DNA from: a virus | Taxonomy: Duplodnaviria; Caudoviricetes | Length of the DNA stretch: 64,000 bases | IMG/VR virus record: IMGVR_UViG_2740891861_000008 | Location: 1 to 64,000 of that record | Direction: 5' to 3' (one strand) | Shown here: piece by piece, positions 1-64,000 of the stretch | How the letters are laid out: each line of letters opens with the position of its first letter | Position numbering within the stretch: the first letter of the stretch is position 1 | Translations under genes and position numbers: made by a program | The notes under the pieces: generated by a model | What the model saw: only the letters and a program-made list of their open reading frames with translations | Database searches by the model: none | What the model was told of the DNA's origin: nothing

Positions 1-48
1 CGATACCTCTCAAAAACGTACAAAACAAAACAACCAAACATAAATCAA

Positions 49-125
<77 letters not shown>

Positions 126-152
126 AAAAATAAAAAGATATCAGATGCTTAG

Positions 153-178
153 AACCCGACGTAAACCGTCGGGTTTTT
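153..178 (+). terminator. Intrinsic terminator after tRNA
   Basis: AACCCGACG-TAAAC-CGTCGGGTT followed by T-run. Confidence 0.8.
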
Positions 179-189
179 GCTTTTGGATT

Positions 190-210
190 TCTTGTCAACA
201 CCTGGTCAAC
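190..210. repeat. Putative integrase arm-type site (left)
   Basis: TCTTGTCAACACCTGGTCAAC, 19/21 identical to 53974-53994. Confidence 0.65.
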
Positions 211-258
211 GTTTTGCGAGCCCCCCATCGACGGTGCGGATAATCGTCGAAAGTACAC

Positions 259-1359
259 TCACAGCACCAACTCATAGTGCGTGCTGCGGCCGCCGCCTTC
301 GCCCTTCCGGAGCAGGCCGAGCTCGAGCAGCGCCGCGATGTCGCGGTTCGCGGTGTCCTGTGAGCACTTGGCGATGATGGCCCACTTCGAAGAGGTCATC
401 TTTCCCTCGAACCCATCAAGCAAGCGGTTCAGTACCTTGATCTGGCGTTCGTTCAGCGCCAGTGCTGCAGTGCGTTCCCAGAACTGCCCCTTGGCAACGA
501 CCGCCGCCAAGACGCCATCTGCGCCGTGGATGGCTCGGCCGAGGCAGTCGAGGAACCACAAAATCCACGCCGTGACGTCCGTGCCGCCCTTCTGGGTGCG
601 CTCAAGCTGGTCGTAGTACGCGTTCCGCTCGGTCCTGATCTGCGCGGACATACTGTAGAACCGCTGCGAGCTCCCCTCCGACCGGGCAAGCGCCAGGTCA
701 GCGATGGCGCGGGCGATGCGGCCGTTGCCGTCCTCGAATGGGTGGATCGTCACAAACCACAGATGCGCCAGCGCCGCCTTGATCACAGGGTCGGTGGCCA
801 AGGGCGCGTTGAACCATGCGAGGAAGGCTTCCATTTCCTCCGCGACGCGCGGTGCTGGCGGGGCCGAGTAGTGAACCTTCTCCCGGCCGTAGGGCCCCGA
901 CACAACCTGCATCGGGCCGGTACTGTCATCGCGCCAGTCCCCGACGATGATCTTCGTCATGCCGCTGCGGCCGGTGGGGAACAAAGCCGCATGCCATCCG
1001 AAAAGGCGCTCGGCGGTGAGCGCGGCCTGATAGTTCCGCGTCGCGTCCAGCATCACCTCGACGATGCCCTCCACATTGCGATCGGTCGGAGGCAGGGCGC
1101 CAATGTCGATGCCAAGCCGTCGCGCGAGGGATGACCGCACCTGAGTGGCATCCAGCTGCTCGCCCTCGATCTCGCTTGTCTTGACAACATCCTGCGTGAG
1201 GGTCTGCAGGACCGCCTCCTCGCGCAGCTTGAAGCCCAGCGCCTCCATCCGGCCGATCAGTCGGCCCTGGTTGTGACGCACTGCAGCCAGGGGCGCGGCG
1301 ATGCTGCCATCCTGCCAGTTCAGCTTCGGCCAGTCTGGTTGCTCCCAGATGTACACCAT
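259..1359 (-). CDS. fic: Fic family protein (DUF4172-type N-terminus, C-terminal wHTH)
   Basis: Canonical HPFEDGNGRIAR motif; YIWEQPDWP N-terminus; start moved to ATG 1359. Confidence 0.9.
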   Translation of the reverse strand: MVYIWEQPDWPKLNWQDGSIAAPLAAVRHNQGRLIGRMEALGFKLREEAVLQTLTQDVVKTSEIEGEQLDATQVRSSLARRLGIDIGALPPTDRNVEGIVEVMLDATRNYQAALTAERLFGWHAALFPTGRSGMTKIIVGDWRDDSTGPMQVVSGPYGREKVHYSAPPAPRVAEEMEAFLAWFNAPLATDPVIKAALAHLWFVTIHPFEDGNGRIARAIADLALARSEGSSQRFYSMSAQIRTERNAYYDQLERTQKGGTDVTAWILWFLDCLGRAIHGADGVLAAVVAKGQFWERTAALALNERQIKVLNRLLDGFEGKMTSSKWAIIAKCSQDTANRDIAALLELGLLRKGEGGGRSTHYELVL

Positions 1360-1716
1360 ATTCTCCGCGCTAGATGCGGCGATTGTGCGCAGCATTCTCC
1401 GCAAGCGCAAGAAAAACACCGCAAGACATGCGGAGAATGTGGGAGCTAATTCCGCACGACATCGATAGGTCTCGGATCTGACGCCACGCTGCGCATCTCA
1501 AAATCCTTTGGCGTCAGAATACAGGTTCAAACTGTCATCAACGGCTGTTGCTGCTAGCGGGCTGAAATCAAAGCACGCACGACACGAACGCGTGGTTTCG
1601 TCGATTGTCGGCCAATGAAGCTGTAGAACTCCCAACCACGGCCTGTGCACTCGCCAGTTGCAGTTCAAGCCGGTCGCAGCACAAGCTGACAGGGCGCGAC
1701 GACGAGGCCCAGTTCA

Positions 1717-4665
1717 TTGATTCGACTGCAACAACGCCCTTTGCTTGGTTTCCTGATTGATCCCTTTGGGATGTCTGCTCGTGCCATGGCGCTAGACGGG
1801 GATCACATCAGGATTACGCGAGGCGGTCAGGTTGCGACCGTGTCACTGCAGGCGCTGACCCATGCACCAGCTCTCCGGAAAGGGATGCTCGGAACTGCGC
1901 TGACCATAAACTCGCAGGAGCATAACATTGTCACGCTGAAGGGGGCGGGGCACGTCGCAGCGAGGGAGTTCGCGGAAGAGGTCAAGGAGGCCTGGACGCG
2001 CGTCAATCTCGTAGCCCTTGAGAAGGAAGCGGCGCGGCTGAACAGGGTTCTTGCCGGGGTGCTTGGACTAGCGGCACCGCCGCAATATCCCTCGGCGTGC
2101 AAGATCGCGCCGCTCATGGATGACGCCAAGGCTCTGGATGCATCGCTTCTGTCGAAGCTGAATGCCGATGCCATCGGCCCCGAGGTCGTCGCGCGCATCG
2201 CACCTGTCCGGAAATTCGTCGCCGACCCGCGAACGGCGCGGGCGAATGCCATCACCGCCTTCGTCACGGCCGAACTGGACCGCTGGAAGGATTTCTTCGA
2301 CACCATCGAGAGCAAGCCGCTGACGCCGGAACAGCGCCTTTCGGTTGTCGTCGATGAGGATGCGACGCTGGTTCTCGCCGGTGCGGGATCGGGGAAGACC
2401 AGCGTCATCACCGCAAAGGCGGCCTATCTGGTCAAGGCGGGCATCCGCCAGCCGGACGAAATCCTGCTTCTGGCCTTCGCGAAGAATGCGGCTGAGGAAA
2501 TGTCGGAACGGGTCGAGGCCCGATCTGGCGTACCCATCGTCGCGCGGACCTTCCACGCGATTGCCTACGACATCATCGGGATCGTCGAAGGGTCCAAGCC
2601 CGCCTTGGCGGATCATGCCACCGACGACACCGCCTTCTCCAACCTGATCAAGCAGATCCTGAAGGACCTGGTCTACCGTCTGTCAGAGGTGTCGAAGGCG
2701 ATCATCCAGTTCTTCGCGCATTTCCTTGTAGAGCCCAAGACGGAATGGGACTTCAAGACCAAGCATGACTTCTACACCCACATGGAAAGCCAAGACCTGC
2801 GGACGCTGCAGGGCGAAAAGGTCAAGAGCTACGAAGAACTGCGGATCGCCAACTGGCTTTACGAAAACGGCGTCGAGTACGAGTACGAGCCCCTCTACGA
2901 ACACAAGGTTTCCGAGATCGGCAGGCGCGATTACCAGCCCGATTTCCGCCTGACCGAAAGCGGCATCTACATCGAGCATTTCGGAGTGCGGCGTGAGAAG
3001 GCGCGGGACGGTAGCGAACGGCTGGTCACGGCGCCCTTCGTGGACCGCGACGAATACCTGGCGGGCATGGACTGGAAGCGGAAGGTCCACGCTGAGCATC
3101 AGACCACCCTGATCGAGACCTTCAGCTATGAGCGGCAGGAGGGCCGCCTGCTGACCGGCCTCGCCGAAAAGCTGGCGCCGCATGTCACCCAGACCCCCCG
3201 GCCCGTCGACACAATCTATGACCGGATCGTCGAGCTGAAGCAGGTCGATGACTTTTCCAAGCTGCTCGGAACCTTCCTGCGCAAATTCAAGAGCGGCGGC
3301 TACAGCCTGCAGGACTGCCAGACCAAGTCAGATCGGATGAAGCTGGGGAAACGCGCCCGGGCGTTCCTCGATGTCTTCGCGCCGGTCTTCGAGGAATATC
3401 AAAAGCGTCTGGAGGGCCGGATCGACTTCGAGGACATGATCCTGCGCGCCGCGCTCTATGCAGAGGACGGCCGCTATGTCAGCCCGTTCCGTCACATCCT
3501 GGTCGACGAGTTCCAGGACATCTCGCAAAGCCGCGCAAGGCTGGTGAAGGCGCTGAAGGCGCAGCATCCCGATGTGCGCGTCTTTGCCGTGGGTGACGAC
3601 TGGCAGTCGATCTTCCGCTTCGCCGGATCCGACATCCACCTAATGCGCCATTTCGGGCGGGAGTTCGGCGGCAGCTTCGACGGCGAGGCTGGCGTGCACA
3701 GGACCGTCGACCTCGGCCGCACCTTCCGGTCGGTCGACCACATCGCCTTTGCCGCCCGAACATTCGTTTTGCGGAACCCCGCCCAGATCGACAAGAAGAT
3801 CGTCCCGGCCGGGACTGCGACCGAACCGGCAATCAGGGTCGTCTCCGTGTCCAAGGGCGAGGATGAGGGGAAGCTGAACGAGCTGCTCGGCGCCCTGTCA
3901 GCCGCGATGGCGCCGGAGGCAAAGCCCGCGACGGTCCTGCTTCTTGGTCGCTATCGCTTCACCGAGCCGGACATGCCGGGTCTCCGCCGCCGGTTCCCGC
4001 GGCTGAAGATCAGCTTCAAGACCATCCATGCCTCGAAGGGTCTTGAGGCTGACCATGTCATCCTGCTGAACGCCGACAGCGGGCGCATGGGGTTCCCGTC
4101 AGAGATCGTCGACGACCCCCTCCTGTCTCTGGTCTCGCCCGAGGAGGAGGCGTTCCAGAACGCTGAAGAGCGGCGCGTCATGTATGTGGCGATGACGCGG
4201 GCTCGCCATACCCTGACGATCCTTGCCTCGAATGCCCGTCCTTCGTCCTTCGTGACCGAGCTTCGCAAAGATCCCGCCTACGGGATATCGACAGCCCCCG
4301 GAGCTGAAACAGAGGCCCACGTCTGTGGCGAATGCGGTGGGCGATTGCTGGGCGTGACCGGGCAGGATGGCCGCATCTGGTATCGATGCGAGCACGTCCA
4401 GCACTGCGGAAACCTGCTGCCCGCCTGCCCGTCGTGCAGCGCAGCACTGCCACGCCTTGCCGAGGGGACGAGCGAGGTTCGCTGCGGGTGTGGTGCCAGT
4501 TATCCGACTTGCCCGGAGTGCGAGGATGGCTGGCTGGTCGAACGAAGCGGCACTTTTGGCAAGTTCCTTGGCTGCGTCCGCTACCCGACATGTACCGGGA
4601 AAGCGAAAATTTCAGGTGGTGACCGGCCGACGATCACCAAATCACGACGCCGAACCAGGGCTTGA
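1717..4665 (+). CDS. UvrD/HelD-like SF1 helicase with inserted PD-(D/E)xK-like domain and C-terminal Zn ribbons
   Basis: AGAGSGKT, DEFQD, GDDWQSIFRF, TIHASKGLE, EERRVMYVAMTRA; insert KSYEELRIAN..PDF..YIEHFG; several CxxC pairs at C-terminus. Confidence 0.85.
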   Translation: MIRLQQRPLLGFLIDPFGMSARAMALDGDHIRITRGGQVATVSLQALTHAPALRKGMLGTALTINSQEHNIVTLKGAGHVAAREFAEEVKEAWTRVNLVALEKEAARLNRVLAGVLGLAAPPQYPSACKIAPLMDDAKALDASLLSKLNADAIGPEVVARIAPVRKFVADPRTARANAITAFVTAELDRWKDFFDTIESKPLTPEQRLSVVVDEDATLVLAGAGSGKTSVITAKAAYLVKAGIRQPDEILLLAFAKNAAEEMSERVEARSGVPIVARTFHAIAYDIIGIVEGSKPALADHATDDTAFSNLIKQILKDLVYRLSEVSKAIIQFFAHFLVEPKTEWDFKTKHDFYTHMESQDLRTLQGEKVKSYEELRIANWLYENGVEYEYEPLYEHKVSEIGRRDYQPDFRLTESGIYIEHFGVRREKARDGSERLVTAPFVDRDEYLAGMDWKRKVHAEHQTTLIETFSYERQEGRLLTGLAEKLAPHVTQTPRPVDTIYDRIVELKQVDDFSKLLGTFLRKFKSGGYSLQDCQTKSDRMKLGKRARAFLDVFAPVFEEYQKRLEGRIDFEDMILRAALYAEDGRYVSPFRHILVDEFQDISQSRARLVKALKAQHPDVRVFAVGDDWQSIFRFAGSDIHLMRHFGREFGGSFDGEAGVHRTVDLGRTFRSVDHIAFAARTFVLRNPAQIDKKIVPAGTATEPAIRVVSVSKGEDEGKLNELLGALSAAMAPEAKPATVLLLGRYRFTEPDMPGLRRRFPRLKISFKTIHASKGLEADHVILLNADSGRMGFPSEIVDDPLLSLVSPEEEAFQNAEERRVMYVAMTRARHTLTILASNARPSSFVTELRKDPAYGISTAPGAETEAHVCGECGGRLLGVTGQDGRIWYRCEHVQHCGNLLPACPSCSAALPRLAEGTSEVRCGCGASYPTCPECEDGWLVERSGTFGKFLGCVRYPTCTGKAKISGGDRPTITKSRRRTRA

Positions 4666-4872
4666 TCCAAGTTGCACAATTGTGCCCATCGCCGCAGGGG
4701 ACAGATGCCGCTTAGCTGTGCCACCATTCCGCCGCAGCGAATCCCTGCCGCTCTTTGAAACCGTGAACCTGTGATCCGGGCCGGGCGATGCGCCATGGTC
4801 GAGGCGTTCGGCGCTTCCCGTTGATGTCGCTCGGCCCGGGCTTCACACGCGTTGGTTTCCTATGAAGCCTGA

Positions 4873-6795
4873 TCAGAAATCCGTCTCCAGATAAACCCCG
4901 GCGCAGTCATAAGCGACCGCCGCCGCCGTTGCGCCGGTGTTCAGGAACAACCGCGGCGACAGGAATTGCGTGGTGGCAGGCAGGTCAGCGGTGATCTCCT
5001 GTTCGAAAATCGCGCCGGAGACCTCGTCCACCACCCGCACCCAGACGGAACTGCCGTTTGGCGGTGCGGCGATGAACAGGGTCAGCACGCCGCCCGTGGC
5101 GATGGCGAAGGACGCGCCCATGTCGGTCAGCGTCGGCGCCCCGGTGCCATCGTTCGCGACCAGCTGCCAACGGGTGTGCGTCCCGCGCTGGAAGCCGACC
5201 CCGATGCAGTTGATGGCCGCGGCCAGCGTCAGCGTGGTGGCGAGCGCGGCCGTCGATCCGTAAAGCCCGAAGAAGCCCATGCCGGTCGCCTGCAGCGTGG
5301 TCAACGAAATCCGCGTCACAAAGGTCCAGCCGCCGAGGCCTGCGGCATTGCCGCGCCAGCAGGCCCAGCCTGCCGATCGCTGGTCTGCTGCAGAATCCAC
5401 AACTGCCGCGGAGGTCAGACGCCAGCGCCGCATGCTGGCGGCCAGGTTCGTGGCGGCGAGGGTCGGGTGTGAGACGGTGCCGACCGAGGTGATCGGCATG
5501 CCTTCCGTTGTGATCGTGGTGCTGACCGACGGCGACCAGGTCGCGATCCGGTTCACCCCGAAATGCGGCTGCAGGGGGAAGTCCCGGCCGGAGGGGCGCA
5601 TCACGTCGATCCACGGGGCCCCCGCCCGGTTGCGGGCGTAGACGGCCGCCTTCCCCGCGGGCGGCGGGGGCGGCGCGGCGCTGAGGCCGGGCAACACCGT
5701 CGGCTGCGGCAGTTCCACCTGGCCGTTGGTCCGGTCGATGCGGAGCGCGTCATAGAAGGCCGACCCGTCCGGGCTGACCTTGAAGCTGAAGTCGTCGTTG
5801 CCGAGCAACCCGATGAGGGCGCGGGCGGAGAAACCGGTCTTGAAGGCGAAGGCCGCATCGTTCGCCGGGGCCGCCTTGTTCACTGTCGCCTCGATCCCCG
5901 CGCCTGCATTGTTCAGGAGGACCGCAGGCGTGTTGACCGACAGCCGGTTGTAGCTGTCGGCCGTCGCCCCGCCGAGGCCCAAGAGTTGCGCGGTAAGGTT
6001 CGCCTGCGGCATGCCGACCTGCGTGACGGCATTGGCGAAGGTGACCGTGGGCGTGTTCACCACCGTCGTGCCGCCCGCGCCAGCCGTCGCAGAGCCGATG
6101 TTCACGACCGTGGTCGATCCGGAGGCGCCGCCGGTGCCGATGTTCACGGTCTTGGTGACGCCGGTCGTCGTGGCGCCGGTGCCCATACCGTAGGTGGCGG
6201 TCGTCGTCGCCGTCCCAATACTGGCCGACGCCGCCGAGACCGTAACCGTGCCCGAAGCGGTCAGCGTTCCCGAGAAGGTCTTGCTACCGGTGAAGGTCTG
6301 GGTGCCTGCAAGGATCGCCAGTTCCGACGAGGTATTCGGCAGGGTGAAGCTGCGCGTTGTGCCTGCGCTGATTCCTGCGAGGGAGAAGGTGGCCTTCTTT
6401 GTCGGGTCCGCATCGTTCACCAGGCTGAAGACCGCGTCCGAGACGTCGCGCGGCTCGCCCACGACCTCCCAGACGCTGCCGCTCCAGACGAGGAACAGGC
6501 CCTCGGCTGCGACCCACACCAGCCAGCCGGTGCGCGGGACGAGGCGGATCCAAGCGCCATCGACCCAGAAGGCGATGTTCAGATCCCATCCCGCCCAGAG
6601 GCCGGTGGCGCCCGGGGCCACAAGATAGCGATTGCCGTCCGCCGGGCTGGCCGGGGGCGCGGTGCGCGTGCGGTCGAGGACCGAGAGCTGCACCATGGCA
6701 TCGAGCAGCCGCAGGGCCTCGTTGTGGGTGACATGCTTCTGCGCCTGCGCCGCCAGAAGGTAGGGCAGGCCCAGATGGGTCGTGGTGTCGGACAT
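4873..6795 (-). CDS. DUF2793-type tail fibre / receptor-binding protein
   Basis: LPYLLAAQAQKHVTHNEAL N-terminus; Thr/Gly-rich repeats; last gene of tail operon; start ATG 6795. Confidence 0.85.
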   Translation of the reverse strand: MSDTTTHLGLPYLLAAQAQKHVTHNEALRLLDAMVQLSVLDRTRTAPPASPADGNRYLVAPGATGLWAGWDLNIAFWVDGAWIRLVPRTGWLVWVAAEGLFLVWSGSVWEVVGEPRDVSDAVFSLVNDADPTKKATFSLAGISAGTTRSFTLPNTSSELAILAGTQTFTGSKTFSGTLTASGTVTVSAASASIGTATTTATYGMGTGATTTGVTKTVNIGTGGASGSTTVVNIGSATAGAGGTTVVNTPTVTFANAVTQVGMPQANLTAQLLGLGGATADSYNRLSVNTPAVLLNNAGAGIEATVNKAAPANDAAFAFKTGFSARALIGLLGNDDFSFKVSPDGSAFYDALRIDRTNGQVELPQPTVLPGLSAAPPPPPAGKAAVYARNRAGAPWIDVMRPSGRDFPLQPHFGVNRIATWSPSVSTTITTEGMPITSVGTVSHPTLAATNLAASMRRWRLTSAAVVDSAADQRSAGWACWRGNAAGLGGWTFVTRISLTTLQATGMGFFGLYGSTAALATTLTLAAAINCIGVGFQRGTHTRWQLVANDGTGAPTLTDMGASFAIATGGVLTLFIAAPPNGSSVWVRVVDEVSGAIFEQEITADLPATTQFLSPRLFLNTGATAAAVAYDCAGVYLETDF

Positions 6796-6806
6796 GGGAA
6801 ATTCCG

Positions 6807-9800
6807 TCAGAACTGGAGGGTCACGGCCGCGGGCGTGCCGCGGCCGAGGCGGTTCGAGAGCTGGTAGATGCGGATCGCCAGCGTCTGGCCGGGCCCGAGC
6901 GGAGCACCCCAATCAGTGGTCTGCTGGGCGGCGGTGTAGAGGACGGAGGTCGTGGAGCTGGTCAGGGTGCGCTTGATGGTCGTCCCGTCGAGGATCTGCA
7001 CATCGTACCTTTCGAAGTCTTCGGCCAATGGCACCTCGACCTGTTCCCAGGCATCGGCGACCAGCGCGCGGGAGCGGCGCGTCCAGCGGATGGTCAGATC
7101 GCCAGGGCTGCGGGCCGTTCGCCACGGCTGTTCGATCTGGACCGGGGCGAAGGGGACAAGCCCCCGGCCAGTGGGGGTGAAGCCCAGCGCGGCGTAGCTC
7201 GCGTCGCTGACCGCTCGCGCAGCCGGGCCGACCCGCCAGTTCCATGGCAGACCGAGATCGGCCTCGGCGATGGGTAGCGAGGCCAATGTCGTGTCCAGCA
7301 CAACGACCCGCGCCCCTGCCGGGGCCGGGTTGCCCATCGCATGTTCCGTCCCACGCTGGCCTCGCAGGAGGCGGGTCAGGCGGTAGCGGCCCGGGGCGAT
7401 GAGTTCAGCCGCGCCCGCCTGGACGATTTCCCAAAGGCCCGCCGCTGTCTCGACCGCCAGCGCATTCGCCCCGCCGAACAGCGCGACGTCGGTCACGCTT
7501 TCCAGCGTACCGGACAGGAGATCGACGATCAGCGCGTTGCCCAGATCGAAGCGGGAGGATGGCCCGGGAAAGAAGTCGAGGGCCAGAGTGCCGATCCGGG
7601 CCCAACTGCCGAAAGTGGTCAGGAGGTTGAAGCCATCGGTCGAGGCGCTGCGGAAGACGGCGATCTCGCCCGGCCAGGGGCTGGCATGGGCAGCGATCAG
7701 GGGGCGATGGGCGGGCTGGTCCTCGCTGATCTGGGGCAGGTCCAGCATCACCACCTCGGGCGTGCCGAACACGACGGGGCTGGCGAGCGAGGCCGGGCGG
7801 GGATCGCCGGGCGGCAGATCGTAGGCGGCCCTGTCCTGGCGGACAGCCTCGATCCCTCGTGCCTCGGCATCGGCCACCGACACCAGCCGGAACTCGACCT
7901 CGCGGCCGTCATGGGCCAGCCGGATCACGTCGGCAGGGTCGAGGGCCAGGCGAGACGGCGGCAGGCGGAAGGTCGCGCTCTCGCGGCCGATCCAGGCTTC
8001 CATCAGCGCGCGACGGCAGCGGCGTTCCGCCTCCTCGGGCGGGATTGCGATGGGGAAGGACTCGGAGGCGATGCGGGTGGTGTCGACTGTGATGCGGCGG
8101 GCCTCGACAAGCGCTGCGTCATAATCCTCATCCGCCCGAGCGACCTGCCACTTCAGGGCCTGGGGCAGTTCCGTCTCCTGGCCACGGGTCAGCTCGAAGG
8201 CCTCGCCCTCGCGAGAGGCGACAAGATCGTCGATGGTGAGCGTCGCAACCGAGGCCCGCCCGCGCATGACGAAGCGGATCACGCCCTCCGTCTCGATGGC
8301 ATCGAAGCCGAAATGCCGTGCCAAGGTGGAAATCGATGCGCGCGGGCTTTCCAGCGCGCCGATCACATAACCCTCGACCGCGCCCCAGAGACCGGAACCA
8401 TCGATGAGGTCTTCCGCCAGTCCAGCGCGCAGGCAGAGGTGGCGCACGAGCGCGGCCAGCGACACCGCGCCCAGCCTGCCGGTCAGCCAGTGGCCAAGGC
8501 GCCAATTCGGGCCGTCCGTCCAGACCCCGGTAAGTTCCGGAAAGAACGGATAGGGCCGCGCATCCCAGGTCCAGGCGGCACATTCCGGCACATGCACCAT
8601 CCGGCCGCCGTAGACGGGTGAGGGCGGGTTGTTCGCGTCCTGACCCCACCAGAGATAGCTGGCCTCGAGGTAGGCACGCTGGATCGCGTCATCCCGCCAG
8701 CCGCGCGAGAAGTAGGGCGTGAAGCTCTCCGACGACTTCGGGTCGAAGAAGACGTTCGGCTGGTTTGTGCCCCGGTCGATTGCGGGGCAGCCCAGTTCCG
8801 TGAACCAGACGGGCTTTGATTGCGGCACCCATGCGGTCGGCGTGCCGATCTCGACCCCACCCGGCCGGTTGAAATGCGGGTTCGACCACCAGGCGCGCAG
8901 ATCCTTGTAGCGGAAGACCCAAGGCTTGCCCGCGCTGCCATCTGTGATCGGGGTGCGGATCTGTGCCGATCGATCCGCCGCGCTGGCATAGAACCAGTCG
9001 AAGCCCTCGCCGCCTGCAATGTTGGCCTGCAGGTAGCCCCGGTCATGGATCGCGGGCCAGCCTTGCAGCGCATCGGCATGGTCGAACCCGTCGCGCCAGT
9101 CGGAGAGCGGCATGTAATTGTCGATGCCAATGAAATCGATGTTGGCATCCGACCAGAGCGGGTCGAGGTGGAAATAGACATCGCCGCTGCCATCGCCCGG
9201 TTGATGCCCAAAATACTCCGACCAGTCCGAGGCGTAGCCGACCTTGGTGCCCGGCCCGAGGATCGACTTCACATCCGCCGCCAGCGCCTTGAACGCGGTG
9301 ACGGCCGGATAGGCGCTGGCGCTGGAGCGGATCGTGGTCAGCCCGCGCATCTCGGTCCCGATCAGGAAGGCATCGACACCGCCCGCCACAGCGCAGAGAT
9401 GGGCGTAGTGCAGGATCATCCGGCGCAGGCCCCAGTTGCCCGAGGGGCCGATCCAGGTCACGTTGTCGCCCGAAACTGCGAACTGCGCCGGGGTGGCTGC
9501 GCCGAAGAAGCTGGAAACCTGCGTCGCTGCAGCGGTGGTCTTGTCGGCCGTCCCGGCAAAGCCTGCCGCCGGGGAACAGGTGATCCGGCCCCGCCAGGGG
9601 AAGGAAGGCTGGCCCGGCGTGGCGGCGTTGGTAGAATAGGGGTTCGGCAGGGTGTTGCCGGGCGGAACGTCCATCAACAGGAACGGATAGAACGTCACCC
9701 GCAGCCCGCGCGCCTTCATCTCGCGGATCGCCTGCACCACAGCGAAATCCGCAGGTGTGCCGCCATAGACCGGACGATCCTCGGCATCGCGGCTGACGAG

Positions 9801-10805
9801 ATGGGCATTCGCCCGTGCCACGCCGTTGACCGTCCACACCTTCGGGCTGGTGACCTTCGTCGCCACTTCGACGCCCGGCTTGATGCTGCAGTTGCCCGCA
9901 CGCAGGTCATTGCCGAACCAGGCGACGACCAGGCTGACGCTTTCGACGGCAGGGGCCATGGCCTGCAGCCGATCGAGGGCCACGACGATATCAACCTCGT
10001 CGGGCAGCGCGTTCAGGTTCTCGGCCGAGGTGGTGCCGCCGGTCGTCTGGCCGAACACCGTGGTCGTGGCCCCGACTGTCTTGCGGACAGCCTCCGTGGC
10101 ATAGGTGAACTCCCCCGAGGCCGGGATCATGGTCACCGCCTTGACCAGACCCTCGGCCGTGTCCGGGTCGGCCAGCGGCCGGAACACCTCGAAGGACAGT
10201 TGCGGCAGGCGGTTGCCGTAGGTCGAGAGCGGCAGTTCCTCGAAGACTACGTAGGCCGTGCCGCGGTAGGCGGGCGTATTGGCTGCGCCCATCTTCGCCG
10301 CGATGAACGGGTCGGCCGTCTGGGCCTCGTCGCCTCGATACCAGCGCCAGGTGATGCCGGTCATGTCGAGCGGCTTGCCGTCGGCCCAGATGCGACCGAT
10401 GCCTGTAATCGGACCCTCGCAAAGCGCCACCGCGAAGCTGGCGTAGTAGAGGTACTCGGTCGTCTGGACCCGCCCGCCGCCGCCGCCCTTGCCGCCGCCC
10501 TGTGTGGTGGTCTTCGTCTCCTCGCGGAAATCCGTGGCCCATATGATGTTGCCGCCGATGCGCATGCGGCCGTAGAGGCGCGGGATGATCGCACCCTCCG
10601 TCGCCGAGGTGATGCGCAGGCTGTCGAGGCGCTGCCCCTCGATCTTCTGGGCAGGCGCCAGCGAGGACACGATCCAGCTGTCGACCACCGATCCGATGGT
10701 GGAGCCGATGAAACCGCCGATGGCGGCGCCAGAAAAGCCGAGGATCGCGCCGCCAAAGGCCCCGCCGATGGCGGAGCCGACAGCGCCGAGGACAAGCGTG
10801 GCCAT
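6807..10805 (-). CDS. GTA-type baseplate multidomain protein (megatron / host specificity, TIM-barrel)
   Basis: YGRMRIGGNIIWA, GIDNYMPLSDWRDG, TELGCPAIDRGTNQPNVFFDPKSSES motifs; ~1330 aa. Confidence 0.9.
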   Translation of the reverse strand: MATLVLGAVGSAIGGAFGGAILGFSGAAIGGFIGSTIGSVVDSWIVSSLAPAQKIEGQRLDSLRITSATEGAIIPRLYGRMRIGGNIIWATDFREETKTTTQGGGKGGGGGRVQTTEYLYYASFAVALCEGPITGIGRIWADGKPLDMTGITWRWYRGDEAQTADPFIAAKMGAANTPAYRGTAYVVFEELPLSTYGNRLPQLSFEVFRPLADPDTAEGLVKAVTMIPASGEFTYATEAVRKTVGATTTVFGQTTGGTTSAENLNALPDEVDIVVALDRLQAMAPAVESVSLVVAWFGNDLRAGNCSIKPGVEVATKVTSPKVWTVNGVARANAHLVSRDAEDRPVYGGTPADFAVVQAIREMKARGLRVTFYPFLLMDVPPGNTLPNPYSTNAATPGQPSFPWRGRITCSPAAGFAGTADKTTAAATQVSSFFGAATPAQFAVSGDNVTWIGPSGNWGLRRMILHYAHLCAVAGGVDAFLIGTEMRGLTTIRSSASAYPAVTAFKALAADVKSILGPGTKVGYASDWSEYFGHQPGDGSGDVYFHLDPLWSDANIDFIGIDNYMPLSDWRDGFDHADALQGWPAIHDRGYLQANIAGGEGFDWFYASAADRSAQIRTPITDGSAGKPWVFRYKDLRAWWSNPHFNRPGGVEIGTPTAWVPQSKPVWFTELGCPAIDRGTNQPNVFFDPKSSESFTPYFSRGWRDDAIQRAYLEASYLWWGQDANNPPSPVYGGRMVHVPECAAWTWDARPYPFFPELTGVWTDGPNWRLGHWLTGRLGAVSLAALVRHLCLRAGLAEDLIDGSGLWGAVEGYVIGALESPRASISTLARHFGFDAIETEGVIRFVMRGRASVATLTIDDLVASREGEAFELTRGQETELPQALKWQVARADEDYDAALVEARRITVDTTRIASESFPIAIPPEEAERRCRRALMEAWIGRESATFRLPPSRLALDPADVIRLAHDGREVEFRLVSVADAEARGIEAVRQDRAAYDLPPGDPRPASLASPVVFGTPEVVMLDLPQISEDQPAHRPLIAAHASPWPGEIAVFRSASTDGFNLLTTFGSWARIGTLALDFFPGPSSRFDLGNALIVDLLSGTLESVTDVALFGGANALAVETAAGLWEIVQAGAAELIAPGRYRLTRLLRGQRGTEHAMGNPAPAGARVVVLDTTLASLPIAEADLGLPWNWRVGPAARAVSDASYAALGFTPTGRGLVPFAPVQIEQPWRTARSPGDLTIRWTRRSRALVADAWEQVEVPLAEDFERYDVQILDGTTIKRTLTSSTTSVLYTAAQQTTDWGAPLGPGQTLAIRIYQLSNRLGRGTPAAVTLQF

Positions 10806-10829
10806 CTGCAAATCTCGAGATTGTAGGGG

Positions 10830-11276
10830 TCAACGTGCGGGAAACAGGAAGGCGAAGGCGATGCGGCGGCGCCACGCGGGGGTCAGCAGTTCCTCGATGA
10901 CGCCGAGCCGCTCGTAAGCGTGCAAAAAGGTGTCGGGGCCGGTGAGGATGCCCACATGCTTGGCGATGGCGCGGGGCATCATGCGGAACAGGATCAGCGC
11001 GCTGGGTGGCGCATCGGCCGGTGCGATCTCGGGCATCATCGCGCGCGCCCCATCGGCCAGCACCTCGCGCGGCCCGGTCTCGCCCCAATCCCGGCTGTAG
11101 GGCGGGATCGGGAACGGCTCCGGGCCGATGACTTCGCGCCAGACGCCACGCGCGAGGCCGAGGCAATCGCAACCGACCCCGCGCAGGCTGGCCTGGTCGT
11201 GATAGGGCGTGCCGAGCCAGGATCGGGCAGCGGCGATGACAAGAGCGGGATCGGCCGTCAGGGCTGTCGCGGTCAC
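10830..11276 (-). CDS. NlpC/P60 tail-associated peptidase
   Basis: WLGTPYHDQ, GCDCLG, KHVGI motifs. Confidence 0.88.
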   Translation of the reverse strand: MTATALTADPALVIAAARSWLGTPYHDQASLRGVGCDCLGLARGVWREVIGPEPFPIPPYSRDWGETGPREVLADGARAMMPEIAPADAPPSALILFRMMPRAIAKHVGILTGPDTFLHAYERLGVIEELLTPAWRRRIAFAFLFPAR

Positions 11277-12157
11277 AGGACCGCCCCCTCGTGGCCGCCG
11301 TCCTTCGTCGCATAGCGCAGGACTGCGTCTTGCCCGGGGATGTGCGGGAACCCACGGAAGTTGGCTATGTTGGCGAACTTCCCGCTGCAGGTCGCGATCC
11401 GCTTGTCGCAGCCCGCCCGGACCACGAACGCGTCTGTTGTCGCAATCGGCCGCACAGGCGCTTCCAGCAGGGTCAGGATCGCCACCCCGTCGACGAGGTC
11501 ATGCGACAGCACCTCGACCCGCCGCCCTGCATTCGCGCCGCTGGTCCATTCGACAAGCCCGAAGGCGAACCAGCCCGCCGCGAAGCTGCCGAGGCCGGAA
11601 CCGGTTAAGGCCCGATCACGCAGCACGTCAATGACGGTACCGCTGCCCTTGAAGGCCGATGCCTCGAGATTCATGCCGCAACGCACATCGCCCAGCGCGG
11701 CATCGCAACTCGCCTGAAACGTCCGTCCCACGGTCTGGCCAAGGACATGGGCCAACGACCGCACCTCCGCCACGAAGGCGAGCCGCCCGCGCCGGATCTG
11801 GCCGATGGCACCGCGGCGCAGCAGCACGCGCTGCGCCGGTGCCGACCAATTCACCCGCCAGACCTCGACCGACGCATTGTCCCATCGGCCATCGAGGATG
11901 TCGGTCTCGGTGATCCGGTCCGACGACAGTACCCCTTGGGCATCCTGCGCATCGACGGAGAGGTCCGATCCCGACCGGACCTCTGAGGCGGTCAGCCCGC
12001 TTTCCGGTTCGAACTCGGTCCCGTCGAACGACAGCGTCCGGTCGTGGTCGGTGAAGCCGAAGGTCACACCATCGGACCGGGTGATGCGCCAGCACCAGGC
12101 AAGCGTGGTCGTGCCCTCGTCAAGATGGGCTTGCACCGCGGGCGGAAGGGATTTCAC
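11273..12157 (-). CDS. DUF2163 baseplate hub protein
   Basis: GFTDHD, CDAALGD.RC, GCDK, NFRGFPHIPG motifs; GTA-like synteny. Confidence 0.88.
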   Translation of the reverse strand: MKSLPPAVQAHLDEGTTTLAWCWRITRSDGVTFGFTDHDRTLSFDGTEFEPESGLTASEVRSGSDLSVDAQDAQGVLSSDRITETDILDGRWDNASVEVWRVNWSAPAQRVLLRRGAIGQIRRGRLAFVAEVRSLAHVLGQTVGRTFQASCDAALGDVRCGMNLEASAFKGSGTVIDVLRDRALTGSGLGSFAAGWFAFGLVEWTSGANAGRRVEVLSHDLVDGVAILTLLEAPVRPIATTDAFVVRAGCDKRIATCSGKFANIANFRGFPHIPGQDAVLRYATKDGGHEGAVL

Positions 12158-12369
12158 TTCCGCCCCCAGCCGCGCAGCAGGGCCACGGAGGCCAGGAGCG
12201 AAGACACGACACCTCCGGTCGCGCCGGTCAGGGCATAGAGATTGAAGGGGCGAATATCGAGCGTGCCGGTTGCGAGGTCGAAATCTGCCAGCCCTGCCAC
12301 AGCGAGGCCGGAGGCGGCAAGGCAGGCCAGATAGACGAGGCCACGTGCGAGGGTCCAGTTCATGGTCAT
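12154..12369 (-). CDS. Small two-TM membrane protein (lysis accessory / holin candidate)
   Basis: Two hydrophobic segments, basic C-terminus; overlaps endolysin stop. Confidence 0.6.
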   Translation of the reverse strand: MTMNWTLARGLVYLACLAASGLAVAGLADFDLATGTLDIRPFNLYALTGATGGVVSSLLASVALLRGWGRK

Positions 12370-13052
12370 GCTCCGATCAGGGTCTTGAGGAAGGTGAAAA
12401 TGCGGCTGGTCAGGCTCGGCGCCGCCTGCACGGGCGCGGTGCTGGTGGCGGCCGTGGAAGGGGCAGGTGACATAGGGGTTGAGGGTGGATTGAGCAGCGG
12501 GCGCAGCAGTGCCAGCGCCTCGGTCTCGCTGAGCCGCCGGATCGGCCGCGAGAAATCGACCCGGCCGTTGCGGTCGACCGACCAGACCGGGATGGTACCG
12601 GCCGGATAGCGGCCCTTGGCGAAGAGATCGCGCTCGGCCTCGCGTCGGGACCGGATGGCCGCAGGGCGCAGCCAGCCCATGAATGCCGCCGCCGCTGCTG
12701 CCCGGTTGCCCGCGTTCAGGTGCCGTGTCAGCGCCGCCTTGGCGATGCCGCCGGTATTGTAGTGGAAGGACACCAGCGCATCGAACTCGTGGGGCGCGAG
12801 CGGCACCTTTACGGCGCGCAACACCTCGGCCTCGTAGGCGGCGAGGTCGGTGCGGAAGATGCGGAACGCCTCGCGGATCCCGGCATCGAGATTGGCGGGC
12901 ATCCCATGCGGCAACCGTGCCGGATCGGGCGGACCGGCGGCGACGGTGTGACCGATGCCGAAGGTCCAGACGTCCTTCACGTCGAGATAGGGTCCGGGCA
13001 CGACGCCTTCGTGCCGGATCAGGGCCAAGAGCCCACGATCAGAGGTTTGCAT
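12366..13052 (-). CDS. Endolysin, GH24 lysozyme
   Basis: HEG..PYLD...WTFGIGHT catalytic E/D/T pattern; FDALVSF.YNTG; RREAE. Confidence 0.88.
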   Translation of the reverse strand: MQTSDRGLLALIRHEGVVPGPYLDVKDVWTFGIGHTVAAGPPDPARLPHGMPANLDAGIREAFRIFRTDLAAYEAEVLRAVKVPLAPHEFDALVSFHYNTGGIAKAALTRHLNAGNRAAAAAAFMGWLRPAAIRSRREAERDLFAKGRYPAGTIPVWSVDRNGRVDFSRPIRRLSETEALALLRPLLNPPSTPMSPAPSTAATSTAPVQAAPSLTSRIFTFLKTLIGA

Positions 13053-13056
13053 GGGA

Positions 13057-13188
13057 TTACCCGAGGGTTGAGAGGATAAGGATCAGGATGGCGACCGCGA
13101 GGCCGATGCGCAGCCGGTGCGCAAAGGCCTGACCGGGGTCGGCAGGATCGCAGCGCAGCGAGCGGGCAAGGCGAAGGATCTCATGCAT
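13057..13188 (-). CDS. 43-aa single-TM lysis-region protein (not in ORF track)
   Basis: MHEILRLARSLRCDPADPGQAFAHRLRIGLAVAILILILSTLG; ATGCATGA overlap with upstream stop. Confidence 0.55.
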   Translation of the reverse strand: MHEILRLARSLRCDPADPGQAFAHRLRIGLAVAILILILSTLG

Positions 13189-13528
13189 CGGCGTCATCCT
13201 TCCCGGCGCGGCGGAGCCTCGCGAGGATCAGTTCGATGAAGGCGGCGCCGAAGACGCCGACCAGGTAGGCGGCCGAGCCGACCGCCCCGCCCGCGGCGAC
13301 GGCGCCATCGGGCAGACCGAGCCAGCCCGCCACGATCACGATGGAAAAACTGCCCATCCCTGCGGCGATCAACCCGCCGAGCAGGACATGGCGCAGGGCT
13401 TCGCGCAGCGCCATCCGGGTGGTCAGGGCATTGGTGGCACCGCCCAGCGCGCCCCAGAAGGCCAGCATCAGCGCCGTCGAGGCGGCGATCTCGCGCCAAA
13501 GGTGGGACCAGAAGGATTCGTCGTTCAT
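13181..13528 (-). CDS. Holin-like membrane protein (115 aa)
   Basis: MNDESFW start with ATGA overlap; three hydrophobic segments and basic tail; upstream of endolysin. Confidence 0.65.
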   Translation of the reverse strand: MNDESFWSHLWREIAASTALMLAFWGALGGATNALTTRMALREALRHVLLGGLIAAGMGSFSIVIVAGWLGLPDGAVAAGGAVGSAAYLVGVFGAAFIELILARLRRAGKDDADA

Positions 13529-14151
13529 GTGCGGATTTCCACGAGAGGGATCGAGGTGATCGAGCCGAGGCGTTCGAGGTCGAGGGTGACGTCGAGAGCA
13601 TCCGTGTCGAAGCGGACGGGGACGTCGAACTCGAAGCCCGCGGTGATGTCGACGCCTGCGACGGGGGCCGTGGTGAAGGTAACGAGGCCGGTGGTCGTGG
13701 AGACCGACCAGCCGGAGGCTTGCGGCGTGCCGTTCAGGGCGATGGTCACCGTCCCGGCGACGGGCTTGGTGATCGCCCGCGTCCAGGACTGCGCGCCGGA
13801 GGTGTAGCGTTTGGTCAGCTGGAAAAGGGTGGCCGCCCCGTTCCCGGTCCCGATGGGCTGGTCGGTCGGGTCGGGCATCTGCGATGGCAGGCAGGACTTG
13901 AAGTCGGCCCAATCCTTGAAACGGAAGCCGTGTAGGCGGCCGTTGCGGGCCTCGAAGAAGGCGACGACCGCCGCCAGATCATCGGCGCGGCGGATGCCGT
14001 AGGCGACATCATAGCGGCGGCGGCTGTTGGCCCAGCTGGCATTGCGTTCCTCTGCCCCGCTCGCCAGTTCGACGATCTGGGTGCGCCGCTCGGGGCCGCC
14101 CCGCGCGCCCCGGCTGATGTTGTCCGGAAACCGGACCTCGTGGAAAGCCAT
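13525..14151 (-). CDS. DUF2460 / TIGR02217 distal tail protein
   Basis: FHEVRFP..IS.GARGGPER.T, FFEARNGRLHGFRFKDWAD, FEFDVPVRFD. Confidence 0.9.
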   Translation of the reverse strand: MAFHEVRFPDNISRGARGGPERRTQIVELASGAEERNASWANSRRRYDVAYGIRRADDLAAVVAFFEARNGRLHGFRFKDWADFKSCLPSQMPDPTDQPIGTGNGAATLFQLTKRYTSGAQSWTRAITKPVAGTVTIALNGTPQASGWSVSTTTGLVTFTTAPVAGVDITAGFEFDVPVRFDTDALDVTLDLERLGSITSIPLVEIRT

Positions 14152-14160
14152 AGCTGATCC

Positions 14161-16623
14161 TCACATGCCGCGCCGACCCAGCGACACGGCGCGGGCGATG
14201 TCGCTGGCGACCTGCGTTCGGGACTGGCGGAAGCTCTGGGCGTCGCGGGCGTTGATCGTGACGTTGATGGTGGGCGCACCCGCCCGGCCGTACCCTGCCG
14301 CCTCCTGGCGCGAGAGAACCCGCTCGCCGCGCTGCAGGATTGCGGGGACCTCGTCGGGCCGCAGCCCGGCCCAGCCGCCGTTGTGCATGCGCGGGGCACC
14401 CGCAAAGGCCAGCGCCGGGACCATCCGGCCGGGACCAGAGGCACCGACCGTCCCGCCCGCATGCAGGATGTTCGCGAAAATCCCACTCGCGCCGCCCAGC
14501 GCGCCGGAAAGGGCATTGGCGATGGGGCCGAGGATGAAGCGACGAGCCGCGAGCTTGGCCAGATCGGCGATCATCGACGTGACCAGATCGCGGAAATCGA
14601 GCTTGCCGGTCTTCACGAAGTCGCCGATGGCGTTCTCGGCCGAGGTGAACGCGCCCACGAGCGCGCTGCCGATATCCCCGCCGATGTCGCGCGCCTTCGC
14701 GGCGTAGTCGGCGAGCGCGGCAGTGACGGCTTGCCAGCCGGTAAGGGCCGTGTCCGCGCCGTCGACCGCCGCAGCGCCCGCATCGCGTGCCGCGCCGCCT
14801 GCTCCTTCGGCGGCGGTGGCGGTGTCGTTCAGCCCGGAAGTCAGGGCATCGGCAGAAGCGGCCGCATCCGCCAGCGCGGTTTCTGCTTCGGTCCCCGTGC
14901 CGGTCACCGCATCCTTCAGCGCCTGCCAGCTGGCGAGCGGCCGACCGGCGGCATCGGCCAGCATCCCGGCCGCTTCGCGATAGCCGTCGGCCCGGGTGCG
15001 GGCATCGGCAGCCATGGCCCCGAGGCCGAGGTCAGGCGGTTCGAGATAGCTGCGAGCCAGCGCGGCGGAAAAGGCGTCCGCCGCCGCAGCGCCCGCAGCC
15101 GTCGCGGCACCCTCGAAGGGATTGCCGATGCGCCCCAGCTCTACTGGGTCGAGAACGCCGATCCTCACGCCGCCTTCGCCGGTGGCCCATTCGGGCAACA
15201 GCGCGAGGGCCGCGTTCAGGGTCTCGATGAAGCTGTTGATGCGGGTGACAACGCCGTTCAGCATCGCCTCGACACCCGAGATCAGCCCGTTTGCCGCCTG
15301 GAAGGCGAAGTCGCCGATGGCGCCCGGCAGACTGCCCCAGATCGCCACGGCCGCATCATACGCCCCCTGGAAGATCGCGGCTGTCCGGTCGCCGAAGCTG
15401 ACGACGCCCGCGATGGTGCCTTCGAGCGCAGAGAGACCAGCCGCCTTCAGGCCCTCCCATCCGGCCGCCATGCGGGCGAGTGCGGCGTCCAGCGACAGGC
15501 CGATGCGGGACCAGACCTCGCGCGCCAGATCCCCGAGCAGCCGGAAGGCTTCGCCCACACCGCCGACCCGGGCCACCAGCTGCGAGAACTGATAGACCAG
15601 CTCGCCCGCGCCGACGATCAAGGCGCCAATGCCGGTGCGGATCAGGGCACCGCGGAAGAAGACCAGGGTTGTCGCGAGGCCGCGCGCGGAGAGGGCTGCA
15701 GCGGCGAGCCCTGCGACCCAGCGCCCGGCCATGACAGCGGCGAAGGTCGCGGCATAGGAGGCAAGTCGGCCGAGGTTGCCGATCAGCCCGTCGATGGCCG
15801 ACCGCAGGATGCCACCGTCTGACGCGAGGGCGACGAAGGCATTGGCCAGCGCTTCGATGGTCGGGGCTACGGCGACGGCGATGCGGTTGCGCAGACCATC
15901 AAAGACCAGCGACACAGTGCCGAGTGCGAGTTGCGTGCGGCGTAGGGCTTCGAGGGCGTCGCTGTCCAGCACAGCACCGAGTTCGTAAGCCTGGTCGCCA
16001 AGCCGCGCCATCTCGGCTCCGCCGTTCCGCAGAAGCGGCAGCAGGCGGGTCGCGTCCGAGGCCATGGCCTCGAGATAGAAGGTCATTTCCTGCTGGCTGA
16101 GACCGGCGCGTTCCAACGTGTCGACGTAAAGTTGCAGTGCCTCAGGGCCGGAAAGGCGGGCGAACTGGTCGGCGGTGACGCCCACGCGCGGGGCGACGTT
16201 CTCGAAGAAATCCGCCATCGGCCCGCCGCCGGTCTGCAGGAAATCCCCCACCCGGTCGTTCACGTCCTTCAGGATGTCGGCCAGCTTCTCCTGCTCGATG
16301 CCCACCGTCCTCGCGCCAGCCGACCAGCGCTGCAACGCCTCGGGCGTCGCATTGGCGACCTGTGCGAACTGCCGGATCTGCGCGGCACTCTCGGTGGTGG
16401 AGCGGACGATCAGGCCGAGCGAGGCCGTGGCAGCGGCAGCAGCGGCCCCGAGGGCAAGCCCCGCCCGGCGTGCGAAAGCGGCCAGCCGGGTGTTGGCCAG
16501 TTCCATCTCGCGCGAAAGGCGGCCAAAGCCGCGGGCCCCGGCTTCGCCGACGCCTTCCAGCTCGGCGCGCACGCGCCGTCCGCCCTCCGCCACGAGGCGG
16601 ACGGAGACCTTCTTCTCAGCCAT
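14161..16623 (-). CDS. Tape measure protein
   Basis: 820 aa Ala-rich helical; H.GG..GLRPDEVPAILQRGE C-terminus; follows chaperones. Confidence 0.9.
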   Translation of the reverse strand: MAEKKVSVRLVAEGGRRVRAELEGVGEAGARGFGRLSREMELANTRLAAFARRAGLALGAAAAAATASLGLIVRSTTESAAQIRQFAQVANATPEALQRWSAGARTVGIEQEKLADILKDVNDRVGDFLQTGGGPMADFFENVAPRVGVTADQFARLSGPEALQLYVDTLERAGLSQQEMTFYLEAMASDATRLLPLLRNGGAEMARLGDQAYELGAVLDSDALEALRRTQLALGTVSLVFDGLRNRIAVAVAPTIEALANAFVALASDGGILRSAIDGLIGNLGRLASYAATFAAVMAGRWVAGLAAAALSARGLATTLVFFRGALIRTGIGALIVGAGELVYQFSQLVARVGGVGEAFRLLGDLAREVWSRIGLSLDAALARMAAGWEGLKAAGLSALEGTIAGVVSFGDRTAAIFQGAYDAAVAIWGSLPGAIGDFAFQAANGLISGVEAMLNGVVTRINSFIETLNAALALLPEWATGEGGVRIGVLDPVELGRIGNPFEGAATAAGAAAADAFSAALARSYLEPPDLGLGAMAADARTRADGYREAAGMLADAAGRPLASWQALKDAVTGTGTEAETALADAAASADALTSGLNDTATAAEGAGGAARDAGAAAVDGADTALTGWQAVTAALADYAAKARDIGGDIGSALVGAFTSAENAIGDFVKTGKLDFRDLVTSMIADLAKLAARRFILGPIANALSGALGGASGIFANILHAGGTVGASGPGRMVPALAFAGAPRMHNGGWAGLRPDEVPAILQRGERVLSRQEAAGYGRAGAPTINVTINARDAQSFRQSRTQVASDIARAVSLGRRGM

Positions 16624-16945
16624 TCCGGCGTCCTTCCATCTGCTCGTTGAGTTTGCGCACCATCACCGCCTCGACCTCAGGCAGCAGTTCCGCGGCGATC
16701 AGGGCGTTGACGCCCAGCGCCTCTGCCAGTGAAAGCGCGGCGCCCATGTCCCATCCGATGACGGCCCCCGGTGCGATGCGCAGCTGGCCGCCAAGACGCT
16801 GGGTCAGGTCCCAGACCTGCCAGCCCTCGACCGTCTGCGGCCGGTTCAGTCTTGCGGGGCAGTCCGGGCAGGGGTCCGCGCAGGCCGCGCAGTAGCCGCC
16901 GCCCCCGCCGAAGGACCAGTCGGCGAGGGCGCGGAGGCGTTTTTT
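16616..16945 (-). CDS. Tail assembly chaperone GT extension (-1 frameshift product)
   Basis: Slippery A-AAA-AAC at 16939-16945; -1 frame open RLRALADW...EQMEGRRNG to TGA overlapping TMP start. Confidence 0.75.
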   Translation of the reverse strand, partial: KKRLRALADWSFGGGGGYCAACADPCPDCPARLNRPQTVEGWQVWDLTQRLGGQLRIAPGAVIGWDMGAALSLAEALGVNALIAAELLPEVEAVMVRKLNEQMEGRRNG

Positions 16946-17283
16946 TCCTGATCCAGCATCAGGCCACGGGCGACGTACTGCGCCTGGAAGGCCTCGAAGA
17001 CCGGCCAGATTTCGAGGAGGGCGTCGATCCCGGCCGGGCTGACCGGCAGGAGGTTGCCGTCATCATCGCCGACGCCTTCCCATTCCAGCACTGCGCGGCG
17101 GGCGACGGACTTGGCCATGGCCAGCGCCATGTCCTCCTGGCTGGAGGTTTCCGAGAGGCCGTCGATCATGGGGTCGGCGCGGGCGGAGACCATCAGCGCG
17201 GTGGTCAGAGGGGCCACCAGGACGCGCAAGCCGGGCAAGAGGTCCAGCCATTCGGGGCGGTTCGACAAGTTCAGGCGGATCAT
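16846..17283 (-). CDS. Tail assembly chaperone G
   Basis: MIRLNL start; WEGVGD motif; lies between tube and TMP. Confidence 0.8.
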   Translation of the reverse strand: MIRLNLSNRPEWLDLLPGLRVLVAPLTTALMVSARADPMIDGLSETSSQEDMALAMAKSVARRAVLEWEGVGDDDGNLLPVSPAGIDALLEIWPVFEAFQAQYVARGLMLDQEKNASAPSPTGPSAGAAATARPARTPARTAPQD

Positions 17284-17285
17284 GA

Positions 17286-18224
17286 TCAGTATCCTGTGAC
17301 GGTGTTGACGAGGACGGCGGTGCACATGCGGGCGGGGCTGGTGGCGCGGGCCGCCTGCCAGTCGAAGGTGGCCTGGATGCCCTGCGGCCCGGGGATCTCG
17401 ATCCGCGGGACGGGCAGGTAGACGGCATGGGCGGTGAAGGTGAAACTTGCATTCGCCCCAAGGCTGTAGGCGAACTCGAGCTCGCAGGGCGTGCCATCGA
17501 TGGCCTGGGTGACGAGGGCGCTATCGGCGAAACGCACCTCGATGCGGCCGGTCAGGGCCGCCATGCCGGGATCCGCCCCCTCGATCTTGCCGTCGTTGCG
17601 GATGGTCTCGATCCGGTCGAGGCCGTTGGCATAGGTGATCTCGGCCGAGACGACGTTGCCCAAGGCGGTGCCGTTGCGCTTTACCACCCCGTTGAAATGG
17701 CCGAAGCGCTGCAGGCCGAGCGCGGTCGGGGTGCCTGCAGCCGTGGTGGCAGCGATGGCCTCGCCTTGGGCGATCAGCCGGGCGGTGGCGGTCAGCAGGC
17801 CGGAGCGGTTCATCTGCCACGACAACTGGTCCATCACGCAGCCCGCATACATCGCAAACCGCGGCACCTCGGGCATGGCCACTTCGATGGCCATCGAGGG
17901 CAGGGTCCAGTTCCCCGATTGGAAGGTATGGGTCTTGGGCGTGGTCCCCGTCGTGGTCGGGGCACCGAAGGCCGCCTTCAGCCAGAAGCCGAAGGCCTCC
18001 ACATCGATCGGCACCACGACCTCGCCATCGGCGGTGACCGCGTCCTTGATGGGGGCCAGGGGATCGCGGCCATAACCGAGAAGCTCCGAGTTCAGCAGGG
18101 GCTGTTCCGCGCCCAGCGTGGTGCGGGCAAACGGCATCAGCCGATAGCCGCTGGCGGGCGGGGTGCCGTAGACGGTTTCGAACGCAAGCGCCATCTGCGC
18201 CCGCGCGCCGTGTGCGCGTGCCAT
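17286..18224 (-). CDS. Tail tube protein
   Basis: MARAHGARAQMALAFE..YG; beta-rich; synteny. Confidence 0.85.
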   Translation of the reverse strand: MARAHGARAQMALAFETVYGTPPASGYRLMPFARTTLGAEQPLLNSELLGYGRDPLAPIKDAVTADGEVVVPIDVEAFGFWLKAAFGAPTTTGTTPKTHTFQSGNWTLPSMAIEVAMPEVPRFAMYAGCVMDQLSWQMNRSGLLTATARLIAQGEAIAATTAAGTPTALGLQRFGHFNGVVKRNGTALGNVVSAEITYANGLDRIETIRNDGKIEGADPGMAALTGRIEVRFADSALVTQAIDGTPCELEFAYSLGANASFTFTAHAVYLPVPRIEIPGPQGIQATFDWQAARATSPARMCTAVLVNTVTGY

Positions 18225-18251
18225 GGAGGTCTCCTGTGGATGTGGGGAAAT

Positions 18252-18674
18252 TCAGGCCAGAGGGCCGGTCGTGGTGTAGTGAAGGACGATGGTGATCACC
18301 GCCGCCTTCAGCGCCGCGGCGCCCTCGACGGGCAGGTCGACCGAGGCCGGGGCCTCGGCTTCGACCCAGTCGCAAAGGCCGCCCAGCGTCCGATCACCTT
18401 CCAGCGCCGCGCCGATGGCGGCGATCAGATCGTCGAAGGCGCTGGCGCGGCCGCTGCCCGCCTGGACCACGACCTCCAGCTCGGCCCGGTGCTGGTAGTG
18501 ATACCGCAGGGGCGACAGTGTCACTTCCGGCTCGCCCGGTTGGCCGTCGCGCAGGATGATCAGCCCGGCCGCGGGGATCCGCTCCGGCAGCACCTCGTCA
18601 CGCAGGGTGAGGGCGGCAAGCGGCTGCAGCCGCGCATGCAGCGCGGCGAGGACGGTTTCGCGGGTGGTGGGCAT
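18252..18674 (-). CDS. Tail terminator / completion protein
   Basis: MPTTRE start; DRTLGGLCDW motif; immediately upstream of tube. Confidence 0.7.
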   Translation of the reverse strand: MPTTRETVLAALHARLQPLAALTLRDEVLPERIPAAGLIILRDGQPGEPEVTLSPLRYHYQHRAELEVVVQAGSGRASAFDDLIAAIGAALEGDRTLGGLCDWVEAEAPASVDLPVEGAAALKAAVITIVLHYTTTGPLA

Positions 18675-18721
18675 TTGTGTGTAGTGAGCCAAAAAATAAA
18701 TTAGCTGACGCAGATTTGGGC

Positions 18722-19612
18722 CTATTTGCCCTTTTTCCCGACAGATTGGGAGGCGAGAATCAACCGCCAAACCATTCCATTTTCGCCAGCGACAAGATCA
18801 CGACAAGCCTCATAGTCAGACTTATCAAGTTCATCTATGTGGGCCGCTCGATTCCTGAATTTTGACGTCAAGGTCACTAAAGACTTGTGTAGACCACTTG
18901 GCTCAAGAAGCCAATTGGAACCCGGCCAATCAGCAAGAAGACTGAGAAAAGCGCGTATTAGCGGACTGTTTTCGCGTCGTGATTGACTGTGAATTGTGGT
19001 CTGCAAGAAGTGCGAAAAAACTCCAATCTCTGGAGGTTTCCCGTCTGGCCTTGAACAGAACTTCGCCACCCTGCCAATGTCTTTGTCATTAACGTCCTCC
19101 CCAAGCGACGCTCCAGCAGCCTGCTTTGCAAGGGGAATGATAATTCGCCTTACGATCTCGACTTCAACAGCCTTGCAAAGACCAATTACTGCAGGAGACC
19201 ACTCAAGATCTGGATCATCTCCTAGTCTTTCAGAGAGTTTCTCGCTTGTGGCGAGAAAACGAATGGCCTCTGGTGTGAGCTTCGCCAATCGAGTGTCTTT
19301 TGCGAGAAGAAGCTCTTCCTGCCTCTTTATCGCACTCTCATCGACCAATGCGCGCAGGGTCTCGGCGAGTTGGTCAATTCGATCTTCGTCCGCCCCTGTG
19401 CCAGACTTTATGTCGTAGATCGACAATAGCCTTCCATAACAGCCGTTACACAAACGTTTGTCCCAATCTCCTAGATAAATGGTGATTAGCTTTGATTTCT
19501 TGGAGCTGCTGCAGCGAAAGCAGTCAAATGCGGTGGCTTCTTGAAACCGAAACTGCTGAAGTGGGCCTCTGGCTTCGTATGTCTTTATGATCGACGAAGG
19601 TACGGGCTGCAT
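18722..19612 (-). CDS. AT-rich moron: Zn-finger + HEPN-like protein
   Basis: CFRC...CNGC at N-terminus; RNRAAH (Rx4H) at C-terminus; composition break against flanks. Confidence 0.7.
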   Translation of the reverse strand: MQPVPSSIIKTYEARGPLQQFRFQEATAFDCFRCSSSKKSKLITIYLGDWDKRLCNGCYGRLLSIYDIKSGTGADEDRIDQLAETLRALVDESAIKRQEELLLAKDTRLAKLTPEAIRFLATSEKLSERLGDDPDLEWSPAVIGLCKAVEVEIVRRIIIPLAKQAAGASLGEDVNDKDIGRVAKFCSRPDGKPPEIGVFSHFLQTTIHSQSRRENSPLIRAFLSLLADWPGSNWLLEPSGLHKSLVTLTSKFRNRAAHIDELDKSDYEACRDLVAGENGMVWRLILASQSVGKKGK

Positions 19613-19645
19613 GCGTCACCATTCTTTGCTAGAGCTTTCTCGAAA

Positions 19646-20284
19646 CTACATCCCGCTCGAGCCCCGATCCACCCAGTTTGCAGCAATTCGCCCCGGCACG
19701 CCGTCCATGGCCCGTTCGGCATCCCGCGCCAGATCGAGCCGCTTGCGCAGCTTGACCTGCGGCACCAGCAGGAAGATCGGCACGGTGGTCAGCCCACGGC
19801 CGGTCTTCGCGCGCGACGCCACAGCCCGGCCTTTCGAATTCAGCCGCCCCTCGGCGACCAACAGGCTCGGGCCCCGGCGGCGATAGATGAAGCGCAGTCG
19901 CAGCCCCGTGCGGCGTTCCCACTCGCCGGGGGTGATCCGGCCGCCGCGGGTGGATTTTCCCGCGGCCGGGGTGGGGATCGCCAGCCAGAAGCCTTGGCGC
20001 GACCGGATCAGCGGCCCCGCATCATGCGCGCCGACAATCACCGGGGCATTCGACCAGACCAGCGCCGCTGCGTTCAGGCTCTCGCCGCCCTTGGGATAGG
20101 TGGCAAGCCGGATCGAATTGCCGAGCCTAGTGCCCAGCCCCGCGCCGGTGATTTGGCCGCGCCAGGCGGATTTGAGGCCCGCGCCTGCCACGCGCATGGC
20201 GGCGGTGACAGCCTTTTCACCGGCAGCGATTTCCGCCTGCATCAGGGCTGCAAGGTCGGGGCTGATTTCCAGCTTCAGTCTCAT
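19646..20284 (-). CDS. Phage neck / tail completion protein (DUF6441-like)
   Basis: Basic protein between head closure and terminator; LVPQVKL.KRLDL. Confidence 0.7.
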   Translation of the reverse strand: MRLKLEISPDLAALMQAEIAAGEKAVTAAMRVAGAGLKSAWRGQITGAGLGTRLGNSIRLATYPKGGESLNAAALVWSNAPVIVGAHDAGPLIRSRQGFWLAIPTPAAGKSTRGGRITPGEWERRTGLRLRFIYRRRGPSLLVAEGRLNSKGRAVASRAKTGRGLTTVPIFLLVPQVKLRKRLDLARDAERAMDGVPGRIAANWVDRGSSGM

Positions 20285-20595
20285 GCTGGCCTCAGTTCGA
20301 GTGTCCAGATCAGCCGTTCGCGATCCCGTAGTGGTTCTCCCTGGATGACATGGCTGTCCGCGCCGATGACGATCACGTCTCCCGGAAGCGGGGCGGGCAG
20401 GTCTGCCACACGCACATCCACCACCGTCGTGTCGCTGACGAACCGGCCAGCGCCGAAGTCGGTCACGCGATCCGGGGCGCGGCGGATGATGCGGATCGGG
20501 CGTTCCTCGGAGGTGGTGGCCGAGATCCAGAGGGCCGGGGCCGCCATGGAGGCATGGGTGAAGATGCGGTCCATGGCGGCGGCAAAGACGGACAT
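20281..20595 (-). CDS. Head-tail joining (head closure) protein
   Basis: 104 aa downstream of MCP; P.PGD.I.I, D.ERL.W motifs. Confidence 0.7.
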   Translation of the reverse strand: MSVFAAAMDRIFTHASMAAPALWISATTSEERPIRIIRRAPDRVTDFGAGRFVSDTTVVDVRVADLPAPLPGDVIVIGADSHVIQGEPLRDRERLIWTLELRPA

Positions 20596-20606
20596 TCGTG
20601 GACCCG

Positions 20607-21632
20607 TCAGTTCGACGTGTGCAGCCGGATCGCCAGCCGCGGCCGCTTGTTGACCGGCAGGATCGAGGCCTCGGTCATGACGTCGATCCAGCGGCCCTTC
20701 TCGTCGAGATGCTGACGCGCATAGAGCGGCAGGCCGATGGTGTTGGCGGTCTCGAGCAGGTTCGCCGGGCCGCCATAGGTGGTGAAGGTGTCCATCGTGC
20801 CCAAGGGGAAGGCGATGCCCTCGTTCGCCGGGACCAGCCGTTCGGGGACCTTGGTCGAGAGGGTGACGGTGCCGGAATATTCCTCGAAGAGGATCCCGCC
20901 GAAGGGGAAGTTGCGCCGCACATCCTCGCGCAGGGGCTGGGCCCCGGTCGCGGCGTAGAACTTGTAGGCCTCTTCGGTCTTCGGATGCGCGATCAGCTTG
21001 TCGAAGAACTCCCGGCTGACCAGCGCATGGACGCTGGTCATCGCCTCGCCCAGCAGATTGTCTTCGATGGCTCGCAGCACCTCGCGGACCTTGCCCTGCA
21101 CGTTCGTTCCAGCCGTGCCCAGCACGAAGTCGACGGAGATCTGCGCGAGGCCGAATTCGGTGAAGTAGTTGTAGAGGGTGGTGCCCGCACCGTCCTTCAC
21201 GATCCCGCGCAGGGCATTCATCTCCATGTATTCGCGGGTCTGCGCGTGCTTGCGGCGCATGAGGAGCAGCTTGCGGTTCATCACCTCGACCAGCGGATCG
21301 GCCGCGTCGAAGGCGCCGCCCAGCGCGGGTTGGCCCTGGATGTCGGCGGGGAGGACCACGTCATCATGTGGGATCCACGGCAGGGCAAACGACCGCATGG
21401 AGCGGCCCTCGCGGGTGCCGACGGTGGCGGGGCCGCCGAGGGGAACGGAGGGCAGGAGGCTGAGGACGCCTTCGTATTGTTCGATGATGACCGAGCGCTG
21501 GCTGACGCCTTCAAAGCGGAAGAGGCCGATCTGGGCGAGGCGGGTGTAGAGGTTGGGCAGGATGTTGATGGCCTGCGTCATCTCGGCCAGCGAATAGCCG
21601 CCAGCGTCGAAGGGATTGCGGACGAGGGTCAT
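20607..21632 (-). CDS. Major capsid protein (lambda gpE-like)
   Basis: 341 aa; T.AIN.LP, T.EY, F.FGGI.FEEY, LPV..RP; follows decoration protein. Confidence 0.9.
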   Translation of the reverse strand: MTLVRNPFDAGGYSLAEMTQAINILPNLYTRLAQIGLFRFEGVSQRSVIIEQYEGVLSLLPSVPLGGPATVGTREGRSMRSFALPWIPHDDVVLPADIQGQPALGGAFDAADPLVEVMNRKLLLMRRKHAQTREYMEMNALRGIVKDGAGTTLYNYFTEFGLAQISVDFVLGTAGTNVQGKVREVLRAIEDNLLGEAMTSVHALVSREFFDKLIAHPKTEEAYKFYAATGAQPLREDVRRNFPFGGILFEEYSGTVTLSTKVPERLVPANEGIAFPLGTMDTFTTYGGPANLLETANTIGLPLYARQHLDEKGRWIDVMTEASILPVNKRPRLAIRLHTSN

Positions 21633-21679
21633 GGGATGCTCCGGGGGATGAGGGGATGGGCGCGGCCGGGTAGGCAGCG

Positions 21680-22060
21680 TCAGACGCCGTCGCGGGCGAC
21701 GATGCCGACGGCGGCCAGCTGGGTGAGCTTCGCGGCGATCTTGGTGCCGTCATCGACCGTTGCGCCGTAGGCGAGGGCTGCGCGCGACACGATCGAGGGA
21801 CCGCGGACCAGCACAATGCCCGTGGCATCGGCCAGCGTGGCGTCGACGGCGTAAAGCAGGACAGCCGTGGCGACCTGCGACCCGTCGGCCCCGGTCGCGG
21901 GCGACAGGGTATACTTGCCGCTGGCCGTGATTTTCCCGAGCACCGAGCCGACGGGGTAGGGCAGGCCCGCGAGGAGCGTCACCACCTCGCGGGTGTAGTT
22001 CGGGTTGACCTCGTATTTGAGGACGTCGCCCATGCTGGGCGGTTCCGTCAGGACGGGCAT
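21680..22060 (-). CDS. Head decoration protein (gpD-like)
   Basis: G.VLGKITASGKY, DGSQ.A.AVL motifs. Confidence 0.85.
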   Translation of the reverse strand: MPVLTEPPSMGDVLKYEVNPNYTREVVTLLAGLPYPVGSVLGKITASGKYTLSPATGADGSQVATAVLLYAVDATLADATGIVLVRGPSIVSRAALAYGATVDDGTKIAAKLTQLAAVGIVARDGV

Positions 22061-22133
22061 GGTTCAGTCTCCACGATGTTGGGGGATGGGGTGCGCCGCG
22101 CGATGACGCAGCGCGGGGTGGTCCGCGCCGGTA

Positions 22134-23447
22134 TCAGCGCGAGGCGGCGGCGGATTTCTTGGCGGCCGCGACGATGGGGCTTTCCTTCGCGCCAGCCGCC
22201 GGGGCCGTGGCGATGATGCCCGCGGCATCGCTGCGGGCAGCGAGATCGGCCAGGACCTTGGCGCGCAGGGCCTCGGGCTTCACGCCCTTGGCCACGGCTT
22301 CGGCGGCGTCGATCTGGATGCCGAGGCGTGCGGCCTGTGCGCAGACCTGCGCGACCTCCGCCGCCTCGGCGCGGATCGCTTCGGGTGACATCGCGGCCGC
22401 CGTGGTTTGCACCGGCGCGACTGCCGCGGGCGGGGTTGGTTCCTGCGGCGTGCTGGCAGCAGGCGCGACCGCAGGCTGCGCATGGTCTTCGGGGGCGGTG
22501 GTCATCATCGAGCCCTTTCCTCTGGGGGTGATTGTGCCGCGATGTGCGGCGGTGAACGCGCGGAAGGCGGTGACGGGATCGGCCACCTCGTCGGCAAGAC
22601 CGGCAAAAACCGCCGCCTCGCCGCGGAAGACGGCGGCTTCGGTGCCCAGCGCGCGTTGGGTGTCGAGGCGCTGGCCGCGGCCCTCGGCGACGGTCTCGGC
22701 AAAGAGTTGGCGGAGGTCTTCCAACTCGCCCGCGATCCTGGCTCGGACGGCCTCGGGCAGGGGCTGGTAAGGGTTCGCATCGACCTTGCGAGCGCCAGCG
22801 TGGATCAGCGTGACGGCGATGCCCTTCTGGTCGAGCGCGCCGCTCATGTCGCTGTGCATGGCCACGACGCCGATGCTGCCGACGGCACCAGTGCGAGGCA
22901 GGATGATGCGGTCTGCTTGTGAGGCCAGCGCATAGGCGGCGGACAGGGCATGGTCAGCGACGAAGGCCTGCACGGGTTTGACCTGCCGCGCCGCCCGGAT
23001 GCGGTCGGCCAGGTCAAAGGCGCCTGCCACCTCGCCGCCAAAGCTGTCGATGTCGAGCGCAATGCCGCGGATGGCAGGGTCAACCACCGCCGCCTGCAGC
23101 TGGGCCGCGATCCCCTCGTAGGAGGTCAGACCGGAGGATTGCCCGATCCAGGCCCCGCGATGCACCAGCGTCCCTGCGATTTCGATGACCGCGATCCCGT
23201 CGACGACGGCGAAGGGCTGGCCGCCGTTCCGGGCCTGGCGGCTGGTCAGGTCGTCGCCAAAGAGCGACGCCCGGGTTGGCATGGTGGCAGCGGCCTGATC
23301 CGCGGGATCCACAGCCATACCCTCGATGCTCACCACCCGCCCCACGATCCGAGGGCCAAGCCCGGTCAGGAAGGCCAGTGCCTTGGCAGGATCGACCATC
23401 AGGGGCGTGTTGAAGACGCGCTGGGCGATTTGGGTGTGATGCATCAT
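22134..23447 (-). CDS. S49 prohead protease with C-terminal scaffold (gpC/Nu3-like)
   Basis: LDIDSFGGE, SAAYALASQAD, GSIGV; internal SD + ATG at 22508. Confidence 0.88.
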   Translation of the reverse strand: MMHHTQIAQRVFNTPLMVDPAKALAFLTGLGPRIVGRVVSIEGMAVDPADQAAATMPTRASLFGDDLTSRQARNGGQPFAVVDGIAVIEIAGTLVHRGAWIGQSSGLTSYEGIAAQLQAAVVDPAIRGIALDIDSFGGEVAGAFDLADRIRAARQVKPVQAFVADHALSAAYALASQADRIILPRTGAVGSIGVVAMHSDMSGALDQKGIAVTLIHAGARKVDANPYQPLPEAVRARIAGELEDLRQLFAETVAEGRGQRLDTQRALGTEAAVFRGEAAVFAGLADEVADPVTAFRAFTAAHRGTITPRGKGSMMTTAPEDHAQPAVAPAASTPQEPTPPAAVAPVQTTAAAMSPEAIRAEAAEVAQVCAQAARLGIQIDAAEAVAKGVKPEALRAKVLADLAARSDAAGIIATAPAAGAKESPIVAAAKKSAAASR

Positions 23448-24958
23448 CCCTCCTCCCTGGTCCGGGGCTCCCGGTCCTCGCTGTCGTCGCTCTCGCGCTG
23501 GTCCTGCTCGTCAGGGCCTGTTTCGCTGCCCTGTTCCTCGCCGCCGGTAGTTCCCGCCGCCTGCGCGGGGGATCCCGGCCGCCGGAAGTCGAGGCCGAGT
23601 TCCGCCTCGCGCTTGCGTTCGGCCGCGATTTCCCGGTCGACCTGCTCGGCGTCGTAGCCGCGTTCGGCGATGGCCTGCGTGCGGGATTTCAGGCCTGCCT
23701 CGATCTGCAGGATCTCGGCCGCGGCATCCTTGGCAGGGTCGATCCAGTCCCACTTGGTGGGGAGCCAGTCGCAGGCAAGGTATGCGCGCCGGTCAGTGGC
23801 ATAGCCCGGCAGGTCGATGGCGCCCGCCAGCACGGCCATCTCCATCCAGCGCGTCCAGACGGCGCGGCAGAGCTGATAGACCATCACCGAATGCTGGAAG
23901 GCCGAGATGCGGCGGCGGAAGTCGACCAGCGCGATGCGCGTGTTCGAGAAGTTCCCCTTCGCGGTGTCACCTGTGAGGTAGCCGTAGGGCACGCCCAGCG
24001 CCGCGCCGACCTGCAGGAGCGTGCGGTACTGGAAGGGCTCATAGGTGCTGCCCGAGTCCGGGGTGGATGGCGTGGTGACATCTTCGCCCGGATCCAGCCG
24101 CACCACCTGTCCGGGTTCGACCTCCAGATCGTCCTCGACCGGGTCGAGGGCGGTTTCCGGGGCGGGCGAGGTGATGAACATCGCGAACATCGCCGCGGTC
24201 TTCTTCCGCTCCAATTCCGCATCGTCGTAGAGATCGAGGGTGAAGAGCTTCACCACTGCCGCGGCGAAGCGCGACACCCCGCGCAGCTGGCCCGCCTCGA
24301 CCGGGTCCAGAATGTGGATCACCTCGGACGCGGGCACGCGCACCGTTTCCCCGGCCAGCCCCGGATCGGTCATGTCGCCCGGGTGGCGGCGCAGGAAGTG
24401 GTACGCCACACGCCGACCGATGCCGTCGAACTCGATCCCCTGCCGGATCGACCCGGCACCGGGCAGAACGCGGATCATGTCCTGGGGCAGCATTTCCGAG
24501 GGCAGCATCTGAAGCTGCATCGGCACCGTCAGACCAACTTCGGGACGCCGGGCGCGGATGCGCAGGAAGACCTCGCCAGCAAGGAACACTTCGCGTGCGG
24601 CGCGGCGCTGAAGGCCAAAGAAATCGGTCAGACCCTCGGAATCCGCCTCGTCGGTCCAGGCGAGCCAGAGCTTCTGCAATTCCTCCTTCTTCGTTGCATC
24701 CGCGATCTTCGACGAGGGCTTGATGCCGTCGCCGACGACATGGTTCGCGAAGGCGTCGACCGCGTTGGCCGCGTAGCCGTTGTTCCTGACCAGCCAGCGC
24801 GCCCGGGCGGTGATGGTCTCGCCCGAGGCCGCGATCAGCGTGTTCACATGCGCGCGGGTGGCCCGGAACCCACGCATGCGCCGATGGGACTGCGCCGCGT
24901 CGAACCCGCCGATGATGGACCCGAGCCGCGCGCGGAAGGCATCCAGCACCATGGTCAC
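23444..24958 (-). CDS. Portal protein, lambda family
   Basis: RAR.LVRNNGYA, GQLRGVS, NFSN.R, WIDP.KD motifs. Confidence 0.92.
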   Translation of the reverse strand: MTMVLDAFRARLGSIIGGFDAAQSHRRMRGFRATRAHVNTLIAASGETITARARWLVRNNGYAANAVDAFANHVVGDGIKPSSKIADATKKEELQKLWLAWTDEADSEGLTDFFGLQRRAAREVFLAGEVFLRIRARRPEVGLTVPMQLQMLPSEMLPQDMIRVLPGAGSIRQGIEFDGIGRRVAYHFLRRHPGDMTDPGLAGETVRVPASEVIHILDPVEAGQLRGVSRFAAAVVKLFTLDLYDDAELERKKTAAMFAMFITSPAPETALDPVEDDLEVEPGQVVRLDPGEDVTTPSTPDSGSTYEPFQYRTLLQVGAALGVPYGYLTGDTAKGNFSNTRIALVDFRRRISAFQHSVMVYQLCRAVWTRWMEMAVLAGAIDLPGYATDRRAYLACDWLPTKWDWIDPAKDAAAEILQIEAGLKSRTQAIAERGYDAEQVDREIAAERKREAELGLDFRRPGSPAQAAGTTGGEEQGSETGPDEQDQRESDDSEDREPRTREEG

Positions 24959-25167
24959 AGACCCTTCGTGGCGACCGTGCCCCAGCGGCGGCGGCGTGGC
25001 GTGGCCGAAGCCGCTGCAACCCGTGCCTCGAGATCGCGAACGGCCGCCGCCAGTTCGGCATCCGAGCCATAGGTCACCGTCTTGCCGTCGTAGCTGACGC
25101 TGCGCAGCCCGGCGAAGCGGGCTTCCTGCAGCGCGGTCAGCAGGGCCTGCATGCGGTCGAGATCCAT
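24955..25167 (-). CDS. gpW-like head-tail joining protein (70 aa)
   Basis: G.RSVSYDGKTVTY; TGATG overlap with terL. Confidence 0.8.
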   Translation of the reverse strand: MDLDRMQALLTALQEARFAGLRSVSYDGKTVTYGSDAELAAAVRDLEARVAAASATPRRRRWGTVATKGL

Positions 25168-27218
25168 CAGTCCCTCATGAAGTTCGGGGTGTAGGTCCGC
25201 CGTTTCCGGCGTGGCGTGGTCAGGGTTCCGGCCTTGGGCTGGGCCGGGTCTTGTGTAGCGATGTCGGTCGCGGTGGCCGAGGGCATGCGCGTATCGACGC
25301 CCGCCTGCGCCTCGAGTCGCCGCCAGGTCGCCTCGTCCCATCGGTCGGCGCCGAGGATCCACACCGCAGCACGGGCGTAGACCCGGCAGTCCAGCGCCTC
25401 GTTCCGCTCGCGCATCTTCTGCCATTCCTGATGGGCATAGCCGCGCTTGTTGCGGATCGTGACCAGCTGTTCGGCCACCAGCTGCTTCAGCCATTCGGTG
25501 TCGGCCCAGCCGGGCAGGTGGATTGTGCCGGGGGCGTCGAGCACACCAGTGGCGCGATTCTCATCCGAGGGCCGTTCGATCCGCAGGAACCGATAGGTCT
25601 CCGCCTTGAACGTCGCCGTGGCCACAGACCAGAGCCGCGCACCGCGGCGCAAGCGCTTCCCGCCGATGGTCGCATCGACATATGTCGGCCCCGAAACCGG
25701 CGCGGCCCGGTTGAAGCCCTCGAGGCCCTTCAGCGGTGCCACCTGTTCGAAGCCGACCTTGCGCGACCAGGCATAGACGGCCGCGGCCTCGTAGCCGGTG
25801 TCGATCCCGAGCCGCGCCACGGTCATGAAGGCACCGTTGGAATGCTGCCAGCTCTTCCCCAACAGCGTGGTCAGCTTGTCCCATGCCGCGGGATCGTCAG
25901 GCCCGCCCGGGATGACGATGTGATCGACGAGCCAGCTTTCCATTCTCCGGCCCCAGGCCCAGATGTCGACCTCGATCCGGTCCCTTTGGACGTCGGCCCC
26001 GGCGGTCAGGAACAGCCCCGCCATGGGCACGGTGCCCGGCTTCCAGGCTTCGCGCCGATCCGCCAGCCGCTGCCATTCCGGAGCGTCGCCGCTCTCGACC
26101 CATGTCTCGCCAAGAAGCGTGTTGCGCGCGGCGCGCAGCGTCTCGTCCGACCCTTGGGCCGCCAGCCATTCCCGCGCGACGTCGGACCAGCTTTTCCACC
26201 CGAGCGGCGAATAGAGCGCCGAGAGGTGGAAGCCGATGGCCTTCGGATCCTTGGAAACCGCCGTCGCCCGCCATTCGCCGCGGGCCAACATCTCGGTCTT
26301 GTGGTGCTCGGCGATGGGACGCTCGCAGCCCTCGCAGTGATAGGCGGCGGTTTCCGGTCGGCCCTTCGCCCAACGCAGGCGGTCGAATTGCAGCCACTGC
26401 ATCGCGCCGCAATGCGGGCAGGGGACAAAATAGCGCCGCTGGTCCGATGCCTCGAACTCCCGCTCGATGCGTGACAGCCCCCGGATCGTGGGCGTCGAGA
26501 CCATGAACACCTTGCGCCGGTGCGAGAAGGTCGTCGTCCGCGCCTCGGCCAGCGTGACCGGATCGCCCTCCTCGTCGGCCGAGGCCGGGTAGGCGTCCAC
26601 CTCGTCGAGAAAGACGTAGCGCGCGGGCATCGACCGCAGGCCGGTCGCGCTGTTCGCCCCGGTCAGCACCAGGATGCCGCCGGGGAATTCCTTCGACAGC
26701 ATCGAGTTGCCCGCATCGCGAGACCGCGCCGGGTTTACCCGTTCACGGAGTGCCGGGCTGTCCGCGATCAGGGGGTCAAGACGACCGCGAGACGTCCGCT
26801 TCGCCAGTTCCAAGGATGGCAGCACCGCCAGCATCGGGCCTGGCGCGTGATGGATGACGAAGCCGATCCAGTTGTTGCCCGCTTCCGTTGCCCCGACCTG
26901 CGCCGCCTTCATGAAGGTGATGCGCTGCGCCGGATGGCCGGGCGACAGCACATCCATGATCTCGCGCAGATAGGGCGCGCGGGCGGTGCGATACCGCCCC
27001 GGCTCGGCCGCGCCCCGCGACGACAGCCAGCGATGCTGATCCGCCCATTCCGATACCGTCAGGTTCGGGTCGGGGCGCATCCCCTGTCGCCAGACCCGAA
27101 GCAGGTCTTCAGCGCCGTCGAAGCCGAGGTCGAGGCCTTCGGTCAGATCGTTGTCATCGTCCTCATCATGCAAGCGAGACCCGGAGGTCGGCGAGGGCGT
27201 CGAGCTGTTCGCGGACAT
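25167..27218 (-). CDS. terL: Terminase large subunit (GpA family)
   Basis: KAAQVGATE, LDEVD, STPT, CPHC..CEGC, RNEALDC; exact start uncertain. Confidence 0.93.
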   Translation of the reverse strand: MSANSSTPSPTSGSRLHDEDDDNDLTEGLDLGFDGAEDLLRVWRQGMRPDPNLTVSEWADQHRWLSSRGAAEPGRYRTARAPYLREIMDVLSPGHPAQRITFMKAAQVGATEAGNNWIGFVIHHAPGPMLAVLPSLELAKRTSRGRLDPLIADSPALRERVNPARSRDAGNSMLSKEFPGGILVLTGANSATGLRSMPARYVFLDEVDAYPASADEEGDPVTLAEARTTTFSHRRKVFMVSTPTIRGLSRIEREFEASDQRRYFVPCPHCGAMQWLQFDRLRWAKGRPETAAYHCEGCERPIAEHHKTEMLARGEWRATAVSKDPKAIGFHLSALYSPLGWKSWSDVAREWLAAQGSDETLRAARNTLLGETWVESGDAPEWQRLADRREAWKPGTVPMAGLFLTAGADVQRDRIEVDIWAWGRRMESWLVDHIVIPGGPDDPAAWDKLTTLLGKSWQHSNGAFMTVARLGIDTGYEAAAVYAWSRKVGFEQVAPLKGLEGFNRAAPVSGPTYVDATIGGKRLRRGARLWSVATATFKAETYRFLRIERPSDENRATGVLDAPGTIHLPGWADTEWLKQLVAEQLVTIRNKRGYAHQEWQKMRERNEALDCRVYARAAVWILGADRWDEATWRRLEAQAGVDTRMPSATATDIATQDPAQPKAGTLTTPRRKRRTYTPNFMRD

Positions 27219-27702
27219 GGGCTTCCAGCACCCTCTGCATGATCGCGGTCTCGATCGTCACCGATGCCCCGGATTGCCGTTCCACCTCCGCCATGATCTG
27301 CGCCGCCATCAGCGCGGCCACCCGTCCGGGCCAGGTCACCCAGACATCCCGTTCCTGCCGCGCCAGGCGAAAGACGAGGGTTTCCGCCCGCGCGCGGTCG
27401 ACCATCGTGCCCTTCTTCTTCTGCACGGCCAGCTGGCGTTCTTGCGCGGCGTAAACCGTCAGCGCCGTGCGCGCCTTGATGTAGGATGTCGTGTCCCCGG
27501 GGCCGCTGGCCAGCCCATCGCCACCAAGCGACCGGCGTTGCTGGTCGGGGTCCGTCATTTCCGCCCGCCGCACATCCGAGGCCGCGGCATTGATCGACCC
27601 GTCGTCATGGACCACCAGCCGCCCGTTCTTCCGAGCCTTCTGGACCCCGCCGCGCGACAGACCGGAATGGGCCGCGTACTCGCGTTCGCTCATGCCTTTC
27701 AT
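27166..27702 (-). CDS. terS: Terminase small subunit (Nu1-like)
   Basis: N-terminal HTH (SEREYAAH.GLSR..V.KA), coiled coil; directly upstream of terL. Confidence 0.75.
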   Translation of the reverse strand: MKGMSEREYAAHSGLSRGGVQKARKNGRLVVHDDGSINAAASDVRRAEMTDPDQQRRSLGGDGLASGPGDTTSYIKARTALTVYAAQERQLAVQKKKGTMVDRARAETLVFRLARQERDVWVTWPGRVAALMAAQIMAEVERQSGASVTIETAIMQRVLEAHVREQLDALADLRVSLA

Positions 27703-27818
27703 GGCGCAGATAACCCGATCAACCCAATGATATCGCTTGGTATTCAGTTGATTAGACAGCGCGATAGAGCGAGTCTGATCTCGAGGAAACGATCCAACTC
27801 AGCGAAGGACGCCCCGCC

Positions 27819-28046
27819 ATGACCACCCGCCGCGCCAGCGACAATTCCAAAGCCCTCGACGCCTTCATCGCCGCCAAGGCCGAGATCGACATCATGCTGG
27901 AACGCCTGAAGGCCCTCAGCGACGACCACTTCGAGACCCACCCCGACGAGATCCATTGGGGGCATGTCGGGACGCTGAAGAACTACGCGAGCCTGCTGCG
28001 CCAGATCACCGACAGCGCCTTCAAGGAAGGCGAACACGCCGCCTGA
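27819..28046 (+). CDS. Small conserved prophage protein
   Basis: SD AAGGA; 75 aa; D.HF..HPDEIHWGHVG. Confidence 0.65.
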   Translation: MTTRRASDNSKALDAFIAAKAEIDIMLERLKALSDDHFETHPDEIHWGHVGTLKNYASLLRQITDSAFKEGEHAA

Positions 28047-28183
28047 CGCGCCCACGCGGCGCGACGGCCGCCCCGTCCGAGGACGGGGGTGAGCCCGGAC
28101 CGTGGCCCCAGTGGGGCCGCGTAAGCCGGGCGAACGTCCGTAGAAGGCACGCACACCGCGCGCCCACAGCCACGGAGGCCCCG

Positions 28184-28747
28184 ATGACCACCCCGTCCGA
28201 CACCCAGTCCCTGATCCTGTCCCGCGCAGCGACCCGGCCCGGCAACCTTGCCCTGCCGCTGCCCGAGGGGCTGGTCGGCGCCGCCGCCAAGATGGTCGTC
28301 GGCAAGATGATCGCCCGCGGCTGGCTCGAGGAGGTCGAGGCGAACCTTCGCCGCGGCGAGCCGATGTGGCGCGAGACCGGCGACGGCCACGGCACCACGC
28401 TGATCGCGACCGAAGCCGGGCTGGAGGCCATCGGGATCGAGCCGTTGGCGGCCAGTGCTGTCGCCAGCGCGCGGAAGGCGAAGCCGAAACCGGAACCGGT
28501 GCAGATGCCCGACGACACCGGCACCGCGAAATTCGTCACCATCCGCGCTGGCACCAAGCAGGCGCAGATCATCGCCATGCTTCAGCGCCCCGAGGGAGCG
28601 ACGGTCGCCGAAATGGTCGACGCCACCGGATGGCTGGCACATACCGTCCGCGGCTGTATCTCGGGGGCGCTGAAGAAAAAGCTGGGTCTGCCCATCGCCG
28701 CGGAGAAGGTCGAGGGCAGGGGAACCGTATATCGCCTCGTCAAATAG
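28184..28747 (+). CDS. DUF3489-type protein
   Basis: SD GGAGG; GTKQAQIIAML.RPEGAT...TGW.AHTVRG motif. Confidence 0.8.
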   Translation: MTTPSDTQSLILSRAATRPGNLALPLPEGLVGAAAKMVVGKMIARGWLEEVEANLRRGEPMWRETGDGHGTTLIATEAGLEAIGIEPLAASAVASARKAKPKPEPVQMPDDTGTAKFVTIRAGTKQAQIIAMLQRPEGATVAEMVDATGWLAHTVRGCISGALKKKLGLPIAAEKVEGRGTVYRLVK

Positions 28748-28791
28748 GCGAATTCTCAGGGCGGAGCCAAATGGGTTTCAGTAGGGCCCGC

Positions 28792-29412
28792 CTATGTGCA
28801 TAGGCCAGCCCAAGGACGAACATGCCGCCACCACTCCAAAGGAGTGAGAACCCTGATCGGCAATAGCCTCAACTGGTCGCGCTTCTTGATAATTGTCCGC
28901 CGATCTCTTGTGCAGAAGACGTCACATTCGAGGCCGACTGCATTTCCGATCAGTTCCCGATCCGCCTTGTCGGGCAGTCGGCGGGTGAAAGGCGCATCGA
29001 TCATGCGCCGCCCGACCACGGAAGCGTAAGCGATCGCTTCGTCTTCAGGCGAAATCAACTCTACAGCGAAGTCTCGCAGCCGCTGGCGGTGTTCGGGATC
29101 GGGCGTATTGTCAACCTCATCAAGCGTCTTTCGGGATGCCATGATCGCCCAGTTTGCCCGCCTGCCAACGTAGAAGATGTGCATTAGCGCTTCGAGATCC
29201 TCGGCAAGTAACGCGTCCTCGATACTCGGTAGCGGCTGTTGCTCGAAAATCTGGTCTGGGTAATTCACGAGCAGGTTCACAACATTCGTGTCGAGAAAAA
29301 TCCGCCCGGGTACGGCGTCATAGGGATAGGCCCTGCAATCCGCACTATGTTCGGCCTCACTGCGATAAAGGATCCAGCGCCGTCTGGTTTCATCCCAATG
29401 TTCGATTCCCAA
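28792..29412 (-). CDS. PIN-domain protein (moron)
   Basis: IFLDTNV, TLDEV, DKADRELI, TRD acidic residue pattern. Confidence 0.65.
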   Translation of the reverse strand: MGIEHWDETRRRWILYRSEAEHSADCRAYPYDAVPGRIFLDTNVVNLLVNYPDQIFEQQPLPSIEDALLAEDLEALMHIFYVGRRANWAIMASRKTLDEVDNTPDPEHRQRLRDFAVELISPEDEAIAYASVVGRRMIDAPFTRRLPDKADRELIGNAVGLECDVFCTRDRRTIIKKRDQLRLLPIRVLTPLEWWRHVRPWAGLCT

Positions 29413-29502
29413 GGATCCACCATCTCATCCGGAAGCTGATGGCATGGAGAATAGACTTGGTTTGAGGTTGATCCAAGCCTCCAACGGCCCGACAAAATGG
29501 CG

Positions 29503-30831
29503 CTACTCCACCGTCAATCCAGCCTTCCTTCCCGTCGCCATCTCCCACCGCCGCACCGCGACGTCGCAGTAGACCGGGTCCAGTTCCACCGCGCAGCAGC
29601 GTCGTCCGGTGCGTTCGGCGGCGATCAGCTGGGTTCCGGAGCCGCAGAAGGGTTCGAACAACAGATCGCCAGGATCGGTGAAGGCCTCCAGCACCGCCTC
29701 TACCAGCGCCACGGGGAACACGGCCGGGTGCGATCCGGCTGCGCCAAGTCCGCCCTTGTGCCGCATGATCCGGAACACGGAGTCCGGGATCCGGTGGCTC
29801 TGGATCGCGTTGCCGAAGCCGGTCTTGCGGTGGACCGTGCCGTCGGCCCCGCGCAGGCCGCCGCCGCCGAGGGTTTCGCCCGCGTGCTTGCTCTCGACCG
29901 TCTTGTTCGGTTTGCGGGGCTGGCGGTTGAAGTGGAAGATGAACTCGTGCGAGGGCGCGAGGCGGCCGTTCCAGTCGCCGGGCAGGCCCGGCCCTTGGTC
30001 CCACACATACCAGCCAAACCGCCGCCAGCCCTGCGCACGCATCCAATCGAGCCAGCCCTCCCAATACGGAACCCACTCGCCATCGCGATGGACGAGGCCG
30101 AGGTTCACCAGCAGCTGGGAATCGGTATTGACCGGCGCTGTGGCGAAGACACCCTGCATCAGCGCATCCCAATCACCGACCTTCTCCTTCGCCGCGCCAT
30201 AGTCGCGCTGCTGGGCGTAGGGCGGGGAGGTGAACATCAGCGCTGCCTGCGCCCCATCCATCAGCCGCGCCACCACGGCCGGGTCGGTCGCATCGCCGCA
30301 GATCAGCCGGTGGTCGCCCAGCGCCCAGATATCGCCGGGGCGGGTGATCGGGTCAGCCGGGGCCTCCGGGATGGTGTCGGCCGCGTCATCGTCGATGGGC
30401 GCTCGGCCGTCGGCATCCTGCAGCAGCGCGTCCAGCTCGTCCTCAGGGATGCCCATCAGCCCGAGGTCGAAGTCCTCGGCCATCAGGCCCCGCAGTTCCT
30501 CGAGCAGGAGTGCCTCGTCCCACCCGCCCAGTTCGGTCAGCTTGTTGTCGGCGATGCGATAGGCCCGCCGCTGCGCCTCGGTCAGATGGCCCAGCACGAT
30601 GACCGGCGCCTCCGCCAGCCGGAGTTGTAACGCGGCCAAGACGCGACCATGGCCCGCGATCAACTCGCCATCTGCGGCGACGAGGCAGGGGACGGTCCAG
30701 CCGAACTCGGCCATGCTCGCGGCGATCTTTGCCACCTGGTCGGCGTCATGGGTCTTGGCATTTCGGGCGTAGGGGCGGAGACGGGCCAGCGGCCAGTGCT
30801 CGATCCGGCCGGGCAGGAGGGGCGCGTTCAT
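29503..30831 (-). CDS. ParB-N + DNA amino-methyltransferase
   Basis: LIAGHGR/IADNK ParB-like; TSPPY; HPAVFP; EPFCGSGT. Confidence 0.9.
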   Translation of the reverse strand: MNAPLLPGRIEHWPLARLRPYARNAKTHDADQVAKIAASMAEFGWTVPCLVAADGELIAGHGRVLAALQLRLAEAPVIVLGHLTEAQRRAYRIADNKLTELGGWDEALLLEELRGLMAEDFDLGLMGIPEDELDALLQDADGRAPIDDDAADTIPEAPADPITRPGDIWALGDHRLICGDATDPAVVARLMDGAQAALMFTSPPYAQQRDYGAAKEKVGDWDALMQGVFATAPVNTDSQLLVNLGLVHRDGEWVPYWEGWLDWMRAQGWRRFGWYVWDQGPGLPGDWNGRLAPSHEFIFHFNRQPRKPNKTVESKHAGETLGGGGLRGADGTVHRKTGFGNAIQSHRIPDSVFRIMRHKGGLGAAGSHPAVFPVALVEAVLEAFTDPGDLLFEPFCGSGTQLIAAERTGRRCCAVELDPVYCDVAVRRWEMATGRKAGLTVE

Positions 30832-31373
30832 GCCGCGAGCCGCTTTGCCTTGAGGGCGGCGAAGCTCTCGCCAGTTTCCACCAGCACCGCTTCCTGGCCG
30901 GTGAAAGATTGCCAGCGTTCGATGGCGACATCGACATAGGCCGGGTTCAACTCGACCCCGAAGCAGACCCGGCCGGTGGTTTCCGCCGCGATCAGCGTGG
31001 TGCCGGATCCCATGAAGGGCTCATAGACTGCCTGGCCGGGGCTGGAATTGTTCAGGATCGGGCGGCGCATGCATTCAACCGGCTTCTGCGTGCCATGCAC
31101 GGTGTCGGCGTCCTGATCCCGGTTGGCGATCTGCCACAGCGTGGTCTGCTTGCGGTCTCCGGCCCAATGGCCCTTGCCCGTCGCGCGCACCGCATACCAG
31201 CAGGGTTCATGCTGCCAGTGGTAATCGCCGCGGCTGAGCACCAGCCTGTCCTTGGCCCAGATGATCTGCGACCGGATGACGAAACCCGCGGCCACCAGGC
31301 TGTCGGCCACGGTCGCGGCATGCAGCGCGCCATGCCCGGTGTTTGTCAAAGGAGTTGTCGCCTGCTCTTGTTT

Positions 31374-32546
31374 TCAGGCTGCTCGTTCGACCGGCCCGGC
31401 CATGGGTCCGCCGCCGCCAGCTTGATGGGGGAGCGCGTCGGCGGACCCATGGCCTCCGCGCCCGGCATCTGGCCGTTCCGGGTTCAGCCAGACCGAGCCG
31501 ATGGGTTGCCAGTTGCGGGTCTTGCCTGACCAGCGCTCCGGGTGCGCAGCGCGGGCGAATTCATAGACCCGGTGGCGCTCGGCCAGCAGCGCCTTGTCCT
31601 CGCCGCGGTGGCGCTGGTCGGGGGTGACGAAGCGGATCGCGCTGTGACGGTGCTCGGTGTTGTACCAGCGCACGAAGCTCTGGACCCAGGCCCGTGCCTC
31701 GTCGATCGTCGCGAAGCCCCGGGTCGGCCAGCGGGGCGTGTACTTGCAGGTCCGGAACAGCGCCTCGGAGAACGGATTGTCGTTCGATACCCGCGGCCGG
31801 CTGAAGGACGCGATGACGCCCAGCCGCTCCATCGTCACCTTCATGGTGGCGCCCTTCATCGGACTGCCGTTGTCCGCATGGAGTACGAGCGGGCTGGTCA
31901 GGCACCGCTCCGACCAGACGGCGCGCTTGAGCACCTCGGCCGCGAAGTCCGAGGCCTCGCGCTCGTGGACTTCCCAGCCAACGATCTTCCGGCTGAAGAT
32001 GTCGACGATGAGATAGAGATAGAAGAAGGCACCGGCGATCGGTCCGGGCAGCCACGTTATGTCCCAGCTCCAGACCTGGCAGGGCGCCTTCGCCTCGAAG
32101 CCGGTCGGCGGTTTCTGGCGTGCCGCCGGTCGGGCGCGGCCCCGGCGGTGGTTTTGGCCGCGCTCGCGCAACACCCTGTAGATGCTGGATTCCGATCCGA
32201 TGTAGATGTCTCGGTCGGCCAGCCGGGGCACGATCTGGCTTGGTGGAAGACTTGCGAACTCGGGACTGGCACAGGTCGCCACGATCCGGTCGCGCTCCTC
32301 TTCCGAGAGTTTGTTGGCTGGCGCCGGGCGGTGCGCGGACGGACGGCGATCCTCGCGGATCCCGCCCTCGGGATCCTTCCAGCGCTGCAAGGTGCGGCGG
32401 CTCATCCCGAGTGTGGCGCAGGCGGCCCCCAAACGAGCTCCTGCCGTCGTCGCTTCGCCGATGAGGGCGACGATGTGCCGGCGATCCGAGGCAGACGTCA
32501 TTCCTCCGCGCCTCCCTCTGGGCCCCAGATCGCCTCGGCCTTTTTT
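31374..32546 (-). CDS. IS3 OrfB DDE transposase (OrfAB via -1 frameshift)
   Basis: WSWDIT, HADNG, SNDNPFSE.LF; slippery A-AAA-AAG at 32540-32546. Confidence 0.88.
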   Translation of the reverse strand, partial: KKGRGDLGPRGRRGGMTSASDRRHIVALIGEATTAGARLGAACATLGMSRRTLQRWKDPEGGIREDRRPSAHRPAPANKLSEEERDRIVATCASPEFASLPPSQIVPRLADRDIYIGSESSIYRVLRERGQNHRRGRARPAARQKPPTGFEAKAPCQVWSWDITWLPGPIAGAFFYLYLIVDIFSRKIVGWEVHEREASDFAAEVLKRAVWSERCLTSPLVLHADNGSPMKGATMKVTMERLGVIASFSRPRVSNDNPFSEALFRTCKYTPRWPTRGFATIDEARAWVQSFVRWYNTEHRHSAIRFVTPDQRHRGEDKALLAERHRVYEFARAAHPERWSGKTRNWQPIGSVWLNPERPDAGRGGHGSADALPHQAGGGGPMAGPVERAA

Positions 32547-32998
32547 CTGAGGATCATCAGCGCCGCCGCCTCGGCCAGCGCCTTCTCCTTGCGCGCGAGT
32601 TCGCGCTCCAGCTGCTGGATGCGTTTCTTGTCGTCCCGCGTCTCGCGCGCGATCCGGCTGGTCGCCGCCCGTTCCCAGTCGTTGGCGCGCGCGCACGCTT
32701 CGCGCCACACGACGAGTTGCTCGAGGTAGATGCCACGGCGCCGGCAGTATTCGCCCAGCTCGGCCTCGTTCAGCGAGGCTGTCTCGATCACCGCCGCCAG
32801 CTTGTCCTCGGAGGTCCAGCCCTCAGGCCCGGCGTTGGCGTCGGGCAGGAACTGCCCCTTCGCTCGCGCCTCCGCCCGCCACTTGGCAAGCGTGGCCACG
32901 CTGATCCCCTCCTCCTTGGCCAGCTGGCCCAACGGTATCTTGTTCGGCGGAAGCATCTTTCCGAGAACCGCCGCCTTTCGTTCTGGTGAATACGCCAA
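32498..32998 (-). CDS. IS3 OrfA (HTH + leucine zipper)
   Basis: YSPERK...GIS.ATL.KW; LERELARKEKALAEAAAL..LRKK. Confidence 0.85.
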   Translation of the reverse strand: MAYSPERKAAVLGKMLPPNKIPLGQLAKEEGISVATLAKWRAEARAKGQFLPDANAGPEGWTSEDKLAAVIETASLNEAELGEYCRRRGIYLEQLVVWREACARANDWERAATSRIARETRDDKKRIQQLERELARKEKALAEAAALMILRKKAEAIWGPEGGAEE

Positions 32999-33860
32999 CT
33001 CGTTGTCCTGTCCCGCCCGCCTCAGAATACACTTGCGGTATCAGAGCGGGCGACAACTTCCCTGACAGAGGGGGTGCCAGACATAGGCGACGTCACCGGG
33101 GAACAGCGCCCACGCTTCGCGCCAGTCGGCGCGGTCGTCGTTCAGCACCTTGCCGGTGCGTTTCGTCTTCGCGGCCCCGGCCTGGTTGCGCCAGGAGGGA
33201 TCGTATTCGACGCCGTAGGGCGGGTCGGTGACCATCAGTAGGGGGCGCACATCACCGAGCAGATGCCCCACGACATCGGCCGCGGTGCTGTCGCCGCAGA
33301 TCAGCCGGTGTGCGCCCAGCTGCCACAGGTCGCCCGGCACCGACACCGGTGAGACCGGCAGCTCCGGAACGTCGTCCGCACCCTCGACCGGACCATCCCC
33401 GCCCAGCGCCTCCGGATCCCGCAACAGCGCGTCAAGCTCATCGTCGCTGATGCCGAGCAGGGTCAGGTCGAAAACCTCGGCCAAGAGCCCCGCGATCTCG
33501 TCGCGCAGCAGGGCCTCGTCCCATTCGCCCAGTTCCGTCAGCTTGTTGTCCGCGATCCGGTAGGCCCGGCGTTCGGCCTCGTCGAGATGGCTGAGCCGGA
33601 TCACCGGCACCTCGGTCAGCCCGAGCATGGTGGCCGCCAGCACCCGGCCATGGCCCGCAATCAGCTCGCCGTCGTCGGCAACCATGCAGGGCACGGTCCA
33701 GCCGAACTTGGCCATACTGGCGGCGATCTTCGACACCTGGTCGTCGCCATGCATCTTGGCATTGCGGGCATAGGGGCGCAGCCGGGCAATCGGCCAGGAT
33801 TCAACCTGGCTCGGCGCGAAGACGAGGTCCATGGGATGGGGCTCGGGATGTGGGGGACGG

Positions 33861-33898
33861 AAAATGAAAAGCGCCCGCGAGAGGTATCCTCCGGGCGC
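33861..33898 (-). terminator. Promoter-proximal intrinsic terminator ahead of late operon
   Basis: Minus strand GCGCCCGGAGG-ATA-CCTCTCGCGGGCGC-TTTTCATTTT; TTGACA at 33940-33945 upstream. Confidence 0.6.
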
Positions 33899-33996
33899 AA
33901 TTCTTCGATGATCAAGGGGTAGGTCAATAGGGGCAGGTCTGTCAACCTGAAAAGTGAAGTGGATTCAACGGCTTCTCAGGAACTGACTTTCCGGGG

Positions 33997-34142
33997 TGGC
34001 TTCCGGCCACCTGGCTTCCCCGAAGGTGGCTTCCCTGGCTTCCCGCCGGGAATCCACCATGGCCAGATCGTGATTCCGCAAGCCGCTGATCTGACTCAAG
34101 ATTTCCGGCTCCGGGTCGCAAGGTTGCTTCCGCCTGGCTTCC
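33997..34142. repeat. TGGCTTCC direct-repeat array (candidate cos/pac binding sites)
   Basis: Exact copies at 33997, 34012, 34027, 34036, 34135; variant TTGCTTCC at 34124. Confidence 0.65.
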
Positions 34143-34257
34143 CCGGTGAAAATGCCTCTCGCTAGCAAACCGCCGCGCTGCGCCCCCCCGCATACGTTCA
34201 GCGCCTGGGAGGAACCAGAGGAGGGGTTAGTGGGTGGGTGAATTCACCCAATCTAAA

Positions 34258-35280
34258 TCACGCCTTCGGGAGGCGAACTGAGAAAACAATCTCACGACAG
34301 CTTCCTTTCCCAGTCATTATCTCCCGTTCACCAACAGTAACATCTATAGAGCCATTAAAGCTGGTTACGATCTGACTGCACAAAAACAGTCCCAACCCTG
34401 AGCCAGAGTCACCTCGATCACGTGTTGCCTCACCACGATAACCACGTTCAAAAATCCGCTGCTTCTCGTACTCCTTAATTTCAGGTCCAATCGAACTGAC
34501 AGAGAACGAGATATTTCCGTCCTCTTCTGAAACACTTACGTCAATGCTTCCGTTGTGAGGAGAGTATTTAATTGCATTGTCGATCAGAATGTATGGTACA
34601 ATCTCAAGTATATCAGGGCCGCGAGATGTTGAATATGAGCTGCCATTCAAGGATATTTGAACGCCTGACCGCTCTGCCATTGGGCGAAATGATCTAACAA
34701 CCTTGTCAACCTTTCGGAAGACCTGAACATTCGTTTTCGCACGCTCTTGTAAAGGATCCCCAGAGAAGTCTATCATGTCCACCCGGATCCGAAGCATGCT
34801 CTGGGCTGCAACAATATTGTCGATCAGACGAATAGCGCCATTGTCTCTAGGTAGCGCCTGTATTGAAAGTTTCGCTTCCTCCGCTGCATGATAAATTACG
34901 CCAGATAGCCTGCGCATGTCGTGAACAACTAGATTAAGGTCATTATGGTAGCTTGCTGCAAAAGCTGCTTCCAGACTTTCTAGGGAAGCAACGTACTCTT
35001 CTATCCGCTTCACTGTCATTTGGGCTGGTACTGCAAGTCGGTTCTTGAATACTGCAAGGCTAGGGATCGCGCCTGGAAAGCAGAAACGTGTCCCGTCGTT
35101 GCCTATACGTACGAGTGCCATGTAACCAAAATCAATCTTGTGCCAGCCAGCTGTGCGAAGGGCGGCATAGGACGATATTTTGGATGCTCCTGCCAGGTCG
35201 GCTGGTAGATTGAAGATGGCGCCAGGGTAATACCGAAAGGAATCGTCCGGCTTTGAAACAACGCAGTCGAGTGCGAACAT
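34258..35280 (-). CDS. Soluble histidine kinase-like protein
   Basis: H-box VVHDMR, N-box LIDNAIKYS, F-box IFERGYR, G2 GSGLGL; no TM segment. Confidence 0.8.
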   Translation of the reverse strand: MFALDCVVSKPDDSFRYYPGAIFNLPADLAGASKISSYAALRTAGWHKIDFGYMALVRIGNDGTRFCFPGAIPSLAVFKNRLAVPAQMTVKRIEEYVASLESLEAAFAASYHNDLNLVVHDMRRLSGVIYHAAEEAKLSIQALPRDNGAIRLIDNIVAAQSMLRIRVDMIDFSGDPLQERAKTNVQVFRKVDKVVRSFRPMAERSGVQISLNGSSYSTSRGPDILEIVPYILIDNAIKYSPHNGSIDVSVSEEDGNISFSVSSIGPEIKEYEKQRIFERGYRGEATRDRGDSGSGLGLFLCSQIVTSFNGSIDVTVGEREIMTGKGSCREIVFSVRLPKA

Positions 35281-35972
35281 TAGCTTCCTGTAAATGCCCT
35301 AAAGATTGCGCTAGAGACGAGGCCGTTAATAACGTCGACCGCAAACTTACTCAGCCCTCGCTTGGCGGCGACCTCCGTTAAATCATCAAAGTTAGATTTT
35401 CCGGAGATAACAGATCTCACATATGCATCCTCCAGTATCAACAGGGCCTTGGTATCTATGCCATCGTCGACGAGAGATCTGCGAATGCGTAGCCATATCT
35501 TCCGTTGATCGGATGCATCTCTGATCAAGCTGTCGAGCGCTTGGGTCCACTCGTCATTGTCAGCATCTTTCTTGATGAACCTGTCAGCCAAAGCTATGGC
35601 AGCTTTTGCCTGCTCAGAGCTTGCAGATGCCCCTGAGTAGGCGGCAACCATTATTGATGGGTAATTGTGGCGTATCTCACGAATAAGCGTTGCGCCCTGC
35701 TTCCGATCGTCAAAATTCAGACCAACTCCCATCAGATCACAGAGTACAATGGGGTAGGCCGAAACTTCATCGATCTTCTTGATGTCACCGATTTCAGCAA
35801 ATCGATAGCCAAAGTTCTTTAATGTGCGGCCTGCATCAAACGATTGATCATCAACAACACAGATTTCAAACCGAGCTCGGCGATCCTTGGGGAGCGCCTG
35901 AGCAGTTGTATTCGCTACAGGCAGGTCTGCCAGCGTGCGATATCTACTAATTAAGCCTAAAGTCAATTTCAT
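35280..35972 (-). CDS. Response-regulator receiver protein without recognisable output domain
   Basis: VVDD, VLCD, AYSG, FIKK; TAATG coupling to kinase. Confidence 0.72.
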   Translation of the reverse strand: MKLTLGLISRYRTLADLPVANTTAQALPKDRRARFEICVVDDQSFDAGRTLKNFGYRFAEIGDIKKIDEVSAYPIVLCDLMGVGLNFDDRKQGATLIREIRHNYPSIMVAAYSGASASSEQAKAAIALADRFIKKDADNDEWTQALDSLIRDASDQRKIWLRIRRSLVDDGIDTKALLILEDAYVRSVISGKSNFDDLTEVAAKRGLSKFAVDVINGLVSSAIFRAFTGS

Positions 35973-36095
35973 CTTGTCGTGCCTCTGGCCTTGTTTTCGG
36001 TCTTGTGTGTCTGTCTATGGGCGATGATGGCATTCCAAGTGTTTCGATGGGTCGCGACTATTGCGTCACTATGACAGCATTGGTATCAAGCTTTC

Positions 36096-38606
36096 CTAAA
36101 CGTCACCAAGCTCGTCAAAAATGGCGTTCAATGTTGGGTTAGATGCTGCCTGTCGAACGCGGGACCTTACCGCTGTTTTGTTCAGCTCCAACCTAACGAA
36201 AGCATCGCCTTTCTTTCGGATAAGCTGAATTCGAGTAAAGCGGTCGCCATGCTTTTCCGCAAACTCAGCAAGTCCCTGCGCCTTGTACAGGTTATCAGCG
36301 CGACTGTCGTCATGCGGTTCCAGAATGTCGAAGACGAAATCCGTGCCTTTGCTCCTCACGATCAGCATGTCGGGGAACATCGGTTTCCAAGCTCCGCTCA
36401 CCTGGTAGGGGATCTCAAGAGACCAGGGCTTCCTGTCGAGATTTCGTAGCCATCCAACGAAGTCATCTCGGCCCATTTCAAGCTTCAGGACGTCAGCTTC
36501 CCAAGGGTTCAGGGTTGTGCGGAACGATCCATCATATTCGACATAGAGGTGATGGCTCCATGTGGGTTCCGTGGTGTCGCGGCGAAAATCGATGGTGTCC
36601 TGCAGCCGCCAAGGTGTGCTTGAGGGGGTGGAAGACGCTGATTTCAGCTTGTCGTACCCGGCGCGCACCTGTTCTGTAAGTTTGGAAATCGCATGTCGGT
36701 GTGCGTCATAGAGCGCTTCAAACTGAGCCTTCGACTTGTTCTCCAAAGCAGAGCGCGCTGCCGCAGATGCAGCCACGATGATTGCTTCCAGTTTCACCTC
36801 CTGACCGTCACGTTCCGCGTTTGCCTTTCGGTAAAGCTGGTGGAGGCCATACCCTTGTCCTAAGGTGCGACCTGCGTCTTCAAACTGTCGGTCGACATCG
36901 AGATCTGAGACCTCAACGGTGTAGTCCTCTTGGCCTTCCGCCATTCCGGTCACGCCCGTGACCATGACTGTGCGCAAACCAACCTTTGTAAGGGACTTGC
37001 GCGCCTTCTCGAAGTCGCCAGATGCTTTCAACACGGCAACCTGCTCGCCGATCCATGACACGGCGTCAGCTTTGGCACCATCCCAGGCATTTGGGTCGAT
37101 TCCATCCATCGTTAGTCGGCTTGCTATCGCCTGGTAACGCCGGATGTCGCTCTGTGCCCGAACCGCGTTCACGCGATAGGTGACGAGCTCTACTGCCTCG
37201 ATAGCCTCGAAAACACTCTCGGTGCCGGGTCGACGGTGCAGGGTGACAAGCTTCGTCCCCTCTCCTGTCTCGGCCGGAACGATATCGTCGCTGGTTTGAA
37301 GTGCTGTGATGACCTGCTCGACGGCCGCTGCATTGAAATGAGGCAGATAAAGGTGGACGTCGTTCAGCTCGGCCGTGCTTTCGATCCTGCGCGCCAAAGG
37401 CGTCCGAACCATGCGCCCGAGAAGCTGAGCGATGTAGGTGTGGTCCTGCGCGCTACGGAAAGACATCATGACTTCTGCCCGTGGGCAATCCCATCCGGTA
37501 GAAAGCGCCAGCTTGAAGAATACCACCGAGACGTCTGCGTCGTCGTCGATGCGAGAAGGATCGATGTAGCGGATTGCGCGGTCGCCGACCTTCAGGCCCC
37601 CTTTATCCATCAATGCATGCGCGAGCTCGGAGTCCCGAAGGGGACGGCCAATGCCATCTTCAACCGCCTTGATCGCGTCCGCCAGGTTGGTTCGGGTGGG
37701 TGCGCCATCTTCAATCTGGATGACGAGAATGGGTCGCACAGGCCTTTCGCCCTCGTCCTTGCAGTAGGATGCCCATTGGTCGGTCATGACCTGCCATCGC
37801 CGTGCCGCCTCTTCAAGGATGCCCATTTCGGCATTCGTCGGGTTGGCGGGGTGGTGGATTAGGACACGCTCCTTGATCAGTCCGGACTTTTTCACATCCT
37901 CGACTGGCACTGGTACCTTGTGCTGGGTGTGGTCGGTGTCAGCCAGCAGCTCGTTGAAACGCTTGGGGGTTGCAGAGACGCCAATGATCAGCGGCATCTT
38001 CACCAGGCCGGTTTCCTTGTTGCCTTTGATGAACTGCTGAACGATCGTTTGTGCCGTTGCGCTGCCCTTGCCAGTGGTCATCCCACGATGGGCTTCATCG
38101 ATCACCACATAGAACCTGTCCGGGATCGCGCGCGCGGTGTTCGTCAGCGTTGTCCAGATAGAATAGCTGCGCCCATCGCCGACGGTCGTGAGCAGCCGGT
38201 CGCTGGCCAGCTTTTGGGTGTTGATGAAATAGATCTTGCCACCGGCCAGGCGCTCTTCGTCGAAGCTGGCTGTGATCACCTCCAGCTGCCCGACCCGGTA
38301 GACCTTGTCGGACTGACGTTCGATCTTGAGCTTCGTCTGCTCATTCAGCTCGGGCATGTCCGACACCCAGAGGATGACCGCATCCGGCTGGGGTACCCAA
38401 TCCAGCGGCCAGTCCAGCTGTTCGTCGGGCTGGTCGAGGATCGCCTCGAACAAGGCCGTCATGATGATCGTCTTGCCGCTTCCTGTGGGCGCGGACAGTG
38501 TGATGGCCTGCGGGGCTTCAGGCGACGCCGCGGGACGGGCCAGCATCAGCCGCTTTCGAAGGTTGTGCAGGGCATCCTTCTGGAAATCGAACAGTTCAAT
38601 CTTCAT
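36096..38606 (-). CDS. res: Type III R-M-like Res subunit (SF2 helicase + nuclease)
   Basis: APTGSGKT, IDEAH, GWDCPRAEV, QLLGRMVR; C-terminal PD..ILEPH. Confidence 0.82.
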   Translation of the reverse strand: MKIELFDFQKDALHNLRKRLMLARPAASPEAPQAITLSAPTGSGKTIIMTALFEAILDQPDEQLDWPLDWVPQPDAVILWVSDMPELNEQTKLKIERQSDKVYRVGQLEVITASFDEERLAGGKIYFINTQKLASDRLLTTVGDGRSYSIWTTLTNTARAIPDRFYVVIDEAHRGMTTGKGSATAQTIVQQFIKGNKETGLVKMPLIIGVSATPKRFNELLADTDHTQHKVPVPVEDVKKSGLIKERVLIHHPANPTNAEMGILEEAARRWQVMTDQWASYCKDEGERPVRPILVIQIEDGAPTRTNLADAIKAVEDGIGRPLRDSELAHALMDKGGLKVGDRAIRYIDPSRIDDDADVSVVFFKLALSTGWDCPRAEVMMSFRSAQDHTYIAQLLGRMVRTPLARRIESTAELNDVHLYLPHFNAAAVEQVITALQTSDDIVPAETGEGTKLVTLHRRPGTESVFEAIEAVELVTYRVNAVRAQSDIRRYQAIASRLTMDGIDPNAWDGAKADAVSWIGEQVAVLKASGDFEKARKSLTKVGLRTVMVTGVTGMAEGQEDYTVEVSDLDVDRQFEDAGRTLGQGYGLHQLYRKANAERDGQEVKLEAIIVAASAAARSALENKSKAQFEALYDAHRHAISKLTEQVRAGYDKLKSASSTPSSTPWRLQDTIDFRRDTTEPTWSHHLYVEYDGSFRTTLNPWEADVLKLEMGRDDFVGWLRNLDRKPWSLEIPYQVSGAWKPMFPDMLIVRSKGTDFVFDILEPHDDSRADNLYKAQGLAEFAEKHGDRFTRIQLIRKKGDAFVRLELNKTAVRSRVRQAASNPTLNAIFDELGDV

Positions 38607-41155
38607 GCGACGCCCCCGATGCCAGCAGCGGCATCTTCCGCCCGCGTATTGATTGTAAAGTTCACGAGGTAGTCCCGGTAGAGCTGAACGAACTCGACGT
38701 CCGGGTTACGGGCGATCAAGGCGATGCGCAGTTCCCCTGAAATCGCTCGGAAGGCCTCCTCTGCATCCGTCACGACGTAGACATGCCGCAGTGCTTCCCT
38801 GGCCAGCAGGGCTTCGCGAAAAGCCGTCACGCGTGTCTCATTCAGCAAGACTGCGAACGGGCTGCTTTCCGGAACGAAGACATCCGGCAAGGGGCCTTCA
38901 GGCAAGGTAGGCGACGGGCCGATGGCCCCCGACTTCATCCACAGTAGAGGCAGGATTTCCCTGAAGGCCGCACCAAGCTCCACCCGGTCTTTGTCGAGGA
39001 AGTCGAGCTTGAAGTACGCGACGTTCGCAGGAAACCCTGCCGACATCGGGCGCTTTTCCTCATCCTGGACGATCAACGGGCCAAGCAGGTCATCCACTTG
39101 GGCCTTGAGAGCTTTGAACTGCTTCTCATCCCCGGCAACTATATAGAAATCAGAAATGTGGTCTTTGTCCTCCAAAGCCTCCAGCCACTCAGCAGCAGCA
39201 TCAGGTTCGAACAGGACGGACGCCGTGTGATCTTCGGATACAATGAATCGGCAGCCAAGAGTGACACTGCTCTGAGGTAGTGCCTCGATCATTGCGACAA
39301 GTGCTAGCTTCTTCTTGTGCGCAGCTCTGTGAGCTTTCTTCGCGGCTGCTCCCTGTAAGCCAGCTTCAACGATCAAGTCACTTGGAGACACAAAAGCCGC
39401 GTGGCGGTACGTCCTGCGCTTCTCTTTCTCAACTAAACGACCGGTGAGAAACTCGCCGCTTAATTCGGACCCATCGTCGCGTTTGCCAAGGACCGTGAAT
39501 TTCGTTCGTGGCCAAGTGACAGATCGGCAAACGCCGTGGCGCTCCCATTTCACATGCCCCGGGTCAAATCCGTCGTTTGAAAGCGCTGCTGCCTCCTTGG
39601 CCGAGACTTCATTGTTGGTGACCAGCAAGCAGCGTCGATTGCCTTGATCAATATCATTGATCAATGTGACCGCATTCAATGTGGTACCGCTTCCAGCGAA
39701 GAAGTCGACAATTAAGGCATCCTTTCGATCGCCAATGATTGGTAGCAAAGAATCTCTGACAGCGTAGACTGACTTTGGAAATGCAAAGATGCCGCGCTTA
39801 TTCAGCACTTTGTGCAGCAGAGTCGTTCCGTGGGTTCCGGCGTCGTGTAGCGTATCCCACCATACAGTCTTGACCTTTGTCTTGTTCGGCTTTCTTTCCC
39901 ATATATTGATCGTCCACGTCTTTTTCTTCTTGTTGAACTTTCCTAGAACGACACGCTCTGAGTCTATCAATTCCTGCATTTTGGGGGATACAAAGCGCCA
40001 GCAGCGATGATTTCCATCATGGTCGATCGGCCAAATTGGCTTCAATCCGTCCGGATCAAGGGAAAAGTCAGGCTCTTGGCCGAGTGGAATACTTGGCCCA
40101 GTCCGAACTACCTTTCCTGCCGACTCGTCAATATATATTGGATAGAATTGGTTCCATCTTTGATGCCGATAGCTCGATTCGCTACCCCGTCGTCTTGCAT
40201 GCCTCTTTTCCCAAAGATGTGCAAAAACAGGATTCAAGTGTGACCGGTCTGAGGCGTCGATTGTTACTTCTTCGTCAACATCCTCCTCAGATTCATTGCC
40301 TTCCTCATCGGCAGCGTGATCTAGGGAGATGCCTTGTGCAACGCCGCCTTCGACGTTAGGGAAGCAATAGATTGCCTGTTCTTCGACGCGAGCAAAGTTG
40401 GCTTTTCCAGTTCCCTTCGGATTGATCACAATCGTTACCATTTGCCGGAGATACTCAGGGAAGCACTCTGAAAGCAAAACGCCTAGGTTGAAAAGCTCGT
40501 TTTCATCGATTGTGACAATCAATACGCCGGTCAAGGGCTTTAGTAATCGCTTAGCAAGTTGAAGTCGCTTTTGCATCATTGACAGCCACTTGCTATGTCT
40601 CCAGCTGTCCGCCCGATCCACGAAATCGTTATTGTACTTCCAGTCGCGCGCGCCAGAGTTGTATGGCGGATCGATGTAAATGCAGTCTACCTTGCCCGCG
40701 TAAAGGTATTCCAGAAGCTGCAGTGCGTGGTAATTGTCGGCCTCAATCAGCGTGTGCCACGGCGCATCGGCTGGGCCGTTCTGCACGGCGTCCATGGGCG
40801 TGAGGGTCGGAAAGATCGGGTCTCCGAATTGCTTGACCACCACCAACTCAGCGACTGGCAGGGTCATCCTTTCCCCTGCGCTTTCCTTGTCACCCGCCTG
40901 CCGCGGCTTCATCAGATGCGCGGTACCGCCTTCAATCCGTCGAACGCGCCAGGTCTCGTTCAATGATCCGGAGCGCTTCGCGACCAGGTCACCCTTCCGA
41001 GGCTTGGCGCTGTAGATGGGAACCACCTCAGGCAGGTGTTGTTCGAAGACCAGTCCGAACTTCTTGTGCCGTGTCGCGGCCTCCCATTCGCGCGTGATGC
41101 GTTCCCGCAGCTTGGGGTCAGTGATCTGGTTCAACAGGTCATGTATCGCGGCCAT
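38603..41155 (-). CDS. mod: Type III R-M-like Mod methyltransferase
   Basis: FGLVFE, IEADNYHAL, IDPPY, FPKS, DFFAGSGTT; ATGA overlap with res. Confidence 0.85.
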   Translation of the reverse strand: MAAIHDLLNQITDPKLRERITREWEAATRHKKFGLVFEQHLPEVVPIYSAKPRKGDLVAKRSGSLNETWRVRRIEGGTAHLMKPRQAGDKESAGERMTLPVAELVVVKQFGDPIFPTLTPMDAVQNGPADAPWHTLIEADNYHALQLLEYLYAGKVDCIYIDPPYNSGARDWKYNNDFVDRADSWRHSKWLSMMQKRLQLAKRLLKPLTGVLIVTIDENELFNLGVLLSECFPEYLRQMVTIVINPKGTGKANFARVEEQAIYCFPNVEGGVAQGISLDHAADEEGNESEEDVDEEVTIDASDRSHLNPVFAHLWEKRHARRRGSESSYRHQRWNQFYPIYIDESAGKVVRTGPSIPLGQEPDFSLDPDGLKPIWPIDHDGNHRCWRFVSPKMQELIDSERVVLGKFNKKKKTWTINIWERKPNKTKVKTVWWDTLHDAGTHGTTLLHKVLNKRGIFAFPKSVYAVRDSLLPIIGDRKDALIVDFFAGSGTTLNAVTLINDIDQGNRRCLLVTNNEVSAKEAAALSNDGFDPGHVKWERHGVCRSVTWPRTKFTVLGKRDDGSELSGEFLTGRLVEKEKRRTYRHAAFVSPSDLIVEAGLQGAAAKKAHRAAHKKKLALVAMIEALPQSSVTLGCRFIVSEDHTASVLFEPDAAAEWLEALEDKDHISDFYIVAGDEKQFKALKAQVDDLLGPLIVQDEEKRPMSAGFPANVAYFKLDFLDKDRVELGAAFREILPLLWMKSGAIGPSPTLPEGPLPDVFVPESSPFAVLLNETRVTAFREALLAREALRHVYVVTDAEEAFRAISGELRIALIARNPDVEFVQLYRDYLVNFTINTRAEDAAAGIGGVA

Positions 41156-41419
41156 TTGTTTCGCCGTCTTTCCTTGAGGTTAATCGAACGCACTCTGCGG
41201 GATTCGTGTCGGGCTTCCAAAGCGTTACCTTCGCCCGTTTCCTTGGGCTGCGCAACGCGTCGGGGCGGTTGATCGACCCCGGTGTGTGGGTTTTCGACAG
41301 GGTCGCAGTGAGCGCGACGTGTGCCTTCGGTCGAGCGCCCAAATGTTGGGGCATTGTCGGCAGCGCGGGGCCTTCGGTTCGCGGGTCGCCAATGCACCTC
41401 TTTCCTTCTCCTGACTGGA

Positions 41420-42109
41420 TCATCGCACCTCCCACACCTCGCCGTTGTCGAGCTGCTTGACGAAATCCACCGTTGCGCCGTTCCAGTGATAGGCGAAATG
41501 CGCGCCTTGGGTGGGGATCGGGATCACGTCGGGCCAGAAGACGGCGATGCACTGGCCCTCGGGATAGCGGATGCTGGGCCAGGTGATGCCGTTTGATCCG
41601 GCCGCGCGTCGCTCGGCCCCGAAGACCTGGGACGCGCGGTAGTCGTTGGCGTCCAGCAGGTCGGCGCGGCCGGTGGCGTCGTCCAGATCGGCATCGACGG
41701 ACCCGATCAGTTCGCGGAACTGCGACGTCCAGCCCGGCGACTCGTTCGTGGCGCGCATGAAGCGCGTATGGTGGTGGATGGTTTCGGCGATGGCCACTTC
41801 GGTGCGGTCGCCCGCGTAGTAGAGGCCAAAGCTGCCGTCCGAAAACCGCCCCGGCCGCAGGGGCGAGCAATGGACGAAGGGTGCTATGACCCAGCTGGCG
41901 CCGGGCCCGGTCACGCGGCGTGCGACCGGCACCTTCGACAGATCACCGATGCTGTCGCGGATGCGCGGGTTGAACTTGGCTTCGGCCGAGGCCAGCGCCT
42001 CCCAATCGGCGGGGTCGGCGATGTCTTCGAACAGGTCGATGGGCGGGTGGATCGAGCGGATGATGCGGACAGTGCGTGGCCATGTCACGCGGCGGACAGG
42101 CACATTCAC
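41420..42109 (-). CDS. RES-domain toxin
   Basis: GRFSDGSFGLYY, AIAET, WPSIR; GTG start overlapping antitoxin stop. Confidence 0.85.
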   Translation of the reverse strand: MNVPVRRVTWPRTVRIIRSIHPPIDLFEDIADPADWEALASAEAKFNPRIRDSIGDLSKVPVARRVTGPGASWVIAPFVHCSPLRPGRFSDGSFGLYYAGDRTEVAIAETIHHHTRFMRATNESPGWTSQFRELIGSVDADLDDATGRADLLDANDYRASQVFGAERRAAGSNGITWPSIRYPEGQCIAVFWPDVIPIPTQGAHFAYHWNGATVDFVKQLDNGEVWEVR

Positions 42110-42519
42110 CAGGCACCCCGTTCTGCATCCAGATAGGCGCGCAGGTCGATCAGGTCGGTGATCTCGCCGCGCATCATGATGTCCAGCGCGCTGCGACCGC
42201 CGAGGGCTGTGCTGGGTTTGCGGATCCACGCATAGCCGCGGGTGGGTTCGGTGAAGAGGTACCGCAGCGCCTTGTGGATCCCCATCAGGATCGCCATCCG
42301 CGCGCGCAGGTCCCGGTCGATGCGCCCGATGTCGCCGGTCTTCCAGCGCGCCCATGTGCGCTGGGCCATGTCGCCCAGTAGCACGCGCGCCTCGCCATCC
42401 GTCAGGCCCCAGGCGCGGAACAGGTTGACGGTGGTGCGCGCCAGCGCAGCCGCTTCCTCGTCGGTGATGACAGGAAGGCCAGGGCGCGCGATGATCGGCT
42501 GGACCGTGGCGAACTGCAT
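42106..42519 (-). CDS. Xre/MbcA/ParS-type antitoxin
   Basis: HTH then W...P...LGG.SALD.M, LRAYLDAERG. Confidence 0.85.
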   Translation of the reverse strand: MQFATVQPIIARPGLPVITDEEAAALARTTVNLFRAWGLTDGEARVLLGDMAQRTWARWKTGDIGRIDRDLRARMAILMGIHKALRYLFTEPTRGYAWIRKPSTALGGRSALDIMMRGEITDLIDLRAYLDAERGAW

Positions 42520-42577
42520 GGTCGTTCTCCTTTGGCATCAAGATAGTCATTATGTGCCAAAAGGCAATGACGATCCG

Positions 42578-43255
42578 TTACCCGGACGGACGCACCCTCG
42601 CCCAAGGGGCGGGACGGGGCATCGCGGCTGTAACATCAACCTCGCGCAGCATCCCGCCCGCGATTAGCCCCTCCCGGACCCAGCCCAGCGCCTGCCACCA
42701 TTCGTCATATCCCCGCCGGGCGGCCTCGATCTGCTGGGGATGGGGCGAGAACGTGACCGGGCAGGCCAGGATGTCGATGGTCTTCCATGTGGCACGGGCG
42801 CCCGCGCCACGCACGCGGATGCGCTCCGTTCCCACGACGATGGCGCCCGCATGTGTGCCATGCTGGTTCTGTTTCACGATGGTCGGCACGCAGCGCGGCA
42901 CAGCGCCGGGCATCCAGTCCGGGGTCAGCCCGGCGCGGGCCAGTTCGGCAACGCGGATCGCCATGCGCTTGCCGCCGAGGCTGTCTGGGATACCGGCGAC
43001 GGTGGCGGCGATCACTTCGGCGTCCTCGTGGGTGTAGCCGCCGATCTTGTGCTGGCCGCCGTCGATCTTGCAGCCCAACACGGCGCGCTGGAGGAGGACG
43101 TATTCCAGACCGAAGCCGAAGCCTTCCTCGGTGATGTCCGGGGGCAGGGGCAGTTCAAGCTGCGCCTGTTCCACTCGGAACGCCCATTCCAGCGCCGCCT
43201 GCACGCCCAGCGCGCGCTTGATCCTGGTGCCGCTGACGCGGCCGTGGAAGCTCAT
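42578..43255 (-). CDS. Conserved prophage protein (late regulator / antiterminator candidate)
   Basis: Last gene of the coupled early operon; function inferred from position only. Confidence 0.55.
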   Translation of the reverse strand: MSFHGRVSGTRIKRALGVQAALEWAFRVEQAQLELPLPPDITEEGFGFGLEYVLLQRAVLGCKIDGGQHKIGGYTHEDAEVIAATVAGIPDSLGGKRMAIRVAELARAGLTPDWMPGAVPRCVPTIVKQNQHGTHAGAIVVGTERIRVRGAGARATWKTIDILACPVTFSPHPQQIEAARRGYDEWWQALGWVREGLIAGGMLREVDVTAAMPRPAPWARVRPSG

Positions 43256-44340
43256 GGCTGCAATCCTTCAAGGAAATCCATCTGCGCCGGGCGCTGGGCC
43301 GCCTCGGTCGGCCCCCAGATCCACGGGCCGGAGGCCATGGGCAGCTGCGAGAGAGCGCCACGCATGTGCTGCTGCCAGAGGGTGAACTCCGTTGCCGAGC
43401 AGGCGCAGAGCGCGTGCCCGATGGGCCAGCCCATCAGCCATCCGACGAAGAGCGGGTTCAGCCGCCGCCGCGACCGGCCCTTCAGGATCCGCCGCGAGGT
43501 GACGCGCCCATGCGAGGCAATCATCGAAGCCCAAAGCGGGCGCGAGATCGGGGCGTGCGGCGAGGACCGCCGCCCATCCGGCAAGGTCACCGGGGCCGGG
43601 CGGGTGAAGCCCTGTTCCGCCCGGTAGTGCAGCAGGTCCATCCGGGACTTGCCGTCGCTGCGCGTGATGCTGGCCTCGCTCGATCCCTTCCAGTTCTGCG
43701 CGGCCGGGGTTGGCCAGTGGTTCGGCAGGGCTTTCGCGATGCCCAGCGCCAGCGCCTCGGCCTTCCGGGTAAAGTCGCTGTTGCCGGCCGGGTTGTAGCG
43801 GCCGGTGCCGGGATGCAGGCTCATCGGTGTGGGCCAGGATGAAGATCCGCAGTCGCTCATGCGGCGCGCCGACCTCTGCCGCCGAGAACAGACCCGCCGC
43901 AGGCGTGTAGCCCAATCCCCAAAGCTCTCGCAGGACAGTTTCAAGGCCGAGGGTGACGTGACCGGCGACGTTTTCCAGGAAGACCCATTCCGGGCGGCAT
44001 TCGCCGATGACGCGGGCGACGTCGGGCCAGAGGTGGCGAGGATCGTCGGCGCCGCCGCGTTTCCCGGCCGCGCTGAAGGGCTGGCAAGGGTATCCGGCCA
44101 GGACGGCATCGAAGGCGCCGCGGACGGGCCGGGCATCGAAGCTGCGCAGGTCGGTCCAGATTGGGGCCGGGACGAAATACCCCGCGCGCTGGGCGGCGAT
44201 GAGGACCGCCCTTGGCCAGTCCTCCCATTCGACGAAGGCGCGGGTGTGATAGCCGGGTTCGGCGAGCATGAGGCCCAGATCAAGGCCTCCGCCGCCTGCA
44301 CAGAGGGACAATCCGTGCCGGGGACGTGACACCATGCCAT
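43252..44340 (-). CDS. Alternative-frame polypeptide of C5 methylase (motif IX/TRD-like beta subunit)
   Basis: 362 open codons on the same strand; WPTP x2 and RRLNPLFVGWLMGWP; stop overlaps next ATG. Confidence 0.6.
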   Translation of the reverse strand: MAWCHVPGTDCPSVQAAEALIWASCSPNPAITPAPSSNGRTGQGRSSSPPSARGISSRPQSGPTCAASMPGPSAAPSMPSWPDTLASPSARPGNAAAPTILATSGPTSPASSANAARNGSSWKTSPVTSPSALKLSCESFGDWATRLRRVCSRRQRSARRMSDCGSSSWPTPMSLHPGTGRYNPAGNSDFTRKAEALALGIAKALPNHWPTPAAQNWKGSSEASITRSDGKSRMDLLHYRAEQGFTRPAPVTLPDGRRSSPHAPISRPLWASMIASHGRVTSRRILKGRSRRRLNPLFVGWLMGWPIGHALCACSATEFTLWQQHMRGALSQLPMASGPWIWGPTEAAQRPAQMDFLEGLQP

Positions 44341-44344
44341 TCAC
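43268..44344 (-). CDS. C5 cytosine DNA methyltransferase
   Basis: LSLCAGGGG, GYPCQPFS, FLENV, PHERLRIFI, LLGNGV. Confidence 0.88.
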   Translation of the reverse strand: MNGMVSRPRHGLSLCAGGGGLDLGLMLAEPGYHTRAFVEWEDWPRAVLIAAQRAGYFVPAPIWTDLRSFDARPVRGAFDAVLAGYPCQPFSAAGKRGGADDPRHLWPDVARVIGECRPEWVFLENVAGHVTLGLETVLRELWGLGYTPAAGLFSAAEVGAPHERLRIFILAHTDEPASRHRPLQPGRQQRLYPEGRGAGAGHRESPAEPLANPGRAELEGIERGQHHAQRRQVPDGPAALPGGTGLHPPGPGDLAGWAAVLAARPDLAPALGFDDCLAWARHLAADPEGPVAAAAEPALRRMADGLAHRARALRLLGNGVHPLAAAHAWRSLAAAHGLRPVDLGADRGGPAPGADGFP

Positions 44345-45348
44345 CGCACCCCGCGCTCGCGCAGGCGTTCGGCCGTGACCAGCCCGCGGGCCAGCATCGC
44401 GTCGCGCATGGTGTTGCTGATCGCGCTGACCGGCAGGTAGCGGTCGGAATTGACCAGATCGGCGTAGAAGGCTGGCAAGTCGGTGATCGGCTTTGCCGTT
44501 GGGGCGGGGGCCGCCTTGGGCTTTCTGCGCTTCCGTCCCGCATCCTCGACCTTGCGCCCTGCTGCGCGCTGCATTGCCCGGTCCAATGCCTTCGGCCCAT
44601 CGGGCGGTTCGGGATGTTTCTCGCGGCTTGCCTCGGCCGCAGCGATGATCTCCGCCTCGGTCAACCCCAGCTCGTCACGCCAGCGCTGGACGTGCAGCCG
44701 GGGCGGCCAGCCTTGCCACCAGCCGGGCAGTGCCGCGGGGTCGAGGCCGAGTGCTGCGAGCAGATCCCCGAAAACCTCATCGGAAATCGCCTCGCGCGCT
44801 TGCGCGCCCTCCTCCTCCTTTACTGGTTTACTTAGAGGTTCCCTTACAGGGTTAGTGTCCGAAATCCGGACACGGCTTTCGGCGTTTTCCGGACACGGGT
44901 CGGCGGGAAAATCGGACACGGCTCCGGCACAACTCCCGTGTCCGAAATCCGGACACGGCAGGGCATCGGACCCGTCGTCGAGGGGCGAAAGGCCTGCATC
45001 ATCATTGCTTTCTGCACCCTCTGCTTCCCCGTGTCCGATTTCCGGACACGGCACCACAGCCACAGGTGTGAACCCCGGCTCGAACCCCAGGATGTAGCGG
45101 GTGGGCAGCTGGCGCTTGGTCACGGGATCGAGCCGCGGCACCCGGCGCAGCAGACCCACGGCCTCGAGCTGGCCAAGGTGATCGTTCAGTGTGGACCGGC
45201 TGATCTCGCAGTCATGCGCCAGCCGGTCCTGCGAGGGGAAGCAGCCGTAGTCGGGGTTGAACCGGTCGCAGAGATGCCAGAGGACGATCTTGGTCGTCGG
45301 CTTCAGCCCGCGCTGCTTGATGGCCCAGTTGGTGGCCTCGTGGCTCAT
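44341..45348 (-). CDS. Phage replication initiator (N-terminal wHTH)
   Basis: K.VLW.L.D, CFPSQ.RLA..CE.SR; internal iterons. Confidence 0.75.
   Translation of the reverse strand: MSHEATNWAIKQRGLKPTTKIVLWHLCDRFNPDYGCFPSQDRLAHDCEISRSTLNDHLGQLEAVGLLRRVPRLDPVTKRQLPTRYILGFEPGFTPVAVVPCPEIGHGEAEGAESNDDAGLSPLDDGSDALPCPDFGHGSCAGAVSDFPADPCPENAESRVRISDTNPVREPLSKPVKEEEGAQAREAISDEVFGDLLAALGLDPAALPGWWQGWPPRLHVQRWRDELGLTEAEIIAAAEASREKHPEPPDGPKALDRAMQRAAGRKVEDAGRKRRKPKAAPAPTAKPITDLPAFYADLVNSDRYLPVSAISNTMRDAMLARGLVTAERLRERGVR
44855..45051. repeat. Palindromic iterons (candidate ori)
   Basis: CCGTGTCCG-N5-CGGACACGG at 44936 and 45029, near-full copy at 44855, half-sites near 44888 and 44912. Confidence 0.75.
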
Positions 45349-45740
45349 GGCGCGGACCTCCGCGGGGCAGGGGCGATGCGCGTGGTGAAGCCGTGATCCG
45401 CCAGCGCGCCCAGCGCGTCATCGAGGCTGCGGACCAGCGCCCAGCCAAACCCCTGTGCCTTCACAGCATCGCGGAACGCCTCCTGCTCCGGCCGCAGCCG
45501 CCCCTTCGGGGCCTTCAGTTCGAGGAACAGGACGCGGCCGTCGCAGATCACCATCAGATCGGCGAACCCGGCATGGACGCCCATGCCGACAAGGATCGCC
45601 TGGCGCTTGGCCCCGCGGGGCCCGGCCTCGGTCACCTCATTGGCGCAGTGGTGGATGATCGCCGAGCGGGGAAGGGCGATGCGCAGGGCCTGCACGACGG
45701 CACGCTGAAGATCGGCCTCGGGGGTGCCACGGCGCATCAT
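45345..45740 (-). CDS. VRR-NUC nuclease / resolvase
   Basis: E..LQ, G...GFADL, FLELK, EQ motifs. Confidence 0.8.
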   Translation of the reverse strand: MMRRGTPEADLQRAVVQALRIALPRSAIIHHCANEVTEAGPRGAKRQAILVGMGVHAGFADLMVICDGRVLFLELKAPKGRLRPEQEAFRDAVKAQGFGWALVRSLDDALGALADHGFTTRIAPAPRRSAP

Positions 45741-45976
45741 CGCGCGGCTCTCCCCTGGTCTTCGCGCTGGGCACGTTGCACCGGCCGCCGCGCATCGACG
45801 ACGACCAGCAGGCGCTGGGCATCAGCTCGCTCGCCAGGGGTCTCGCCATGCTGGGCAAGCACGTTGCAGGCGAGCCGGATCAGGAGATCGCTGTGATGTG
45901 CGACATCGGCGAGGACGGCGCGGGCCTCGGCCACGCGGTCGGCGGGCCAGGCGGAACTGCGGGGGTGGATCGTCAT
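45737..45976 (-). CDS. Small hypothetical protein (79 aa)
   Basis: Coupled starts and stops on both sides. Confidence 0.55.
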   Translation of the reverse strand: MTIHPRSSAWPADRVAEARAVLADVAHHSDLLIRLACNVLAQHGETPGERADAQRLLVVVDARRPVQRAQREDQGRAAR

Positions 45977-46221
45977 GACCGCCCCCGCGTCTTGCGCACC
46001 GGGTGAGCCTGTTCCTGCGCCCTGATCCACTCCTGGATGGCGGCGCGGCGATAGAAGGTCTTTCGACCTATGCGTGTGCAGGGCGGACCCTGACGGCGGG
46101 CCTCCCACCGCGACAAAGTGTCTGTGGTCAAATCCAGTGCGCGGGCCAGCTGCTCGCGGCTGATCCAGTCGGCCAGGAGGTCAGGGACCTCCTCCACCGG
46201 GTCGTTTTGTATGTCCTTCAT
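45973..46221 (-). CDS. AlpA/Xis-like HTH protein
   Basis: REQLARAL....TL.RW....GPP..RIGRK..Y. Confidence 0.8.
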   Translation of the reverse strand: MKDIQNDPVEEVPDLLADWISREQLARALDLTTDTLSRWEARRQGPPCTRIGRKTFYRRAAIQEWIRAQEQAHPVRKTRGRS

Positions 46222-46282
46222 GGGCTGCTCCGTTCGCCTCGCGCCCCTCTGCCGGGGGCGGTTTCAGCGAAGCAGAGCGCGA

Positions 46283-46334
46283 GGACCGGAAGACAGGCGG
46301 AAGGTGGAACTGGCCGCTAGCTCCCAATTCCACC
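46283..46334. promoter_or_regulatory. Shared operator/promoter box, copy 1
   Basis: GGACCGGAAGACAGGCGGAAGGTGGAA then IR GGTGGAACTG-N12-CAATTCCACC. Confidence 0.65.
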
Positions 46335-46843
46335 CCTTGTTTTATTGGACTTTCAGCGGATAGCGCGCGACGCGACAGGCGTTGCCGCAGCCCTCGCAGC
46401 GCATCTCAAGCGCCGGTTCCTGGCGACGATCCGCACTTCGTCGCCATCGTTTCGTCAGCTTGGGGCTGATTGGGCGGCGCTGAGACGGTTTCGCCGGTTT
46501 CGCAGCGACCGGAATTGCCGGAATGGACCGTTCCGGTCGGGTTCCGGGGGTGCTGGACGATATCCACAAGTTCTTTTTTTGTTCCGTCGCGCCAGCGTAG
46601 GATTCTGGTTGATCGCTCGCCTTCCGGATGCGTAGATTCGTGGTTGAGCAGAACATAAGAATCGACAAGGCAACCGAAGCCAGGTCCCGCCCCTCTTGGG
46701 GTGGAGTGCCCAATTACAGGCAGTTTTCCTCGACGACGTGGGCTGCAGCCAGTCCACCCGCGTGCTTGGCACGGCGGGTTTTTGTAACCCGCAGTCCGAC
46801 GGCCCTGGCCGAAGGATGCCGTATGTCTGAGAGGAGTTCATTC

Positions 46844-47446
46844 ATGCCTTTGCCGCCCGTCGCCTTCTATTCCATCTACGAAATTGCCGTGCGCTGGGGC
46901 TGTCCCCCGGCCGATGTCGCGGGCTGGGCGGCAGAGGGCCAGCTGAAGGTCGTCGCAGGCATTCCGCCCGTCAGATGTGGGGATGAAGTCGTGGGGGGCT
47001 TGGTCGAGGTGCCCATCGCGGAACTGATGTGCATGTTCAGGCGGTTCGGGCCGAGCGACGATATCGGCCGATTGAAGCGCGTTCTCAAACCCGGCAGCGC
47101 GACCTGGGCGCACGTGACCGAACCTTCGGATGGTCTGCCGATCCGCTCGTCAGACCTGATGGTGGCGTCGGGGTCGTTGCTGCAATTCGAGGAAGAACGC
47201 GACCTATTGCGCCGCCCGGCCTCCACCATCGGCGCCAGTCCGCGGTACGATTGGGATTCCATGTACGCGTGGCTGACCGTTTTCCTGTTCGAAAAGGGGG
47301 TGCCCGACACCCAGACCGCGCTGGTTGCGCTGGTGCAGGACTGGTTCGTCCAGAATTCGAAGTCGGGGGAAGTGCCGGATGAAAGCACCATCCGCAAGCG
47401 GCTGACCTCCCTCTGGCGCAAGCTGCGTGGCGAGGAAACGGTGTGA
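46844..47446 (+). CDS. Divergent putative regulator (200 aa)
   Basis: SD GAGGAG; EIA.RWG N-terminus and PDESTIRKRL helix; divergent from early operon. Confidence 0.6.
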   Translation: MPLPPVAFYSIYEIAVRWGCPPADVAGWAAEGQLKVVAGIPPVRCGDEVVGGLVEVPIAELMCMFRRFGPSDDIGRLKRVLKPGSATWAHVTEPSDGLPIRSSDLMVASGSLLQFEEERDLLRRPASTIGASPRYDWDSMYAWLTVFLFEKGVPDTQTALVALVQDWFVQNSKSGEVPDESTIRKRLTSLWRKLRGEETV

Positions 47447-47449
47447 AGG

Positions 47450-48721
47450 TCAGGCCGATTTCGGCAAGTCGGTTCCGTCCTGCGCTGCGTCATGCACAAG
47501 GCGGGGCCGCGGGCGCAGGAGACTGGCCACCGTATCGACGCCTGCGCGCAAGGGGGAATCCATCAGGTGCGCATAACGCTGGGTGGTCTGCATCTGGCTG
47601 TGGCCCAAGAGCTTGCCGATCATTTCCAGCGATGCGCCGCCGCTGACAAGCAGGGAGGCGAAGGTGTGGCGCAGGTCGTGGATGCGGACGTCGGCCAGCC
47701 CGGCGTCCTTCTGTGCCTTGGCCCAGAAACGGCGGATTTCACGCACCGGCTGGCCAACCGTCTCGCCGGGGAAGAGCCACGGATTGCCGCTCGGCACCGC
47801 CCGCAGACGCAGGCGCACGATGGCTGCGACGTCCTGCGAAATCGGCACACGGTGGATCTTGCGCTGCTTGGTGGTCGAGGCGGGTTTCGACCAGATGGCA
47901 TAGTCGAGGTTCAACTGTTCGAACCGCGCGGTGCGAACCTCGCCCACCCGCGCGCCGGTCAACATGCACATGCGGATGATCGCCGCGGCGCGCTGATCCT
48001 CGGCGCCATCCAGCACGGCCGCCAGTCGAGTCAGCTCTTCGGGCGACAGGAAGCGCTCGCGGGCATGTTCGATGCGACGATGGAACCCCTGCGCGGGGTT
48101 GTCCGTCCGCCATTCCCATTCCATGGCCAGCGTGAACATCTTGCGCAGCACCTCACCCATGCGGTTGGCGCGGATCGGGGTGGGCTTGTGGCCCTGCAGT
48201 TTGCGGGCCCTGTTATTGGGTTTCGCCTTGCAGGGGCGGGGGCGGCCCTCGGCCACAAAATCGAGGAACTTTGCCACATCGGACTTGGTGATCTCTGTCA
48301 CCAGCCGGTTGCCCCAGGCCGGTTCCACCATCTTCTTCAGCATCGAGACCTGGTCGCCCGCATTGGTCTTGGCGAGTTTCGGCAGATGCTCGGCGATGTA
48401 GCGGTCGATCATGTCCGTGACGCGCGGGGCCCCTCGCCATTCGTCGCGCGCCGCCAGAGGGTCCTGCCCTTCGTCGATGGCGCGCCGCAGTTCCTTGGCG
48501 CGTTCGCGCGCGGCCGTGACGCTCCACTCCGGCCAGCGCCCGATGGTCATCCGGCGCTGCCGCCCTGAGTGCCGGTAGTCGATGGTGAAGGTCCGCGCGC
48601 CCGAGGCCTGCACGCGGGCGGCGAAGCCGATCACCTCCGTGTCGAAGATCTGATAGCTGACGCCGGGCTTGGGGTCCGCCTCGCGCAGGGTTTTCTCATT
48701 CAGTTTCAGTCTCTTGACCAT
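47450..48721 (-). CDS. int: Tyrosine integrase with arm-binding N-domain
   Basis: TGARVGE, HDLRH, LGH, TQRYAH; SD GGAGG. Confidence 0.93.
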   Translation of the reverse strand: MVKRLKLNEKTLREADPKPGVSYQIFDTEVIGFAARVQASGARTFTIDYRHSGRQRRMTIGRWPEWSVTAARERAKELRRAIDEGQDPLAARDEWRGAPRVTDMIDRYIAEHLPKLAKTNAGDQVSMLKKMVEPAWGNRLVTEITKSDVAKFLDFVAEGRPRPCKAKPNNRARKLQGHKPTPIRANRMGEVLRKMFTLAMEWEWRTDNPAQGFHRRIEHARERFLSPEELTRLAAVLDGAEDQRAAAIIRMCMLTGARVGEVRTARFEQLNLDYAIWSKPASTTKQRKIHRVPISQDVAAIVRLRLRAVPSGNPWLFPGETVGQPVREIRRFWAKAQKDAGLADVRIHDLRHTFASLLVSGGASLEMIGKLLGHSQMQTTQRYAHLMDSPLRAGVDTVASLLRPRPRLVHDAAQDGTDLPKSA

Positions 48722-48790
48722 GCTTCGCACCTCCGTCGCCAACGACACAGGCGTAGACCTGCGCCACTATCAAGTCGGACCACAGGGCCG

Positions 48791-48840
48791 GGACCGGAAT
48801 ACAGGCGGAAGGTGGAATTGAAGGCCGGGGGACAATTCCG
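48791..48840. promoter_or_regulatory. Shared operator/promoter box, copy 2
   Basis: 26/27 identity to 46283-46309; GGTGGAATTG-N12-CAATTCC. Confidence 0.65.
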
Positions 48841-48984
48841 GGAAGGAAAAACAAGGTGTTACGCGACTTGGCCCAGTGCGAGGGGTTGGGAAAAGACGGA
48901 CGCACTCCACCATCTTCGCCGATGGTTTGATCGGGATCTGCGCATGAGGTAATCCTGTCGGAACGCTCCTATCCCGAAACTGCA

Positions 48985-49434
48985 ATGCCCAGCGCCAAGC
49001 CTCCGAGAAACCTGACGCCCGTTCTTTGCCAGCGGCTGCAGACCGAGATGCTGAAGGCCTGCGAAGCCGTCGCCGCCCGTCATGGCCTGGTGGTCGAGCC
49101 GCGCGACATCACCGGCGTTGACCTGCGCTGGGGGTTTGATGCGACGTTTCGGGTGTCGATCCCGATGGCTGATGGAACTGCCCTTAACCCTGAAAGACTG
49201 CGCTTCGAGGCGCTGGCAGAAGCGTTCGGCTTGTCGCCGAACGATTTCGGACGCCAGTTCAGCGCAGGGCGCGAGTCCTTCCGGATCACTGGCATCGACC
49301 CCCGCCGCCCCAAATACCCGGTTTCCGCCGAACGCATCCCTGACGGGCAAGGATTCAAGTTCACCATCGAACAAGTAGCGACACAGCTGCAGAAGGGTAT
49401 GAAGGATGTGACACCGAGGGGCAAAGGTTGGTAG
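48985..49434 (+). CDS. Hypothetical protein (149 aa)
   Basis: Normal codon pattern; GID.RRPKYPV motif. Confidence 0.6.
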   Translation: MPSAKPPRNLTPVLCQRLQTEMLKACEAVAARHGLVVEPRDITGVDLRWGFDATFRVSIPMADGTALNPERLRFEALAEAFGLSPNDFGRQFSAGRESFRITGIDPRRPKYPVSAERIPDGQGFKFTIEQVATQLQKGMKDVTPRGKGW

Positions 49435-49638
49435 CTCTCAGACGTAAAGCGGCCGATCGATCTCTTCTCGAGCAACGATCCCATCGCTCAGCCAGATCGG
49501 TTTTCCTGTTACCCGAAACTTCGTGCCGGAAACTCTCATTCCATGATGCGCCGATCAGTCGTCTGTCGACTCCAGCTCATACACTATGCATTCTAGAGAG
49601 ATGAAAATGGAAGTCTGTCTGCATGTTTTGGCCTGCGA

Positions 49639-50745
49639 GTGCGGGTACTATGCCTGCAACATGTAGCGCAATTCAAACAAGGGTTCTTGATAGTGATCGT
49701 GAGCGCCACTAGCACAAAGTCCAAGGTCACCTTCTTGGAAACGGTTTATCCACCGATTTCCAATCAGGAGACTATCTGGCTTCAGAATGACCCGGAGGTG
49801 GAGGCGCTGCTGAGGCAGAGTGACTTCTATATGATAGGGGGGCGCGCCGAGGCAAAATACTTGAATCTCGTCATCGACCCTGAGGCCAATGCTATCACCT
49901 TTGACTTCGCGATTGGCGACGATTTTCGTGACCCCGTCGAGATCCGCATCCGCGATCTACCAGCCGTCAAGCAATCGAACGCTGATTCCTTTTGGATCGA
50001 GACCGGCGACAAGAATATCCGAATATGGGACGGACCGATCGGCGAGGCCAGCTCGAACGTTCTGGAGTGGTTCACGACCGAGAAACTGATTTGGGATCGG
50101 TCGCGTGGCCGTATGGGTATCGAGCGCTTCGATCGTTACCGCGAGGCCGCGATCTACGATCTCCTTTATGTCGGCATCGCCAAGGTCGGTGACAGCTTCG
50201 ACCGTCTCATCAGCAATGGGCACAAAGCTCGCATGGAGATCCTCGGCAACGAGCCCCAGCGCTATCCCGGAGCGCGGGTGACCGACGAAATCTATTTGTT
50301 CTTGTTCAACGTGCAGCCGCTCATCATGACGACATTCGAGCTGGGCCATGACTTCGAGAACGAAGATTTCAGAAGCGCCTACGACCATAAGCGTATCGTC
50401 GCCGACGCCGAGAAGGCGTTCGTAAGCACCCTGAAGCCCGAATACAACGTGGTGAAGTTCGCGAGCTACCCGAAGGGTGCGGACGGCCTCTACGGCTCTG
50501 ACTTCGTTCGATACGGCTACGCGATCTGCGAGGCCATCTCCTTCAACACGGCGCATGGCCGGATCAGGGGAAGCCGGGACGCGGACACCGGCTTCATCAC
50601 TAATGATGCCGACAGCATCTTCGTCGAAGGAAACACTGTGAAGCTGTTCGTCTCGGGCGTCGACTTCTCGGCCGAGTCGCCGCCAGCCGCGCTGAATGCG
50701 GCTCCGCAAGTCGACAAGAAGGAAGAAAACCAGGGGGGTGTATGA
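49639..50745 (+). CDS. GIY-YIG-like nuclease (start uncertain)
   Basis: LLYVGIA..DRL...H...DAEKAF..LKPEYN; ATGA overlap with next gene. Confidence 0.6.
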   Translation: MRVLCLQHVAQFKQGFLIVIVSATSTKSKVTFLETVYPPISNQETIWLQNDPEVEALLRQSDFYMIGGRAEAKYLNLVIDPEANAITFDFAIGDDFRDPVEIRIRDLPAVKQSNADSFWIETGDKNIRIWDGPIGEASSNVLEWFTTEKLIWDRSRGRMGIERFDRYREAAIYDLLYVGIAKVGDSFDRLISNGHKARMEILGNEPQRYPGARVTDEIYLFLFNVQPLIMTTFELGHDFENEDFRSAYDHKRIVADAEKAFVSTLKPEYNVVKFASYPKGADGLYGSDFVRYGYAICEAISFNTAHGRIRGSRDADTGFITNDADSIFVEGNTVKLFVSGVDFSAESPPAALNAAPQVDKKEENQGGV

Positions 50746-53705
50746 TCAATCGCGGTTCCGAATGGCATCGATGGGAGCCGCATATCCATGCGCCCGGCAC
50801 CCTGTTCAACAACCAATTCAAAGGCCCGAGCGCCTGGAACGACTATCTCACCAGCCTCGAACAGGCGACGCCGGTGATACGCGCGATTGCGGTGACCGAC
50901 TATTATTGTACCGACACCTATCAGGACGTTGTCCGAGAGATGAAGGAAAATGGCCGCCTGCCACAGGTTGCGCTTGTTTTCCCCAATGTCGAGCTACGGC
51001 TCGACGTGGCGACTGTGAAAGAACGCTGGACCAACATCCACTTGCTCGTCTGCCCCGACGATCCGAAGCATGTGGCTGAGGTGGAACGATTTCTCAGCCG
51101 GCTGAGATTTGAAGCCTTCGGCGACAACTTCGCCTGCACGAGAGAAGACTTCGTCAAGCTGGGCCGGAAATCCAAGCCAGAGCTCAGCGACGAGCGGGCC
51201 GCGTTCCGCCACGGGGCTTCGCAGTTCAAGGTCAACTTCGGAAAGTTGCGCGAAGAATACGGCAAGAGCGATTGGGCGAAAGAGAACATCCTGATCGCCG
51301 TCGCAGGGGCCGAGACCGATGGCACGTCCGGCATCCGCGATGCGAATGACGCAACCTTGCGACAGGAAATCGAGAAGTTCGCGCACTTCATTTTTGCCAG
51401 CAGCCCGGCCCAGAGGGATTTCTGGCTAGGCCGGAAAAGCGGCGTCGGAGAAGACCTGCTGCGCGAACGATATGACGGGTGCAAACCGTGCCTGCACGGC
51501 AGCGATGCGCATGAGCAGGCGACCGTCGCCAAGCCAGACGGCAACCGCTACTCTTGGATCAAAGGTGCGCTCGAATTCGATGCGCTACGCCAAGCCTACA
51601 TCGATCCTGCGGGCCGGGCTTATGTCGGACCTAATCCCCCGTTTCGAGCGACGCCCGCACGCGTTGTCGCGGAGGTCGAATTGACGGGCGCCGACTGGGC
51701 GCAGACGCCCAAGCTCGCGCTCAACCCCGGTTTAGTCGCTATCATTGGGGCCCGGGGATCGGGCAAGACCGCGCTTGCGGATGCGATCGCGGCGGGATGC
51801 GACGCGACGGATGGACGATTGAGCAATGCGTCATTTATCGTGCGAGCGCGAGAGCATCTCGACGGCGTAGGCGTCCGGCTGAGCTGGGAGACCGGAGATC
51901 CGTCGGTGCGCCCCTTGCTCGACGATTCATTTGATCCGTCGCTCTACCCGCGAGCGCGGTATCTTTCCCAGAAATTCGTCGAGGAGCTTTGTTCGGCTGA
52001 TGGCCTCAAGGACGAATTGCTGAGCGAGATCGAACGGGTCATTTTTGAAGCGCATAGCACGCTGGAACGCGACGGAGCGACGGATTTTCGTGAGCTGTTG
52101 GAGTTGCGGACGATCGTGTTGCGCGACAACCGCGGCCGTGACGAAGAGGCCATTGAGACACTCTCTGATCAAATCGGGCTCGAACGCGAGAAGCAGAGCC
52201 AGATCGTGGGCCTCAAATCGCAAATCACTCAGAAGGACGCGCTGATAGCGGGCTATATCAAGAGCCGAGACAAGTTGGTAACCGCGGGCAGCGCGGAGCG
52301 CGTCGCGCGGCTGAACGCGCTGACTGAAGCCGCCGATTATGTCCGGACGCAGATTCGGCTTTGGTCACAGGAGACTCAGGCTCTGCGCTCATTGCAGAAC
52401 GACGTATCCGATTTCCGAACAAATCGCGCGCCGATGGCCCTGCGAACGACCAAGCAGAACTTCGTTGGTGCGCATCTCGATGATACGTCGTGGGAGGCAT
52501 TCCGGCAGACCTACGCCGGCAACGTCGACGGGACATTGACTGAGCGACTGGCCAAGGCCGAGAAGGCAACTGCAGGGTGGCGAGGTAAGGAGCTGCCGCG
52601 TAAGACGAGCGACCAGGAGCCCTTTGTCGCTGACGACGCCGAGCTTAAGCAATTGTCGCTTGGCGAACTTGAGGCCGAGATCGGCCGCATTCAGCGCCTC
52701 ATTAACATTGATACCGACACTGCCAATCGCTTGCGCACGATCACCACTAAGATCGGGGACGAGAACGCCACCCTGAAGCGGCTGAAGGATTCCCTGACCG
52801 ACTGCGAAGGCGCGGCGGCGCGGACCACGCAGCTCCAGTCCGATCGAGAGAAGGCCTATTTGCGGGTCTTCGAATCCATTGTTGCCGAAGAACAAGTGCT
52901 GCACGCGCTGTATCGACCGCTCATGGACCGGCTTGCGCAAGCGTCCGGGACACTGCGCAAATTGTCGTTCTCAGTGTCGCGCCATGCGGATGTGCATCGC
53001 TGGGCGACAGAGGGCGAAGGCCTGTTCGACAAACGACGCACCGGCCCGTTCAAGGGCGTTGGCACTCTGGAGGCTTGGGCCAACGCGCTGCTGAAGCCGG
53101 CGTGGGAATCGGGCGATCCAAAAGCCGTTGCCGAGGCCATGGCGGGGTTCCGCCAGGCTCATCAGGCCGAACTGCTCGATCTCTCCGAGGTGCCGCGATC
53201 ACAGCAAGCGGATTATCGCTCCTGGCTGAGACGCTTCGCCAAGTGGCTTTACGGCACGAGCCATATCGAGATCACCTATAGTATCGACTACGAAGCCGTC
53301 GACATCCGCAAGCTCTCTCCAGGCACGCGCGGCATCGTCCTGCTGTTGCTCTATCTCGCCTTGGACGATAGTGATGACCGCCCGCTGATCATCGACCAGC
53401 CGGAGGAAAACCTCGATCCGAAGTCGATCTTCGACGAGCTGGTAGAGCTATTCATCGCCGCGAAAAACGTACGCCAGGTCATTATGGTAACGCACAACGC
53501 GAACCTCGTCGTCAACACGGATGCCGATCAGGTCATCGTTGCGTTTTCCGGCACACATACGCCAGGCAAGCTGCCGCCCATTCGCTACCTGTCGGGTGGC
53601 CTTGAAGACGCGACGATGCGAAAGCATGTCTGCGATATCCTCGAGGGTGGCGACCGTGCATTTAAGGAGCGCGCGCGGCGCCTCCGTGTCCGCCTCGATC
53701 GATGA
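50742..53705 (+). CDS. PHP phosphoesterase + ABC/SMC-like ATPase (Ppl/TrlF-like)
   Basis: PHIH, VTDY, GSDAH; GARGSGKT, coiled coils, LSPG, IIDQPEENLD, VTHN. Confidence 0.85.
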   Translation: MINRGSEWHRWEPHIHAPGTLFNNQFKGPSAWNDYLTSLEQATPVIRAIAVTDYYCTDTYQDVVREMKENGRLPQVALVFPNVELRLDVATVKERWTNIHLLVCPDDPKHVAEVERFLSRLRFEAFGDNFACTREDFVKLGRKSKPELSDERAAFRHGASQFKVNFGKLREEYGKSDWAKENILIAVAGAETDGTSGIRDANDATLRQEIEKFAHFIFASSPAQRDFWLGRKSGVGEDLLRERYDGCKPCLHGSDAHEQATVAKPDGNRYSWIKGALEFDALRQAYIDPAGRAYVGPNPPFRATPARVVAEVELTGADWAQTPKLALNPGLVAIIGARGSGKTALADAIAAGCDATDGRLSNASFIVRAREHLDGVGVRLSWETGDPSVRPLLDDSFDPSLYPRARYLSQKFVEELCSADGLKDELLSEIERVIFEAHSTLERDGATDFRELLELRTIVLRDNRGRDEEAIETLSDQIGLEREKQSQIVGLKSQITQKDALIAGYIKSRDKLVTAGSAERVARLNALTEAADYVRTQIRLWSQETQALRSLQNDVSDFRTNRAPMALRTTKQNFVGAHLDDTSWEAFRQTYAGNVDGTLTERLAKAEKATAGWRGKELPRKTSDQEPFVADDAELKQLSLGELEAEIGRIQRLINIDTDTANRLRTITTKIGDENATLKRLKDSLTDCEGAAARTTQLQSDREKAYLRVFESIVAEEQVLHALYRPLMDRLAQASGTLRKLSFSVSRHADVHRWATEGEGLFDKRRTGPFKGVGTLEAWANALLKPAWESGDPKAVAEAMAGFRQAHQAELLDLSEVPRSQQADYRSWLRRFAKWLYGTSHIEITYSIDYEAVDIRKLSPGTRGIVLLLLYLALDDSDDRPLIIDQPEENLDPKSIFDELVELFIAAKNVRQVIMVTHNANLVVNTDADQVIVAFSGTHTPGKLPPIRYLSGGLEDATMRKHVCDILEGGDRAFKERARRLRVRLDR

Positions 53706-53973
53706 GGACGGAAGATGAGATGGAAAGCATGTTGGTCCGGATCGTGTCGGCCGATCTGGCGCTACATCTCTATCAATGGCCCGCAAACGCCGAGCGGGTT
53801 CATTTGAAGTCAACAACATTCGACAGTGCTGGCAATCTTTAGTGAGGTCCCGAAATAGCCATTCGCCCCCGTCATGTTGAACGGCAGCTTCCTGCGCTTT
53901 GGGTTCAATGTACTGTGGCTGCCGTGCCCTTCTGTGGCGCGTGCGATCATCGTCGTAGGTTGGGCGTCCGTGC

Positions 53974-53994
53974 TCTTGTCAACGTCTGGTCAAC
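53974..53994. repeat. Putative integrase arm-type site (right)
   Basis: TCTTGTCAACGTCTGGTCAAC matches 190-210. Confidence 0.65.
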
Positions 53995-54132
53995 CCGCGA
54001 ATGCCGCCTCGGCACTTCGGAAGCTGTCGAATCACGATGATACTTGGTAGATTCCAACGAGAGATTTTGCGATTTCAAAGGCTTGCTCGCTAACGCATTG
54101 ATTTGAAGGGAATCTGAAAAATTACAGGGCTC

Positions 54133-54179
54133 GGCTCATAACCTGAAGGCCGTAGGTTCAAATCCTACCCCCGCAACCA
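54133..54179 (+). repeat. attR of element 1 / left junction of element 2 (tRNA 3' half)
   Basis: GGCTCATAACCTGAAGGCCGTAGGTTCAAATCCTACCCCCGCAACCA; no 5' half; flanked by IHF-consensus sites. Confidence 0.92.
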
Positions 54180-54339
54180 GAAAATAACGCGTTATCAAAC
54201 GCTTATGCGCCGCCCTCCGGGGCGGCGTTTGCGTTTCCAGCACCCGTGGAAGCACTGTGGAAGCAAGAGGGCGCGAAGTCCTTCATGTCGCTGCGTAAAT
54301 CTGCACGCGCCGAAATTAGTGCAGCATGAGCGGCGCCCC

Positions 54340-56214
54340 TCAAGGGAACATCCTCTCGCAAGCTGACCGATGTGCCAGCGACAGCGCCTCTGGATCGATG
54401 CCAAGCCGATCAGCGTACTGGATGCTCATTCCGTCCATCACATCGGTGATCGACACTGCGAGCAGTTCGTCCTTCGAGAGGTGCGTCCTGCGATAGACCT
54501 GCTCCATCAAGGGAAGGATGTGGCGCTGTATCTTGGTGCGTTCGCTTGGTGAGAGCCGTGCACACAGGCAAGCATGCATGCACCAGAAGCAGGTGGCCCA
54601 GCACTCGAGCAAGTCGGCAGGAAGTTGGTCGTGGACGCTGTCAAGCTTCAAGAACCGTATGGCGGGCTTTGACCCGCCGAAAACTTTGAAAATCAGCCGT
54701 CCGAGGACGTAAGGCCAACTGTTGGGATCGCCCTCCACGGGTAGAACCTGCAAGCTTGTCCGATCTTTCAGCTTTTCGCCTGCCTTGTCCGTGCCTCTCC
54801 ACGAGGCGGCACAGATGATCATCAGTAGTGCGCGAAGCCGCAGAAAATCGCGGGACGAAAGGCTGCCACTCTCCTGCTTGAGTTCGATGCGCTTAGCGAA
54901 GTCCGCGGCCGCCTTCACAAGCTGATCCTTCGTCGCCTGCGCCCGACGAGCGTTGCGACGCTGCTCTTCCTCGCCTCCGTCCTGAACTGGCCTCGAAGTC
55001 GGTTTGGCCGCGAACTCCTCCCCTGCCGCCATCGCGGCTTCGGCATTCTGGGTCTCGTCCCCGAGATCGAAGGCATCCTTCAGGGCGTCCTCGTCGTTTT
55101 CATCGACCGGCGTTACGAGCGAGTTCAACCCGACGATCCGGTTCAGAAAGCCGCGGACGATAGATACGTCGCTGCCGCCGAGGCTGTTGTGCTGAACATG
55201 CCCCGATTGGTGTGGCCGACGACCAGCGATGAAGTCGTCGTAGCTCAGTTGGCGATGCTTCTGGCCGCCTTCATCCGTTTCCTTTCGAGCCTTCGGGATG
55301 GAGACGCCTTCGCCGTGCCCGTCGGCATCGCGATCTTCGATCTTCTCGAGCAAGTCCTGCACTTCGAGCAAAGCGAGGGTGGCTTCTGTTTCGCCGTCCA
55401 GCTGAGCGAGCGCATTCTCCGTTTGTCGTGAGTGTGTTTCGCGAATTGCGATCTGCAGGGCATCTATGTGCGTGATGATCCCTGGCGTGAACTCGTGCGG
55501 CCCGATCAGTCGTGCGAAGGCCGGAAGGTCATCGGTTGCCTCAATCTGGAAGCGGATTCTCCGATGATCAGTACCTTCGAGTCGTGTCGGATTGCTGACC
55601 AGCGGCGCGCCGGAGGCAGCCAGCAATTCGACTTCATATGCCTCGGGTGCGCCGATTTGCGCAGCTGGTCGCCAGCTCAGCGTGTCGCCGTGAACTGCGA
55701 AAATGCCCGGGTGACTCTGAGAGAGGGCGTCGAACGGGATGTCTTCTTCGACGTGCAGCGGCGGCAGCTTCTCAGCCTCAATTCTCCTCTCGGGCGTGAG
55801 CACCTTCTCCAGCCCCAACTCCGAGACAGCCCGACCTGGCGGCAGCTGACGGTATAGGCTTGCCTCGCTGTTGGAGCCTGATGTGTTCCCAGTGCCAAGA
55901 GCTGCAACCGTGCAGTTCGCGCTGCCAATCAAGAGGTGGTCCGCCGTATCGGTTTGCGCGATCAGAGCTTTGGCATGGATGAAGCGACTGCCCCCAAAGC
56001 CATCCCGGCGATAGAGCGTGATGCCGGAAATGCTCCCTGTCGCATCCCGCGGGAACAACCCGGTGTCTGTGTCGATGAGCGCAGCGATTGCCCGTGGGCG
56101 AAGCCGCTCAGCAAGAGCCGACAGGGCTCCGAGCCGCTCATCCCAATAGGGACTGATGACGATCAGGCGTTTCACTTCGCCGTCGATCTCGCGGGCGACG
56201 CGTGCGCCTATGGG
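54340..56214 (-). pseudogene. 5'-truncated PLD (HKD) domain protein
   Basis: VISPYWD, FIHAKALI....D...IGSANCT; frame ends at junction with terS fragment. Confidence 0.7.
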
Positions 56215-56229
56215 CTACAAGATGGACAA

Positions 56230-56441
56230 GGCTGTTCCGGCTGGCGCGGGAGGAACGGGACGCGTGGGTGACCTGGCCTGCGCGCGCGGCGGCGCTGATG
56301 GCGGCCGAGCTCTCGGCCTCGTGCCGCGACGCGACGGGCCAGCAAATCACCGTGGAGCCAGCCGCGATGCAGAAGGTCCTGGAAAAACATGTACGCGCCC
56401 ACCTCGACGAACTCGCCGAGGTCCGGCCCGACTTCCGGTGA
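56230..56441 (+). pseudogene. terS: terS C-terminal fragment
   Basis: LFRLAREERDAWVTWPA..HVRAHLDELA, paralogous to 27166-27702. Confidence 0.8.
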
Positions 56442-57814
56442 GAGCGGCGATGGCCTGACGCACTTCGACGGCGCGGGCGAGATCCTGCGCGCCTGGGGCA
56501 ACGGGCTGCGGCCCGACCCGGACCTGACCGTCTCGGAATGGGCGGACCGGCACCGGATGCTCTCGGGCCGCGCCTCGGCCGAGCCCGGGCGGTATCGCAC
56601 GGTGCGCACGCCCTACATGCGCGAGATCATGGATCGGCTGTCGCCGGGCGATCCCACGCAGCGGATCGTGTTCATGAAGGCTGCGCAGGTCGGGGCGACC
56701 GAGGCCGGCAACAACTGGATCGGCTTCGCGATCCATCAGGCGCCGGGCCCGATGCTCGCGGTCCAGCCGACGGTGGAACTGGCCAAGCGCAACTCGCGAC
56801 AGCGGATCGACCCGCTGATCGACGAGAGCCCCGAGCTGCGGGAGCGGGTCAAGCCCGCGCGATCCCGCGATGCGGGCAACACGATGCTGTCGAAGGAATT
56901 CGCGGGCGGCATCCTGATCATGACGGGCGCGAACTCGGCGGTCGGGCTGCGCTCGACCCCGGCACGGTACATCTTCCTCGACGAGGTCGACGCCTATCCG
57001 GCCTCGGCCGACGAGGAAGGCGATCCGGTGACGCTGGCCGAGGCCCGGTCGCTGACCTTCGCCCATCGCCGCAAGGTGCTGCTCGTCTCGACCCCGACGA
57101 TCCGGGGGCTGAGCCGGATCGAGCGCGAATACGAGGCGTCCGACCAGCGCCGGTTCTTCGTGCCGTGCCCGCATTGCGGTGCGATGCAGTGGCTGAAGTT
57201 CGACCGGCTGCGCTGGCAGAAGGGCCGCCCGGAGACGGCGGAGTATCACTGCGAGGGCTGCGAAACGCCCATCGCGGAGCACCACAAGACGGCGATGCTG
57301 GAGGGCGGCGAATGGCGGGCGACCGCGACCGCCGCCGATCCGACGACGGTCGGGTATCACCTCTCGGCGCTCTATTCGCCGATCGGCTGGCTGAGCTGGG
57401 AGCGGATCGTGCGGGCATGGGACGCGGCTCAGGGGTCGGACGAGGCGATCAAGGCGTTCCGCAACACGATCCTCGGCGAGACCTGGGTCGAGACCGGGGA
57501 AGCCCCGGACTGGCAGCGGCTCTACGACCGCCGCGAGCGCTGGACATCCGACACGGTGCCAGCTGGCGGGCTGTTCCTGACCGCCGGGGCAGACGTGCAG
57601 AAGGACCGGATCGAGGTCGACGTCTGGGCATGGGGGCGCGGTCTGGAAAGCTGGCTCGTCGATCATGTCGTGATTGAGGGCGGGCCGGACCGGCACGACG
57701 CGTGGTCGGAGCTGACGGCGCTGCTGGATCGAAGCTGGCCGCATGCCCGGACGGCCGCTTTCGGTGCTGGCATTGACGGTTCCGATTGCTTGGAAAAACG
57801 TGAGCGACAGTAGC

Positions 57815-57840
57815 TTACTTTTTCCAAAAGTAACACACTA
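57815..57840 (-). other. MOBV-like oriT
   Basis: Minus-strand TAGTGTGTTA overlapping IR TTACTTTT-TCC-AAAAGTAA. Confidence 0.55.
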
Positions 57841-58029
57841 CCGATTGACCCTTGCCGGGCCGCTCCGCTTCAATCCGTGTGGCAAGGGATACCCCTGCAC
57901 CCCGAACGGCCTTTCAGGCCGTGCGGCCTTGATCCGCCCCAGCCATGTGGGGGCGGTCGGATCAAGGCCGCCGCGCCACCCCCCATGCCCATTTCCGCAG
58001 AAGTGCATATGCACACGCACTCAAACGAG

Positions 58030-58118
58030 CTTATGTGCTTTTGCACGTTTATGTATTTGCAAATAAAAGACTTTTCGCATTTGTGCATATACACCTTTGT
58101 GCATTTGCAACTGTGCGC
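58030..58118. repeat. AT-rich degenerate 8-bp tandem array
   Basis: TTTTGCAC/GTTTATGT/ATTTGCAA/ATTTGTGC/CTTTGTGC/ATTTGCAA in 8-bp register. Confidence 0.55.
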
Positions 58119-58264
58119 CTTGAGGGAAGCGCGAGGAGCCAGCCCCGGCCCGCTCTCCCCCACAGAGGGCCGTAGGGACGGGGCTGGCGGCGGTGCCGTT
58201 TGCGCATCCCTCACCGAAGCCGCATGTGTTGCACTTGTATACACAAACACCTACACTATCTCGC

Positions 58265-58570
58265 ATGAAGGAGAAGATTGCAGGCTTCGATTGGGACGAG
58301 GGCAACTGGCCCAAGTGCGGCAAGCATGGGGTTGCCCAAACCGAGATCGAACATGTCATCGAGACGGCCAGGTTCATGGTGGATGACCCGAGCCCTAGCG
58401 AGAAGCGGTTCAGGACTGCCGGAAAGGCCCTGAGCGGTCGCTATGTGTTCGTGGCTTTCACCTTCCGGGAGAGAGGTGGGAAAACCTTCCTGCGTCCGAT
58501 CAGCGCCCGCTACATGCACGAGAAGGAGATCAGGAGCTATGAAGCGCAAATGGCCCGAATTGACCTCTGA
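58265..58570 (+). CDS. brnT: BrnT family toxin
   Basis: FDWD..N..KC.KHGV, RPISARYMH.KE. Confidence 0.85.
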   Translation: MKEKIAGFDWDEGNWPKCGKHGVAQTEIEHVIETARFMVDDPSPSEKRFRTAGKALSGRYVFVAFTFRERGGKTFLRPISARYMHEKEIRSYEAQMARIDL

Positions 58571-58790
58571 CGAGGACGCAGAGCGTTTCGTAGAGGAAGC
58601 CGACCTCACCGAGTACGATTTCTCGCAGATGGTGCCGGTGAGCTTCGAGTTCGAGAAGAAGGCCGCGGCTCTCAATATGCGCATCCCGCAAAGCCTTCTG
58701 GATGCTGTTAAGGCCAAGGCGGCTGCGAAAGGGGTTCCCTTCACCCGCTATGTGCGGCTGCTCATCGAGCAGGATCTGGCACGGCCTTAG
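58539..58790 (+). CDS. brnA: BrnA/CopG RHH antitoxin
   Basis: SDEDAERF, LNMRIP..LL.AVK.KA...G.P..RY.R. Confidence 0.82.
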   Translation: MKRKWPELTSDEDAERFVEEADLTEYDFSQMVPVSFEFEKKAAALNMRIPQSLLDAVKAKAAAKGVPFTRYVRLLIEQDLARP

Positions 58791-58848
58791 CCGCGACTGT
58801 TGCCACCGTCCCTGAGCGCGTTTGCTCACCGCTAGGCTGGATCGGCTC

Positions 58849-59043
58849 TTAGGTATTCAGCTTGTCGAGCAACTCCACGACGGCGGAGCCATCATCCTCT
58901 CGTAGCGCTGCGCGTGCGATCTCGATCCCCGCGAGGACGCCTCGCAGATAGGCTCCGGCCTCTGGGTCCGTCCGTCCAGCTAGATCGGAAGTCTCGACAT
59001 GATCTCGGGCCGTGTTCAGCCGCTCGGTCTGATAAGGGGTCAT
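58849..59043 (-). CDS. Small hypothetical protein (64 aa)
   Basis: ATGA overlap with upstream HTH gene. Confidence 0.45.
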   Translation of the reverse strand: MTPYQTERLNTARDHVETSDLAGRTDPEAGAYLRGVLAGIEIARAALREDDGSAVVELLDKLNT

Positions 59044-59453
59044 TCTTCTGTCCTTCTTTTCCACGGCCAGAATGAGCGCCGTGGCCGGTTGGAGAGCTTA
59101 ATGGCCATCTGCCGCCACTGATCCCGATCCGCTTCAGCCTGGTCGCGGGCACGTTCGGCTGCATCTGCTCGGGCCGTCGCCAAAGCCAGCTTCTCTCGCA
59201 GGTCTGCCAGGACTTCGGGGTGGGCATATGTGGGCATTTCCGGGTGGGCGTGCCCAGTGGGCGTCCACTGGGCATTTGCCCACTTGTTGAGGTCGTCAGG
59301 GTGGATCCGCCAGCGGTTGCGGTTGTCTCTTGAGGCTTTCAGTTCAAGGGTTTCTATGGCCCTCATGACGGTGCGCCGACTTACCTTGGCGATGTGGGCA
59401 GCCTGGGCAGGAGATATGGGCAAAAGGTGGGCGTTGCCCATGGGCAAGGTCAT
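59040..59453 (-). CDS. Plasmid-type HTH + coiled-coil protein
   Basis: SPAQAA..AKVSRRT..RAI...L.A; RDQWR..A; WPW tail; internal TGGGC repeats. Confidence 0.7.
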   Translation of the reverse strand: MTLPMGNAHLLPISPAQAAHIAKVSRRTVMRAIETLELKASRDNRNRWRIHPDDLNKWANAQWTPTGHAHPEMPTYAHPEVLADLREKLALATARADAAERARDQAEADRDQWRQMAIKLSNRPRRSFWPWKRRTEE

Positions 59454-60184
59454 GTGCGCTTCCGGTGCGCCAACGCCCTTGGGTGTGCACCATCCTTTGC
59501 CTTCTCGGCGAAGGCTGCACGAGCAATATCGGCTGAACGCGGCGCGCATCTGCGGATCGCGCGGCTGGCCATCGACACCGGCTATGAGGCCCCGGCGGTC
59601 TATTCCTGGTCGCGGGCGCAGGGGTTTGGGCAAGTGTCGCCGGTGAAGGGTGTCGAGGGGTTCAATCGCTCGAGCCCGGTCTCGGGGCCGACCTTCGTCG
59701 ATGCGACCGAGGGCGGCAAACGCCTGCGGCGTGGCGCCCGGCTCTGGACCGTGGCAGTCTCGACCTTCAAAGCCGAGACCTACCGCTTCCTGCGACTGGC
59801 GCGGCCGACCGAGGAGGAGGAGGCCGAGGGTGCCGCGTTCCCGCCCGGCACGATCCACCTGCCGACGTGGGTGGAAAGCGAATGGCTGAAGCAGGTCGTG
59901 GCCGAACAGCTGGTGACGGTTCGCACGAAGCGGGGCTTCGCGAAACTCGAATGGCAGAAGCTTCGCGAGCGCAACGAGGCGCTGGATTGCCGGGTCTATG
60001 CCCGCGCCGCCGCCTGGATCGCGGGCGCGGACCGCTGGCCGGACGAGAAATGGCGCGACCTCGAGGATCAGCTCGGGGCGGCGCCAACGGAAATCGATGG
60101 CGCGGGGCGGGTTAACCGGCCGCAATCCGCACCCCAGGGAAAACGGCAGTCGGACTGGCTTGGCCGACGCGGAGGATGGTTCTA

Positions 60185-60394
60185 ATGACCGACTGGACGG
60201 AAGCCGAGCTCTCGGCGTTGCGCCGGGCCTATGCCAGCGGCACGACCCGGGTCAGTTATGATGGAAAATCGGTCGACTACGGCTCGGCCGAGGATCTTCT
60301 GACGCGCATCCGGACCATCGAACGCGCCATCGCGGGCACGGCGCGGCCGCTGCCGGTGGCGGGGCTCGCGGGCTTCTCGCGCGGGGACCGGTGA
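60185..60394 (+). CDS. gpW-like head-tail joining protein
   Basis: ASGTTRVSYDGKSVDY. Confidence 0.8.
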   Translation: MTDWTEAELSALRRAYASGTTRVSYDGKSVDYGSAEDLLTRIRTIERAIAGTARPLPVAGLAGFSRGDR

Positions 60395-62007
60395 TGTCGG
60401 CAAACTGGTTCGACCACGCCATCGCCACGGTGGCGCCGCGCATGGCGGCCCGACGCGTGCTGGCACGGCAGGCTTTCGAGACCCTGACGCGCGGCTATGA
60501 TGGTGCGTCGAAAGGGCGGCGGACGGACGGCTGGCGCGCGCCGGGATCCTCGGCCGACACCGAGATCGGCGTGGCCGGTGCTCTGCTACGCGACCGGATG
60601 CGCGATCTGGTGCGCAACAACCCGCATGCGGCCAAGGCCGTGGCGGTGCTTGTGAACAACATCACCCGCATGCAGAAGGAGGCATCCATGCCTGAGAGCA
60701 CGACCACCGTGGCCGGGGATGTCCCCGCCAGCACCGAGACCCGCCAGCCGCCTGTCGCGGCCCCGGCGAACTCCGAACCCGCCGCCGCGCGTATGCCGGA
60801 TGCGCCCGCCACGCCCGACAGCGAGGCCATCGCAACTCGCGCCCGCGAGGCCGAACGCGACCGCGTCTCCACCATCTACGATCTGACCGGCCGTCTGAAC
60901 CTCGAACGCAGCTTCGCCGACGATCTGGTCAAGCGCGGCGTCAGCGTCGACGAATCCCGCCGCCTTATCCTCGACCAGATCGCCGCGAAATCCGACGAGA
61001 CCCGGACCTTCCCGCATGTCTCGGTGCCCCTCGGCGGCCGCGACGAGCGGATCACCCGCCGCGACGCCGTGGCGAACGCGCTGCTGCACCGCTACAGCCC
61101 CACGCTCTTCCCGCTCGAGGATGCCGCGCGCCAGTATCGCGGCATGACCCTGCTGGAACTGGCCCGCGAAAGCCTCGGCAATGCCGGGGTCAACACGCGG
61201 GGCCTGTCGCGCGACGAGGTGGCGACGCGCGCGCTGCACTCGACCTCGGACTTCCCCGAGATCCTGTCGGCGGTCACCAACAAGACCCTGCGGCAGGCCT
61301 ACGACGCCTATCCCCGGACCTTCGCGCTCTTCTGCCGCCAGGTGCTGGCGACCGACTTCAAGTCCATGCACCGGGTGCAACTGGGCGAGGCGCCGCAGCT
61401 TCTGGAAGTGGGCGAAAGCGGCGAGTTCAAGCGCGGCACCCTTGGGGAAAGCAAGGAGAGCTACCGCGTGAAGACCTATGGCCGGGTCGTCGCGATCACC
61501 AGGCAGGTGCTGATCAACGACGATCTCGACGCCTTCACCCGAATCCCCGCGATGTACGGCAACTCCATCGCGCAGCTGGAAAGCGATGTGGTCTGGGGCA
61601 TCATCACCGCGAACCCGGCGATGGCCGATGGCAACGCGCTGTTCCACACCACGCACAAGAACCTCGCCGCAACGGGCGCCGCGCTGGACGTGGCGAGCGT
61701 TGGCGCGGCCCGGGCGGCGATGGCGCTGCAGACCGGCCTCGACAAGAAGACGGTGCTGAACATCCGCCCAGCCTTCCTGATCGTGCCCGCCGCGCTGGAA
61801 CTGAAGGCCGAGCAGCTGGTGGCGCAGAACCTTGTCCCCGCCGACAGCGCCAAGGTGGTCCCGCAGTCGATCCGTACCCTCTCGCCGATCAGCGAGCCGC
61901 GCCTCGATGCGGCCAGCGCCACTTCCTGGTATCTGGCGGCGAGCCCGAACCAGATCGACACCATCGAATACGCCTATCTCGAGGGCCAGCAGGGTGCCTA
62001 CATCGAA
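60391..62007 (+). pseudogene. Portal N-terminus fused by deletion to C-terminally truncated major capsid
   Basis: RDLVRNNPHA..VNNI joined at ~60663 to TRMQKEASMPE..HSTSDFP..AYLEGQQG; capsid-like sequence stops at ~62007. Confidence 0.8.
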
Positions 62008-62225
62008 AGACGAGCTTCGGTCCGCGACCCTGGGCGGCGATGCCCATGTACATCCGGGCGGGGTCGTTCGTTGCCGGCACAGTCCGGGCGAAAAAGCTGT
62101 CCGTGCGATCCACGCCGGGCGGCGGGAAGATCCGCGCACCGATGAGTTGCGTCGCCATGGGAACCTCCACAGGCCGCAGCTAATCTTGCGGAAGGCCAAA
62201 TGCAAGGATTTATTGCGCACAGCGG

Positions 62226-62882
62226 TCAGGCGATCTGCGCGACCTCCTCGATCCGCGCGGTGCCGGCTTCCTCCTCGAAGTAGCGGTCCCCACCGCTCAG
62301 GGACGCGCAGAAGAGGTCGGCAAGGACGCTGCCGATCCGTCGCATGTCGTCGTGAAAGAGGTCGAGCTTCAGGATCCTCTGCGCTCCGCGCTCGGCGTTG
62401 AACTTCACCCGGAAGCCTGCGAGCAGCGTCTGCCCCGTGCGGGCAGACTGCTTGTGGATCGGCTTGATCGTCCGGCCGTCTCCGTGTGCGAGGGCGTCGC
62501 GGAGCCACTTGAAGAAGTCCTCGGCCGTCATGGCCTCGAAATCGGTGTTGATCCTGCGGTCCTCGATCTCGCGCCCGTCGGCGCGGTCGACCAACACTAG
62601 CTGGGGCATGGCCAGGGACAGCCGCCACGGATCTTCTGTGATCCGTTTCTCCCGCATGGCTTCCCGAACATCATGGGCGCGGTGGTCGGCATGGTCCTGC
62701 CACTGGCCTCGCTGCCCTTGGTTGCCTGCGACCCATGCGCGGTTCTTGGTCCAGAGCAGGACGCTGCTGAACAGGGCGAAGGTCTGCGTCACGTTGAAGG
62801 TCGTCTGCGGCGGCTCGTCGAGCATCGCCTTCAGGCGGTTCACGATGGCCCATTCGACATGTTCGTCAGCGATGCCGCCCAT
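62226..62882 (-). CDS. HEPN-like protein
   Basis: LRDALAHG (Rx4H); SD GGAGG; 12 bp downstream of methylase. Confidence 0.6.
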   Translation of the reverse strand: MGGIADEHVEWAIVNRLKAMLDEPPQTTFNVTQTFALFSSVLLWTKNRAWVAGNQGQRGQWQDHADHRAHDVREAMREKRITEDPWRLSLAMPQLVLVDRADGREIEDRRINTDFEAMTAEDFFKWLRDALAHGDGRTIKPIHKQSARTGQTLLAGFRVKFNAERGAQRILKLDLFHDDMRRIGSVLADLFCASLSGGDRYFEEEAGTARIEEVAQIA

Positions 62883-62894
62883 GAGCCACCTCCT

Positions 62895-64000
62895 TCATTC
62901 GTCCTCCCCATCGTCGTCTGGGTTCTCGTCGTCTTCTTCCGACGCCGTCAGCCCGGCAGCACGTTCGGCTTCGGCGCGTTCGGCATTGAGGGCGAGGAGG
63001 CGGGCGAGCACCTCGTCCTTGAACTCGGACGGCCAGTCGAGGCGCGTTTTGGCCTGCTTGCCTTCGTCGGCGTCCTGCTCGACGAACTCCGGCTGCGCGC
63101 AGTCGGCAAGGTCGTCCCACCCATAGGCGCGCAGGACGGCATCATCCATGTCGGCATGCCGCTCCCGCAGGCGAGCAATATCTGGGGCTTTCTCGAAGCG
63201 GTCGTGGAAGCGGTTGTAGGTCTTAGTGAGGCCTTCACCGCTGCCAGACATCAGGCTAAGCCTTTGAGAGAGAAATGCTTCTCCCTTCGTTGCTAGTTCT
63301 TCAATGTGCCCAGACTTGACAGGGAAGGGGAACGTTTCAAAGCAGGCTCCAGTCGAATAATTCAATGTTTCTCCAAGCGTGGAAGCAAATGTTTCAACCC
63401 ACAACCAGTGAGCGCGTGTATTCAAGACGCAGTCCATAGGCCCCGGTGGAGCCGCAACCACTATCGCTTTCTGATCGAATATTTGCGCTGAAGTGACTCG
63501 CGAAAAGCTAATAAACTTTGTGGCCTGCGAGCAAACGAGAACGCTTGTTTGTGACCTTATCTTATCATAAAGCTTGTTCTTCCGGTAAGCGAACTGCCAC
63601 CATCGGTTGCGAAGGTCCTCTCGCTTCTGTTTCACTCTCTCAGGCTTCACGTATTCTTCTGCAATTTCGACAAGCTCGGGAAATCTCGCTCGCGCATCGG
63701 AGAGGGGCATATTCTCCAAATCAAAGATAAATCGGGAAGCTGCTTGTGCGGGATGGTTGTTGATATCATCGCCGCCCAGATAGGGAAAAATTCGGCTCTC
63801 TGAATAACGATTGGCCAAAACAACTTTTTCAAGCATAGGCGTTGAGGGGCCAAGACCCTTCTCATGTGCCGAGTCATCAAAAATGAAGCCTTTTCCAAGT
63901 GGAATCGATCCTTGAAACGCAAGGCCTGCGTTTGCGACTAGCCTATGGGGAGACGCGTCCAAGTCGCCTTCGACGAGATACGCCGAGATTCGTGAAACCG
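62895..64000 (-). CDS. Type IIG/IIL-like R-M methylase, C-terminal specificity region (partial)
   Basis: WWQF, CFETFPFP, GLTKTYNRFHD, D.AVLRAYGW, LARLLALN; frame open to window edge. Confidence 0.8.
   Translation of the reverse strand, partial: VSRISAYLVEGDLDASPHRLVANAGLAFQGSIPLGKGFIFDDSAHEKGLGPSTPMLEKVVLANRYSESRIFPYLGGDDINNHPAQAASRFIFDLENMPLSDARARFPELVEIAEEYVKPERVKQKREDLRNRWWQFAYRKNKLYDKIRSQTSVLVCSQATKFISFSRVTSAQIFDQKAIVVAAPPGPMDCVLNTRAHWLWVETFASTLGETLNYSTGACFETFPFPVKSGHIEELATKGEAFLSQRLSLMSGSGEGLTKTYNRFHDRFEKAPDIARLRERHADMDDAVLRAYGWDDLADCAQPEFVEQDADEGKQAKTRLDWPSEFKDEVLARLLALNAERAEAERAAGLTASEEDDENPDDDGEDE

Follow-up and report, generated by a model that had tools for sequence, protein, structure and literature searches.

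A mobile receiver–histidine kinase cassette, a candidate phosphorelay of defence or conflict type, behind a prophage type III restriction-modification system

Why would a prophage carry a soluble receiver and a soluble histidine kinase directly behind a type III restriction-modification (R-M) system: do they belong to that system, are they an ordinary signalling pair, or are they a module of their own? The window analysed here, i.e. the whole stretch of 64,000 nt, comprises positions 1 to 64,000 of the IMG/VR record IMGVR_UViG_2740891861_000008 (Duplodnaviria; Caudoviricetes). Tail, portal, TerL and integrase genes mark it as a prophage, and the pair is located in its accessory region, between methylase genes and a RES-domain gene. 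The genes concerned are:

35280..35972, minus strand: receiver protein, 230 aa (open reading frame, fold model with pLDDT 90.9, residue counts)
34258..35280, minus strand: soluble class-I histidine kinase, 340 aa (open reading frame, Pfam, fold model, residue counts)
36096..38606, minus strand: type III res, a neighbour outside the cassette (Pfam ResIII, 1.4e-16; PADLOC REase_III, 4.1e-08)
38603..41155, minus strand: type III mod, a neighbour outside the cassette (PADLOC MTase_III, 8.4e-110; Pfam N6_N4_Mtase, 9.2e-17)

The res gene ends at 36096 and is followed, after a 123-nt spacer, by the co-oriented receiver gene, whose TAA stop overlaps the ATG of the kinase gene in the motif TAATG; the receiver and the kinase are thus translationally coupled. 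A scan of the spacer for promoters and terminators gave nothing above shuffled sequences. The G+C content of the pair is 0.48, compared with 0.65 in the rest of the window, and its GC3 values (0.45 and 0.49) are below those of res (0.68) and mod (0.62). The best 19-residue Kyte-Doolittle means (receiver, 1.32; kinase, 1.19) indicate no transmembrane segment in either protein.

In the receiver protein, an N-terminal stretch of about 30 residues precedes the receiver domain (34-154), which bears the phospho-acceptor D79, and a five-helix C-terminal domain (156-228) follows. Pfam Response_reg scores 22.2 bits, under the cut-off of 30.2, and the AlphaFold2 model superimposes on the solved receiver 3hv2 with a VIA Z of 15.7 and 2.1 A over 117 residues. 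All five phosphorylation residues are kept: D41, D42, D79 and K135 are each invariant in 46/46 receiver relatives, and position 113 is Ser in 25 and Thr in 21 of them. Foldseek and VIA matches to the model are confined to residues 30-160, and a search of BFVD returned generic receivers only.

A PDB sequence search at E 10 found nothing for the C-terminal helical bundle, and neither Pfam, nor the Kyte-Doolittle scan, nor this search gave a toxin, nuclease or membrane signature in it. A profile search recovered 230 of 1.84 billion representatives as carriers of this domain; in the best 150 of the 230, whose architecture was read, it closes proteins that measure ~200-285 aa, most of them 215-240, or shorter ones, which are taken to be fragments. 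The one exception among these 150 is a 3230-aa protein, in which eight short, incomplete segments of the domain were matched. With this exception, the bundle appears private to the family and occurs in no other architecture among those best 150. Two relatives are named as LuxR/NarL-type regulators by a source, and FixJ/NarL ranked high in the Foldseek output; a LuxR/NarL-type helix-turn-helix was therefore considered for the C-terminal domain and was rejected at an rmsd of 8-13 A, with no GerE match at E up to 1.

In the model of the kinase (pLDDT 83.2) an alpha/beta N-domain (1-72) is followed by DHp helices (90-174) bearing H120 and by a CA domain (183-338). Pfam identifies HATPase_c (E 3.7e-18) and gives no HisKA match, and Foldseek places the model next to HK853 (~1e-14), CpxA (2e-13) and WalK-YycH (4.8e-15), the last entry being an integrative model and not a solved structure. 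H120 and D121 fall in a modelled helix (90-141) and correspond in the alignment to the H-box of HK853; together with N235, F277, G293, G295 and G297 each of them is invariant in 39/39 kinase relatives. The predicted structure is that of a class-I kinase with every catalytic box except the Asp of G1. The G1 box reads S263-x-G265-P266-x, with Ser at the Asp column in 39/39 relatives and a variable last Gly; the same column holds the D of 'eDnGiG' in HK853 and N in the sensor kinase 7zp0 (entry titled CusS). Since a solved kinase has Asn there, the change is no evidence of a dead enzyme, and the Ser may tune the use of the nucleotide. In HisKA-type kinases the phosphatase motif has Thr or Asn at the fourth residue past the His. 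At the corresponding position, 124, the 39 relatives have R (21), Q (8), H (5), N (2), S (1), K (1) and A (1), so that the motif is absent in 37/39 and the usual phosphatase activity is probably missing from the kinase. For the N-domain, a PDB sequence search at E 10 gave no match, and look-ups of the private domains of both proteins in the Atlas gave no usable match. Most of this anatomy had been read from the letters by the first-pass annotation: an AT-rich, TAATG-coupled pair some 120 bp behind res and free of transmembrane segments, a receiver with the DD/D/S/K residues and helical extensions, and a kinase with intact H, N, F and G2 boxes, a Ser motif replacing the DxG of G1 and an unrecognised N-domain. 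All of these features were recovered here.

A conventional interpretation would be an accessory signalling pair that answers a metabolic or stress cue through a receiver binding a host protein, as CheY, DivK or CpdR do, with no role in conflict. The catalytic residues, counted as all canonical, and the lack of a recognisable killing domain agree with such a role. The contexts of the family were therefore compared in 32 non-redundant loci, including the window and 31 others, with the downstream side visible in 29; the closest relatives (75-81% identity) are not among the loci with visible context. The receiver gene is directly followed by the kinase gene in 28/29 loci, far beyond chance, the exception (L096) having an IS110 transposase in the kinase's place. 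No other neighbouring gene is common to the surveyed loci, and most neighbours have no PADLOC match at 1e-8. Several loci have housekeeping surroundings, which again fit a conventional pair: an aminotransferase and an ABC-2 transporter (L114), the AHAS small subunit (L083), and an FAA hydrolase with TctC (L107).

Several observations speak against this interpretation. The distribution is patchy: the pair was found in 2/400 other genomes of the order (0/2 of the same genus), in 0/400 genomes of the class sample and in 1/201 genomes of one family (f147). Its G+C content (0.42-0.51) is below that of the flanks (0.49-0.71) in all 14 loci measured and in the window, i.e. in 15/15. One copy is carried by the conjugative Phaeobacter inhibens plasmid NZ_CP081217, beside T4SS genes, another has an integrase directly upstream (L113), L096 has tRNA-Pro in that place, and a further copy lies on an IMG/VR contig. 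SIR2 plus HerA, PD-T4-3 and McrBC surround the pair in L093, the single textbook defence island among the 32 contexts. Between loci L100 and L101, UvrA is 90% identical and the pair only 62-64%, so that the pair has either diverged fast or been replaced. A profile search of genome contigs with the kinase alignment retrieved almost only generic kinases (80 loci kept), of which L001 was taken as a complete member of the family, and the short L003 likewise gave a match to the kinase profile; in PHROGs, only generic kinase and receiver families were found. The pair is a rare, self-contained, horizontally mobile cassette.

A recurrent insertion site provides a further argument against a conventional pair. 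Ten of the 32 loci lie just 3' of uvrA (8) or uvrB (2), and the nine of these that are in the receiver tree are scattered over it (7 changes, at least 6 forced). In family f147 the pair follows uvrA in one genome (G1175); the same place is occupied in G693 by a 630-aa low-GC OLD/ABC ATPase (PADLOC AriA, 8.6e-25; Old, 3.4e-15) and in G545 by a 720-aa low-GC protein with NERD plus SEC-C, these being the only two genomes in which alternative cargo was annotated. The 3' flank of uvrA is at least 8 G+C points below uvrA itself in 15/30 genomes of the family, and 27/30 flanks resemble no other, the remaining three forming one cluster. Thus, in f147 the uvrA 3' flank is a hypervariable cargo slot, which the pair shares with OLD-type ATPase and NERD genes; such a slot, in at least one alphaproteobacterial family and perhaps at uvrB too, can be mined for further defence genes. 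Two other readings of the site were considered. A role linked in function to nucleotide excision repair is a less likely alternative to the hot spot, which took its place after the comparison of the f147 flanks. SOS control, suggested by the link to uvrA and uvrB, was dropped, as simple LexA-box-like patterns gave one match in 30 upstream regions, in a crude test. With its distribution, composition, mobile copies and shared slot, the pair is rather unlikely to be an accessory signalling system of the conventional kind.

The conclusion that the pair is not an ordinary transcriptional two-component system is supported by its foreign composition and patchy distribution, and by the lack of a conserved neighbour and of any known output domain, DNA-binding or other. 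Likewise supported is the assignment of its contexts (prophage, conjugative plasmid, integrase neighbour, defence island, hypervariable slot) to conflict cargo. We therefore favour, at about even chances, a self-contained mobile His-Asp phosphorelay cassette of defence or conflict type, with the logic of Detocs. Because it moves between genomes, plasmids and prophages into the usual sites of anti-phage genes, the cassette is a plausible candidate immune module and not an R-M partner. In such a relay the cytoplasmic N-domain of the kinase dimer would respond to a signal of infection or DNA stress inside the cell, H120 would autophosphorylate and pass the phosphate to D79, and phosphorylation would switch the five-helix C-terminal domain. 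As this domain has no enzyme-like motif, it could act through protein contacts, binding or oligomerising, and so stop growth or block the invader. A more specific version, a minimal two-gene system against phages or mobile elements with a private 70-residue sensor and a 75-residue helical-bundle effector devoid of an enzymatic domain, is tentative, its chances being somewhat short of even. If true, the cassette would be the smallest immune system of the Detocs kind, one whose sensor and output both lack any known counterpart, and would therefore offer a compact model of a phosphate switch that arrests the cell or the phage without an enzyme.

The pair could also serve the mobile element that carries it, as an addiction pair, in superinfection exclusion, or as a decoy tapping host phosphorelays such as CckA-ChpT-CtrA. 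The accessory region of the prophage, the T4SS genes on the conjugative plasmid and the neighbouring integrase are places where such a module would be expected, and in overlapping so tightly the two genes are similar to toxin-antitoxin pairs; against this, the 10/32 copies beside uvrA or uvrB are bare two-gene inserts with no element genes in view. This role, which overlaps with the favoured defence or conflict cassette to the extent that sequence does not separate the two, is improbable as an account of its own.

The relation to the adjacent R-M genes could be judged from natural variation of the locus in sequencing runs, among them X1, X4 and X16, which consist of contigs, probably DNA. In record 10 of run X16, position 34226 is joined to 36136 (res onwards), with 131 other letters replacing the pair, which defines the following features:

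34227..36135, no strand: 1909-base cassette, bounded by the natural variant without it (run X16)
34224..34230, plus strand: 7-nt direct repeat, copy 1, at the low-coordinate edge, with the breakpoint 34226 inside
36136..36142, plus strand: 7-nt direct repeat, copy 2, at the high-coordinate edge, the breakpoint 36136 being its first base

The cassette takes in the final 13 codons of res with their stop, the whole 123-nt spacer, the receiver and kinase genes and a 31-nt tail. A 7-mer shared between two 60-nt zones has a rough chance of ~0.2, i.e. it is not rare. Runs X16 and X4 cover res, mod and the flanks and leave 34520-35815 without cover; a joint of 33335 to 42425 in X4 was left out, having 21 letters only on one side. 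A contig of run X1 (34987-36232) spans the kinase, the receiver and the end of res, which shows linkage, not a transcript. The pair would accordingly be an independent 1.9-kb insertion behind the prophage type III R-M system and no part of it, a conclusion held jointly with the conflict cassette at the same even probability. The exact boundaries of the 1.9-kb cassette can be used for cloning, and they set it cleanly apart from the neighbouring restriction system.

That the pair controls, guards or senses the type III R-M system, for which one could cite its position in the same orientation 123 nt behind res, the lack of terminator-like sites above chance in the spacer and the precedent of the R-M-linked HEF_HK/Response_reg_2 pairs (PMC8011034, in the part of the article available), is very improbable, given that the X16 variant keeps res without the pair, X4 covers res and mod and not the pair, mod or res occurs beside the pair in 0/31 other loci, the GC3 values differ (0.45-0.49 in the pair, 0.62-0.68 in res and mod), and PF19191 and PF19192 have no match at E up to 1. 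The first-pass annotation had proposed control or guarding of the R-M system and a neighbourhood survey for linkage to mod and res; the proposal is not supported by these data and the survey found no such linkage, so that an R-M tie as a family trait is already largely refuted. Its broader suggestion of a phosphorelay acting in conflict, rather than in ordinary transcriptional control, survives without that tie, being supported by the absence of a DNA-binding or other known output domain, the mobile contexts and the match to the PADLOC candidate PDC-M43.

Among known systems, CapK-CapS is one in which a GHKL kinase together with its substrate detects a DNA-repair by-product on behalf of immune operons and of a toxin-antitoxin system (Chambers et al., 2026, PMC13373217, as far as the accessible text describes it). 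It resembles the cassette in logic only, and no homology is claimed: according to the same text it comprises an anti-sigma-type Ser kinase plus STAS, whose folds and chemistry are unrelated to those of our pair. Classical orphan pairs with stand-alone receivers (CheY, DivK, Spo0F) share the kinase core, the receiver fold and its residues; the present family differs from them in the Ser for the G1 Asp (39/39), in the lack of a HisKA match and of the Thr/Asn (37/39), in the private domains on both proteins, and in its mobile, patchy distribution.

HEF_HK (PF19191) and Response_reg_2 (PF19192) form two-component-like pairs linked to R-M and paraMORC (Bellieny-Rabelo et al., 2021, PMC8011034). From what is accessible of that article, they are like our pair in being an adjoining kinase-like and receiver-like pair beside restriction-modification genes. 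They differ in that our kinase has a true DHp plus HATPase_c, and R-M linkage is seen in this window only. No match to PF19191, PF19192 or HATPase_c_3 was found in the pair at E up to 1, a range in which the HMMER filters drop most matches above ~0.1.

The closest relative in PADLOC is PDC-M43, itself a candidate system of two genes, an adjacent receiver and a soluble kinase of ~345 aa. The proteins of the window match PDC-M43A and PDC-M43B with E values of 3.5e-13 and 3.5e-19, and the best matches in the family are moderate (2.6e-19 and 1.9e-22); 46/46 receivers and 39/39 kinases match PDC-M43A and PDC-M43B, respectively, and no other PADLOC family was matched. The kinase match is collinear, our residues 205-327 falling on 208-330 of the 347 model positions. 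The matches cover generic parts only (receiver residues 28-150 of 230; CA domain, 205-327 of 340) and do not extend over most of protein and model. The A models have an N-terminal extension and stop with the receiver (our residue 150 corresponds to position 198 of 203), lacking the C-terminal helical domain of our protein. PDC systems are candidates that were found nested within BREX, DISARM or type I R-M (Payne et al., bioRxiv 10.1101/2024.01.29.577857, in the accessible part of the preprint); in contrast, our pair stands behind and not inside a type III R-M system, and embedding was seen in 0/32 loci. The name 'PDC-M43' was not found in the literature searched. PDLC04646, run against 401 genomes of the phylum with a cut-off of 1e-15, gave 0 matches, as did the control, and the result is thus uninformative on true members. 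Kinship to PDC-M43 as a distant branch forms part of the same evenly weighted reading as the conflict cassette; as a counterweight to the defence role, the family and PDC-M43 are both candidates only, matched to each other through generic parts.

A working precedent is provided by Detocs, in which a kinase-to-receiver relay is a bona fide defence system made up of the kinase DtcA, the buffer receiver DtcB and the receiver-effector DtcC (Rousset et al., bioRxiv 10.1101/2023.01.24.525353). As presented in the available part of this preprint, a Detocs system comprises three genes, its sensor being of TPR type and its killing effector a PNP, a nuclease or a TM hydrolase. Our pair has two genes; the loci scanned with the family profiles have no second receiver gene beside it, and at E up to 1 it gave no match to a TPR, PNP, nuclease or TM domain. 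From the same part of the preprint, the two share the His-to-Asp phosphotransfer core, the stand-alone mobile module and a receiver fused to an output that does not bind DNA, and by this analogy the cassette most likely works in a Detocs-like manner.

The first-pass annotation had described a soluble receiver and histidine kinase pair behind a type III restriction-modification (R-M) system, and this observation is confirmed by ORF calls, Pfam, PADLOC and structure models. The two called ORFs are:

35972..35280, minus strand: receiver ORF, 230 aa
35280..34258, minus strand: kinase ORF, 340 aa

The TAA stop of the receiver ORF overlaps the ATG of the kinase ORF, and the genes are translationally coupled. 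They are co-oriented with res, whose stop at 36096 lies 123 nt upstream of the receiver ORF; res matches Pfam ResIII (1.4e-16) and mod is of type III (PADLOC MTase_III, 8.4e-110). The G+C content is 48% in the pair vs 65% in the remainder of the window, and GC3 is 0.45 and 0.49 vs 0.68 in res and 0.62 in mod. The AT-richness, TAATG coupling and spacing of about 120 bp noticed in the annotation were thus borne out.

The second protein, with a Pfam HATPase_c domain (3.7e-18), is a class-I histidine kinase. Its AlphaFold2 model (pLDDT 83.2) comprises:

residues 1-72: small alpha/beta N-domain
residues 90-141 and 147-174: two long helices of DHp
residues 183-338: CA domain

Foldseek related this model to HK853 (E ~1e-14) and CpxA (E 2e-13); the best match (4.8e-15) was WalK-YycH, which is an integrative model and not a solved structure. 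In the alignment of relatives, H120, D121, N235, F277, G293, G295 and G297 are each invariant in 39/39 kinases, as is S263, which occupies the column of the G1 Asp of HK853; the earlier reading of intact H, N, F and G2 boxes with an altered G1 Asp therefore holds throughout the family. The altered residue does not prove a dead enzyme, because Asn fills that column of the same alignment in 7zp0, a solved kinase (titled CusS). The HisKA phosphatase motif has Thr or Asn four places after the phospho-His; the residue found there is neither in 37/39 kinases, which suggests that the kinase lacks the usual phosphatase activity. No transmembrane stretch was found in either protein, and the kinase N-domain has no PDB sequence relative at E 10 and gave no Atlas lead, in agreement with the annotation, where the kinase was said to lack a membrane segment and its N-domain was not recognized.

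The first protein scores 22.2 bits with Pfam Response_reg, under the cut-off of 30.2; despite this, its model (pLDDT 90.9) identifies it as a receiver fold (VIA Z 15.7 to 3hv2, 2.1 Å across 117 residues), with one addition:

residues 156-228: five-helix bundle after the receiver domain (model)

D41, D42, D79 and K135 are each invariant in 46/46 receivers, and position 113 is Ser in 25 and Thr in 21 of them, so that the DD/D/S/K set had been read correctly. Structure prediction, suggested earlier as a check, returned a receiver fold with the five-helix C-terminal bundle and a DHp plus CA kinase fold, and all residues for His-to-Asp transfer are present. The bundle has no PDB sequence relative at E 10 and no Atlas lead. 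A profile of it, run against 1.84 billion representatives, matched 230 proteins (E ≤ 0.001), and the family is therefore larger and more diverse than first searches indicated. Among the best 150 of the 230, the bundle is the last part of proteins that measure ~200-285 aa, in most cases 215-240, or of shorter carriers taken to be fragments; a single protein departs from this, having eight short partial stretches in its 3230 aa. This confinement to the ends of receiver-sized proteins, in the best 150 matches, indicates at the sequence level that the bundle is private to the pair's receiver. In the most likely mechanism, a soluble kinase dimer would sense a cytoplasmic cue via its N-domain and phosphorylate H120 and then D79 of the receiver; phosphorylation would switch the helical bundle, which would act by binding or assembling and not by catalysis.

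Word-indexed searches recovered ~47 kinases of full length and 46 receivers, many of them sharing a contig; the closest relatives are 75-81% identical. The kinase gene directly follows the receiver gene in 28 of the 29 loci with a visible downstream side; in the exception, L096, an IS110 transposase stands in its place. This cassette copy (L096, 10028-11816) lies directly after tRNA-Pro, its kinase gene lost to the IS110-family element. No further common neighbour was found among the pair's loci. The pair is thus a family of its own, with two private domains always travelling together. The receiver profile detected it in 2/400 further genomes from the window's order and in 1/201 from another alphaproteobacterial family (f147), with none in two genomes of the same genus and none in a class-wide sample of 400. 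Two genomes flagged as unpublished support none of the claims made here. Its G+C (0.42-0.51) is under that of the flanks (0.49-0.71) in the window's copy and in 14/14 other loci measured. It is a scarce, foreign and mobile pair. Among its carriers are an IMG/VR contig, a conjugative plasmid of Phaeobacter inhibens, and the window's prophage with its genes for tail, portal, gpA-type terminase and integrase; in L113, an integrase lies directly upstream of the pair. A pair at 31% identity occurs in L116 (MT838345.1), labelled 'UNVERIFIED: Bacteriophage sp.', with nothing upstream but polysaccharide genes (GT8, UDP-galactopyranose mutase, rhamnose epimerase, a GH95 fragment) and two non-phage-like ORFs and an IrrE/M78-like peptidase fragment downstream; this looks like bacterial rather than phage DNA.

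In the prophage, the pair belongs to an accessory stretch, with ParB-type methylases on one side and a RES-domain gene on the other. One ParB-like N6/N4 DNA methylase gene (window 30828-33832) is interrupted by an IS carrying HTH_Tnp_1 and rve (31374-32998), which leaves fragments at 30828-31349 and 33041-33832, and an intact paralogue lies at 29503-30831. Short direct repeats (33995-34146; core TGGCTTCC, at least 6 copies, four overlapping families) are clustered within the 425 nt that separate the kinase gene from the methylase fragment. The RES-domain ORF (41420-42550; Pfam 7.9e-31) comes directly after mod and shares its strand; it has no PADLOC or PHROGs match, and its called length of 376 aa probably includes extra residues at the start. 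Two genes outside the prophage integrase (47450-48748) may form a further defence pair (49639-53705): a 368-aa ORF and an ABC/SMC-type ATPase of 987 aa, which matches PADLOC Ppl (5.9e-30) and AAA_21. Two features are left over from other mobile or defence elements: a second gpA-type terminase, truncated (56389-57813; nuclease domain cut at 140 of 294), and, at the window's end, a DrmMI / type IIG enzyme represented by its C-terminal part (62895-63962; PADLOC 9.6e-89, MmeI_TRD). Beside tRNA-Met (49-125), at 259-4665, a Fic/DOC protein gene with DUF4172 (PADLOC SoFic 1.9e-44) adjoins the gene of a UvrD-type helicase of 982 aa that bears a Top1 zinc ribbon and is GajB-like (2.8e-41).

In 10/32 non-redundant loci, 4 of the 32 being too short for any neighbour to be visible, the pair lies immediately 3' of uvrA or uvrB:

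L089, L097, L101, G1175: 3' of uvrA, convergent
L090, L092, L095: 3' of uvrA, co-directional
L100: 3' of uvrA, IS between
L001, L087: 3' of uvrB

Nine of these loci (G1175 was left out) are scattered in the receiver tree. Their distribution takes 7 changes, of which supported branches force at least 6, and they group no more tightly than shuffled labels do (170/500 as low). The hosts' UvrA proteins are 65-90% identical and their kinases 32-62%. Between L100 and L101, UvrA is 90% identical and the cassettes only 62-64%, reflecting either fast divergence or replacement at the slot. SOS control and an excision-repair link were the first readings considered. LexA-box-like simple patterns occur in just 1/30 upstream regions, and SOS control was set aside on this simple test; a comparison of filled and unfilled sites across f147 offered a simpler explanation. 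In G1175, a genome of this family, the pair (G+C 0.46) is convergent with uvrA (0.66); the same place holds a 630-aa low-GC (0.45) OLD/ABC-type ATPase gene in G693 (Pfam AAA_15 and AAA_21; PADLOC AriA 8.6e-25, Old 3.4e-15) and a 720-aa low-GC (0.46) gene with NERD and SEC-C domains in G545. Of the 1.5-kb flanks immediately 3' of uvrA in 30 f147 genomes, one per genus (L142-L174), 15 are at least 8 G+C points under uvrA and 27 are unlike any other, the other three forming one cluster; among 24 other alphaproteobacteria, dips of at least 0.10 were seen in 3 of the 22 whose flank reaches 1.2 kb or more. The uvrA 3' flank is thus a hypervariable foreign-cargo slot in some lineages. Both annotated alternative cargoes are of kinds common in defence systems, a link by location drawn from few annotated cases.

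The annotation had interpreted the pair as a phosphorelay acting in conflict, and the evidence bears this out in part. Its rarity, foreign composition and mobility fit, as does a metagenome contig (L093) in which it stands amid SIR2 and HerA, PD-T4-3, McrBC and an IS; the proposed tie to R-M found no support. We favour a defence-type role, at about even odds. An ordinary accessory signalling pair is a possible but unlikely explanation of the same genes, and service to the carrying element, by addiction, exclusion or relay hijack, seems improbable.

The neighbourhood survey found no methylase or res beside the pair in any of the 31 other non-redundant loci. Public sequencing runs were compared with 32900-42600; those covering the stretch are contigs, probably DNA. 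In X16, from a relative of the window (13-26 other letters per piece), a contig joins 36136, at the res 3' end, to 34226 via 131 other letters; in X16 and X4, res, mod and the flanks are covered and 34520-35815 is not. A sister element therefore has the R-M system without these 1909 bases, and sets the cassette limits at 34227-36135. At its edges are two copies of a 7-nt direct repeat, which may be chance:

34224-34230: copy 1
36136-36142: copy 2

The pair is untied to R-M, and its control or guarding of that system, as suggested in the annotation, is very improbable on both counts.

As regards a defence-type role, the one two-component system validated in defence is, to our knowledge, Detocs, which consists of three genes, with a TPR sensor and known killing effectors (Rousset et al., bioRxiv 10.1101/2023.01.24.525353); its logic is in common with that of the pair, but its parts are not. 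HEF_HK / Response_reg_2 pairs are reported to be linked to R-M (PMC8011034), and these Pfam models gave no match to the pair at E up to 1. In PADLOC, the window's two proteins match only PDC-M43A (3.5e-13) and PDC-M43B (3.5e-19), as do 46/46 receivers and 39/39 kinases among the relatives, with no other PADLOC family. PDC systems are described as 145 untested candidates that lie within BREX, DISARM or type I R-M (Payne et al., bioRxiv 10.1101/2024.01.29.577857); no mention of the name 'PDC-M43' was found in the literature searched. [quoted passage not shown] The pair is a variant of a known, mostly untested kind.

Follow-up and report, generated by a model that had tools for sequence, protein, structure and literature searches.

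Two neighbouring genes in the stretch of viral DNA that we analysed (64,000 nucleotides, hereafter the window) form a 4.07-kb block that recurs across Alphaproteobacteria of several orders, its DNA being 84-90% identical. The upstream gene (gene 1) founds a family that is absent from Pfam, NCBIfam and PADLOC and is predicted to encode a GIY-YIG nuclease; its partner (gene 2) is by sequence a full-length member of the already named TrlF family. The block is probably a phage-defence module. Our best explanation, to which we assign a probability of roughly 0.4, is that it is a mobile cassette directed against phages or other foreign DNA, whose two genes act in series, the first cutting and the second chewing. 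Because the pairing is limited to copies of gene 1 that are at least 81% identical, and because a TrlF gene on the plasmid pAMI8 occurs without gene 1, we read this 'cut-and-chew' cassette as facultative rather than as an obligate sensor-effector system.

The ORF list and its translations place the two ORFs at 49639..50745 and 50742..53705, both on the + strand, and bear out the ATGA overlap reported in a preliminary description of this DNA. The longest form of gene 1 starts at 49639 (+); a GTG at 49693 is the more likely start, because the database forms are 350 amino acids long and the DNA of relatives is homologous from 49687 onward. Gene 1 (49693..50745, +) would thus encode a 350-aa predicted GIY-YIG nuclease with an inserted domain, belonging to an unnamed family, and gene 2 (50742..53705, +) encodes a 987-aa TrlF-family protein. 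At the junction (50733..50745, +), a Shine-Dalgarno-like GGGGGG run lies inside the end of gene 1 and is followed by the ATGA, in which the TrlF start overlaps the gene 1 stop (a 4-nt overlap). The block shared with other loci (49687..53753, +) comprises gene 1, gene 2 and ~50 nt past the TrlF stop, and nothing more. About 500 nt past TrlF lies a G+C-rich, terminator-like hairpin (54207..54228, +; nine pairs, eight of them G-C), which is a consensus match only, the regional count of such sites being no higher than in shuffled sequence; the first large ORF past TrlF is on the opposite strand. An integrase gene (47450..48748, - strand) is situated near the pair, which had been assigned to a cargo slot between the integrase and attR. 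That placement is not borne out: close to this gene a single repeat pair was detected, a 64-nt direct repeat with imperfect copies (46268-46331 and 48776-48839), which encloses a 272-aa ORF besides the integrase, whereas gene 1 and TrlF lie outside it. Other genes of the window include a type III-like methylase/Res pair, a RES protein and an MmeI-like gene.

The GIY-YIG motifs previously noticed in gene 1 (FYMIG, LLYVG, R, H and AEKAF..KPEYN) are present in its translation and fall on invariant or near-invariant columns of a 97-sequence family alignment. Numbered on the 350-aa form, Y46, R171, H177 and E240 are invariant and Y159 and N252 reach 90% conservation or more, so that the catalytic set runs in the order Tyr (GIY), Tyr (YIG), Arg, His, Glu, Asn. 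The GIY and YIG strands usually lie about 10-11 residues apart; from Y46 to Y159 the distance is 113 residues, and the gap between FYMIG and YVG is kept across the family. Further conserved residues of the same alignment lie toward the C terminus (P260, D264, G265, Y274, E280, G293 and D307).

The gene-1 family comprises 412 representative clusters at 50% identity. Gene 1 matched no Pfam family and no PADLOC family at E values up to 1, no NCBIfam model, and none of 50,697 phage records; the 97 family members likewise gave no hit to PF01541, the Pfam model of GIY-YIG domains, and a search of the window's own genome with this model hit one place only, on another contig and not in gene 1. When gene 1 was compared by hhalign with 24 aligned segments of GIY-YIG domains (UvrC for the most part, plus some small stand-alone proteins), E values were 0.0023-0.0077 with low probabilities (3-13%), and Y159, R171, H177, E240 and N252 were placed on the corresponding GIY-YIG motif positions. 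The first named cluster in the ESM Atlas was Eco29kI, which at a score of 0.80 we take as a lead only.

The AF2 model of gene 1 (pLDDT 93.1, pTM 0.89) has its elements in the order strand 45-50, strand 154-162, helix 168-174, helix 178-186, strand 200-215 and helix 232-247, which fits the beta1-beta2-alpha-alpha-beta3-alpha order of the GIY-YIG fold. On the + strand, modelled core strand 1 occupies 49825..49842 (residues 45-50, FYMIGG, with the invariant Y46) and is followed, according to the model's secondary structure, by an inserted beta-rich domain at 49843..50151 (residues 51-153) that separates core strands 1 and 2. The remainder of the core (50152..50457, residues 154-255) holds the LLYVG strand with Y159, R171, H177, strand 3, the E240 helix and N252, and a small C-terminal beta domain lies at 50470..50652 (residues ~260-320), its strands between 271 and 319 having high pLDDT.

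In a VIA-align comparison of this model with 48,161 chains, just two reached Z >=5, and the GIY-YIG enzyme T4 EndoII ranked first (Z 5.4; 110 residues aligned, model residues 14..254). Lower matches included the GRXS16 N-domain (Z 4.3), the UvrC GIY-YIG domain (Z 4.2; 84 of 89 residues), I-TevI (Z 3.9, the alignment beginning at model residue 42), Eco29kI (Z 3.9) and PD-T4-3 (Z 3.5). Six GIY-YIG structures stand among the top 21, with modest scores (Z 5.4-3.5, below 8), and all of their alignments span the insert. A Foldseek search with gene 1 found nothing. Taken by itself, the insert domain gave weak matches to small beta domains (3k8r, Z 5.3; the BBOX1 N-terminal domain, Z 4.6; 3luu, Z 4.4). 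On the grounds of the confident model and the conserved residues, we read gene 1 as a GIY-YIG nuclease; its predicted form is a divergent core with a beta domain of ~100 residues between the first two strands. The large insert suggested earlier is thus in agreement with the AF2 model, the VIA-align matches and the hhalign register.

For gene 2, the earlier reading as a PHP domain joined to an ABC ATPase agrees with the NF045780 score, the AF2 model and the Foldseek matches. Against NCBIfam NF045780 it scores 685.6 bits (curated cutoff 350 bits), with residues 4-981 aligned to positions 1-943 of the 944-position model, and a whole-genome search gave the same result. Since this exceeds the curated TrlF-family cutoff, gene 2 is not new: its sequence identifies it as a PHP nuclease, by prediction, with a Rad50/SMC-like ATPase. 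In the AF2 model (pLDDT 82.6) the PHP domain spans residues 1-300, and the N lobe (307-436) and C lobe (736-987) of the ATPase are divided by a coiled coil (449-733). Across 62 homologues, the window protein included, the PHP ligands H14, H16, D53, E84, H100, H252, D255 and H257 are invariant, as are Walker A (336-343), Q410, the signature (858-864), the Walker B residues D885/E888 and H918; the intact ligands and split ATPase noted before are therefore both upheld. Foldseek matches comprised SMC, JetC, Rad50 and LmuB heads and PHP phosphoesterases. The protein is a relative of Ppl rather than a member of that family, because its score of 110.5 bits against NF042955, mainly from residues 837-981, is far under the curated cutoff of 1000 bits; the PADLOC Ppl model gives 102.1 bits. 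PADLOC models of AriA, LmuB, GajA and PtuA are matched weakly (17-48 bits), in the ATPase motifs only.

Those weak matches, together with a common ABC-ATPase defence design and the translational coupling of the genes, would suit an obligate two-component system like Septu, PARIS and Lamassu, in which the PHP-ATPase is a sensor that gates a GIY-YIG effector. The coiled coil is also hypervariable, as a sensor surface might be: between the two TrlF lineages linked to gene 1, identity is 26-38% over residues 451-700 versus 94% over residues 851-900. We nevertheless consider this gating model, which the preliminary description had favoured, improbable. Nothing found here supports it directly; TrlF has an intact nuclease domain of its own and is related to Ppl, a single gene as described; a TrlF that is 96.7% identical exists without gene 1; and relatives of gene 1 mostly lack an ATPase partner, gene 1 itself fitting no PADLOC effector model.

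The extent of the shared block was defined by blastn of window positions 46001-58000 against 83 loci, of which the closest set shows the 84-90% identity. Matches start at 49687-49705 and stop at 53710-53761, and the flanks vary between paired loci (a serine-recombinase island, an SNF2 helicase, a NACHT protein, a tyrosine integrase). All 16 paired loci have ATGA or GTGA at the junction, preceded in 13 of them by a G-rich run; the true TrlF start is ambiguous in L026-L028. Translationally coupled pairing is thus recurrent, as expected, within this set. Among loci that have gene 1 at >=81% identity and available sequence beyond it, TrlF comes next in 17 of 18, the sole exception being interrupted by an IS. 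The expected co-occurrence goes no further: TrlF follows none of 43 homologues at <=77% identity with at least 1 kb of downstream sequence, and on Paracoccus aminophilus plasmid pAMI8 the TrlF gene, with 96.7% identity to that of the window, is not accompanied by gene 1, homology beginning only 25 nt ahead of its start codon. In L032, the ~530-aa gene that comes after TrlF at other loci stands immediately behind gene 1, which gives TrlF the look of an insert. At 81% identity, gene 1 also pairs with a TrlF that shares just 52-55% identity (NF045780, 711 bits). In L060, a gene-1 homologue of 45% identity comes two genes behind a distant TrlF-family gene (334 bits, truncated by the end of the contig). 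In a 401-genome sample of the class, TrlF scored above the cutoff in 21 genomes and gene 1 was found in 2, and the two occurred together solely in the window's own genome. Hence the proposal of a new two-gene system stands as far as gene 1 is concerned, which is uncatalogued in Pfam, NCBIfam and PADLOC, but not for gene 2, which has a family name, nor for the pairing, which is not fixed.

Such limits are also compatible with two independent single-gene defence modules, joined in the operon of one lineage and co-transferred without mutual need. Gene 1 would then be a restriction-like nuclease, perhaps modification-dependent like PD-T4-3, and TrlF a Ppl-like nuclease, both as predicted activities. 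We hold this to be a real possibility, although a less probable one than action in series. TrlF excepted, none of the flanking families is widespread among the 82 gene-1 loci clustered, most homologues having no conserved neighbour and being scattered over varied defence islands; independence would likewise account for the solitary TrlF of pAMI8, the description of Ppl as a single-gene system (PMC12904381) and the presence of a GIY-YIG restriction enzyme, PD-T4-3, among the structural matches. It sits less easily with the 4-nt overlap, which all paired loci retain and in which the ribosome-binding run of TrlF lies within gene 1, or with tight block boundaries that are identical across contexts. 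That gene 1 is joined to two lineages of TrlF sharing just 52-55% identity, and that a distant pair recurs in L060, also goes beyond what mere adjacency would lead one to expect.

Gene-1 homologues adjoin Gabija genes (GajA 653 bits, GajB 543), with Gabija and an LmuB-like ATPase represented in L009, L012 and L037, and others lie near HamA (Hachiman), short pAgo with TIR, SIR2, nSTAND-Mrr, AbiE, type I R-M and integrase genes. Neighbours of TrlF-like genes in the class sample include HNH, restriction and DUF2130 genes. Neighbourhoods made up mainly of defence and mobile-element genes argue against a role outside defence, whether as a DNA repair or maintenance pair of the element (an SbcCD/Rad50-like end processor with a structure-specific GIY-YIG nuclease of the UvrC or Slx1 type) or with gene 1 as a selfish homing-type endonuclease lodged beside TrlF. 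Repair enzymes are indeed found among the structural relatives of both proteins (UvrC for gene 1; Rad50, RecN and EndoQ for gene 2), gene 1 is present or absent beside near-identical TrlF genes, as is often the case with mobile endonuclease genes, and the sole phenotype reported for a TRL operon is temperature restriction rather than defence (PMC7554251). Gene 1, however, is unmatched in the phage records and its family is sparsely and unevenly distributed (2 of 401 genomes), unlike core repair genes; moreover, loci with and without gene 1 do not share flanks on the gene-1 side, and therefore present no simple empty site. We judge a non-defence role very unlikely.

The mechanism that we favour, a cassette whose genes act in series, was suggested by the reported trigger of Ppl, which is 3'-OH ends made by endonucleases. 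Ppl is reported to be a 3'-5' exonuclease triggered by 3'-OH DNA ends and NTP depletion. According to summaries in two reports, it requires ends that homing endonucleases of the phage produce, and loss of these enzymes lets phages escape (PMC12904381, PMC13648713). In the cassette, the GIY-YIG enzyme would nick or break invading DNA and leave 3'-OH ends, its extra beta domains possibly picking the DNA target, and TrlF would detect the ends and degrade the DNA from there; the host could then do without ends supplied by homing endonucleases of the phage itself. Selection would have maintained the two genes together in one lineage for their functional synergy; they would not form an obligate complex, since each is also found in other company. 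What the analysis establishes is the assignment of both proteins to a fold and family, the coupling and co-transfer of their genes, and how far the pairing extends; their part in defence, their activities as nucleases and the order in which they would act are inferred.

A broader version, which we regard as speculative and rather unlikely, would make TrlF-type proteins general second-stage, end-sensing exonucleases behind any endonuclease that a mobile element carries, and the gene-1 family a dedicated end-maker whose insert selects foreign DNA. If so, the endonucleases served would be restriction enzymes, HNH, DUF2130 and split GIY-YIG proteins, and the gene-1 family in L009, L012 and L037 would feed other end-sensing ABC-ATPase systems. 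Possession of its own endonuclease would free a Ppl-like defence from phage homing endonucleases and shut that escape route. Gene 1 would extend the GIY-YIG superfamily by a domain inserted within the catalytic core, and its coupling to a Ppl relative bears on how end-sensing nuclease-ATPases obtain their trigger, a question raised by recent work on Ppl and OLD. Should the genes prove independent, gene 1 would be a candidate new single-gene restriction-like nuclease and TrlF a further example of a promiscuous add-on module.

Among known systems, the TrlF family (NF045780) shares with gene 2 the PHP domain and the ABC ATPase split by a coiled coil, and gene 2 matches its model end to end. The family takes its name from trlF of the temperature restriction locus trlR-trlF-trlG of Photorhabdus laumondii, whose only reported phenotype maps to trlG and not to trlF (PMC7554251). 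The window locus has neither trlR nor trlG, an operon arrangement that is a feature of the founding locus and not of the NF045780 model. In the class sample, a TrlG-like gene (SLFN_AlbA_2 + HATPase_c_4) is directly downstream in 5 of 22 TrlF loci, whereas the partner in the window is upstream and GIY-YIG-like; neither of these two domains occurs among the scanned neighbouring ORFs of the window. Ppl (Gao_Ppl; NF042955, PADLOC PDLC02208), an E. coli PHP exonuclease with a Rad50-like ATPase, has the same domain design as gene 2, whose C-terminal ATPase region matches the Ppl models; unlike the window pair, it has no dedicated endonuclease partner. With T4 EndoII, the UvrC N-domain, I-TevI, R.Eco29kI and PD-T4-3, gene 1 shares the order of strands and helices and the Tyr, Tyr, Arg, His, Glu, Asn set, but it differs in its ~100-residue insert between GIY and YIG, in extra N- and C-terminal beta elements, and in being unmatched by PF01541. 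Finally, Septu (PtuA/PtuB), PARIS (AriA/AriB), Gabija (GajA/GajB) and Lamassu (LmuB/LmuA) resemble the cassette in placing an ABC/SMC-type ATPase beside a nuclease in a small mobile operon. Gene 1 fits none of their nuclease models and gene 2 matches their ATPases weakly, through ATPase motifs; unlike in these systems, the ATPase of the window carries a nuclease domain of its own, and its pairing is optional.

Two plus-strand open reading frames, 49639..50745 and 50742..53705, overlap by ATGA. Because the first protein is 350 aa long in its database copies, and because similarity at the DNA level starts at 49687 for all relatives, we took the GTG at 49693 (+) as its working start; this gene, predicted to encode a GIY-YIG nuclease, is referred to here as gene 1. 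A run of six G residues (50733-50738, +) lies within the end of gene 1, just ahead of the start of the second gene, which encodes a 987-aa protein of the TrlF family. The pair lies within a low-G+C patch (0.55-0.61, compared to about 0.68 around it), flanked by a tyrosine integrase gene (47450..48748, -) on one side and by a 611-aa ORF (54340-56175, -), convergent with trlF, on the other.

Gene 1 matched no family in Pfam, NCBIfam or PADLOC, none of its relatives in a 97-sequence alignment matched the GIY-YIG model, and a search of 50,697 phage records yielded no match. A word-indexed search recovered 638 proteins of the family, and the source names among the 120 matches listed were all "hypothetical protein"; 50% clustering gave 412 representatives, almost all of them 300-350 aa long. 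Columns Y46, G161, R171, H177, E199, E240 and P260 (350-aa numbering) were invariant across the alignment, and Y159, D198, D238, K241, Y251 and N252 nearly so. The AlphaFold model was confident (pLDDT 93.1, pTM 0.89). Foldseek searches of PDB and BFVD with this model had no hits at or below E 0.001, and phmmer and profile searches of PDB sequences returned none at E up to 10. An exhaustive VIA-align comparison to 48,161 chains ranked the GIY-YIG enzyme T4 EndoII first (Z 5.4, 110 residues aligned) and placed five further GIY-YIG structures beside it in the top 21; Z scores were 4.3 for the GRXS16 N-domain, 4.2 for UvrC (84 of 89 residues), 3.9 for both I-TevI and Eco29kI, and 3.5 for PD-T4-3. 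All of the GIY-YIG alignments ran from residues 1-42 of gene 1 to about residue 254, and residues 51-153, when searched alone, matched unrelated small β domains.

The GIY-YIG core has a characteristic order of structural elements, and the elements of the gene 1 model follow this order, with the insert located between strands 1 and 2. The earlier proposal that the motif FYMIG represents a displaced first strand finds support. We also compared the gene 1 profile to an alignment of 24 stretches of GIY-YIG domain taken from related genomes; most came from UvrC and a few from small stand-alone proteins. This profile-profile comparison gave E values of 0.0023-0.0077, in a register that aligned Y159, R171, H177, E240 and N252 with the matching GIY-YIG motif positions. 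These lines of evidence are individually modest; in combination, the predicted structure, the VIA-align ranking, the conserved residues and the profile register make it likely (a probability of roughly 0.85) that gene 1 encodes a nuclease of the GIY-YIG type. The protein thus very probably carries a large insert within such a core, as the preliminary description had proposed from its motif pattern.

The second gene encodes a full-length TrlF: the protein scores 685.6 bits on NCBIfam NF045780, whose cut-off is 350, and covers positions 1-943 of the 944 in that model. Its identity with Ppl itself, a single-gene anti-phage PHP exonuclease with a Rad50-like ATPase, was rejected because the score of 110.5 bits falls short of the Ppl cut-off of 1000, but the two have a domain design in common. 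Across 62 aligned homologues, every PHP ligand and ABC ATPase motif was invariant. The AlphaFold model (pLDDT 82.6) comprises a PHP domain (residues 1-300) and two ATPase lobes (307-436 and 736-987), with a coiled coil between them (449-733). Foldseek matched this model to SMC, JetC, Rad50, RecN and LmuB heads and to PHP phosphoesterases, and phmmer against PDB sequences found no hit with an E value of 0.01 or below. The intact PHP ligands and the full ABC ATPase split by a coiled coil thus stand as originally described; the gene itself is not new, since the TrlF family has already been named. According to the available part of the source, the family takes its name from the trlR-trlF-trlG operon of Photorhabdus laumondii, in which temperature restriction mapped to trlG and trlF yielded no mutations (PMC7554251). 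Gene 1 was rejected as a TrlG relative, having no SLFN_AlbA_2 or HATPase_c_4 match. Between the two TrlF lineages linked to gene 1, residues 451-700 of the coiled coil (52092-52841 in the window) are 26-38% identical per 50-residue block; elsewhere the same lineages are 72-94% identical in the C-terminal ATPase lobe and 54-74% in the PHP domain. Judged from this sequence divergence, residues 451-700 are a possible specificity surface.

To describe the pairing, we examined 83 gene 1 loci (17 from genomes, one from a class sample and 65 from metagenomes, the last scanned with an alignment of 20 closer sequences); named hosts belong to several orders of Alphaproteobacteria. TrlF directly followed gene 1 in 16 of the 83, and one more locus (L014) held an IS-broken TrlF remnant. 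In all 17, gene 1 was at least 81% identical to the window copy. This level of identity was reached at 19 loci, the two without TrlF being one in which an IS cuts gene 1 (L006) and one in which the contig ends (L033). The junction was ATGA or GTGA in 16/16 paired loci, although in three of them (L026-L028) the family model match begins at TrlF residue 19, leaving the exact TrlF start ambiguous there. DNA similarity between the window and relatives was confined to 49687..53753/61. The flanks of the cassette differed: five loci (L001, L002, L004, L011 and L023) have a serine-recombinase island that includes a PIN gene, and others have an SNF2 helicase (L007), a NACHT protein (L025) or other genes. 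At L026-L028, gene 1 is 81% identical to the window copy and TrlF just 52-55%, the likeness lying mostly in the PHP domain and C-terminal lobe; at L060, a gene 1 relative (45%) is located two genes downstream of a distant member of the TrlF family (334 bits, its protein cut by the contig end). Together, the junctions, the confined shared DNA, the differing flanks and these divergent loci indicate that gene 1 and TrlF have been maintained and moved as a pair, and have become joined on more than one occasion. The coupling noted in the preliminary description is therefore real and recurrent.

The association is also limited. At 64 loci gene 1 was at most 77% identical to the window copy; 43 of these extended at least 1 kb downstream, and none contained TrlF there. 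Among 72,556 plasmids searched by tblastn, 203 records carried TrlF (E 1e-50 or better) and four carried gene 1; the two gene 1 plasmid loci inspected had no TrlF annotated within 5-6 kb. The closest plasmid TrlF (96.7% identical), on pAMI8 of Paracoccus aminophilus (NC_022050.1), occurs without gene 1, homology to the window beginning at 50717, 25 nt ahead of the TrlF start. Downstream of it (8974-11127) come genes for a TauD-like protein and a 312-aa protein, and then a small gene with the annotation GIY-YIG nuclease. The TauD-like and 312-aa genes also travel with TrlF at L026 (6140-7772; 312-aa gene 90% identical to that of pAMI8). A 166-aa gene after the cassette in L001 was considered as a copy of the small pAMI8 gene and showed no blastp similarity to it.

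Among 401 genomes across the class, TrlF was above cut-off in 21 and gene 1 was present in two; the one genome with both was the window's own. A context scan around 22 TrlF genes of the class sample, covering the longer 55 of 75 flanking ORFs, identified TrlG-like genes downstream in five, HNH genes in two, restriction-modification in two and DUF2130 in one, as well as toxin-antitoxin or Abi genes. A gene of ~530 aa follows TrlF with a 4-nt overlap in 10/15 paired loci (e.g., L001 7906-9507) and is absent from the window; it matched no family above threshold, the L032 copy giving a weak DUF4365 match below cut-off (E 1.3e-4). At L032 this gene (7188-8762) lies directly behind gene 1 with no TrlF. 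The plasmid, class-sample and L032 occurrences of one gene apart from the other thus indicate that both are modules that also work in other company. The suggestion of a new two-gene system gives way to a lineage-specific, facultative pair, one member of which belongs to a named family. No paper describing this pairing was found in literature outside subscription journals (e.g., in the available part of PMC12191111).

Outside the TrlF set, we scanned 141 neighbours lying within two genes of gene 1 at 57 non-redundant loci, and no other family recurred widely among them. Many are defence or mobile genes: Gabija (GajA 653 bits, GajB 543 bits), HamA with a helicase, short pAgo with TIR, a SIR2 protein (PDC-S25), nSTAND3-Mrr, AbiE, RES, HipA, type I restriction, integrases, relaxases and ArdC. 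Gene 1 relatives lie directly upstream of complete Gabija at two loci (L009 6001-11373; L012 4892-10356), the second with Hachiman HamA on the other side, and one adjoins the short pAgo with its TIR protein (L049 6001-9996). Decaying cassette copies were also seen, with TrlF in two frames (L003), gene 1 broken (L053), a Mutator-family transposase inside gene 1 (L014) or an IS (rve) right behind a truncated gene 1 (L006).

Defence and mobile genes abound in the window itself. A 64-nt direct repeat, imperfect at 73% identity (46268-46331 and 48776-48839), encloses the tyrosine integrase gene and a 272-aa ORF that belongs to no known family (46628..47446, +); the repeat may delimit a mini-island of 2.5 kb. 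As this is the sole repeat found near the integrase and it leaves the pair outside, the placement of the pair between int and att was not confirmed. About 430 nt past TrlF, a 47-nt stretch (54133-54179) shares 91-96% identity with the 3'-terminal part of the serine recombinase gene in L002, L011 and L023, and may be a remnant of the island flanking the cassette there. The 611-aa ORF matched no family in Pfam or NCBIfam and gave a weak PADLOC match to ZacB (31.7 bits, residues 63-126). Prophage remnants, on the same side of the pair as this ORF, include a terminase gpA (56389-57813) cut inside its nuclease domain, with 140 of the 294 model positions covered, and an ORF fusing a portal N-terminus to a capsid domain (60391-62145). 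Another patch of low G+C contains a restriction pair resembling type III (36096-41155, -), composed of an 850-aa N6_N4 methylase and an 836-aa ResIII helicase, with a RES-domain protein adjoining (41420-42550, -); a Fic gene lies at 259-1419 and an MmeI-like gene begins at 62895. A simple promoter scan of 48700-54400 found no sigma-70-like site, an uninformative result. The stretch is present in wastewater metagenome runs (library type probably DNA), and four short contigs (171-259 nt) across both genes in one metatranscriptome run are a faint trace in one RNA library, short of evidence for transcription or for a shared transcript.

How might the two proteins act? The cut ends left by GIY-YIG enzymes carry 3'-OH groups. 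The primary paper on Ppl is reportedly that of Xu et al. (Mol Cell, 2026). According to the available part of a further source, Ppl is released by NTP depletion and by the 3'-OH ends produced by phage homing endonucleases (PMC12904381). Because Ppl answers 3'-OH ends, GIY-YIG enzymes leave such ends and gene 1 is coupled to a Ppl relative, we propose a serial "cut and chew" action, in which gene 1 would cut DNA and TrlF would sense the resulting ends and then degrade. By analogy to Ppl, this would be the most economical explanation for the translational coupling of a GIY-YIG gene to a relative of Ppl. Serial action would need no stable complex between the two proteins, which could explain why the pairing is optional, and the same logic would fit TrlF behind restriction, HNH and DUF2130 genes. 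The main yields of the analysis are an uncatalogued family of predicted nucleases and a concrete way of testing what triggers Ppl-like proteins.
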